Assembly (NCBI GenBank): GCA_964414135.1
Contig: CAYPVI010000002.1
Coordinates: forward strand, 1 to 36,724
From: an uncultured Candidatus Saccharibacteria bacterium
GTDB lineage: Bacteria > Patescibacteriota > Minisyncoccia > Minisyncoccales > GWA2-38-27
Reading direction: 5' to 3'
DNA: 36,724 nucleotides
The translations under genes were made by a program, and so were the position numbers. The stretch's first letter is position 1, and every line of letters starts with the position of its first letter. The notes beneath the pieces were generated by a model. The model made no database searches, was not told the origin of the DNA, and saw nothing but the letters and a program-made list of their open reading frames with translations. Positions 1 through 36,724 of this stretch are shown in pieces.

Positions 1-795
<795 letters not shown>

Positions 796-876
796 TTTTA
801 TCTTTAGATTGCCCATCACTACCGGTTTGGTGTGAGGGCTTGGCTAACAATTAATGATCATAACTATTTAGCATTG

Positions 877-1002
877 TGGCTACTATAAGGGAGCCATACC
901 GGGAGTGCTCCACCCGATCCCATACCGAACTCGGAAGTGAAATCTCCCAAGGCCGATGATAGTCCTTTTGGGCGAAAGTAGGTAGCTCTCTTATAGTGGC
1001 CA
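877..1002 (+). rRNA. rrf: 5S rRNA
   Basis: Core CCACCCGATCCCATACCGAACTCGGAAGTGAAA is the universal 5S loop B/helix III signature. Terminal helix I: TGGCTACTATAAG (877-889) pairs with CTTATAGTGGCCA (990-1002). Lies ~80 nt downstream of the 23S. Confidence 0.88.
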
Positions 1003-1064
1003 TAACGTTGAGTTTTTTTTATATTTATAACGCAACTTAAACAAAGATTCTTTGCGTTACTATT

Positions 1065-1096
1065 AGAGGCAGAATAGATTCTGCCTCTTTTATTTT
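1065..1096 (+). terminator. Rho-independent terminator of the rrn operon
   Basis: AGAGGCAGAAT..ATTCTGCCTCT stem followed by TTTATTTT. Confidence 0.75.
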
Positions 1097-1123
1097 AGGA
1101 AAGTTTGAAGTAAAATAGAGATA

Positions 1124-1915
1124 ATGAAACTTTCCTCTAAGAAAAATAAGGTTTTGATAATAATTGTTGTTGTGATTTTAATTATTTTTTTATTGAATTT
1201 TTTTCAGAAAGATATAAAAAGTTTTTTTTATTCTGTTTCTGCGCCAATCCAGAAAGTTCTTTGGAGGGCAGGGGATAGAACATCTGATTTTTTTGGAGGT
1301 ATTGTGCGAGTAAAAATATTAAAACAAGAATTAGATGAACTTAAACTTGAAAATCAAGAATTAACTGCCCAGGTTGTTGCATTAGAAGACCTAAAAAAAG
1401 AAAATAAAACTTTAAGGCAAGTATTAGAAATCGGGTTTCAAAAAGAGTTTAAATTAGCTTTGGCTCAAATTATTAGCAAAGATATTTCCCAAGATTTCAT
1501 TTTAATTGATAAGGGGTCTGATGATGGTATTTCAAAAAATATGCCGGTAATTACTCAACAAAGAGTTTTGGTAGGAAAAATAGGTGAAATTTATAAAAAT
1601 TTCTCAAAAGTAATGCTTTCTTCAAACAAAGAAAGCTCTTTTGACGCTAAGATTCAAAAGGAGGAAAAGGATATTTCTGGAGTTGTAAAAGGACAGGGGA
1701 ATTTTAGAATTTTATTTGACTTTATTCCTCGTGAAGAGAATCTCTCTCAAGAAGATATTGTTATAACCAGCGCTCTCGGAGGAATTTTTCCAAAAGGACT
1801 TTTGGTTGGTAAAATCAAAGAGATTAAAAAAAGCGACGTTGATCCTTTTCAACAAGCAGAAATTGAACCATTTTTTGATGTCTCGCAAACAGAGGCCCTT
1901 TTTATAATTTTATAG
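1124..1915 (+). CDS. mreC: Rod shape-determining protein MreC
   Basis: N-terminal TM segment, coiled coil (ELDELKLENQELTAQVVALEDLKKENKTL), and C-terminal region with ITSALGGIFPKGLLVGKI typical of MreC. Followed by mreD and PBP2. Confidence 0.85.
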   Translation: MKLSSKKNKVLIIIVVVILIIFLLNFFQKDIKSFFYSVSAPIQKVLWRAGDRTSDFFGGIVRVKILKQELDELKLENQELTAQVVALEDLKKENKTLRQVLEIGFQKEFKLALAQIISKDISQDFILIDKGSDDGISKNMPVITQQRVLVGKIGEIYKNFSKVMLSSNKESSFDAKIQKEEKDISGVVKGQGNFRILFDFIPREENLSQEDIVITSALGGIFPKGLLVGKIKEIKKSDVDPFQQAEIEPFFDVSQTEALFIIL

Positions 1916-1920
1916 TTTTA

Positions 1921-2232
1921 ATGTTTAAGAAAATTTTAATTTCAATAATTGTTTTTTATTTTTTAGTTTTAATCCAAACCAGTTTTTTGGTCCATTTTAA
2001 TATATTAGGAATTGTCCCAAATCTTGTTTTAATTTCAGTAGTTCTTTGGAATCTTTTTGAAAAATCAAAAAATTATTTTGGCTTATATATTGCTCTCATC
2101 GGAGGATTTTTTTTAGATATTTTCTCCAATCGCTTGATTGGTTTTTATATTTTAATCTTATTTGCCTTGGCGATTTTTTTAAAATTAGTTTTCAAAAGAT
2201 ATGTTCGGATTCCATTCACTGAAAAAAATTAA
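1921..2232 (+). CDS. mreD: Rod shape-determining protein MreD (small polytopic membrane protein)
   Basis: 103-aa, strongly hydrophobic protein located between mreC and mrdA. The call rests on synteny rather than motifs. Confidence 0.6.
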   Translation: MFKKILISIIVFYFLVLIQTSFLVHFNILGIVPNLVLISVVLWNLFEKSKNYFGLYIALIGGFFLDIFSNRLIGFYILILFALAIFLKLVFKRYVRIPFTEKN

Positions 2233-4135
2233 AAACAAAAAGGACATTGAACCACAAGAAGTGTTTTTGGATTCTCTTGCCCGGAAGAGAGAAGCAGAGC
2301 TTGGCATTTCAGGAAGAAAGTTTGAAGTTCCTCTTTCAAAAAAAATCCTTAAAGGGTTTTTGGTTTTTGTTATAGTTCTACTTTTTATTCTTTTCGCTAA
2401 AACTTTTCAATTTCAGGTTTTGGAGAATAAAAAATTTTCAGCTTTGGCTAACGAAAATAAATTCATAATTCATTCAATCAGAGCGGCTAGGGGGGTAATT
2501 TACGACAACAAAGGCGAGCAAATAGTTTTCAATAAGCCGAGCTTTGATTTAGTTTTAAATAAAAGATTGCTTCCTTCTTCGGATTTTGAGAAGATAAAGA
2601 TTTTAAAAGATGTCTCTGAAATTATTAAAGAAAATTTTGAGGATTTGGAAAGGAAAATTAATGAAGAACAAAACCAAGAAGTTCTAATTTCAAAAGACCT
2701 TGACCACCAAACCTTGATTTTACTTGAGACAAAGATTGCTGAATTTTCCGGTTTTAGAATTGAGCAAAACTCAATTAGGTACTACGTAGAAGGTCCGAGT
2801 TTTGCCCACCTGGTTGGCTATACCGGGAAAATAGGCGTAAAAGAATTAGAGAAAAACCCCGGGATTTATTCAGTTTTTGACTACGTTGGCAGAGATGGTC
2901 TTGAAAAGTCATATGAAGAGATTTTGAGAAAAAATCCAGGGAAGACCAGAATTGAGAGAGATGTTTATGGAAACTTATTATCAAAAGAAATAATTTCTTT
3001 GCCGGAATCGGGGAAAAGCTTAATTTTATGGTTAGATTCTGAATTAGAGAAAAAAGTTGAAGAAGAATTAAAAAGAATTCTTAAAAATATTGGAGCTGAA
3101 AAAGCAATAGGAGTAGCTTTGAATCCAAAAACCGGAGGAGTAATAGCTTTAGTTAGCATCCCCAGTTACGATAATAATTTATTCAGTAAAGGATCTGACC
3201 AAGAAGCTCTTTTGGATCTTCTGGCAGACCCCCAAGAACCTCTTTTTAATCTTGCGGTTTCAGGTTTATATCCAACAGGTTCCACTATCAAACCCCTGGT
3301 TGCTTCAGCTGCCTTAGAAGAAGAAATAATTTCGCCTACAAAAAAAATAAACTGTCAGGGAGGAATTGCTATTCCCAATAGATATGAGCCGGAAATTAGT
3401 ACGATAAAACAAGATTGGAGAATACACGGGTGGACCGATATGAGAAAAGCAATCGCTGAATCTTGTAATGTCTATTTTTATACAATCGGAGGGGGTTATG
3501 AAGATCAGGAAGGATTAGGCCCATCAAGAATTAAAAAATATCTTGAGCTTTTTGGCTGGGGGAATAAAACTGAAATTGACCTTTCCGGAGAAGTTAAAGG
3601 ATTAATTCCTTTTCCAGAGTGGAAAAAAGAGGTTAAAAAAGAGCCCTGGTGGGATGGTGATACTTATAATCTTTCTATAGGTCAAGGCGACATTAAAGTT
3701 ACTCCGCTTCAGGTAGCTAATGCTTTTGCAGCTATAGCCAACGGAGGAACGCTTTATAAACCGAAAGTTGTTAAGGAGATTGTGGACAGCGAGAAAAATC
3801 TAATTAAAGAAATTAAACCCGAGATTTTGAGAGAAGGTTTTATCAACCTGGAAAACCTTGAGATTGTTAGGGAGGGAATGAGAAGAGCGGTAACTGGAGA
3901 AAACAGCCCTTATGCCTCGTCTGTTATATTAAATTCTTTGCCGGTTTCAGCAGCTGCCAAGACCGGAACTGCCCAAATCTCAAATCCTGACTATTATCAC
4001 AACTGGGTAACTGTTTTCGCCCCCTATGATGACCCGCAGATTGTTCTAACAATTATGATTGAGAATGTTAAAGGTCTTCAGTCAGCTGCTTTACCGGTTG
4101 CAAAAGAAGTGCTTGAATGGTATTTCAGCAAATGA
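2201..4135 (+). CDS. mrdA: Penicillin-binding protein 2 (peptidoglycan D,D-transpeptidase)
   Basis: N-terminal TM segment. Transpeptidase motifs SxxK (STIKP), SxN (ESCNVYFY) and KTG (KTGTAQ). Overlaps the mreD end by 32 nt. Stop codon is TGA. Confidence 0.9.
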   Translation: MFGFHSLKKIKNKKDIEPQEVFLDSLARKREAELGISGRKFEVPLSKKILKGFLVFVIVLLFILFAKTFQFQVLENKKFSALANENKFIIHSIRAARGVIYDNKGEQIVFNKPSFDLVLNKRLLPSSDFEKIKILKDVSEIIKENFEDLERKINEEQNQEVLISKDLDHQTLILLETKIAEFSGFRIEQNSIRYYVEGPSFAHLVGYTGKIGVKELEKNPGIYSVFDYVGRDGLEKSYEEILRKNPGKTRIERDVYGNLLSKEIISLPESGKSLILWLDSELEKKVEEELKRILKNIGAEKAIGVALNPKTGGVIALVSIPSYDNNLFSKGSDQEALLDLLADPQEPLFNLAVSGLYPTGSTIKPLVASAALEEEIISPTKKINCQGGIAIPNRYEPEISTIKQDWRIHGWTDMRKAIAESCNVYFYTIGGGYEDQEGLGPSRIKKYLELFGWGNKTEIDLSGEVKGLIPFPEWKKEVKKEPWWDGDTYNLSIGQGDIKVTPLQVANAFAAIANGGTLYKPKVVKEIVDSEKNLIKEIKPEILREGFINLENLEIVREGMRRAVTGENSPYASSVILNSLPVSAAAKTGTAQISNPDYYHNWVTVFAPYDDPQIVLTIMIENVKGLQSAALPVAKEVLEWYFSK

Positions 4136-4259
4136 TATATTATAATAATACTATGGAACGGATTTTATCAAAAAGCGTAAAGCGTCGGTTTAGGAAAGGT
4201 CTGGAGAAACACAAAATAGCCGAAAAATAAAAACAATTAATTTATAGTATATCAAAATA

Positions 4260-5804
4260 ATGACTGGCATTATTGAGAAATTTAAACTTATTAAACCGGG
4301 GGAAGTTCGAACAAGATTCGCTCCTTCCCCAACTGGTTTTCTTCACATCGGCAGTGCTAGAACTGCCCTTTTTAATTATCTTTTTTCCAAAAAAAATCAA
4401 GGGAACTTTATTTTAAGAATTGAAGATACCGATACTGAAAGGTCTGACCCTAAATTTGAAGAAGATATTATTGAAAATTTAAAGTGGCTGGGAATTGACT
4501 GGGATGAAGGACCTTATAGACAAAGCGAGAGAGGAGATATTTACACAAAGTATTTAGAGAAATTGTTAAATGAAGGCAAGGCATATTATTGTTTTTGTTC
4601 AGAAGAAGAATTAGAAGCAAAAAGACAGGAACAAATGAGCAGGGGATTGTCTCCTCGTTATAATGGAAAATGTTCTAAACTTTCCTCAGAAGAAGTTAAA
4701 AAGAAGTTAGCTGAAGGACAGCCATCTATCATTAGATTTAAAATCTCGGTAAAAAAAGTGTCATTCAATGATATGATTCGGGGAAAAGTAGAGTTTGACG
4801 CTAACTTAATAGGCGATATATCAATTGCCAAAGATTTAGCTTCTCCTTTGTATAATTTTGCCGTGGTAGTAGATGATTTTGAAATGAAAATTAGCCATGT
4901 AATCAGAGGGGAAGACCTTTTACCCAACACTCCAAAACAGATTCTTTTACAGGAGGCTCTTGGCTTTCCCCAACCAGAATATGGGCATTTACCTTTAATT
5001 TTAGGCTCAGATAAAAGTAAGATGAGCAAACGCCACGGAGCAGTATCTATGGGAGAATATAAAAAAGAGGGTTATTTGTCCGAAACCATAATTAATTTCT
5101 TAGCTTTTTTAGGCTGGAATCCCGGAACTGAAAGGGAAATTTTTTCAATAGCTTCTTTAATTAAAGAGTTTTCAATAGAAAAAGTTCAAAAAGGAGGAGC
5201 AGTTTTTAATATTAAAAGATTGGACTTTCTAAATGGTTTTTATATTCGCCAAAAATCTCCGGAAAAATTAACAGAATTATGTATTCCTTGTTTAATCCGG
5301 GAAGGATTGATAGAGCCGGTTTTTAAGACAGAACAATATCCTCCTGCTTATGGCGGAATAAGTATTAGCCAGACCTATAAAATTATTGAGACAAAGGAAG
5401 AAATAAATTTTGATTACCTTAAAAAAATTGTTGCTATTTACCAGGAGAGATTAAAAAAACTTTCAGAAATCACTGAATTAACTAATTTCTTTTTTAAGGA
5501 TAAATTGGACTATGAGAAGAAACTTCTTCAATGGAAAAATATGACTGATGAAGAAATTCAGAATTCTCTTGACAAATTAGCAGATTTATTATCTAAAATA
5601 AACGAGGGGGATTGGAATAAAGAAAATTTACGGAATATTTTAATGTTAGAAACAGAGAAAGCGGGGGACAGAGGAAAAATCTTATGGCCATTGAGAACAG
5701 CTTTAACCGGAAAAGAGGCCTCGTCTGGCCCTTTTGAAATCGCTGAAATCTTAGGAAAAGAAAAAACCCTTAAACGAATCCAAGAAGCCAAAAATTTATT
5801 ATGA
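4260..5804 (+). CDS. gltX: Glutamyl-tRNA synthetase
   Basis: RFAPSPTGFLHIGSART (HIGH motif) and KMSKR (KMSKS motif). Overall GluRS-like layout, 514 aa. Confidence 0.92.
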   Translation: MTGIIEKFKLIKPGEVRTRFAPSPTGFLHIGSARTALFNYLFSKKNQGNFILRIEDTDTERSDPKFEEDIIENLKWLGIDWDEGPYRQSERGDIYTKYLEKLLNEGKAYYCFCSEEELEAKRQEQMSRGLSPRYNGKCSKLSSEEVKKKLAEGQPSIIRFKISVKKVSFNDMIRGKVEFDANLIGDISIAKDLASPLYNFAVVVDDFEMKISHVIRGEDLLPNTPKQILLQEALGFPQPEYGHLPLILGSDKSKMSKRHGAVSMGEYKKEGYLSETIINFLAFLGWNPGTEREIFSIASLIKEFSIEKVQKGGAVFNIKRLDFLNGFYIRQKSPEKLTELCIPCLIREGLIEPVFKTEQYPPAYGGISISQTYKIIETKEEINFDYLKKIVAIYQERLKKLSEITELTNFFFKDKLDYEKKLLQWKNMTDEEIQNSLDKLADLLSKINEGDWNKENLRNILMLETEKAGDRGKILWPLRTALTGKEASSGPFEIAEILGKEKTLKRIQEAKNLL

Positions 5805-6193
5805 AGTATCTAATTTCTTTTTTAATAATTAGTTTTTTGTTAATTATTATCTGTCCTCTTGTTTTAGCTCAAGCGCCAGAGACATTTGAAGAAGCAAGAT
5901 CGTTAGGGGAGAGGATTTTAATTGGTCTCCCCGAAGCATTAAAAAAACCTTGGCAAGAAGCTTTGATGGTATGGGAAAGAATGTTGGGTTGGTTTAAAAA
6001 TTTCTGGCAATCTTACATTTCTCCTTGGCTTAAAACTATTTGGCAAAAAATTTATTCTCTTTTGGGAAAAGAAGTTGAAAAAAGAAAACCAGAAATTCAA
6101 GGAGAATTTGAAAAAGAAAAACAAGAAGCGAAAGAAGAAATACCAAAACTTGGCAAATCTTTGTGGCAACGTTTCAAAGAACTAATAGAATAA
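5801..6193 (+). CDS. Hypothetical secreted/membrane-anchored Trp-rich protein
   Basis: Signal-peptide-like N-terminus (ISFLLIIICPLVLAQA). ATGA overlap with the gltX stop. Followed immediately by a terminator. Confidence 0.55.
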   Translation: MKYLISFLIISFLLIIICPLVLAQAPETFEEARSLGERILIGLPEALKKPWQEALMVWERMLGWFKNFWQSYISPWLKTIWQKIYSLLGKEVEKRKPEIQGEFEKEKQEAKEEIPKLGKSLWQRFKELIE

Positions 6194-6217
6194 AAAGGGC
6201 TCTTAGGAGCCCTTTTT
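6192..6217 (+). terminator. Rho-independent terminator
   Basis: AAAAAGGGCTC-TTAG-GAGCCCTTTTT. Confidence 0.8.
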
Positions 6218-6237
6218 ATATTTATTTTTCCACTTGA

Positions 6238-6268
6238 CCCTGTTAGAAGTTATTCACTTCTAACAGGG
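6238..6268. repeat. Perfect 13-5-13 inverted repeat directly upstream of the Xer-type recombinase promoter
   Basis: CCCTGTTAGAAGT-TATTC-ACTTCTAACAGGG. No T-tract follows it. It abuts the -35 box. Confidence 0.7.
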
Positions 6269-6298
6269 TTGACAGAGATTAGGGGAGTAAGATAATAT
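6269..6298 (+). promoter_or_regulatory. Sigma70-type promoter for the recombinase gene
   Basis: TTGACA (6269-6274), 17-18 nt spacer, then ATAATA/TAATAT (6292-6298). AGGA ribosome-binding site before the ATG at 6343. Confidence 0.55.
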
Positions 6299-6342
6299 AA
6301 ACATAAGAAATGTCGGATAATGTTGCTTAATAGGATGTTTAT

Positions 6343-7302
6343 ATGAAGAAAAGTCAAAAACCACTCCCCCAGCATATAAATGATTTTTTAGACTGGATAG
6401 ACGTGGAAAAAGGATTATCTTCAAAGACCCAGGAAAATTACGAAAGATTCTTGCGGAAATTTTTTAATTGGTTAAAAATAAACAAATTAGATAATTTAAA
6501 ACCTCATCAATTAACTTCCGAACACATCTGGAACTATCGTTTATATTTGTCCCGTTATATTGATAAAAAAGGTATTTCTTTGAAAAGAACCACCCAGAGC
6601 TACTATTTAATCGCCCTAAGAGCCCTTTTAAGCTATTTTTCAGCCAAAGACATTATATCGCTCCCTTCAGACAAAATAACCCTTCCTAAGAGCGATAAAC
6701 GCGAAAAAACCTTAAAATTCCTTAATTTAGAGCAAATTGAGAAGCTTTTAATAGCTCCTGATATAAATACGATTATCGGACTAAGGGACAGAGCTATTTT
6801 GGAAACCTTATTTTCAACCGGTCTAAGAATAGCCGAATTAATGGCTTTAAACCGCGATCAATTTGTTAACATAAAAAATAAAAAGGACTTAGAGATTACT
6901 ATTATTGGTAAAGGTAATTATCCCCGGACAGTCTATTTTTCAGAAAGGGCTCTTAATTGGATTAAAAAATACTTGGAAACGCGTAAAAAAGATGAAAAGA
7001 AACCCTTGTTTATCCATTATAGGTCGCGGATAGATGCCGAACCTCGTTTAACAAACCGTTCAATAGAAAGAAGCGTGAAGAAATATGCAATAATGGCCGG
7101 TATCCCTATTTTTACCACACCCCATACTATTAGACATTCTTATGCAACTGATCTTTTGTCTCAAGGGGTTGATTTAAGAATAATTCAAGAATTTTTAGGA
7201 CACAGAAGTATTACTAGTACCCAAATTTATACCCATGTCACAAATAAGCGGCTTCGCGATATCCACCGTCAATTTCATAGCGGCAAGAATCTAAAAGAAT
7301 AA
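6343..7302 (+). CDS. xerC: Tyrosine recombinase, XerC/XerD family
   Basis: N-terminal SAM-like core-binding domain. Catalytic signature GLRIAEL (Arg), HTIRHSYAT (H-x-x-R), LGHRSITSTQIYTHV (His and nucleophile Tyr). Confidence 0.85.
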   Translation: MKKSQKPLPQHINDFLDWIDVEKGLSSKTQENYERFLRKFFNWLKINKLDNLKPHQLTSEHIWNYRLYLSRYIDKKGISLKRTTQSYYLIALRALLSYFSAKDIISLPSDKITLPKSDKREKTLKFLNLEQIEKLLIAPDINTIIGLRDRAILETLFSTGLRIAELMALNRDQFVNIKNKKDLEITIIGKGNYPRTVYFSERALNWIKKYLETRKKDEKKPLFIHYRSRIDAEPRLTNRSIERSVKKYAIMAGIPIFTTPHTIRHSYATDLLSQGVDLRIIQEFLGHRSITSTQIYTHVTNKRLRDIHRQFHSGKNLKE

Positions 7303-7350
7303 ACAATGTCGCATAATAAAAAAGCCCGATACATTTTTGTACTGAGCTTT

Positions 7351-7710
7351 TTATTTTTTCATCGCCTTCCCCGTTAATTCATTTATTGCTAATTCTTTTA
7401 CTTTAGCTCTCAGTCCCTCTCTTTTGGTAATATCACGAAGTAGTTTCTTTAAAATTTCGTCTTTCTCCATAAATTCTTTTATTTTTTCCTGAGCTAATAT
7501 CTTTATGTCTCCATCTCTTCGCGAATCTTCTAACTCTTCCCGGATTTGATTAATTTTATCTATCAAATAGCGCGCTTCATAATTATATTTAGAGCCAGCG
7601 ATTACCTTTTTTCTTCTTAAAATCTCATAAAGTTTATCAAAATCCGAGGTCTCTTCAATATCTCCTATAACTCTTAATTCATTTTTATTTGCCATTTCTC
7701 CATTTGCCAT
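7351..7710 (-). CDS. Hypothetical coiled-coil protein
   Basis: 119-aa ORF with an AAGGAG Shine-Dalgarno ~6 nt upstream of the ATG. No recognisable motif. Confidence 0.55.
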   Translation of the reverse strand: MANGEMANKNELRVIGDIEETSDFDKLYEILRRKKVIAGSKYNYEARYLIDKINQIREELEDSRRDGDIKILAQEKIKEFMEKDEILKKLLRDITKREGLRAKVKELAINELTGKAMKK

Positions 7711-7801
7711 TTCTTTCTCCTTTTATCAAAATTTACAAAGAACTATAACCATATGTTGGCATTTTTTGAGGATTTGTCAATAGGTTAAAATAAAGTCAGT
7801 T

Positions 7802-7828
7802 AAAAAAACGCCTTCTCGGCGTTTTTTT
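7802..7828. terminator. Bidirectional stem-loop terminator
   Basis: AAAAAAACGCC-TTCTC-GGCGTTTTTTT. Confidence 0.65.
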
Positions 7829-7970
7829 AATATTCTTCTTCATCGTATTCGAGTTCCTCTTCATCTTCTTCGTCTACAACAGCTAATTCGGCTTCCTCGT
7901 CATCTTCGTTCCACTCGTCTATTTCATTTAATTCATCATGGTTATAAAAGTTTAATTTCTCTTGCAACAT
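7827..7970 (-). CDS. Possible 47-aa hyper-acidic small protein
   Basis: My translation: MLQEKLNFYNHDELNEIDEWNEDDEEAELAVVDEEDEEELEYDEEEY. 24 of 47 residues are D/E. The stop sits at the 7802-7828 terminator. No obvious SD. Below the ORF-track length cutoff. Confidence 0.3.
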   Translation of the reverse strand: MLQEKLNFYNHDELNEIDEWNEDDEEAELAVVDEEDEEELEYDEEEY

Positions 7971-8128
7971 TTTATTAATTGTTAATTTGTTAAATTTATC
8001 CCGCTAGAGATTTTTATTCTCTGTTCTCTAACGGGATTTGCAAAAAAATCAACCTTTTTTAAATATTGTAAATATAATATATCAACCAAAATAGTTGTCA
8101 AGAGGGATTTATTAACACCCCAAAAAAA

Positions 8129-8161
8129 CAAAAAAATCTGAGCTTCGTTCAGATTTTTTTG
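8129..8161 (-). terminator. Rho-independent terminator downstream of uppS
   Basis: A-run, ATCTGA-GCTTCGT-TCAGAT, T-run (palindromic flanks, so it could work on both strands). Confidence 0.7.
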
Positions 8162-8186
8162 TCATACAATATATTGTTTTGTCGGA

Positions 8187-8879
8187 CTATCTTCCAAATC
8201 TTCTTTGGCGATAGCTATAATCTAAAAGGGCTTCATCTAAATCTTTCTCGGTGAATTCGGGCCAATATTTTTCGGTGAAATAAAGTTCAGAATAAATAGA
8301 TTGCCAAGTTAGAAAATTAGATAGTCGTTGTACTCCACCGGTTCGAATAATTAAATCTGGCTCAGGCAAATTTGCTGTCCAAAGATTTTTATTGATTAAA
8401 TCTTCAGTAATTTTATTGGCAGGAATCTTGTTTTTTATAATGTTTTTAATAGCTTGAATAATTTCTGGTCTCCCTCCATAAGAAACAGCTAAATTCAAAA
8501 TTCCTTTCTCGCCTTTTTTAGTTAATTCCTCTGCTTCCTCTATTTTCTTTTGGAGTGATTTTGGTAATCTTTCTCTTTGTCCAATTACTTGTAATTTTAT
8601 CCCCTTTTGGAAAAGTTCTTTAGTGTTTTTCTTATTTAAAGCTACTTCAAGAAGTTTCATTAAATAACTTACTTCTTTTTTAGACCTGTTCCAATTTTCA
8701 GTAGAAAAAGTATAAAGAGTTAAAATTTTTACTCCTCGTTTTCTGCACCACTCCCCTATCTTATTGACCCCATCTAATCCTCTGCGGTGACCTTCAAACG
8801 AAGGCAAACCTCTTTTTTTGGCCCATCTTCGGTTTCCGTCAACAATGATTCCTAAATGAAATGGAATTTTCTCTGACAT
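8187..8879 (-). CDS. uppS: Undecaprenyl (cis-prenyl) diphosphate synthase
   Basis: HLGIIVDGNRRWA, YTFSTENWNR and RTGGVQRLSNFLTWQSIYSELYF are canonical cis-prenyltransferase motifs. Confidence 0.92.
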   Translation of the reverse strand: MSEKIPFHLGIIVDGNRRWAKKRGLPSFEGHRRGLDGVNKIGEWCRKRGVKILTLYTFSTENWNRSKKEVSYLMKLLEVALNKKNTKELFQKGIKLQVIGQRERLPKSLQKKIEEAEELTKKGEKGILNLAVSYGGRPEIIQAIKNIIKNKIPANKITEDLINKNLWTANLPEPDLIIRTGGVQRLSNFLTWQSIYSELYFTEKYWPEFTEKDLDEALLDYSYRQRRFGR

Positions 8880-8893
8880 AGATTATTTATTAT

Positions 8894-8954
8894 ATTATTG
8901 CGGCTTTGCCGCATAATTACTCATTCGGTCGAAATGAGAACAAGTTCTCATTTC
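8894..8954 (-). terminator. Two stem-loops between the oxidoreductase gene and uppS (possible terminator or processing structure)
   Basis: ATTATTGCGGC-TTT-GCCGCATAAT and GAAATGAGAAC-AA-GTTCTCATTTC. Neither is followed by a clear U-tract on the minus strand. Confidence 0.3.
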
Positions 8955-8969
8955 TTCCTCATATCATAA

Positions 8970-9896
8970 TTATAGCAAAAAATCTGATTCTATTCTACTG
9001 TTTTTGGGTAAAAACCAGGGCATCTTAAATCCCAAAAAATAAACTAATTTAACCGCTGTTTTAGAAAAAATGATTTTGGGGATAAAAAACCTTCTCATTG
9101 CTCTTTTGTATTTTAGGAAATCAGGAAAAGTTTTTAAAAGAATTTCGGCTCCAGTCAGTCCCCACATCACTCCTCCGCCCGACCAAGATTTAGTCAAACC
9201 GGTAGCGTCCCCACAAAGAGTTATTAAAGGACTTGATGGCATTATAAAACCCTGAGGAACTATTTTTGATTTCGTTCTTTCAAGAATAATATTTTTTTTC
9301 TTCAAAAATTCATCAAAAATCAGTTTAGCTTCTTTTGACTTAGCAAGAATTCCGTATTCTATCTCTTTGCCTTTGGGAATTTTCCAAATAAAACCATTTT
9401 TGCAAGGCCAGGTTTCTACGAAATTCGAGGAAGATAACTCTTTTTTAAATCCTAAAATTCCTAATCTGCATTTCGGCTCTGGAAGCCCTAAGCTTTTTCT
9501 CACAAAAGAATTAGCTCCATCACAACCGATTATTTTATCATAACCCTTGGGTATTTCACCGATATTATGGCTTAAAAAAAGATTAGCTCCTGCTTTTTGA
9601 GCTAAATCAGCTACTAATTTATCTAATTCAAAATGGCTTATTACAAAAAAAACTTTAGAAAATTCTACTTTTATCGTTTTTTTAGGAAAACGTAGAATAA
9701 CATAATTTATTCTATTTTGTATTAATTTACGGCTCTCGGGTATAAATTCTAAAATTCTTTTAGAAAAAAGGCCTGAACAAACTTCCTGACCAATCTTTTC
9801 TTTTTTTTCAAAAACAGTAACATCGTGCCCTTTTTCAGAAAGCTTCCAAGCTAAATAAAGACCCGAAACCCCTGCTCCAATAATTGCTATTCGCAT
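8970..9896 (-). CDS. FAD-dependent oxidoreductase, geranylgeranyl-reductase-like
   Basis: N-terminal Rossmann motif MRIAIIGAGVSGLYLAWKLSEKGHDVTVFEKK, and GCDGANSFVRKSLG typical of the GGR/flavin monooxygenase fold. Adjacent to uppS (isoprenoid context). Confidence 0.65.
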   Translation of the reverse strand: MRIAIIGAGVSGLYLAWKLSEKGHDVTVFEKKEKIGQEVCSGLFSKRILEFIPESRKLIQNRINYVILRFPKKTIKVEFSKVFFVISHFELDKLVADLAQKAGANLFLSHNIGEIPKGYDKIIGCDGANSFVRKSLGLPEPKCRLGILGFKKELSSSNFVETWPCKNGFIWKIPKGKEIEYGILAKSKEAKLIFDEFLKKKNIILERTKSKIVPQGFIMPSSPLITLCGDATGLTKSWSGGGVMWGLTGAEILLKTFPDFLKYKRAMRRFFIPKIIFSKTAVKLVYFLGFKMPWFLPKNSRIESDFLL

Positions 9897-9913
9897 ATTT
9901 TAAAAATTGGAAG

Positions 9914-10033
9914 TTAAAAATTCTTTATTATGTATCCTGCAGCGAACGAAAGTAAAGAAACTAAAATAACGGTAATAAATAATATAATATCTGCCTGATA
10001 TTTTTTGACAAAATGAATAGTTTTTGCTAACAT
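9914..10033 (-). CDS. Possible 39-aa membrane peptide (shortened from the track ORF 9914..10111)
   Basis: An internal Met gives MLAKTIHFVKKYQADIILFITVILVSLLSFAAGYIIKNF with one TM segment. The longer version overlaps the rpmA start. Confidence 0.25.
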   Translation of the reverse strand: MLAKTIHFVKKYQADIILFITVILVSLLSFAAGYIIKNF

Positions 10034-10040
10034 AACAAAT

Positions 10041-10313
10041 ATGGCTAAAACAAAATCAAAAGGAGGAACAAAATTAGGAAGAGATTCCAGACCAAAATAT
10101 CTCGGTGTCAAAATTTTTGAAGGGCAAAAAATTAAACCGGGGATGATAATTATTCGTCAGCGAGGAACAAAGTTTTGCCCTGGAAAAAATGTCAGAAAAG
10201 GATCTGATGACACTCTTTATGCGAAAAAAGCAGGAGTTGTTAAGTTTAAAACAAAACGAATCAGATGTTTTGATAATTCTCAACGAACAGCTAAAATTGT
10301 AAACGTGGAATAA
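10041..10313 (+). CDS. rpmA: 50S ribosomal protein L27
   Basis: KGGTKLGRDSRPKYLGVKIFEGQKIKPGMIIIRQRGTKFCPGKNV matches the L27 signature. Confidence 0.92.
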   Translation: MAKTKSKGGTKLGRDSRPKYLGVKIFEGQKIKPGMIIIRQRGTKFCPGKNVRKGSDDTLYAKKAGVVKFKTKRIRCFDNSQRTAKIVNVE

Positions 10314-10318
10314 GGAAC

Positions 10319-11938
10319 TTAGTTTCTTTTTATACTCGCTCTTACAAATTCTCTAAACAATGGATGAGGCCTTAATGGCCTTGATTTAAATTCCGGATGG
10401 AATTGAGTAGCTACAAAAAAAGGATGATTTTTAATTTCAATAATTTCCACTAAATCTTTTTCGGGGTTAATTCCTGCCATTATTAATCCGTTCTCTTCTA
10501 AAATTTTTCTATAATCATTATTTAATTCATAGCGATGGCGATGCCGTTCAGATATTATTTGGGTCTTGTAGGCCTTAGAACTAATGGTATTTGGCGTTAT
10601 TTTACAATTATAAGCTCCTAATCTCATTGTTCCTCCATATTTTTTTTCTTTTAAAAAAGCTTTTTGTTCGGGCATAACATCAATTACAGGTTCTTTGCAA
10701 TCTGAAAATTCAGCCGAACCGGCTCCTTTAATTTTAGCGATATTCCTAGCAAACTCAATTACTGACAATTGCATTCCTAAACAAAGTCCCAAAAAAGGGA
10801 TTTTATTTTTTCTGCAGAATTCAATTGCTTTTATCTTGCCCTCTATTCCCCTATTTCCAAATCCACCGGGAACAATTATACCGTCGTATTTCTTTAATTC
10901 TTTCAACTGAATAGGATTTTTCTCGTATTTTTCTGCTGATAACCAGAAGATTTCAGGTCTTCTCCTAAAAAAATAAGCAGCATGCTTTACCGCTTCAATC
11001 ACTGAGATATAAGAATCCATCAAAGTGAACTTACCGGTCTCAAAATATTTCCCGACTATACCAATTTTAACTGATTTCGAGGCATTCTTTATCGTTTTAA
11101 TCAGCGCCTCCCAATCTTTTAGGTCTTTTTTTCTCGGCGCCAATCCTAATTTTTTTAAAATTTGATTGCTTAAATTTTCTTTTTCAAAATTAAGAGGCAC
11201 CTCATAAATTGTTTCAATGTCTGGAGCAGAAATAACATCTTGAGGAGCAACGTTGCAAAAAATTGATATTTTTCTTTTTCTGATTTCATCTAATGGAACC
11301 GCAGAACGGGCTAAAATAATATTGGGCTGAATGCCAGCTGAATTTAGAGTTCTTACTGCGTATTGAGTTGGTTTAGTTTTCATCTCACCTATTTTACTAG
11401 GAATAGGAAGATAGCTTACTAAAATAAAAAGCACATCTTTTGGATGAGCTAATTTCATCATTCTAGCTGCTTCTAAAAAAAGCATGTTTTGATACTCCCC
11501 TACTGTTCCGCCGATTTCTATTAAAACAAAGTTTGATTTTGTTTTTTTTCCTGCTCGTTTAATTCTAGAAATAACTTCATTGGGAATATCAGGAACTACT
11601 TCTACACAACGGCCGTTATATTCTAAATTTCTTTCTCTTTTTATCACCGCCTGATAAACTCTACCTGTAGTTATGTAATTATCTGTATATATGTCTTCGT
11701 CTAAAAATCTTTCGTAGTTTCCTACGTCTTGGTCGCATTCAATCCCATCATCGGTTACAAAGACCTCTCCATGCTCAATAGGATTCATTGTTCCAGCGTC
11801 AACATTAACATAGGGGTCAATTTTAATTGCTGTCACTTTAAATCCTTTGCTTTTCAAAATTCTTCCGATAGAAGATACCGCTACCCCTTTTCCAATGCCA
11901 GACATTACACCGCCAGCAACAAAGATAAACTTAGCCAT
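10319..11938 (-). CDS. pyrG: CTP synthase
   Basis: N-terminal FIFVAGGVMSGIGKG. GATase domain with GLCLGMQ (Cys nucleophile) and HRHRYE. 539 aa. Confidence 0.95.
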   Translation of the reverse strand: MAKFIFVAGGVMSGIGKGVAVSSIGRILKSKGFKVTAIKIDPYVNVDAGTMNPIEHGEVFVTDDGIECDQDVGNYERFLDEDIYTDNYITTGRVYQAVIKRERNLEYNGRCVEVVPDIPNEVISRIKRAGKKTKSNFVLIEIGGTVGEYQNMLFLEAARMMKLAHPKDVLFILVSYLPIPSKIGEMKTKPTQYAVRTLNSAGIQPNIILARSAVPLDEIRKRKISIFCNVAPQDVISAPDIETIYEVPLNFEKENLSNQILKKLGLAPRKKDLKDWEALIKTIKNASKSVKIGIVGKYFETGKFTLMDSYISVIEAVKHAAYFFRRRPEIFWLSAEKYEKNPIQLKELKKYDGIIVPGGFGNRGIEGKIKAIEFCRKNKIPFLGLCLGMQLSVIEFARNIAKIKGAGSAEFSDCKEPVIDVMPEQKAFLKEKKYGGTMRLGAYNCKITPNTISSKAYKTQIISERHRHRYELNNDYRKILEENGLIMAGINPEKDLVEIIEIKNHPFFVATQFHPEFKSRPLRPHPLFREFVRASIKRN

Positions 11939-12387
11939 TACCGTTTTTCTTCTGTAATAATTATTCTTATCTCTGACTCTAAATTGTGTTCAAATTTAAC
12001 TTTTACTGGAAATTCACCAAGCTCTCCAATGGACTCAGCCAAATCAATCTGTTCTTTTTTAATCTTAAATCCCAATTCCTTTAATTTTTCAGAAATTTTT
12101 TGGGAGGGTATTCTTTCAAATAATTGACCGGCTTCACCAACCTTTACCGGGATTACCACCTCTATTCCATCAACCTCCGAAGCTAATTTTTGAATTTCTT
12201 TTAATTCTTCCCCAGCCCTCTTTTCCTCAATTTCTTTTTGTTCTTCTAACCATTTTAAAGCTTCTTTCGTTGCTATCTTAGCTAAACCTTTGGGAATTAA
12301 AAAATTCCTGGCATAGCCATCTTTAACTTCTTTAATTTCATATTTTTTTCCTAAATTATCTATATCTTGCAAAAGAATAATACGCAT
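11938..12387 (-). CDS. rplI: 50S ribosomal protein L9
   Basis: MRIILLQDIDNLGKKYEIKEVKDGYARNFLIPKGLA is the L9 N-domain signature. Its stop overlaps the pyrG start by 1 nt. Confidence 0.9.
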   Translation of the reverse strand: MRIILLQDIDNLGKKYEIKEVKDGYARNFLIPKGLAKIATKEALKWLEEQKEIEEKRAGEELKEIQKLASEVDGIEVVIPVKVGEAGQLFERIPSQKISEKLKELGFKIKKEQIDLAESIGELGEFPVKVKFEHNLESEIRIIITEEKR

Positions 12388-12525
12388 AGTGAAAAAATAA
12401 TTTTTAATTTTTAATTTTCAAACTGTTTATAAATTGATTCATTGTTGGATTGAACGAAGTGAGAGACTCCCCGTAGGATTGCAATTCATTGAAAATTATA
12501 AATTGAAAATTTCTATTCTATTATT

Positions 12526-13725
12526 CTACTCCATTTCTCCAATTATTTCAATAGCTTTGTCCAACTGCGGGTCTCTCTCTTCCTGATAGTCCTCTTCGGT
12601 CATCTCTACTTTAATATCCGGCTCTAATCCTTTATCGGTAATAAGATCTCCCTTAGGCGTTAGCCAGTTTGCTACTGTAATTTTTAAATTAGAGCCATCT
12701 ATTAATCCTTCTAATTTCTGAACTGAACCCTTTCCAAAAGAGGTTTCCCCGATTATTTTTATGCCCCGATTATCCCGAAGAGCTGAAGCTAAAATCTCAG
12801 ATGCAGAGGCAGACCCTTGATTGACTAAAATTACCATTGGATAATCCAAAAACTCAGCGTTACCTTCAGCTTTATAAACTTCTTGCTCTTTTTCGGCGCC
12901 AAAATCTTCAATAACCACAACTTGGCCTTTTTCTAAAAACCAACCGGCAATATCTTGAGCCCTTTCCAAATAACCCCCAGGATTACTTCTCAAATCTAAA
13001 ATTATCTTCTCGGCCGGGCTTTTTAAAACCTCGGCTGCCATTTCTCTGAAATCACGGTCAGATTTTTCAGAGAAATGATAAAGTTTAATATAGGCAATCT
13101 CTTCTCCCTCCCCGCTATCTTCACCTGCCGAGTCAAGTAACTCCCATTTCAAAGAAGGAACCTTAATAACTGCTCTTTTGAGAATAATTTCTTTTGAGTT
13201 TTCCCATTCATCCCGAAAGACAGTTAGAGTTACTTCTGTTCCTTTTGGTCCCCGAATAAGAGTTACCGCTTCCTCAATAGTAATATCCATAGTTAAAGTA
13301 TCGTCTATTTTTATAATTCTATCGCCCGGCCGAATACCGGCCTCTTGGGCTGGCGTTCCTTCTAAGGGAGCAATAACTTGAAGTTGCCCTTCTCTTATAC
13401 CGATTTCCATACCCACTCCCTCAAAACGGCCGCTTACATCTTCTAAAAATGTTTTGGCGTCTTTGGGATTAAAAAAGACAGTATAAGGATCGCCTAAAGA
13501 ATTTACCATTCCAGAAATTGCTCCATAAATTAACTCTTGAGTATCAATATCTTCTGGGTTAACATATTCTTCCTGAATTTTATGCCAGGCGTTCCAAAAA
13601 AGAGAAAAATCGAGGTCTTCCGGAGGACAGATTGGACAAATAACTATATTCTTTCCAACCAAAAATCCGGCACCAAAAACAAAAAAAATAATTCCTACTA
13701 AAATAATTTTCTTAATCAATCGCAT
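12526..13725 (-). CDS. ctpA: Carboxy-terminal processing protease (peptidase S41) with PDZ domain
   Basis: N-terminal TM segment, PDZ (GIRPGDRIIKIDD), and S41 core VILVNQGSASASEILASAL ... GKGSVQ. Confidence 0.88.
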   Translation of the reverse strand: MRLIKKIILVGIIFFVFGAGFLVGKNIVICPICPPEDLDFSLFWNAWHKIQEEYVNPEDIDTQELIYGAISGMVNSLGDPYTVFFNPKDAKTFLEDVSGRFEGVGMEIGIREGQLQVIAPLEGTPAQEAGIRPGDRIIKIDDTLTMDITIEEAVTLIRGPKGTEVTLTVFRDEWENSKEIILKRAVIKVPSLKWELLDSAGEDSGEGEEIAYIKLYHFSEKSDRDFREMAAEVLKSPAEKIILDLRSNPGGYLERAQDIAGWFLEKGQVVVIEDFGAEKEQEVYKAEGNAEFLDYPMVILVNQGSASASEILASALRDNRGIKIIGETSFGKGSVQKLEGLIDGSNLKITVANWLTPKGDLITDKGLEPDIKVEMTEEDYQEERDPQLDKAIEIIGEME

Positions 13726-13733
13726 ATTATGTT

Positions 13734-13762
13734 ATTATACCAAAAATCAATTAGCAAATCAA
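13734..13762 (-). promoter_or_regulatory. Promoter with extended -10 placed 8 nt from the ctpA ATG (leaderless or near-leaderless)
   Basis: Minus strand reads TTGATT-17 nt-(TGg)TATAAT-AACATAAT-ATG. Confidence 0.5.
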
Positions 13763-13835
13763 TAATTTTAAAAAACTACATAAAAAAACTACGAGAATCG
13801 CTCTCATGGTTTTTTATTTCTACTTTTTATTTTAC

Positions 13836-15383
13836 TTATTTCGTTTCTAAGAAAATAGCTATCATGTCAGCCAAGAATTTGGGTAATAGGTCAAGGAAAG
13901 TTTGGGGCGCCTTTTCCTCAATAATGGGCTTTTCTTCAGAAGAAGGAATTATCGGAATTGTTTCTTCTGAGGATTTTACTTCCTCGGGAGGAGGAATATG
14001 TTCTCCTGGAGTTTTCATCGGCTCGCTTTTATAGGGTTCAATCTCCTCGGGAGGAGGAATATGTTCTCCTGGAGTTTTCATCAGCTCTCCTCTTTGGAAT
14101 CCGCATTCTTCAAAATGTTCTGGTTGGGAACAATATGCCTCGCATTCTTCTTTTGTTATACAACCTCCGGGTCCATAAAATCCTTCTTTAGGCAACGGCA
14201 TCTCACCTGGAAGTATTTCTCCTTCTGTGGGGAATTCATGTCCGCCTTTTATCATTTCTTCTGCTTCTTCGGGAGAAATAAAACCTTGTTCTGTACCGAA
14301 CTTAATACATTCTTCAATATGAATTGGGTCTTTACAATAACTCTCACATTCTTTTTCACCCATACAACCACCGGGTCCGCCTTGTATCATTGTTTCTTTT
14401 TCTTTTGAAGTAATTATTCCCATTTTTTCTCCAAAACCAATACACTCTTGTATATTATCTGGATTTTCACAATATATCTCGCATTCTTCTTTACTTTGGC
14501 AATTGCCAGGGCCAGTGGTAATACCTAATTCAGTCATTTTTAAAGATTGTTCTGCTTCTTCTTCGGTTATAAATCCGGCTTTTAGGGCAAAATCAATGCA
14601 TTCTTGCATATGAGCCAAGTCATTACAATAAGCATTGCATTCCTCCTGGCTATTACATCCGCCCGGGCCCCCGGTTAAACCTGCTTCTAACATTTTCATA
14701 GCCATTTCTGCCTCTTTTTTTGGCATAAGGCCGTATTTATTAGCAAATCGTATACACTCTTGCATATGAGCCGGGTCATCACAATAAGCATCACAAGCCT
14801 TTTTTCCGCAACACCCTCCTGGCGATTCCCCGCCAGTTTTTCTCATCATAATTGCTTCTGATGGAGAAATAAGACCAGCTGCCTCAGCAAAAGAAACGCA
14901 CTCTTCCATATGTGCTGGTCCGCAGCAATAAATATCACATTGTTCTTTTCCGCGGCAATTCGGATGTTTTACTCCTTTTTTAATTCCTGATAATACTTTT
15001 TTCGCTTCTTCAAGCTCCTCCGGAGAAAGAACACCTGCCGCTTCAGCAAAAGCAACGCACATTTCCATATGTTCCGGTTCAGAGCAGTAAATATCACATT
15101 CTGCTTTACTATTGCAGGGGGGCGGCTCTATTCCTTTATTTATAGCAGTAATTATTTTTTTTGATTCCTCAAGTTCTTCTAACGGGATTAAACTATGTCT
15201 TTCGGCAAAATTAATACATTCTTCAAGATGAGAAATATCATCACAATAAACTTTGCATTTTTCCTGGCTGCTACAATCTCCCAATTCAGGAACGGGATAT
15301 CCGATCTCGCTTAGATCTTCAGCTAAAACCAAAAACCCAACAAAAAATAATAAAGATATTATAACAATAAAATATTTTTTCAT
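13836..15383 (-). CDS. Secreted cysteine-rich repeat protein: 8 repeats of C-x5-C-x3-C-x8-C plus helical linker, Pro/Glu-rich tail
   Basis: Signal peptide MKKYFIVIISLLFFVGFLVLA. Eight repeats such as CNSKAECDIYCSEPEHMEMCVAFAEAAGVLSPEELEEAKK. Two MKTPGEHIPPPEE repeats near the C-terminus. Confidence 0.8.
   Translation of the reverse strand: MKKYFIVIISLLFFVGFLVLAEDLSEIGYPVPELGDCSSQEKCKVYCDDISHLEECINFAERHSLIPLEELEESKKIITAINKGIEPPPCNSKAECDIYCSEPEHMEMCVAFAEAAGVLSPEELEEAKKVLSGIKKGVKHPNCRGKEQCDIYCCGPAHMEECVSFAEAAGLISPSEAIMMRKTGGESPGGCCGKKACDAYCDDPAHMQECIRFANKYGLMPKKEAEMAMKMLEAGLTGGPGGCNSQEECNAYCNDLAHMQECIDFALKAGFITEEEAEQSLKMTELGITTGPGNCQSKEECEIYCENPDNIQECIGFGEKMGIITSKEKETMIQGGPGGCMGEKECESYCKDPIHIEECIKFGTEQGFISPEEAEEMIKGGHEFPTEGEILPGEMPLPKEGFYGPGGCITKEECEAYCSQPEHFEECGFQRGELMKTPGEHIPPPEEIEPYKSEPMKTPGEHIPPPEEVKSSEETIPIIPSSEEKPIIEEKAPQTFLDLLPKFLADMIAIFLETK
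13981..14082. repeat. Tandem 63-nt (21-codon) direct repeat inside the Cys-rich gene
   Basis: TCCTCGGGAGGAGGAATATGTTCTCCTGGAGTTTTCATC occurs at 13981-14019 and 14044-14082. Confidence 0.9.
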
Positions 15384-15412
15384 AACTATGTTATGTAAAT
15401 TAATATATCGTA

Positions 15413-15664
15413 TTATTCAAATGGGTTTTGATAGGCCTCTTCAAAAGGATTAACCACTTTTTCAAAAGGATTAGTTGAAGGCATATTTTCCATTGGGTTA
15501 GAAACAACATCTCCTACTTCTACTTGAGAAGTTGCTCGACCAATTTCTTCGCCTTCTTCATATCCAAGCCGATGTCCGTAATAGTATCCTCCAATTCCAA
15601 TAGCAACAATTATAACCACAAAAACCGCAACTAATACTAATTGTTTTTTATTTATATTACTCAT
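15413..15664 (-). CDS. Small single-pass membrane protein with C-terminal NPFE repeats
   Basis: TM segment LVLVAVFVVIIVAIGIGGYYY. The tail has NPME..NPFEKVVNPFEEAYQNPFE. Same strand as the Cys-rich gene and 29 nt upstream of it. Confidence 0.55.
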   Translation of the reverse strand: MSNINKKQLVLVAVFVVIIVAIGIGGYYYGHRLGYEEGEEIGRATSQVEVGDVVSNPMENMPSTNPFEKVVNPFEEAYQNPFE

Positions 15665-15689
15665 TGTTTTATTATAACAGCATCAACAA

Positions 15690-15737
15690 AAAAACACTCT
15701 GTGGAAAACCTAAAACGCCTTCAGTTCTTAGGTTTTC
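15690..15737 (-). terminator. Stem-loop terminator downstream of gene 15811..17283
   Basis: GAAAACCTAA (15704-13) pairs with TTAGGTTTTC (15728-37). On the minus strand a T7 run follows 8 nt later. Confidence 0.5.
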
Positions 15738-15810
15738 ATTATGGACTTCGTGAAATTCAGCCGGAACCAGATTATACAGAAATTAAAAGAATTCCAGATG
15801 CTAAAAATAG

Positions 15811-17283
15811 CTATCGCAGCTTCTTAACAATACCTCTATTAACATCTACCTCTACTAAATCTCCATCTTTTAATGCTTTGGTTGCTATTTTGGTTCCTAC
15901 CACACAAGGTTTGCCTAATTCCCTACTTACAATAGCTGCATGTGATAATAAACCACCTTCATCGGTCACAACAGCAGCTGATTTTTGCATTACAGAAATA
16001 TAATCTGGACTTGTCATAGAGCAAACTAAAATCTCTCCTTTTTCTAATTTATAAGATTCTTTTGGAGTAAGAATTATTCTAACCCTTCCTTTAACTAAAC
16101 CAGAAGATACTGATTGCCCTTTGATTTCTTTAATATTTTTATCAATCCTACCAACATTTTCATCAATCCATTCAGTAATTTTTTTAGCATTCTCTCCTAC
16201 AATCATTTTTTCTTTTCCATCTTCCATCAAAAAAACATATCCTTCGCTTCTTTCGTCTAACTCTTTGTCTGATGTTTTCAACTTCTCTTGTAAAATATCT
16301 TCAATTTCTCTTGACTTTAGATTATTCCATTGCAAATAATCCACTTCTAATTCCTTGGCAAGTATTTTGTAAAAAGGAATTAGTTTTGAACAAGATCTTA
16401 TAGTTATTTCAACACTAAATGTTAAAAGCCAGCCAAGTTCTCTTGCTTGCTCAATAATAGAAACCAACTCTTCATCTTTTAATTTACCTAAAAGTTTCTC
16501 TGCAGTTTTCTTATTTTCAGTTTTTTGTTTTTCCTGCATTTCATACTGTGAAATAAAATCTTCTTTTAACGCATCTTTAATTCTTTTATCAAGTTCTTGC
16601 ATAGAAAGAGGTTCTAATGGCAAAATAATGAAAGTCTTCATCCATGCATATTGTTTAAGATATTTTTCTGCTTTATCTTTATAATCTTTTTTATCCCTAG
16701 CTAATTTACAGAGTTCAAAAAAATCTTTCTGCTCTTCTTGAAATATTGCTTTTTTCACAGGAAAAGATAAAACAGCAACAGCATTATTTATATCAATAAT
16801 CTTTTCTATGTTTTTATGCTGCAATTTTTCTTTAATTCTATCTGTTATTAAATTATATTCTGCTATATACCATGGAATATAAAACCAAGGAACAACAACC
16901 AACATAATATCGTCTAATCCCTTCCATAACCCAACAATATTCTCTTTAATATAGTTTTCCTTAATAGCATTAACTTTATCTGAAAATGCTTCTAATTCTC
17001 TTATTCTTTTAAGTGTTGATTTAAATATATAATCAACATACTTATCATCTTTTACAGCTTCTTTTAAAGCATTAATAATTTTCTTCTTTTCGTTTGTTTT
17101 AACATAACTTTTATTTAAAGAAGTAAACAAACAATCAAGATTCTCAACGGGAAGTTTAATTTCTTTTTGAAAATTTTTAAATATCGATCTACACCATATA
17201 TCAGACATCAAAATAGTATGTTTATCTCTTTGCCGAAATTCAAATTCCCATTCTTTTAAATTTATATCTGATTTTTTAAGCAT
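15811..17283 (-). CDS. Phosphotransferase subunit: divergent helical N-domain plus C-terminal PEP-utilizer (swivelling phosphohistidine) domain, no ATP-grasp
   Basis: C-terminus ILVCSMTSPDYISVMQKSAAVVTDEGGLLSHAAIVSRELGKPCVVGTKIATKALKDGDLVEVDVNRGIVK matches the PpsA/PPDK/rifampicin-phosphotransferase His-domain signature (GGxxSHAAIxxRE). The ~390-aa N-domain is K/E-rich with no obvious motif apart from KQYAWM. Confidence 0.8.
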   Translation of the reverse strand: MLKKSDINLKEWEFEFRQRDKHTILMSDIWCRSIFKNFQKEIKLPVENLDCLFTSLNKSYVKTNEKKKIINALKEAVKDDKYVDYIFKSTLKRIRELEAFSDKVNAIKENYIKENIVGLWKGLDDIMLVVVPWFYIPWYIAEYNLITDRIKEKLQHKNIEKIIDINNAVAVLSFPVKKAIFQEEQKDFFELCKLARDKKDYKDKAEKYLKQYAWMKTFIILPLEPLSMQELDKRIKDALKEDFISQYEMQEKQKTENKKTAEKLLGKLKDEELVSIIEQARELGWLLTFSVEITIRSCSKLIPFYKILAKELEVDYLQWNNLKSREIEDILQEKLKTSDKELDERSEGYVFLMEDGKEKMIVGENAKKITEWIDENVGRIDKNIKEIKGQSVSSGLVKGRVRIILTPKESYKLEKGEILVCSMTSPDYISVMQKSAAVVTDEGGLLSHAAIVSRELGKPCVVGTKIATKALKDGDLVEVDVNRGIVKKLR

Positions 17284-18820
17284 TTTTCTTTTTTATAATT
17301 TTAACTATTCCTTTATTAGCATCAACTAACACTAAATCTCCATCTTTTAATACTTTGGTTGCTATTTTGGTTCCTACTACGCAGGGCTTCTTAAGCTCTC
17401 TCGAAATAATCGCTGCATGACAGGTAATTCCTCCCTCATCGGTAATTATCGCCTGTGCTTTATTTATACCTTCAATAAATTGAGGTCTTGTCATAGCTGC
17501 TACAAGTATAAAATCCTTTTTCATTTTGTTGGCTTTTTCAACCTGATTTGTAATCTCCGGAGAAATAACCCATACTTTACCCCTTACAAATCCTTTATTA
17601 GCTATCTGACCTTTTAATATTTTAATTTTTGAATAATCTTGTTTAGATATATATCTAGATTCTTCTTTTAATGCCTTTTTACCCGAAAAGAAATGAATCT
17701 TTTTGTTTATCATTAATAATAAACTTTTTTTGATTCTTTTTTCTATTTCTTTTGCGGAAATTTTTATCTTTCCATCAAGAGAATTATAAACTTCATTTTC
17801 CAATAAGTATTCAGAATAATACCAATGAATAAACTTTTTGTTTTTGAGATTAATCCTATTATTTAACTCCTCAAATAGACAGGAAACCCTATAGCTACTT
17901 TCGGTCCACCAAAGCCTTACATTTAATCTTAGTTTTGCTAACGCAGCAACGTTATCTGTCAATTTCAAAAAAGAAGACGAAAACTTATATTTTTTTATAA
18001 TTTTTTTCTTTTCCGTTAATTCTAAGGGAATTCTATTTTCTAAATCGTGTAATCTTTTTTCTATATTTCTTTTTCCTAAAACGAGTAATTCTTTCGTCTT
18101 CTTTATATAATATTTTTCATCAAAAGGAGGGTTGTTTTCCTGGGTAGAAATCCAAGAATAATCATTTATCAAATTAGATAATTTCTTATTCAGATTTTTG
18201 TCCGCTCTAATAAAGCTCTTTGAGAAAACTCTCTTGGAATACTTTTTATTATTTAAGACCGATAGTGTAAAGTTTAATTGAGCTATTTCGTGTTTTGTTA
18301 ATACATTATTTGAAACAGGTTTAGTGAGTTTTGCAAATAATTCATCTCTTTTATTTAAATCAGGTTCTTTAGAAGAAATAACTTTTTTAATTTTTTCATC
18401 TATTTTAATTAAATAATCTGGTCTAGATAAATTATAATAAGCCAAAAGGTTTATGAAAGAATTAAAATATTTATTATAGATATTTTTCAATTCTTTATTA
18501 GTAACTAATGATAAATCTTTTTTATAAATCTCTCTAGATACTCTTAATAGTTTATCTCTTGCTTCATCTGCTTTCTTAATATAGTTTTTAACTTCTTTAT
18601 AATCATTTATAACTTTATCGCCGATGCTTAAAGCTCTTTCAAGTTCTTTTTCATCATAATAAATTGTGCAAACAGCGTTATTTATTGATGTAATCATATG
18701 TTTGCATTCACAGCCAGGAACTTTTGAATGCTCAATATAAGCTCTTGTGTTAGCTTCTAATCTATAAATCGGATGCTTAGCTTCCCAACGTTTCTCAAAT
18801 TTAATATTTTTATTTCTCAT
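17276..18820 (-). CDS. Phosphotransferase subunit paralogue: divergent N-domain plus C-terminal swivelling phosphohistidine domain
   Basis: C-terminus ILVAAMTRPQFIEGINKAQAIITDEGGITCHAAIISRELKKPCVVGTKIATKVLKDGDLVLVDANKGIVK. Its stop overlaps the start of the downstream gene by 8 nt. Confidence 0.8.
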   Translation of the reverse strand: MRNKNIKFEKRWEAKHPIYRLEANTRAYIEHSKVPGCECKHMITSINNAVCTIYYDEKELERALSIGDKVINDYKEVKNYIKKADEARDKLLRVSREIYKKDLSLVTNKELKNIYNKYFNSFINLLAYYNLSRPDYLIKIDEKIKKVISSKEPDLNKRDELFAKLTKPVSNNVLTKHEIAQLNFTLSVLNNKKYSKRVFSKSFIRADKNLNKKLSNLINDYSWISTQENNPPFDEKYYIKKTKELLVLGKRNIEKRLHDLENRIPLELTEKKKIIKKYKFSSSFLKLTDNVAALAKLRLNVRLWWTESSYRVSCLFEELNNRINLKNKKFIHWYYSEYLLENEVYNSLDGKIKISAKEIEKRIKKSLLLMINKKIHFFSGKKALKEESRYISKQDYSKIKILKGQIANKGFVRGKVWVISPEITNQVEKANKMKKDFILVAAMTRPQFIEGINKAQAIITDEGGITCHAAIISRELKKPCVVGTKIATKVLKDGDLVLVDANKGIVKIIKKKNA

Positions 18821-18845
18821 TTTATTAATATTTTATCCAAACCGC

Positions 18846-18874
18846 TTGACAATATTATAATTTAGGTGTATAAT
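18846..18874 (+). promoter_or_regulatory. Near-consensus sigma70 promoter with extended -10 for the phosphatase gene
   Basis: TTGACA (18846-51), 17 nt spacer, (TG)TATAAT (18869-74). AAAGGA ribosome-binding site before the ATG at 18931. Confidence 0.7.
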
Positions 18875-18930
18875 TAAGATAGTACAAAATGCACATATGG
18901 AACTAAGTTTGAATTTGAAAGGATGAAACG

Positions 18931-19389
18931 ATGAATAATATTAAGAAAGTACTGTGTGTCTGCAAAGGTAATGGCGACAGAAGTCCAATGATGGCTGGGG
19001 TTCTCGAGATGTATCTGGATAACGCTATTTCAGATGGTCAAGTTTGTCAAATAGACTGTGAGAGTGCCGGGATTTTGAAAATCGCCAATAATGGCAATGG
19101 AGCATCTCCCCTAATGATTAAGGCAGCAAAACGGATTGGTATTCATCTCTCATCTCATGAAAGACGTTGGGTTAATTCGTTGAATATCAACGATTACGAC
19201 CTTTTCGTCTGCGTAGATGATGAAGTGGCCGCTTATGTGATTGAACTCGGCGCAGACATAAACAAAGTCTGCAATGCCCAAATCAGTAATGCCTGGCCAT
19301 CGCGGTTTCAGAGAGATTTGGATGATACCGCCGAAAGAATCATGGGAGCAATGTTCCGAGTCGTTACTCGATATTTCTCCCGCGAGTGA
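18931..19389 (+). CDS. Low-molecular-weight protein-tyrosine-phosphatase/ArsC-fold protein (CX5R)
   Basis: N-terminal VLCVCKGNGDRSPM fits the LMW-PTP P-loop C-x5-R-S. The usual C-terminal DPYY-type acid loop is not evident. Visibly GC-richer than its neighbours. Confidence 0.6.
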   Translation: MNNIKKVLCVCKGNGDRSPMMAGVLEMYLDNAISDGQVCQIDCESAGILKIANNGNGASPLMIKAAKRIGIHLSSHERRWVNSLNINDYDLFVCVDDEVAAYVIELGADINKVCNAQISNAWPSRFQRDLDDTAERIMGAMFRVVTRYFSRE

Positions 19390-19410
19390 AATCACCAATG
19401 TCACTCATAA

Positions 19411-19450
19411 GCCCAATTGCAACAACGTTTGCGATTGGGCTCTTTTTTTT
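19411..19450 (+). terminator. Rho-independent terminator of the phosphatase gene
   Basis: GCCCAAT (19411-17) ... ATTGGGC (19434-40) followed by TCTTTTTTTT. Confidence 0.8.
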
Positions 19451-19576
19451 ATTTCAAGATTATATATTAATACCTTAGCGAATCAAGGTTCTGCCAAAAG
19501 CAGGGTCTTATTTCAAGATTATATATCTATACGATAGCGAATCAAGGTTCCCCGCCAAGGCGGGGGTTCTTATTTC
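19449..19576. repeat. Two-and-a-bit tandem ~60-nt repeats, each ending in a GC hairpin
   Basis: Unit: TTATTTCAAGATTATATAT..TAGCGAATCAAGGTTC-[CTGCCAAAAGCAGG or CCCGCCAAGGCGGG]-GTTCTTA, at 19449-19507 and 19508-19569. The next TTATTTC overlaps the stop of gene 19570..21708. Confidence 0.85.
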
Positions 19577-21708
19577 CTTTTTAATATTTTAACAATACCT
19601 CTATTAGCATCTACTTCCACCAAATCTCCGTCTTTTAATATTTGGCTTGCTATTTTAGTTCCAACTATACATGGTTTTTTCATCTCTCTTGCTATAATTG
19701 CAGCATGACATGTTAGACCTCCTTCGTCTGTAATAAATGCAGAAGCTTTTTTCATAGCGGGTAAAAAGTCGGGCGTTGTCATTGGAGAGACTAATATTTC
19801 TCCTTTCTTTATCAAATCTATATGTTTATGACCCATTACTCTTTTAACTTTTCCCTTCACAATCCCTTTGTAAACTATGATTCCTTTTATTTCATCTTTT
19901 GATTCTATATTTTCTGTTTCTAATTTAATATTATATTTTTTTTCTACAACATTTCTATTATTACCAATATACATCATATTTTTTGTATAAATAAATCCTT
20001 CGTCTCTCTTTTTTAAATCAGGGATTTTGGGAATTTTTTCACTTTTTATCTCATCAATTTTTAAAACATGAACATAATTCTTTAATTTTGGAAACATTTT
20101 TATTAAAGATTTTCGAACTACAATATCTGTTCCTGTAGAAAGTTTAGTTGTCTTTTTTCGTAATTTCTTTATTGGAGAAATATCTAATCCTCTTAATTCA
20201 TTTTCGTCCATTTCGCATAACCACCACATAGCCTCAATCCAAGGATAGGCGATCTCAAAATTTTTAATGAATTTCAATAAATCTTTTTTTGATAAGGTTT
20301 TTTCACCATCATAAATTGGCTGAATTGGTTTTAATTTTTCTTCAACTTTTTTTTCTAATTTTTCCAAGAATTTTTTATCTTTTTTTATAGTTTCTTTAAT
20401 ATGATTTTTAATCCATTTAACCCCTCTCGGATCATAATAACTCTTTACTGTTCCATCTTCTCTTACAAAAACAATGTATGGCAGGAATGCTTGTTTTTTT
20501 CCACTCCACGGTTTTGAATCATAGGCTTCACCTTTATACCAAACATCTAACATTGGTAAAGAAAAATCTCTTGTGAAAACTTTTTTGTAGATTGGTTTTT
20601 GATTATTCTCTAAAATCTTAACAATACCTCTATTAGCATCTACTTCCACCAAATCTCCATCTTTCAGGACTTTGGTTGCTATTTTTGTTCCAACAACGCC
20701 TGGTATTCTAAATTCTCTACTAAAAACTGCGGCGTGAGAGAGAAAACCACCTTCGTCGGTAATTATAGCTTTGGCTTTTTTTAATATTGGATTGTATTTA
20801 GGTAATGTGGTGGGTGCAACCAAAATATACCCATTTTTGAATTTTATTAATTGTTTTAAATTAGAAATAACCTGAACATATCCTTTTACCCGCTTCTTAT
20901 AAATTGGCGTGCCCTTAAGAATTCTTTCTTCGATGATTTGTCGATTTAGTTTATTTTCCTGATTTTTTAGTTTTTTAAAAAGAATAGAAGCTGACTTTCC
21001 GACCAACAAAAAAGGAGTTGGTAACAATATCAAGGCACTCATACGTTTCCGACTTTCTAAGTTCTTGGGTAATTTATTTATTTTAATAAAATCAATAAAT
21101 TCGTTAATGAGAAGTAATTTTAATAAATCGGGGGATTTTATTTTTCTTTTTTTGGCAATCTTTGCACATATTTTCTCAAAATATTCATCATAAGCTCCGA
21201 GAACATGTTCGTATTTTGTTCGTCTTTTTATTAAAAAATTTGCGATTCTTTTATGTTTTTTAACTCTAGCGATATAATCGATTCCTCTCTGAATAAATGT
21301 ATTGAAAGCACATAGTTTTCCAAAGCTAATATTGAAATCCCTTATAAAGTTGGGGGTTAATTCATTTTTTCCCCCTATTTGTCTATAAAGAGTTAATAGA
21401 TGCTCTGCATATAAGACATGCTGCTCAATTATTCTCTTGCGAAAAGTACGGTTATTGATAATTTTCTCTCCTACAAGTTTTTCAAAACAATTCTCTTCCT
21501 CGTAACTTCTAAAATGCGTTGCTATTCCATTATGATATATACAAATAAATATAGTGAAAGAATCTTTAAACCATTGTCGTGAATTAATAATGTCAAGCGA
21601 TACCTTCCAAGAAGACATCGTAAACAAACTATATTCCCTTTCCCAAAATTTACTTATATTCTCCAAAGTAAGTTTTGGGATTTCCCGTGCTTTCATAAAT
21701 TTCTGCAT
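19570..21708 (-). CDS. Double-module phosphotransferase protein: (N-domain + His swivel domain) x2
   Basis: Two complete His domains. Internal: ITDEGGFLSHAAVFSREFRIPGVVGTKIATKVLKDGDLVEVDANRGIVKILE. C-terminal: ITDEGGLTCHAAIIAREMKKPCIVGTKIASQILKDGDLVEVDANRGIVKILKRK. Confidence 0.8.
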   Translation of the reverse strand: MQKFMKAREIPKLTLENISKFWEREYSLFTMSSWKVSLDIINSRQWFKDSFTIFICIYHNGIATHFRSYEEENCFEKLVGEKIINNRTFRKRIIEQHVLYAEHLLTLYRQIGGKNELTPNFIRDFNISFGKLCAFNTFIQRGIDYIARVKKHKRIANFLIKRRTKYEHVLGAYDEYFEKICAKIAKKRKIKSPDLLKLLLINEFIDFIKINKLPKNLESRKRMSALILLPTPFLLVGKSASILFKKLKNQENKLNRQIIEERILKGTPIYKKRVKGYVQVISNLKQLIKFKNGYILVAPTTLPKYNPILKKAKAIITDEGGFLSHAAVFSREFRIPGVVGTKIATKVLKDGDLVEVDANRGIVKILENNQKPIYKKVFTRDFSLPMLDVWYKGEAYDSKPWSGKKQAFLPYIVFVREDGTVKSYYDPRGVKWIKNHIKETIKKDKKFLEKLEKKVEEKLKPIQPIYDGEKTLSKKDLLKFIKNFEIAYPWIEAMWWLCEMDENELRGLDISPIKKLRKKTTKLSTGTDIVVRKSLIKMFPKLKNYVHVLKIDEIKSEKIPKIPDLKKRDEGFIYTKNMMYIGNNRNVVEKKYNIKLETENIESKDEIKGIIVYKGIVKGKVKRVMGHKHIDLIKKGEILVSPMTTPDFLPAMKKASAFITDEGGLTCHAAIIAREMKKPCIVGTKIASQILKDGDLVEVDANRGIVKILKRK

Positions 21709-21714
21709 AATTTT

Positions 21715-22704
21715 TTATAATGTAGTAATTGGTCTTGATTGTGTTATATATATCTTATTATTTTCTATTGCGAATTCAATGTCTTGAGGACATTTATAAT
21801 GATCTTCTATTTTTTGGCAGAGTTTGGCTAATTGGATGATTTGTTTATTAGGGAGTTTTTGGATTGATTGAGTTTTTTCCGGAACCTCGGTTTCTTTTAT
21901 TCCAGAGCCGGATTTAACCATCATCATTTCTTGATCGCTGATATTAGTATCTATAATAATCCAATTAGATTTATCAATGACATAGGTATCAGGAGTTATT
22001 TTCCCTCCGACAATGGCTTCTCCGAGTCCCCAGCCCGTCTCAATGACCATTTGATTTGTATCTTGAGTAACAGGATGAACAGTAAAACAAATGCCAGACA
22101 CATCTGATTGAATCATTTTCTGGATTACTACTGCTACACCTACTGGATAACAATGAGCTAATTTTTTGCAAGTATTAGCTCTAATCTTTTTCTGACCGCC
22201 AATAGTAATTACTTTCTTTTCAAAGGCATAAAATAAAGCTCTTGGAGTAAATAAAGAAGACCAGCAATTCTTAATATTGTCTATTAAATTAGAGCTGGAA
22301 GTATTCAAATATGTTTCTAACTCCCCTGCCCAAGATGCCACTGAAGAATCTTCAGCAGTTGCTGAAGAACGAACTGCAACGTATTTAGCATTTAGTTTCT
22401 TAAATTCTTTCAGAAACTCCTTTTCTAAGTCCTTTGGAACAGAAGCATCATGAATTAAATCTCTAATAACATTAGATGCTTTGTCTGCAGAATTAATATC
22501 TTTAAAATTAATCTGTTTTATTTGGCTGGCTATTTCAACCACTAAATCGGTTTCCTCTAAAAACTTATCAAACGCCTCAACTAAAATAATAAAACCCGGC
22601 GGTACCTGAATTTTAGCTTGAGTCATCTCTCCAAGCGAAGCTCCCTTGCCACCAGCAATTAAAATATCGTTTTTAGATATTTGCTTAAATGTTTTTGTGA
22701 ACAT
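21715..22704 (-). CDS. Stand-alone ATP-grasp nucleotide-binding domain of the PEP synthase/PPDK/rifampicin-phosphotransferase family (PPDK_N type)
   Basis: ILIAGGKGASLGEM, VAVRSSATAEDSSVASWAGELETYLN, VAVVIQKMIQSDVSGICFTVHP, ETGWGLGEAIVGGKITPDTY, DIEFAIENNKIYITQSRPIT. The ORF ends exactly where this domain normally ends. Confidence 0.85.
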   Translation of the reverse strand: MFTKTFKQISKNDILIAGGKGASLGEMTQAKIQVPPGFIILVEAFDKFLEETDLVVEIASQIKQINFKDINSADKASNVIRDLIHDASVPKDLEKEFLKEFKKLNAKYVAVRSSATAEDSSVASWAGELETYLNTSSSNLIDNIKNCWSSLFTPRALFYAFEKKVITIGGQKKIRANTCKKLAHCYPVGVAVVIQKMIQSDVSGICFTVHPVTQDTNQMVIETGWGLGEAIVGGKITPDTYVIDKSNWIIIDTNISDQEMMMVKSGSGIKETEVPEKTQSIQKLPNKQIIQLAKLCQKIEDHYKCPQDIEFAIENNKIYITQSRPITTL

Positions 22705-22717
22705 TATCTTATTCTAA
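22662..22717. repeat. 56-nt exact duplicate (copy 1) covering upstream region, ATG and first 14 codons
   Basis: AAATATCGTTTTTAGATATTTGCTTAAATGTTTTTGTGAACATTATCTTATTCTAA, identical to 24223-24278. Confidence 0.95.
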
Positions 22718-24265
22718 TAATTTTACAATTCCTTTGTTTGTATCGACCTCAATTAAATCTCCTGTTTTAAATACTTCGGTTGCGAAATTTGTTCCAACAA
22801 TGCAGGGTTTTTTAAACTCCCTAGATACAATTGCAGCGTGAGATAATATCCCTCCCTTATCTGTCACTATTGCCTTTGATTTCTGCATTGCTCTTTCAAA
22901 ATCTACTGTAGTCTCTGGAGCAATAAGAATATCTTTTTCGGTTATTTTATTTGCTTCTTTTGCACTTAAGGCTATAAACACCCTCCCACTTATCTTTTCT
23001 TCACACTTGTAGGTCGTGGTCCCTCTAACTGAATTAATATTAGAGTAGTCTTTGGCGAAAATATTATTTTTAATTCTCTGATACTTTTCTCCTACTATTA
23101 ATTCTAGCTTGTTTTTATACAAAATCATTCCCCATCCCTTTTTTCTCTCTTTTATTTTGATTTTTAGTGAACTTTGATTTGATAAACCTTTAATTATTTC
23201 TGGAGGAGTTAGATAAAGAAGGTTTTCATATCTAAGTGACAATCTTTCAGCTATATGTTTCAAAAAATCAAAAGCATAATAGTTAGAAATATTAATCATA
23301 TCTATCCTATATGTTCTCTGGAAAGCAAACTCTCTAAAAAAATAAAAGAAAGAAATATCCTGTTTAGAGATATTCAATTTTTTGATTAGAGATTTTATAT
23401 TATTTTCTCTTTTTCTTCTTTCTTGAGTTAATTTTTTTAATTCTTTAATACAATCTTTTATTAAAAGCTCTTTCAAGTCTTCTAAGAATTTATTAGTAGA
23501 ATAGTGTTTACCCCTCATAAATACAACTCCCATCCAGGAATACTTTTTTTGATGTAGTTTTATTTCTTTTCGCAGGCTCTTAGGAAAATCTTTTAATTTC
23601 AACCTTTGTATCTTTTGTTTATTTTTAGAAAAAAATGTGGTTTTCTGTATGTCTGTTGCCAGTTCTAATAATTCTCTTTTTTCTTCAAATGAAAACGGCT
23701 CGGGATTAGGCTCGCCTAATCTTAAAAGATATTCCGGTATCTTTTTATTTTCTATTTTATTCTTTTCTAGAACATTTTTTAATTTATTAGTTAGAAACTT
23801 TTCAAACAGCGAAAGCGTGTTAACAAAAGGCATAATTCTCAAAATAGTAGAAACATAATTATTGAAAATCTGGCTCAGCTCTTTTTGGCTATACTTTTTT
23901 AAATCTTTTATAGATTTAATTTTCTTAGAGTGGTCAACACAAAGTTCACAGTTTTTATTAAGAAGTTCCATGTATTTACCTAAAAAAGCTTTATCTTTTT
24001 TAAGAACTTGTATTACATAATTATCTGTTTTTTCATACTCATTATAATCAACGTATTCTGCACGGTCAAAATTAAGCATTATTTTCATTTTATAACTTTG
24101 TTTTACCTCTTTCTTGGATAAAGGATTTCTTTGAGAATCAAACTGTAAATATTTCATTAAAATACAATCATTGTACTGAGAAAATTTGTACCAGTTTATT
24201 GTTTTAAAAAATTTCAAGCTAGAAATATCGTTTTTAGATATTTGCTTAAATGTTTTTGTGAACAT
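22709..24265 (-). CDS. Phosphotransferase subunit paralogue: divergent N-domain plus C-terminal His swivel domain, with first 14 aa duplicated from the ATP-grasp gene
   Basis: C-terminus ILIAPETTVDFERAMQKSKAIVTDKGGILSHAAIVSREFKKPCIVGTNFATEVFKTGDLIEVDTNKGIVK. N-terminus MFTKTFKQISKNDI is identical to that of 21715..22704. Confidence 0.8.
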   Translation of the reverse strand: MFTKTFKQISKNDISSLKFFKTINWYKFSQYNDCILMKYLQFDSQRNPLSKKEVKQSYKMKIMLNFDRAEYVDYNEYEKTDNYVIQVLKKDKAFLGKYMELLNKNCELCVDHSKKIKSIKDLKKYSQKELSQIFNNYVSTILRIMPFVNTLSLFEKFLTNKLKNVLEKNKIENKKIPEYLLRLGEPNPEPFSFEEKRELLELATDIQKTTFFSKNKQKIQRLKLKDFPKSLRKEIKLHQKKYSWMGVVFMRGKHYSTNKFLEDLKELLIKDCIKELKKLTQERRKRENNIKSLIKKLNISKQDISFFYFFREFAFQRTYRIDMINISNYYAFDFLKHIAERLSLRYENLLYLTPPEIIKGLSNQSSLKIKIKERKKGWGMILYKNKLELIVGEKYQRIKNNIFAKDYSNINSVRGTTTYKCEEKISGRVFIALSAKEANKITEKDILIAPETTVDFERAMQKSKAIVTDKGGILSHAAIVSREFKKPCIVGTNFATEVFKTGDLIEVDTNKGIVKLLE

Positions 24266-24278
24266 TATCTTATTCTAA
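24223..24278. repeat. 56-nt exact duplicate (copy 2)
   Basis: Identical to 22662-22717. Confidence 0.95.
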
Positions 24279-24300
24279 CAAAAAACCGCCATTCCGTCAC
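24272..24300 (-). promoter_or_regulatory. Candidate promoter giving a leaderless transcript for gene 22709..24265
   Basis: Minus strand: GTGACG-17 nt-TAGAAT-AAGATA-ATG. With 6 nt between the -10 and the ATG, the A of the ATG falls at about +1. Confidence 0.4.
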
Positions 24301-24333
24301 CTGACAAGGGCGATTTTCTATACTCCTCAAATT

Positions 24334-24507
24334 TTAATTCTTACGCGATAATGCCAAAATAACAAGACCAAGAAAGTTAAAGACAGCGAAAACTAAAACT
24401 AAAGATGTAGAAAGCGCACCAACCAAACCACTAAGCAACTCAACAACCAAAAGTCCAACCGTCCCGATAAGTATTAATATAAATGGTATTAACTTAACTT
24501 TTTTCAT
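24334..24507 (-). CDS. 57-aa hydrophobic membrane peptide
   Basis: My translation: MKKVKLIPFILILIGTVGLLVVELLSGLVGALSTSLVLVFAVFNFLGLVILALSRKN (two TM segments). Strong AGGAGG SD 8 nt upstream. Directly follows the MazG-like gene. Below the ORF-track cutoff. Confidence 0.55.
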   Translation of the reverse strand: MKKVKLIPFILILIGTVGLLVVELLSGLVGALSTSLVLVFAVFNFLGLVILALSRKN

Positions 24508-24511
24508 ATTT

Positions 24512-24904
24512 TTATTCCTCCTTTAATTTATTATTATTTTTTTCTTTAAAATTAGCATCGTACCCTCCTAAATAAATGTTGGTGTGCTTATTTTTGGTTT
24601 TCTCAATTGGAAATCTTCTTTCATTATCTTTTATTGTAAAATTAATTGCTTCGTCCATATCAACATCACAGCTATTAGCAAGCAATGATAAAAACCACAA
24701 AATATCTCCTACTGTATCTTTTACCTGATCTTTATTCTTAAACAAAACGCTTTTTATAACTTCTGGATTTTGTTCCCATTTTATAATATTCCTAAATTCT
24801 CCAACCTCTTCTACAATGCCCAATAAAAGATCCTTAGGATTATGGAATTGTGCCCAATTCCTTTCCTCGCAAAACTTCTTAATCTTTTTTTGATATTCAT
24901 TCAT
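24512..24904 (-). CDS. MazG-like nucleoside triphosphate pyrophosphohydrolase (all-alpha NTP-PPase)
   Basis: FCEERNWAQFHNPKDLLLGIVEEVGEF (ExxE) and GDILWFLSLLANSCDVDMDEAI, typical of the small MazG/dCTPase-like family. Confidence 0.75.
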   Translation of the reverse strand: MNEYQKKIKKFCEERNWAQFHNPKDLLLGIVEEVGEFRNIIKWEQNPEVIKSVLFKNKDQVKDTVGDILWFLSLLANSCDVDMDEAINFTIKDNERRFPIEKTKNKHTNIYLGGYDANFKEKNNNKLKEE

Positions 24905-24940
24905 AATAATTTATTAATTTATAATTTCTTAATTTTCTTT

Positions 24941-25378
24941 CTACTCAATAAACTCACTATAAATTATTTTATTTTTTATATGATTTATTGCTTCTTTTAT
25001 ATAAGGAATTACATTATCTGGTATATTACCTAAATCAAACCAAGACAAATCATCGCATTTATTTGGTTCTTTATTCTCAATGTTTCCGGTCCATTTTTCA
25101 GCTACAAAAAAGACATCAATCCTTTCATTGCCTTTGATATTTCTATTCATAACATGCACAACGCTCAGATCTTCGGATTGAAGTGTTATACCTGCCTCCT
25201 CTTTCACCTCCCTAATTATCGCTTCAGTAAAAGTCTCTCCCTTATCTACATGACCCGCAACAAGACTATACTTCCCGTCTTCATAACCAGTATTAAAACG
25301 TCTCTGAAGTAATATTTTATTACCTCCAATTAAAACTAAATAAGAAGCCGGTGTAATTTTATGTCTTTCTTTTTTCAT
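24941..25378 (-). CDS. NUDIX hydrolase
   Basis: Perfect Nudix box GHVDKGETFTEAIIREVKEEAGI (G-x5-E-x7-REUxEExGU). Confidence 0.88.
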   Translation of the reverse strand: MKKERHKITPASYLVLIGGNKILLQRRFNTGYEDGKYSLVAGHVDKGETFTEAIIREVKEEAGITLQSEDLSVVHVMNRNIKGNERIDVFFVAEKWTGNIENKEPNKCDDLSWFDLGNIPDNVIPYIKEAINHIKNKIIYSEFIE

Positions 25379-25424
25379 AATTTCTTAATCTTTTAAACAA
25401 ATCTAACCTTATTTTTCATCATAA

Positions 25425-25453
25425 CAAAAAATCGCCATTTTGGCGATTTTTTA
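25425..25453. terminator. Bidirectional terminator of the AAAAAATCGCC..GGCGATTTTTT family
   Basis: AAAAAATCGCCATTTTGGCGATTTTTT. Confidence 0.7.
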
Positions 25454-25544
25454 AAGAGAAAAAGGGGTCAGGAACGGTTTTTTATTCAACTTCATCCCCT
25501 GCGAATCTTTAAAAACTAAGTCTAAAATCAAGGAGCTAAGCTAA

Positions 25545-25580
25545 AAGAAAAACCCCTTAATATAATTCTCAGGGGTTTAA
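25545..25580 (-). terminator. Rho-independent terminator downstream of gene 25589..25879
   Basis: AACCCCT (25551-57) pairs with AGGGGTT (25571-77). On the minus strand it is followed by TTTCTTTT. Confidence 0.65.
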
Positions 25581-25588
25581 AAGATTGT

Positions 25589-25879
25589 TTAGATTGCTTC
25601 GGTAAAAAAAGCTCCGCTTATGAAAAACAATCCTAATTCTGTGGCAATCTTATAAAAATCTTCTTTTATGTTTTCGGCCTTATCTAACTCAGCTCCCACC
25701 ATTATAATTGTATGTATTCCAGCATAAGTTGAATTAGAAATGAAAATAATATATAGTTTATCTTTCAAAAATCTGATTAAATATTTTCCTCTCTCGCTAT
25801 CAATACTACCTCTTTCTTTATCTATTTTCTTTTGCTTACTCTCATCGAGAACAAAAGTTTGATAAATCATGTTCGCCAT
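25589..25879 (-). CDS. Hypothetical protein (96 aa)
   Basis: ORF with an AAGGAG SD 7 nt upstream of the ATG, plus its own promoter and terminator. No recognisable motif. Confidence 0.55.
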   Translation of the reverse strand: MANMIYQTFVLDESKQKKIDKERGSIDSERGKYLIRFLKDKLYIIFISNSTYAGIHTIIMVGAELDKAENIKEDFYKIATELGLFFISGAFFTEAI

Positions 25880-25935
25880 TTTCTATCTCCTTTTATTTTA
25901 GAAACCATATTTTCAATTTTTTAATTTACTACCTA

Positions 25936-25964
25936 CACCATACACCCATTATTTAAATATGTCA
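25936..25964 (-). promoter_or_regulatory. Sigma70-type promoter for gene 25589..25879
   Basis: Minus strand: TTGACA-17 nt-(TGt)ATGGT. Roughly 50-nt leader containing the SD. Confidence 0.5.
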
Positions 25965-26085
25965 ACCCCAAAGGTGAGATAGTCCAAAAACAACCCTGTT
26001 TGCGTTGACGACTGTCGTCAATTATCTAAAAAATAAGGGGGCGTTGAGGTCAAGTTGCCCAAGAAAGGTCGACCTTCCCAAAAAT

Positions 26086-26119
26086 AAAAACCTAAAACGC
26101 TTTCAGCGCTTAGGTTTTT
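26086..26119 (-). terminator. Terminator downstream of tRNA-Ala
   Basis: AAAAACCTAAAACGC-TTTC-AGCGCTTAGGTTTTT. Closely related in sequence to the 15704-15737 hairpin. Confidence 0.65.
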
Positions 26120-26124
26120 GTTTG

Positions 26125-26195
26125 TGGACCCAGCGAGAGTCGAACTCGCGATTCCTCTATGCCATAGAGGTGTTTTACCACTATACTATGGGCCC
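26125..26195 (-). tRNA. tRNA-Ala (anticodon GGC)
   Basis: Minus strand: GGGCCCA-TA-GTAT-AGTGGTA-AAAC-A-CCTCT-ATGGCAT-AGAGG-AATC-GCGAG-TTCGACT-CTCGC-TGGGTCC-A. Has the G3:U70 alanine identity pair, a T-loop TTCGA, and no encoded CCA. Confidence 0.88.
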
Positions 26196-26233
26196 AAAAG
26201 ATGAAGAGTAGTATCTTTTTCCTAGTATAGATA

Positions 26234-26986
26234 CTACTCTCCTTCGTCGGCTAATTCTAAAAGATGAGTTACAACTTGTTGAGTTAGTTCTTCCCTTGAT
26301 AGAGCGCTATCAAATCTTACGATTTCTCCTATTTTGATAACAACTTTGTTCCATAAACGTGGAAAGGAATAAAACCGACCTGGTAAATTTGGCATCACCT
26401 TGTCTGAATCATCAATCCATACAAAGAGCACAGAAGCTTTTGTTCTTTTAACTAATGAACCAATCCCTTCTTTTAAATGTCTGAGTTTTTTCCCTTCTTT
26501 AGGACTATAAAATAAATCTTTTTCTGACGCAGACGATGTTCTTCCACCTTCGGGGTACATAATCAGTATTTTGCCTGAATTAACAACGTTTACTGATTTT
26601 ATAAAAGCGGCTCTCATTGATTGTTTATTACCTCTTTCAACCCAAATCATTATTTGTTCCGCCCATTTCCAATACCATTTGTTGTAATTTTTTACTTCAG
26701 GGATATTGTAAGGAGCAAACTTAAATGGATTAATAATATATTGGTCCCCAAATAAACAAGAGACAAGGAAGGGATCTATCAAAGATGGATGATTGCTAGC
26801 CACTATTAATCCATTCTTGAATAAATTTGGATTTTGCCAATGTTTTGGAAAACGTTCAGGATGTACTATTTTAATTCTTCCAGTTAGTCTTTGAAAAAAG
26901 AATATCATAGTAATCCAAAGTCCAATCGTATACACAATCAGTAAAAATCTTAACTTATAGCCAATGCTTTCTTTTTTCGCTTTCAT
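26234..26986 (-). CDS. plsC: 1-acyl-sn-glycerol-3-phosphate (lysophospholipid) acyltransferase
   Basis: N-terminal TM segment. HX4D motif (VASNHPSLIDP) and MYPEGGRT block. Confidence 0.8.
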   Translation of the reverse strand: MKAKKESIGYKLRFLLIVYTIGLWITMIFFFQRLTGRIKIVHPERFPKHWQNPNLFKNGLIVASNHPSLIDPFLVSCLFGDQYIINPFKFAPYNIPEVKNYNKWYWKWAEQIMIWVERGNKQSMRAAFIKSVNVVNSGKILIMYPEGGRTSSASEKDLFYSPKEGKKLRHLKEGIGSLVKRTKASVLFVWIDDSDKVMPNLPGRFYSFPRLWNKVVIKIGEIVRFDSALSREELTQQVVTHLLELADEGE

Positions 26987-27032
26987 TTTTCTATCCTTTC
27001 AAAATGTCAATGAGCAAAACTAATTATTTATT

Positions 27033-27061
27033 ATATTACCCCATTCCCCAAAATTTTTCAA
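27033..27061 (-). promoter_or_regulatory. Candidate promoter for plsC
   Basis: Minus strand: TTGAAA-17 nt-TAATAT. AAGGA SD before the ATG. Confidence 0.45.
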
Positions 27062-27077
27062 CTCTGCTTAGCGGGAC

Positions 27078-27107
27078 CAAAAAAATCCCGAGCGAAACTC
27101 GGGATTT
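27078..27107 (-). terminator. Rho-independent terminator downstream of the maf/NDT-like pair
   Basis: AAATCCCGAG-CGAAA-CTCGGGATTT, followed by T7 on the minus strand. Confidence 0.75.
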
Positions 27108-27153
27108 ATGAAAAAGTAATAAAAATTTTTATAATATAAACTCCTCAAAAGAA

Positions 27154-27582
27154 TTATTGAATCTTACTTAAATCTCCTTTTAAAATAACATCAGCCATTG
27201 CTTTTATTTCATCAACATACGGGGCTTCTTCTGGTATAGGGTTTAATAAAAATACTTTTTTGTTATTAACGTGAGCAAAACCAATTTCTATCAAAGTGTT
27301 GCCTCCAATATAGTTTTTTATTCCATTTTTATCATAATTCAAAACCAAAATACCGTCACTATTTTTTATAGAATCATACCACCATTTTATATAACCATAC
27401 TTTCTTTTAATCTCACTGTGTTCTATATTATTCCTAATATCTTCTAATTCTTTTGCTGTTCCATCTGCAACTCCAAACATATCTTCATGCATCATTGGCT
27501 GATGACCTAATTTCTCCAATTCTTGATAAGCATTAACAAGCTTATCGGCAAATTTTATACTTCCGCAAAGTGTAATTTTCAT
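27154..27582 (-). CDS. Nucleoside 2-deoxyribosyltransferase-like / dNMP N-glycosidase-like protein
   Basis: MKITLCGSIKF start (Rossmann-like beta1) and GGNTLIEIGFAHVNNKKVFLL (conserved Glu-x-Gly-x-Ala block), as in the NDT/Rcl-like fold. Assigned by resemblance only. Confidence 0.45.
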   Translation of the reverse strand: MKITLCGSIKFADKLVNAYQELEKLGHQPMMHEDMFGVADGTAKELEDIRNNIEHSEIKRKYGYIKWWYDSIKNSDGILVLNYDKNGIKNYIGGNTLIEIGFAHVNNKKVFLLNPIPEEAPYVDEIKAMADVILKGDLSKIQ

Positions 27583-27594
27583 AATTAAAAAAGA

Positions 27595-28182
27595 TTAATG
27601 TTCTTCTTTATAACCAATTTCTTTTAATATTTCAACTATCGTTTCCAACGGAATGCCTCCTAAAAGATTATGGTAACTTCCTTCTATTCTCTTCACAAAT
27701 GAAGCGCTGTAATGCTTTATAGGATCATATCCTAAAGCATAAGTATTAAAATTAGGGTCTTCATTAAGGTATCTATTAATTTCTTCTTCAGAAAGCTCTC
27801 TCATAAAAACATCTGTTTTAACAATTTTTGAGATTATCTTGCCTGAAATTGTGTTAATCATATGGACTCCTGTGTAGAATTGATGGTTATTTCCGGAAAA
27901 AGCTTTTAATCTTTGGAAATCTTCTTCTTTTGATTTGGGTTTTTCGAAAATTTGACCGTTAAAGAAACCAACAGAATCCATTCCGATAACAATGGCGTCT
28001 GAATGATTCTCTGCTACTGCCTCGGCCTTCAATCTTGAAAGTCCTTTTATTAATTCTTCGGGATTATTTCTTCTTAATTGAGATTCGTCTACATCGCTTC
28101 CTTCTGCTTCAAAAGGAATTCCCAAATATCCAAATGTTTCCCTGCGATAAGGCGAAATTGTAGCTAAAATTATTTTTGTCAT
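27595..28182 (-). CDS. maf: Maf-family nucleoside triphosphate pyrophosphatase
   Basis: KIILATISPYRRETFGYLGIPFEAEGSDVDE is the Maf N-terminal signature. I prefer the ATG at 28182. The track ORF extends to a TTG at 28218 through a terminator/promoter module. Confidence 0.78.
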   Translation of the reverse strand: MTKIILATISPYRRETFGYLGIPFEAEGSDVDESQLRRNNPEELIKGLSRLKAEAVAENHSDAIVIGMDSVGFFNGQIFEKPKSKEEDFQRLKAFSGNNHQFYTGVHMINTISGKIISKIVKTDVFMRELSEEEINRYLNEDPNFNTYALGYDPIKHYSASFVKRIEGSYHNLLGGIPLETIVEILKEIGYKEEH

Positions 28183-28189
28183 ATATCTT

Positions 28190-28218
28190 ATTCTATCAAA
28201 AAATCGCCTCTTTGGCAA
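28190..28218 (-). promoter_or_regulatory. Candidate promoter giving a (near-)leaderless maf transcript
   Basis: Minus strand: TTGCCA-17 nt-TAGAAT-AAGATAT-ATG. The -35 box lies inside the AAAATTGCC..GGCGATTTTTT hairpin. Confidence 0.45.
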
Positions 28219-28237
28219 TTTTACTGTTTATGTTTAA

Positions 28238-28762
28238 TTAAAGTTCATACTCCCAATATGGTTGCCATTTGAACGACACGCTTAAGCACTCTTCAAGAGT
28301 TTTACCGCCAGCAAGCGTATCTAAACCAAATTGAGTAGCACGATGACCAACAACTAAAACTATCTTATCTGGATACTTTTCTTTTAATTCTTTATAAAAA
28401 TTGTGAACCCTAATCATTGCTTGCTTATAGCTTTCTCCATTTGGAAAGGGTTGTTTTATTCTCTCTTTCTTCATGTAACCTACAATGTCGCTTGGTTTGC
28501 CGTTAAAATCACCGTAATTTAACTCTCTCAGTCTTTTATCAATGATTACGGGTATTTTATCTCCAAAAGCTATTTTTACAGTATTAACTGCTCTCTTTAA
28601 ATCGGAACAGCAGATTAAATTTATTTTTATATCTTTGAATTTCTTTCCCATTTCTTTGGCTTGTTCAATACCAAGTTTGGATAATTCAACATTTTTCCAA
28701 CCAGAAGCTATTCCCGCTTCATTATCCTTAGTTGTTGCGTGAGCTGCAAAGTAGATTTTCAT
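28238..28762 (-). CDS. Histidine phosphatase superfamily (phosphoglycerate-mutase-like) protein, atypical N-terminal motif
   Basis: MKIYFAAHATTKDNE aligns to the RHGET/Q..N motif with Arg replaced by Ala. Also LICCSDLKRAVNT, LRELNYGDFNGK and VVGHRATQ blocks. Confidence 0.6.
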   Translation of the reverse strand: MKIYFAAHATTKDNEAGIASGWKNVELSKLGIEQAKEMGKKFKDIKINLICCSDLKRAVNTVKIAFGDKIPVIIDKRLRELNYGDFNGKPSDIVGYMKKERIKQPFPNGESYKQAMIRVHNFYKELKEKYPDKIVLVVGHRATQFGLDTLAGGKTLEECLSVSFKWQPYWEYEL

Positions 28763-28774
28763 ATACGCATTAAT

Positions 28775-29347
28775 TTATTGTTCTTCATATTTTACTTCTT
28801 CTGGAAATAGTAATTGAAATGGATAACCCATATATCTTTTTATCTTCCCACATCCCATGTCTTTAAGGAAAGCTACCATTTCTTCGGTGATTTTCTTAGG
28901 GTCAACTTTCTCCTCTTTACCAATATATTCAATTTCTACAAAATCCCCAAGTTCCTTTATCGAATCCATAGCAATTTCATAATTTTTATATATCCAAGTT
29001 TTCCTTAACTTATAAACTTTTACAATAGATTTAAAATTAAGAGCTTCTAATATTTTTTTAATTTGAGCTAAATCTTCCGTTTTTGTTTCGTGTTCATCAC
29101 AATAGCACCCTTTACCATCTTCATTAGAATGCCAATTTTTATAGTTTATGAAATACTGGCCGTCCGAATCTCTTAATCTTAACCATTCTTTTACTGGACG
29201 AACCCCGATGAAATTACGATGAGCCGGAGAAAAATACTCATCTATTTGATAATTTTCTGACCGAAAACCGGCATTCTTTTCTAAGAACTCTATTAGTGGT
29301 TTGCTATTTTCAATTTTTACTTGAATTTCTATTTCAATATTGTTCAT
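28775..29347 (-). CDS. CYTH-domain protein (class IV adenylate cyclase / triphosphate tunnel metalloenzyme-like)
   Basis: N-terminal EIEIQVKI (ExExK-like), WLRLRDSDG, and GDFVEIEY near the C-terminus. Confidence 0.7.
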   Translation of the reverse strand: MNNIEIEIQVKIENSKPLIEFLEKNAGFRSENYQIDEYFSPAHRNFIGVRPVKEWLRLRDSDGQYFINYKNWHSNEDGKGCYCDEHETKTEDLAQIKKILEALNFKSIVKVYKLRKTWIYKNYEIAMDSIKELGDFVEIEYIGKEEKVDPKKITEEMVAFLKDMGCGKIKRYMGYPFQLLFPEEVKYEEQ

Positions 29348-29353
29348 ATTCCC

Positions 29354-29382
29354 ATTCTACCCTCACTATTAAAAGTTTTCAA
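29354..29382 (-). promoter_or_regulatory. Candidate promoter giving a leaderless CYTH / His-phosphatase transcript
   Basis: Minus strand: TTGAAA-17 nt-TAGAAT-GGGAAT-ATG. Confidence 0.5.
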
Positions 29383-29402
29383 CTTTGGTGTGAGGGTAAA
29401 CC

Positions 29403-29454
29403 AAAAAATCGCCCCTTTGGCGATTTTTCAACTATTGAGGTTCAACCTCAATAG
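29403..29454 (-). terminator. Two stem-loops downstream of tRNA-Lys
   Basis: AAAAAATCGCC-CCTTT-GGCGATTTTT (29403-28) and CTATTGAGG-TTCAA-CCTCAATAG (29432-54). Confidence 0.65.
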
Positions 29455-29466
29455 ATTAATTGAAAG

Positions 29467-29540
29467 TGGGTCCGGCGCGAATCGAACGCGCAACCTTTTC
29501 CTTAAAAGGGAACTGCTCTACCTGATTGAGCTACGGACCC
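29467..29540 (-). tRNA. tRNA-Lys (anticodon UUU)
   Basis: Minus strand: GGGTCCG-TA-GCTC-AATCAGGTA-GAGC-A-GTTCC-CTTTTAA-GGAAA-AGGTT-GCGCG-TTCGATT-CGCGC-CGGACCC-A. Confidence 0.9.
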
Positions 29541-29565
29541 ATTTATTGAGTTATTTTGCCATAAT

Positions 29566-29656
29566 TTTAAAATAAAATCAACTCTTGAAGTTGATTTCAA
29601 TAATTGGGAGACCGGGTCTCCCAATTATGTCTCAATTATGTTTCACGATCGTGAAA
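29566..29656 (-). terminator. Three consecutive stem-loops downstream of dnaJ; the last has a U-tract
   Basis: TTTCACGATCGTGAAA (29641-56). AATTGGGAGAC-CGG-GTCTCCCAATT (29602-26). AATCAACT-CTTGA-AGTTGATT (29576-96), followed by TTATTTT on the minus strand. Confidence 0.65.
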
Positions 29657-29662
29657 TAAACA

Positions 29663-30754
29663 TTATAATCCTTCTTCTTGCAGTTTCTTTAATAATTCTT
29701 TTTGGGTTTTTGTCAAACGTTTTGGTGTTTTGACAATCAATTGAACATATAAGCTCCCTCTGCCGTATCCTGAAAAATGAGGAATTCCTTTTCCGGAGAT
29801 CCGCAGGATTTTACCTGACTCTAAACCCGAAGGAATTTTAAGCAAAATTTTTGTTCCTTCTAAGGTTAGTATTTCAGCTTCATCTCCTAAAGCTGCCTGA
29901 GAAAAAGAAATCTCCCGAGAAACAAACAAATCATCTCCCCTTCTTTGAAAAACTGAGTGTTCTTTCACCGAAATTCTTATATATAAATCTCCCGGCTTTC
30001 CCCCTTTCCTCCCAGCTTCTCCTTTTCCGGAAATCTTTATCGCTTGATTTGAATCAACTCCGGCTGGAATAAAAACCTTAATGTCTTCCTCTCCCTTAAT
30101 CCTCCCCTCTCCTTTACAAACATTACAAGGTTTTTCCGGTTTCTGGCCTTCGCCGCCGCATTCAGGACAGACAGTCCAATGAGTAAAAGAACCCAAAAAA
30201 GTTCTTTTTATTTGCTGAACTTCACCTGTGCCCCGACAAGAAAAACACTCATTTAAAGAAGTGCCTGGCTCAGCTCCTTTGCCCTGACAACGAGAACACA
30301 AAATCTGCTTGTATAAAGTAATTTCTTTGGTTGAACCTTTTAAGATTTCTTCTAAAGGAAGCTCAATGTCAATTTTAATGTCTTTGCCTTTTTTATGGTT
30401 CTTTCTTTGTGCTCCTTCTCTACCCCCGGAACTAAAAAAATCTTCAAACATCTCACCTAAGTTTTCAAAATCAAATTCCACATCAGGCCCTTGTCCCGAA
30501 GATTTTCCCCAAGCCCAATTAAAACTAGACCCTGGACCCGGCTCTCCGCCTTCAAAAACTTGACCAAATCTATCATACTGCGATTTCTTCTCCTTATTAG
30601 ACAAAACCTGATATGCTTCGTTTATCTCTTTAAATTTTTTTTCATCTCCGCCTTTGTGGGGATGATGTTTATGAGCTAATTTATAAAAAGCTTTTTTAAT
30701 TTCTTCTAATGAAGCATCACGTGAAATACCTAAAATTTTATAGTAATCCTTCAT
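29663..30754 (-). CDS. dnaJ: Chaperone DnaJ (type I: J domain, short G/F region, 4x CxxCxGxG zinc finger)
   Basis: DYYKILGISRDASLEEIKKAFYKLAHKHHPHKGG is the J domain, with HPH in place of HPD. Zinc-finger repeats CSRCQGKG, CFSCRGTG, CPECGGEG, CNVCKGEG. Confidence 0.92.
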   Translation of the reverse strand: MKDYYKILGISRDASLEEIKKAFYKLAHKHHPHKGGDEKKFKEINEAYQVLSNKEKKSQYDRFGQVFEGGEPGPGSSFNWAWGKSSGQGPDVEFDFENLGEMFEDFFSSGGREGAQRKNHKKGKDIKIDIELPLEEILKGSTKEITLYKQILCSRCQGKGAEPGTSLNECFSCRGTGEVQQIKRTFLGSFTHWTVCPECGGEGQKPEKPCNVCKGEGRIKGEEDIKVFIPAGVDSNQAIKISGKGEAGRKGGKPGDLYIRISVKEHSVFQRRGDDLFVSREISFSQAALGDEAEILTLEGTKILLKIPSGLESGKILRISGKGIPHFSGYGRGSLYVQLIVKTPKRLTKTQKELLKKLQEEGL

Positions 30755-30770
30755 AATTCAAATATTAGTC

Positions 30771-32663
30771 TTACGATTTCTCTTTGAACTCTCCTTCTTC
30801 AGCGTCTTTTCCTTTATCTTTTTCCTTTGGCTTTTCTTTCTTTTGCGCTTCTTGAGCTGCTTTATAAACCTCGGCTCCAGCTTTCTGAATTATCTGGGAA
30901 AGTTCTGTGGTTTTATTCTTTATTTCTTCTATATTATCACTATCTTTAACTTTTTTCAACGCTTCTGCTTTCTCCTCTATTTCTTTTTTCAATCCTTCGT
31001 CTATTTTATCTCCGGTATCCCTTACCATTTTTTCCCAAGTATAAATTAAATTATCGGCAACATTCCGGGCCTCAATAAACCCTTTCTTTTTTTTATCCTC
31101 CTCCGTATGGAGCTCAGCTTCTTTCTTCATCTTTTCAATTTCCTCTTTTGACATTCCTATTGAACCCTCAATCCTAATTGACTGCTCTTTACCGGTTGCC
31201 TTATCTTTAGCTGAAACATTTAAAATTCCGTTACTATCTACATCAAAGCTAACTTCAATCTGGGGAACTCCTCTTGGAGACGGAGGAATGCCGTCTAACA
31301 TAAATCTTCCCAGGGTTTTGTTATCTTGCGCTATTGGTCTCTCTCCCTGCAAAACATGAACTTCCACAGAAGTTTGACTGTCAGCTGCTGTTGAGAAAAT
31401 CTGGGTCTTAGCAGTCGGATAAATAGTATTTTTAGGAATTAAAATAGTACTAACTGCTCCCATGGTTTCAATTCCCAAAGAAAGAGGCGTGGCATCTAAC
31501 AAAAGCACTTCTTTTGTTTCGCCTCCGATAATTGCCCCTTCAATAGCAGCTCCAGCCGCTACCACTTCATCAGGGTTAATTGACTTATTCGGCTCTTTGC
31601 CAAAAAGATTTTTAACTGCCTCTTGGATAGCTGGCATTCTTGTTTGACCGCCGACTAAGACAATCTCTTCAATATCTTTTGGCTCAAGCTTTGCCCCTTT
31701 TAAGGTCTCTTTCACCAAATCAATTGATTTTTCAACATAATCTTTAACTAAATTCTCGAGCTGAGCCCGAGTAAATTTTAAATAAAGATGTTTTGGACCC
31801 GAAGAATCTGAAGTAACAAAAGGAAGATTAATTTCTGTTTCTAAGGTTGTTGATAATTCAATTTTTGCTTTTTCGGCCGCTTCTTTAATTCTCTGTAAAG
31901 CTAATTGGTCTTTTGATAAGTCAATCCCCTGGTCTTTTTTAAACTCATCAATTATCCAATTCATTACTTTCTGGTCAAAATCATCTCCGCCCAGATGAGT
32001 ATCTCCGCCTACGCCAATTACTTCAACCGTATCAGGGTCTTTGCAAATGTCTAAAATTGAAACATCAAAAGTTCCTCCGCCAAAATCATAAACTAAGATT
32101 TGCTGTCCTTTTATTTTGGTTAAACCATAAGATAAAGCAGCAGCTGTTGGCTCGTTAATTACCAACTTAACGTTTAAACCGGCGATCTCTCCGGCAATCT
32201 TTGTTGCTTTTCTCTGAGAATCATCAAAATAAGCAGGGCAAGTGATTACGGCATCGGTAATCTTTTCCCCTATCTTTTCCTCAGCATCCTGCTTTAACTT
32301 CTGTAAAATCATTGCTGAAATTTCAGCTGTCTTGTGCCATTTATCTCCCATCTTTACTTCCACTCCCCCATCATTTGATTCTCTAATTTCATACGGCAAA
32401 AACTTCTTGTCCTTTTGAACTTCTGGATCAGAAAATCTCCGACCAACTAATCTCTTAATGGAAAAAATAGTATTTTTTGGGTTGGTAATCTGTTGACGTC
32501 TAGCTGTAACCCCAACCAATCTCTCTCCGTTTTTGGTCAAAGCAACAACCGAAGGAGTAGTTCTTCCCCCTTCTTTATTCTCAATAATCTTCGGCTCGCC
32601 GTTTTCCATTATAGCGGTAGCTGAAAAAGTTGTACCAAGATCAATACCTAAAATTTTTGACAT
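30771..32663 (-). CDS. dnaK: Chaperone DnaK (Hsp70)
   Basis: GIDLGTTFS, DFGGGTFDVSIL, VLVGGQTRMPAIQE, and a lysine/glutamate-rich C-terminal tail. 630 aa. Confidence 0.96.
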   Translation of the reverse strand: MSKILGIDLGTTFSATAIMENGEPKIIENKEGGRTTPSVVALTKNGERLVGVTARRQQITNPKNTIFSIKRLVGRRFSDPEVQKDKKFLPYEIRESNDGGVEVKMGDKWHKTAEISAMILQKLKQDAEEKIGEKITDAVITCPAYFDDSQRKATKIAGEIAGLNVKLVINEPTAAALSYGLTKIKGQQILVYDFGGGTFDVSILDICKDPDTVEVIGVGGDTHLGGDDFDQKVMNWIIDEFKKDQGIDLSKDQLALQRIKEAAEKAKIELSTTLETEINLPFVTSDSSGPKHLYLKFTRAQLENLVKDYVEKSIDLVKETLKGAKLEPKDIEEIVLVGGQTRMPAIQEAVKNLFGKEPNKSINPDEVVAAGAAIEGAIIGGETKEVLLLDATPLSLGIETMGAVSTILIPKNTIYPTAKTQIFSTAADSQTSVEVHVLQGERPIAQDNKTLGRFMLDGIPPSPRGVPQIEVSFDVDSNGILNVSAKDKATGKEQSIRIEGSIGMSKEEIEKMKKEAELHTEEDKKKKGFIEARNVADNLIYTWEKMVRDTGDKIDEGLKKEIEEKAEALKKVKDSDNIEEIKNKTTELSQIIQKAGAEVYKAAQEAQKKEKPKEKDKGKDAEEGEFKEKS

Positions 32664-32664
32664 A

Positions 32665-33105
32665 TTAATTTGCTATTTTTACTTTGGCAGGCCTGATAAC
32701 CTTGCCATGTAAAAGATAACCTTTTTTAATTTCTTCAATAATAATTCCCTCTTCTTTTCCTTCGGCTTCTACTTTTTCCAATGCTTCTTGGAAATTCGGG
32801 TCAAATTTCTCGCCCAAACATTTCATCTCTTTAACTTCTTGATTTTCTAAAAAATCTAAAATCTGAGTTTTTATCTTTAAAAAACCCTGAACCCAAAGAT
32901 TTTCTTTAAGTTCTCCGGGGAGTTTTTTTTCGGCAATATATATATTATCAAGAATTGGCAAAATTTTCAATATCAATTCTTGATTAGCAAATTTCACAAA
33001 CTCGCCCACTCTTTCTGCTTCCTCCTTCTTATAATTCAAAAAAGACGCTCTTTCCCTTTTCCAGTTCTCTAAATATTCCGGTTCTTTTTTATGTTTTTTA
33101 CTCAT
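32665..33105 (-). CDS. grpE: Nucleotide exchange factor GrpE
   Basis: 146 aa. Has NYKKEEAER, FDPNFQEAL and GYLLHGKVIRPAKVKI, typical of GrpE. Immediately upstream of dnaK. Confidence 0.88.
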   Translation of the reverse strand: MSKKHKKEPEYLENWKRERASFLNYKKEEAERVGEFVKFANQELILKILPILDNIYIAEKKLPGELKENLWVQGFLKIKTQILDFLENQEVKEMKCLGEKFDPNFQEALEKVEAEGKEEGIIIEEIKKGYLLHGKVIRPAKVKIAN

Positions 33106-33182
33106 ATTTCTATAAATTTATTGTAGAGAATTATACCCAAAAGTCAAGGACAAAGGGTGTTAATTTCTTTTTTTTAAAAATA

Positions 33183-33191
33183 TGGTAAAAT
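33183..33191 (+). promoter_or_regulatory. Extended -10 element 6 nt upstream of the GT39 ATG (leaderless candidate)
   Basis: TGGTAAAAT-ATTTTA-ATG. No good -35 box and no SD. Confidence 0.4.
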
Positions 33192-33197
33192 ATTTTA

Positions 33198-34712
33198 ATG
33201 TGGACAAAAGAAAAAAAAGCGATAATATTTTTATTAATTATTTTAATAATTGCTGCTTTTTTTCGCCTTTGGCAATTAGATTCAATCCCACCGGGGCTTT
33301 ATCCTGATGAAGCAATAAACGGAAACGATGCATTAGATATTCTCCAGCAAGGAAAATTCAAAATATTCTATCCTGAAAACAATGGCCGGGAAGGCCTTTT
33401 CATTTGGCTAATTTCTCTCTCTTTCTTAATTTTTAGACCAAGCATCTGGGCAATAAAAATTGTCCCGGCAATCTTTGGAATCCTCACTGTTCTTGGATTA
33501 TATTTATTAACCAAAGAGTTGTTCAGAATTGAAAATTATAAATTGAAAATTGTAAATTTAAAGAATGAAACTATAGCGCTTACAGCTTCATTCTTTTTAG
33601 CTATTTCTTTCTGGCATATTAATTTTTCCAGAATTGGCTTTCGGGCAATTTTAGTTCCTTTTGTTTTGGTCTTCGGTTTTTATTTCCTATTTAGGGGATT
33701 CCGCCAAAAAAAGATTTTATTTTTTGTAATCTCTGGCATCTTTTTCGGTTTGGGTTTCTATACCTATATTTCCTACAGATTCATTGTTTTATTATTAGCA
33801 ATAGTTTTAATCCGTTTCTGGCTTTCAGAAAAATCAAAAATAAAAAGCAAAAAACGATTTCTATTTTCTACTTTTTATTTTCTACTTTCTATTTTTATAA
33901 CTGCTCTTCCCATAGGAATCTATTTCCTTCTAAATCCCGGCGATTTCTTCGGCCGCGCAGCCGGAGTATCAGTATTCTCTCAGAAAAACCCAATTTATCA
34001 AATCGGGAAATCTTTAATATTAAACCTTGGAATGTTTAATATCTTTGGGGATGAAAATTGGCGTCATAATTTTGCCGGTTCTCCTCAACTTCTCTGGCCT
34101 ATCGGCATATTTTTTCTGATTGGGATTATTATTTCAATCAAAGAACTAATTACTTCTACAAAAATAAAAAATTGGTTATTAATGCCATGGTTTATAATTA
34201 TGCTTTTACCTGGAATTCTAAGTTACGAAGGAATTCCTCATGCTCTCAGAGTTATCGGAGTAATCCCGGCAGTATATATCTTTGCGGGCTTGGGAGCTTT
34301 CTGGTTATTTAAGAAGATAAAGATTTTTTTCAAAACAAAAAATCAAGTTATTGCTCTTTATCTTTGTATATTTATCTTTTTCTTAACCTTTGCTTATGCC
34401 CAGTTTGATAAATATTTTTACCAATGGGCTAAAAAAACTGAAGTAGAAGATGCCTTTTCCAAAAACTATGTCGAAATTGGAAATTATCTAAATTCTCTGC
34501 CGGACGATGTTCAAAAGTATGTGGTTGTAAACCAATCGGGAGTGGCTATCCCCTACCCAGACGGTATTCCAATACCTAGCCAAACCTCAATGTTTATTGA
34601 AAGAGCAAAATTTGGCAAAATTAGGGCTACCTATTTATTGCCAGAAGATTTAGATAAAATTGAAATAGACGAAAAGACAGTAATTATCCCGCTTCATAAC
34701 ATCCAACCGTAA
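33198..34712 (+). CDS. Polytopic membrane glycosyltransferase, GT39/ArnT (PMT-like) family
   Basis: About 12 TM segments, and an N-terminal loop with SIPPGLYPDEAINGNDA (DE motif region) typical of ArnT/PMT-type enzymes. Confidence 0.75.
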   Translation: MWTKEKKAIIFLLIILIIAAFFRLWQLDSIPPGLYPDEAINGNDALDILQQGKFKIFYPENNGREGLFIWLISLSFLIFRPSIWAIKIVPAIFGILTVLGLYLLTKELFRIENYKLKIVNLKNETIALTASFFLAISFWHINFSRIGFRAILVPFVLVFGFYFLFRGFRQKKILFFVISGIFFGLGFYTYISYRFIVLLLAIVLIRFWLSEKSKIKSKKRFLFSTFYFLLSIFITALPIGIYFLLNPGDFFGRAAGVSVFSQKNPIYQIGKSLILNLGMFNIFGDENWRHNFAGSPQLLWPIGIFFLIGIIISIKELITSTKIKNWLLMPWFIIMLLPGILSYEGIPHALRVIGVIPAVYIFAGLGAFWLFKKIKIFFKTKNQVIALYLCIFIFFLTFAYAQFDKYFYQWAKKTEVEDAFSKNYVEIGNYLNSLPDDVQKYVVVNQSGVAIPYPDGIPIPSQTSMFIERAKFGKIRATYLLPEDLDKIEIDEKTVIIPLHNIQP

Positions 34713-34717
34713 TTTTA

Positions 34718-35569
34718 TTATTGCAGATAAGTTTCAGGAAAAATAAAAATTTTGTTAAATCTTAGGTCAATATATTCAATATTCTTCCTTTTTTCAGGAG
34801 GAATTTTTTCTTTTAAAAGGATACTAAGTTCGGCCAATTGCCATTCTAAATCTCTCTCTGGATTAAAATAAATCTCCCAGCCCTCTGAAGTTTTAGCATT
34901 TATTCTTTTTTTAGATATCGTTAAAATTTCTTCAACAGGAATTTTTAAATCATTTTTTAATTTAGAATTAATTTTTAAAATCTTGTCTAATTGCTCTTTT
35001 TCAATAATTTCTTCCCCTAATTTTAAATCTATAATTAATGCGGATTTTTTTATTTTTAATATTTGCGGGTCTATTACAGAAATTTTTTCAAAAATTATTC
35101 CCTCTTTGTCAATAAAAAAGTAATTTTCAATTTCAGAAAAAATCGCAACTGGTTTTCTTTCTTCAATCTGAGCTGATAAACTACCGGGGAATTCTCTATC
35201 TAAATCTATTTTCGCAATCTTGGGAAATTTCTCTAAAAGTATTTCATTCATTTCTTTCAAGTCAGCCAGAAAAATACTTTTTGTATTAAAAAAAATTATC
35301 CTTTTATTAACCTGCTCGGCGATATTGTTTTTAATCTCTTCAACCGATACTTTTTTGTTTCCCGAAATTTTAATTTCTTTTATCTGAAAAAAAGAAGAAA
35401 AGACAACAAAATAAAAAATAGTTCCCGAAACAACTAAAAACAAAAGAAATAATAAAAAAATTTTAGATTTAAAAATCCATAATATGGACTTTTTCTTTTT
35501 TATTCTGTAAGATTTTTTATACCCCAACGACCTATATTTAGGCGTAGGGGCATGCCTATATTTTTTCAT
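34718..35569 (-). CDS. ftsQ: Cell division protein FtsQ/DivIB-like (TM + POTRA)
   Basis: Basic N-terminus, one TM segment, then FQIKEIKISGNKKVSVEEIKN (POTRA start). ATGA overlap with the upstream FemAB-family gene. Confidence 0.7.
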   Translation of the reverse strand: MKKYRHAPTPKYRSLGYKKSYRIKKKKSILWIFKSKIFLLFLLFLVVSGTIFYFVVFSSFFQIKEIKISGNKKVSVEEIKNNIAEQVNKRIIFFNTKSIFLADLKEMNEILLEKFPKIAKIDLDREFPGSLSAQIEERKPVAIFSEIENYFFIDKEGIIFEKISVIDPQILKIKKSALIIDLKLGEEIIEKEQLDKILKINSKLKNDLKIPVEEILTISKKRINAKTSEGWEIYFNPERDLEWQLAELSILLKEKIPPEKRKNIEYIDLRFNKIFIFPETYLQ

Positions 35570-36594
35570 AACCCTCTTTTAATTTTTCTCATTTTTTCAA
35601 AAATAAAAGTTAGGTAATAAATCTTTGAAAGAGGCAAATCCTGAGTTTGGACATAATCCTTTCTATGACCTCCAAAACCCTTCTTAAACAGGCTTAAACC
35701 GGTCCAGGGATGGTTTTTATTATCATCAGGGGTAATACCCCAAAAATTATATCTCTGACATTCTCGGTTTTTAGCTTCTTTTATTGCCTCCCATTGTAAA
35801 AGATATGAAACTGGAATTTTATTATATTTTGATAAAGAGGCTCCATGATGATAAAACCCGATATTTTGCCAATAAACAATAACAGCCGAAGAAACAACTT
35901 CATTCTTGTATTTTCCTAAAAAGATCAAAATCTGATCATCTGGCGAAAAAGAGGAAAATTGATTCTGAATATATTTTAAAGAAAAAGGCACAAACTTATG
36001 GCGTATTGCCGTGGAGCAATAAATTTCATTGAACTTTTTCAAATCCTCAATATTTTGTGTTTTTACAATTTCAATATCTGGGTTTTTTTGCGCTTGTCTG
36101 ATTAAATAACGAGTAGTTTTGCGCATACTCATTAAAAGTTCTTCTTCCGGAGGTCTAATATCTAATTCCCAGGTTACTTCCGGATGAATATGAATCGGCG
36201 CTGGCATAAATTCCAGTTCTCTAAAAAAATCATTGTTTTGTTTGCTTTTTTCCCAAATCGGCGCAATTCTAATAAAATGTGCTTTTTCCTGTTTAGCGAT
36301 TTCTTTCAATTTATTTATTAAGGTTTCTAATATTCCTAATTTTTGAATTTCAATTTTTAATCCTGTTATCGGTCCATGAGGAACAAACAAAAACGTTCCT
36401 CTTTTAGCTTTTACTTTTATAACCAAAGCAACACCAATTAATTCTTCGTTATCATATATTCCCAATCGCCAAATCTTACTACCTTCTCTCTTCTGAAATT
36501 CTCCCCAATTCCAAGAATCTAAAAAAGTTTTCTCTTTACGTTCCGATAAAGAACTCTCCCAAATATTTTTATTATTTAATTCAAGAATATACAT
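35566..36594 (-). CDS. FemAB-family peptidoglycan interpeptide-bridge aminoacyltransferase (FemX/MurM-like)
   Basis: 342 aa. Blocks FLDSWNWGEFQ, FLFVPHGP, TRYLIRQAQK, GFYHHGAS and LLQWEAIKEAKNRECQRYNFWGI are typical of FemAB/lipid II aminoacyl transferases. Confidence 0.8.
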   Translation of the reverse strand: MYILELNNKNIWESSLSERKEKTFLDSWNWGEFQKREGSKIWRLGIYDNEELIGVALVIKVKAKRGTFLFVPHGPITGLKIEIQKLGILETLINKLKEIAKQEKAHFIRIAPIWEKSKQNNDFFRELEFMPAPIHIHPEVTWELDIRPPEEELLMSMRKTTRYLIRQAQKNPDIEIVKTQNIEDLKKFNEIYCSTAIRHKFVPFSLKYIQNQFSSFSPDDQILIFLGKYKNEVVSSAVIVYWQNIGFYHHGASLSKYNKIPVSYLLQWEAIKEAKNRECQRYNFWGITPDDNKNHPWTGLSLFKKGFGGHRKDYVQTQDLPLSKIYYLTFIFEKMRKIKRGL

Positions 36595-36602
36595 AATAAA
36601 TT

Positions 36603-36724
36603 CCTTAGCGAATCAAGGTTCTGCCGAAGGCAGGTTCTTAGTCAATGGCTTGCCCGAAGGGCAAACATACAAGGTTCTGCCGAAGGCAGGTTCTTAGTCA
36701 ATGGCTTGCCCGAAGGGCAAACAT
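36603..36724. repeat. Perfect tandem 56-nt repeat (at least 2 copies, cut by window end), related to the 19449-19576 repeats
   Basis: Unit CAAGGTTCTGCCGAAGGCAGGTTCTTAGTCAATGGCTTGCCCGAAGGGCAAACATA at 36614-36669 and 36670-36724. The leader CCTTAGCGAATCAAGGTTCTGCC matches 19473-19495. Confidence 0.9.

Follow-up and report, generated by a model that had tools for sequence, protein, structure and literature searches.

The stretch of DNA analysed here (the window, 36,724 nt) belongs to a Patescibacteria (CPR) chromosome and carries a split relative of rifampicin phosphotransferase (RPH), comprising one ATP-binding subunit and four proteins with five swivel modules. Five array genes lie on the minus strand in the order D, G, C, B, A, interrupted by one plus-strand gene:

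24223-24281, minus strand: 59-nt direct repeat, upstream copy, 98% identical to 22662-22720
22709-24265, minus strand: D, N-domain and His swivel, 518 aa (PEP-utilizers)
22662-22720, minus strand: 59-nt direct repeat, downstream copy of the same pair
21715-22704, minus strand: G, stand-alone ATP-grasp (PPDK_N) subunit, 329 aa (PF01326)
19570-21708, minus strand: C, two-module protein, 712 aa (two PEP-utilizers domains)
20593-21708, minus strand: C1 (C residues 1-372), N-domain then His swivel
19570-20592, minus strand: C2 (C residues 373-712), N-domain then His swivel
19449-19566, no strand assigned: two tandem 59-nt units (repeat family D5, 78% identity)
18931-19389, plus strand: embedded LMW phosphatase/ArsC-family gene (Pfam LMWPc)
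17276-18820, minus strand: B, N-domain and His swivel, 514 aa (PEP-utilizers)
15811-17283, minus strand: A, predicted RIF-binding-domain-like N-domain (1-385) and His swivel (386-490), 490 aa (PEP-utilizers, AF2/Foldseek)

The inventory given in the initial annotation, five minus-strand genes encoding one PPDK_N domain and five swivels, was borne out by the open reading frames, by Pfam, and by searches of all six-frame ORFs with a swivel HMM and with G (phmmer), which returned exactly five swivels and one ATP-grasp domain for the whole window. G matches PF01326 over residues 16-328 (E 6.7e-94), its sole Pfam domain and the window's only nucleotide-binding domain of the PPDK_N family, and contains the motifs previously quoted for it (GGKGASLGEM, VAVRSSATAEDS and DIEFAI..QSRPIT). 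The swivels are distributed over four proteins, with single C-terminal PEP-utilizers domains in A (E 6.1e-26), B (1.1e-24) and D (4.8e-22) and two in C (5.7e-51). All five retain TD[EK]GG..[SC]HAA with its catalytic His, as had been read from the translations, and the T/S-x-x-G-G-x-x-x-H pattern of the RPH-like superfamily is present in each of these PF00391 domains, the N-terminal ATP-grasp of that superfamily being represented by G. In B and C2 the swivel has G-G-x-T-C-H, the form usual in PEP synthase, and the D swivel is the most divergent, with at most 52% identity to any other. An Arg immediately N-terminal of the beta-hairpin that precedes the swivel is common to all five modules (R345, invariant, in the A family; R196 in the C2 family); the Y[AS]W[MI] motif, which had been regarded as shared, is limited to A, B and D and is absent from C. 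Co-adaptation of the swivels, or gene conversion, toward the shared ATP-grasp was not seen, mean swivel identity being 52.3% within genomes vs 51.3% between genomes (permutation p = 0.14).

Gene spacing is operon-like, with 4 nt between D and G, 6 nt between G and C and an 8-nt overlap of B and A. The AT-richness noted earlier holds for the array overall (29.9% GC vs 33-34% in the flanks), but all of the shortfall comes from the N-domains (25-30%), whilst G (33.8%) and the swivels (33-36%) are at flank level. No catabolic genes were found in the window, and the idea of an anti-phage defence system was set aside, the six proteins having no match among the PADLOC defence-system protein models.

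Acceptor domains and comparison with known dikinases

Searching the PDB with an A-family sequence profile detected the swivel and some 70 residues upstream of it, and not the N-domain, so that structure comparison was needed to reach the latter. The AF2 model of A (pLDDT 93.7, pTM 0.91) has as its top Foldseek matches the RPH-Lm structures 5fbu, 5fbt, 5hv1 and 5fbs (E 2e-14 to 1e-12; TM 0.52-0.56), with 570-600 aligned columns covering the whole of A, whereas every other PDB match covers the swivel alone. For C2 (pLDDT 94.4) the best matches are again to RPH-Lm (E 1.3e-12), in a shortened version of about 266 columns that reaches beyond the swivel. The models relate both N-domains to the rifampicin-binding domain, A carrying the full form and C2 a reduced one. 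The A-family profile aligns over its whole length with residues 7-513 of B (E 4.5e-39) and with residues 123-518 of D (E 3.3e-45), which suggests that the N-domains of B and D belong with the same A-type, RIF-binding-like group. C1 aligns with the A- and C2-family profiles over its last ~190 residues only, and its first 177 residues gave no match in the profile comparisons. The RPH domain logic proposed at the outset, with an intervening RIF-binding-domain fold as in the RPH-like superfamily (Stogios et al. 2016), is in this way upheld by modelled structure for A and, reduced, for C2, and by profile alignment for B and D.

In RPH, phosphate is contacted by Gln of block 1 and by Arg-Glu and Lys of block 9. 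Possible counterparts in the A-family alignment are a near-invariant Q18, an invariant R19 and a conserved A-R-E-L-G-W some 25-30 residues before the region aligning to RPH 697-708, besides the Arg common to all five modules. D lacks both the conserved N-terminal Arg and the Pro of the M-T-x-P motif, and may therefore work differently or not at all. In fusion proteins bearing D-type modules homology begins at D residue 24, which favours the upstream ATG of D over the M37 start chosen by gene callers.

RPH itself (5HV1, 5FBS/T/U; PMC4844700) has the domain order of G joined to a module and the same swivel motif; the N-domain of A has the predicted fold of its RIF-binding domain, and natural G-A fusions of ~820 aa rebuild its architecture. 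The array differs in being split into subunits and multiplied, in its 15-23% identity to RPH-Lm, and in an ATP-grasp and swivel that are nearer PEP synthase than RPH. Scores against RIF_Ptrans_rph (NF041857) are 38-121 bits for the swivel proteins and 240 bits for G, so far under the cut-off of 999 that the array is not a rifampicin enzyme; those against NF000283 are 26-83 and 160 bits, respectively (cut-off 1700). PEP synthase (PpsA) and PPDK provide the best sequence matches for the ATP-grasp and swivel, but in these enzymes the swivel directly follows the ATP-grasp and a PEP/pyruvate-binding TIM barrel is present, whereas the array swivels are C-terminal, after a helical domain. Neither the Pfam scan of window ORFs nor the precomputed annotation of identical contigs contains PEP-utilizers_C or a TIM barrel, which rules out a split PEP synthase or PPDK, as already argued in the initial annotation. 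The array proteins lie far under the cut-offs of the NCBIfam PEP synthase models; in G the N-terminal ~330 positions of the PEP synthase and RPH models align, all under cut-off.

Phenylphosphate synthase (PpsAB), 4-cresol kinase (CreHI) and hydroxyphenylethanone kinase (HpeHI) are characterised two-component RPH-like dikinases (PMC12167813); the split that had been described here is not new as such. Like the array, they pair a separate ATP-grasp subunit of ~37-40 kDa with a subunit that combines a RIF-binding-domain-like region and a C-terminal His swivel, the two types being encoded side by side. Unlike the array, with its single ATP-grasp and five acceptor modules, they occur as 1:1 gene pairs in aromatic-catabolism clusters, and their acceptor subunits are larger (~70 kDa, ~45% identical to one another, against modules of 340-518 aa). 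By sequence the array acceptors fall outside this group: against PRK08296-type models of ~600 aa, which we assumed to stand for the HpeH/CreH/PpsA acceptors, each single-module protein scores 80-118 bits and C 195 bits (cut-offs 578-730), and only the last ~110-130 residues align with the sub-models. Both components of HpeHI are required, yet they form no stable complex and the rate is linear in each, indicating transient trans-charging (PMC12167813); by analogy, the array presumably operates in the same manner, converting ATP to AMP and Pi.

Related loci, fusion proteins and selection

The best 120 database homologues of G are all stand-alone proteins of 257-382 aa containing PF01326 only. 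In a survey of related genomes, a stand-alone G is accompanied by 1-8 swivel genes within 10 kb (eight in locus L003, six in L008, and four swivels in three genes in L025, from a sister species). This recurrence, together with fusions that contain two module types, lends strong comparative support to the earlier proposal that one ATP-grasp goes with many modules. To judge from gene content, the one-to-many layout recurs in ultra-small bacteria and archaea; we found no description of it in CPR/DPANN in the literature, and it is this arrangement that is new, split RPH-like dikinases being already known.

Fused forms of G and its modules occur only in other organisms, whilst here, in departure from the single polypeptide of the RPH-like superfamily, they are separate ORFs. 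Natural fusions comprise G-C2 (~660 aa, with a C-terminal half 68-76% identical to C2), G-A, G-C2-A (1166-1199 aa; P0264, P0287, P0288), G-D-C2 (P0263, P0290, P0294) and G-C2-C2 (P0242), and those with several modules indicate that a single ATP-grasp does go with more than one. Among the partners fused to the ATP-grasp, C2 is much the most frequent and the best conserved. The most direct links of G, from proximity and fusions, are to C2 and A; B, C1 and D are tied to it through co-location and weaker matches (27-39% identity) to modules of fusion proteins. In a Nanoarchaeota locus, two swivel genes lack any ATP-grasp gene within 10 kb, so that partners can be encoded apart, or modules used without G.

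The sister species (L025) lacks D, B and the phosphatase gene and has a different first module in gene C, 37% identical to C1, joined to a C2 part that is 94% identical; D is also missing from the closest other species, and the near relatives it does have are all but identical, differing by a single synonymous change. Against the sister species, dN/dS is 0.16 for G, 0.26 for A and 0.22 for C2, within the 0.09-0.30 of flanking genes; the array genes are under purifying selection and are not decaying, as computed for these three. The locus is consequently not fast-evolving in the sense first suggested: its coding sequences are as constrained as their neighbours, and it is gene content that changes quickly. 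Nor did the partners arise by local duplication, as had been supposed. The A-, B-, C2- and D-type modules occur across both CPR and DPANN and, going by this distribution, form old families; diversity has come from gain, loss and swapping of these families, not from fast substitution. C2, followed by A, would form the conserved core of partners, with B, C1 and D a repertoire that varies among close relatives.

Proposed phosphotransfer and competing readings

We consider it probable that the array belongs to the RPH/PpsAB-type 'substrate, water dikinase' superfamily as a split member with several acceptors, in which G, as the only nucleotide-binding module, serves D, C1, C2, B and A. ATP would be bound by the stand-alone G, which, in a transient encounter, would move the beta-phosphate onto a swivel's catalytic His, with release of AMP and Pi. 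The charged swivel would then return to the helical N-domain carried by the same polypeptide and pass the phosphate to an acceptor bound there, for which a hydroxyl group is the likeliest candidate. Three parts of this scheme are inferred: the charging of every module in trans by G, the stoichiometry of a dikinase and the chemistry at the acceptor. The scheme bears a conceptual likeness to PTS Enzyme I, a single energy-coupling phosphohistidine enzyme with a homologous swivel that supplies several substrate-specific modules; the Enzyme I donor, however, is PEP, where that of the array would be ATP, and the PTS employs HPr and EII, whereas in the array specificity would reside in the domain attached to each swivel and not in downstream carriers.

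A narrower scheme, in which gene C (chiefly C2) alone partners G as a 1:1 two-component dikinase, and the other modules act without G, either as transphosphorylases between phosphorylated and unphosphorylated compounds or charged by another donor, is unlikely. The position of C 6 nt downstream of G and the predominance of C2 among fusion partners fit it, as do the Nanoarchaeota swivel genes with no ATP-grasp gene nearby and the ability of HpeH alone to move phosphate from 4-phosphoacetophenone to acetovanillone (PMC12167813). Against this, G-A, G-C2-A and G-D-C2 fusions join A- and D-type modules to one ATP-grasp as well, D precedes G by 4 nt within one operon-like block, arrays of up to eight modules around one G recur in relatives, and the His motif needed for charging is kept in all five modules.

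We regard as rather improbable a protein-level phosphorelay or regulatory system resembling PTS Enzyme I, with protein or polymer targets and the LMW phosphatase acting in opposition. Besides the common swivel domain, such a system could draw on the LMWPc gene embedded both here and in L003, on a phosphatase-like gene that follows the swivel genes in locus L023, and on the glucan water dikinases, members of the family that act on polymers. The N-domains, however, have the predicted RIF-binding-domain fold of small-molecule dikinases, not that of HPr-binding or carbohydrate-binding modules; domain scans of the window revealed no genes resembling HPr or EII; and hardly any related array contains the phosphatase gene, which the sister species also lacks and which has its own consensus promoter, terminator and foreign GC content. 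Decay from one or several full-length RPH-like genes that were once fused, an alternative raised in the initial annotation, is very improbable: fused full-length relatives do exist and the 59-nt repeat marks a recent rearrangement at the D/G junction, but the ORFs are intact in several independent metagenome assemblies, dN/dS (0.16-0.26) resembles that of housekeeping neighbours, G is stand-alone in all of its best 120 homologues, and A has orthologues of ~500 aa in CPR and Nanoarchaeota (DPANN) with 40-50% identity and many invariant residues.

Under the preferred multi-acceptor reading, two-component dikinases, themselves recognised only recently, would reach beyond 1:1 pairs to an architecture that branches and takes plug-in modules. 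Although the genomes of Patescibacteria and DPANN are tiny and encode little metabolism, many of these organisms retain several paralogues under purifying selection, with up to eight genes per locus, which suggests that the chemistry matters for a host-dependent lifestyle; knowing which acceptors C2 and A, the conserved modules, use could reveal a new metabolite salvage or detoxification step in uncultivated symbionts. More tentatively, with the balance slightly against it, CPR and DPANN may possess a modular phosphorylation platform, in which one ATP-grasp 'charger' works with exchangeable His-swivel modules encoded as separate genes or within proteins of 1000-1500 aa, C2 and A addressing conserved acceptors and the variable modules strain-specific compounds. 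If so, the former might be scavenged host metabolites and the latter, for example, host-derived toxins or antibiotics, and the platform would amount to an ATP-driven counterpart of the way the PTS branches, and to a large enzyme system, so far uncharacterised, that is peculiar to ultra-small symbionts.

The embedded phosphatase gene and the repeats

The plus-strand gene encodes an LMWPc protein (Pfam, E 2.3e-9) with the CX5R-S loop CKGNGDRS, and has a GC content (43.8%) foreign to the array. It is preceded by a perfect TTGACA-17-TATAAT at 18846-18874 and followed by a terminator with a 13-bp stem at 19410-19441; read from these signals, it is a transcription unit of its own, and it may have a functional tie to the array. 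The Nealsonbacteria array L003 likewise harbours a close homologue (E 4e-76) in opposite orientation, and the gene is missing from the other loci scanned and from the sister species, which also lacks NUDIX and MazG; none of the three was therefore retained as a conserved partner of the array.

Through the 59-nt direct repeat, the region upstream of G and its first 14 codons have been copied at the start of D. The downstream copy runs from the final codons of D through its stop and the 4-nt spacer to codon 14 of G; the upstream copy places a -10-like TAGAAT, a consensus match only, 6 nt before the ATG. An assembly artefact behind the repeat and the duplicated D start was ruled out, since both are identical in independent JGI contigs, the repeat being present in the independent assembly L020. 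The tandem units at 19449-19566 sit where the phosphatase gene and C converge, in the intergenic stretch that separates them, and the second unit ends in a GC-rich hairpin (19549-19566) that was scored as terminator-like by the scan.

One ATP-grasp domain and five swivel domains in the array

All five minus-strand reading frames proposed in the initial annotation were found at exactly the coordinates it gave:

22709-24265, minus: D, swivel-module protein, 518 aa
21715-22704, minus: G, stand-alone ATP-grasp protein, 329 aa
19570-21708, minus: C, two-module protein (C1 followed by C2), 712 aa
17276-18820, minus: B, swivel-module protein, 514 aa
15811-17283, minus: A, swivel-module protein, 490 aa

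Pfam identifies G as a full-length PPDK_N ATP-grasp protein (E 6.7e-94) with no other domain, and places one C-terminal PEP-utilizers phosphohistidine (swivel) domain in each of A, B and D and two in C. Searches of six-frame ORFs across the 36.7-kb window, with a swivel HMM and by phmmer with G, returned five swivels and one ATP-grasp domain, and the window contains no PEP/pyruvate TIM barrel; the domain inventory first described, i.e. one ATP-grasp, five swivels with their histidine and no TIM barrel, is thus confirmed. The motif TD[EK]GG..[SC]HAA, including the catalytic His, is kept in all five swivels, being of the PEP-synthase-like T-C-H type in B and C2 and L-S-H in A, C1 and D. The swivel of D is the most divergent (at most 52% identity to any other), and D has neither the otherwise conserved Arg near the N-terminus nor the M-T-x-P proline. 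Since the gaps separating D, G and C are only 4 and 6 nt, and B and A overlap by 8 nt, the genes form two operon-like blocks.

Fold of the N-domains and relation to known dikinases

Homology among A, B and D reaches well past the swivel into the preceding helical, substrate-type region (N-domain), with BLAST identities of 33% over 325 aa for A-D and 29% over 425 aa for B-D. An AF2 model of A, based on an alignment of 50 A-type proteins, is very confident (pLDDT 93.7, pTM 0.91), and its best PDB matches are six structures of Listeria rifampicin phosphotransferase (RPH-Lm; E 2e-14 to 2e-11), with 570-600 aligned columns that comprise the rifampicin-binding domain and the swivel; all non-RPH matches are restricted to the swivel. 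RPH-Lm is also the top match of the C2 model (pLDDT 94.4; E 1.3e-12; ~266 of 340 residues aligned), and the two models have a common topology of N-terminal strand, helix, beta-hairpin, helical bundle and second hairpin, followed by the swivel. The C2 N-domain is accordingly a shortened form of the rifampicin-binding-type domain in A. Against the A-family profile, B aligns over its whole length (E 4.5e-39) and D from residue 123 on (E 3.3e-45); for C1 only the last ~190 residues align in profile comparisons, and the first 177 found no match. The RPH-type domain logic originally proposed is therefore right, as judged from the A and C2 models and the alignments of B and D.

All five modules keep an Arg just before the hairpin that leads into the swivel; it corresponds to the invariant R345 of the A family and R196 of the C2 family. 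The A family additionally conserves Q18-R19 and an A-R-E motif, which could be counterparts of Gln337 and Arg666-Glu667 described in RPH (PMC4844700).

Architecture and fold place the system in the RPH-like dikinase superfamily, and the array is best read as a 'substrate, water dikinase' with two components, of the kind represented by RPH/PpsAB/HpeHI. G would take up ATP and charge the swivel His of a partner, setting AMP and Pi free; the charged swivel would then swing to the RIF-binding-like domain on its own polypeptide and phosphorylate an acceptor held there. The characterised two-component enzyme HpeHI requires both components as well as the His; the components do not assemble into a stable complex, and the rate is linear in either of them (PMC12167813). 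Such collisional behaviour would allow one charger to serve several partners. For HpeHI, docking of the swivel has been modelled with the His close enough to reach the beta-phosphate. The data establish the domains, the fold, the conservation and the fusions; charging of all five modules in trans, the dikinase stoichiometry and the acceptor chemistry are what we infer for the array.

PEP synthase and PPDK are ruled out because the TIM barrel is absent, and rifampicin phosphotransferase is ruled out by NCBIfam equivalog scores far under the cut-off. The split organisation is common to PpsAB, CreHI, HpeHI and the array, so that its presentation as a novelty in the initial annotation was overstated. 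However, the acceptor subunits of the array lie outside the sequence family of those systems, and its genes depart from a 1:1 pairing. The searchable literature yielded no account of dikinases with several partners or several swivels in CPR/DPANN, although this is not proof of absence. The array is a genuine multi-acceptor version of a known kind of enzyme, conserved and under selection, and experimental follow-up is worthwhile because the test is simple.

Recurrence, fusions and turnover of modules

The split state is stable, the best 120 homologues of G all being stand-alone ATP-grasp proteins (120/120), and the one-to-many layout recurs among relatives.

Number of swivel domains at most 10 kb from a stand-alone G, by locus
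Window: 5
L001: 3
L002: 2
L003 (Nealsonbacteria): 8, plus a fragment
L004: 2
L006: 3
L007: 1
L008: 6
L009: 3
L025 (sister species): 4

A further locus, L010, has one fused gene and five more swivel genes. Database proteins also join the modules directly.

Natural fusions of array modules
G-C2: ~660 aa, 68-76% identity to C2
G-A: ~820 aa
G-C2-A: 1166-1199 aa (P0264, P0287, P0288)
G-D-C2: P0263, P0290, P0294
G-C2-C2: P0242
C2-A and A-C2: without ATP-grasp

These Rosetta-stone fusions are the strongest evidence at hand that one ATP-grasp domain works with more than one swivel module and, as they join a single ATP-grasp to several module types, the shared subunit envisaged from the outset is probably right.

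The sister species carries a 91%-identical G in the same chromosomal setting. Relative to the window, its dN/dS values are 0.16 (G), 0.26 (A) and 0.22 (C2), with 0.09-0.30 for flanking housekeeping genes; these array genes are under purifying selection. Missing from this locus are D, B and the genes for the phosphatase, NUDIX and MazG. It has an additional 379-aa module, and in its gene C the C2 part (94% identical) is fused to a first module unlike the one in the window (37% identity). In MAGs with an 86%-identical G, identity to the window drops to 30-47% in the N-domains of the partners. Gene content thus turns over fast. A-type orthologues occur at 40-50% identity in CPR and Nanoarchaeota, and the A N-domain found only 108 matches (32 strong) among 1.84 billion cluster representatives; the module families are old and sequence-diverse. 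Local duplication with rapid sequence evolution, as initially invoked, overstates the case, the diversity reflecting exchange among these old families. Conserved core functions seem to fall to C2 and A, and B, C1 and D resemble an accessory repertoire. The AT-richness ascribed to the whole array holds for the Lys/Asn/Ile-rich N-domains (25-30% GC) but not for G and the swivels (33-36%), which resemble the flanks (33-34%).

Four loci (L004, L006, L007 and L008) that combine swivel arrays with a G homologue of 59-63% identity belong to records bearing the title 'uncultured Gammaproteobacteria' or 'Bdellovibrionales'; either the system reaches past Patescibacteria or these bins are mislabelled. 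On a Nanoarchaeota contig (L023, 8673-12581) two adjoining genes encode swivel modules, one of 443 aa and one of 505 aa that is an A-type orthologue, and the 10 kb around them contain no ATP-grasp gene; the gene that follows (345 aa, no Pfam match) has an R-H-S start resembling histidine phosphatases.

Phosphatase cassette, repeats and surroundings

The array is interrupted by one gene on the opposite strand:

18931-19389, plus: low-molecular-weight phosphatase/ArsC-family gene with a CX5R-S loop

It has its own promoter, a perfect sigma-70 consensus (TTGACA-17-TATAAT, 18846-18874, plus), a strong terminator (13-bp stem, 19410-19441) and a GC content of 43.8% vs ~30% for the array, which together suggest an independently acquired cassette. 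A close homologue is embedded likewise in the Nealsonbacteria locus L003 (18259-18747); with this sole recurrence and the foreign GC, no support was found for a fixed role in the array.

A 59-nt direct repeat (22662-22720 and 24223-24281, 98% identical) places at the head of D a second copy of the sequence just upstream of G together with the first 14 codons of G. Since independent assemblies contain it too, it is no artefact. In close relatives no gene lies upstream of G, indicating that D was put there recently, and D apparently borrows the start region of G. Gene callers chose M37, but homology to D-type modules starts at residue 24, which favours the duplicated ATG. Within the repeat a consensus-matching -10-like TAGAAT lies 6 nt before the ATG, a spacing that might imply a very short or absent leader. 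Two other tandem 59-nt units (78% identical) occupy the convergent intergenic region at 19449-19566, the second ending in a GC hairpin scored as terminator-like by the scan.

The window is ordinary Patescibacteria chromosomal sequence (rRNA, MreCD, PBP2, GluRS, UppS, CTP synthase, L9, DnaK/DnaJ/GrpE), and the genome records closest to it are MAGs of Patescibacteria and Nealsonbacteria. The 23S rRNA 3' end spans 800 nt (1-800) but matches only 478 nt of the model (positions 2448-2925), implying ~320 nt of additional sequence, possibly an rRNA insertion or intron, both of which are common in CPR; 5S rRNA follows at 886-994. The protein encoded at 13836-15383 (minus; 515 aa) starts with a hydrophobic segment and contains about eight repeats rich in Cys (C..C..YC..P.HM.EC..FA); it has no Pfam match and is missing at the syntenic position in the sister species. 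Upstream of the array, 24512-29347 (minus) encodes MazG-like, NUDIX, Maf, His_Phos_1 and CYTH proteins, i.e. nucleotide 'house-cleaning' and phosphatase genes; the sister species, which lacks His_Phos_1 as well as NUDIX and MazG, instead has an HTH and SocA_Panacea pair adjoining G. A tyrosine recombinase of XerC/D or integrase type (Phage_integrase with a SAM-like N-domain) is encoded at 6343-7302 (plus).
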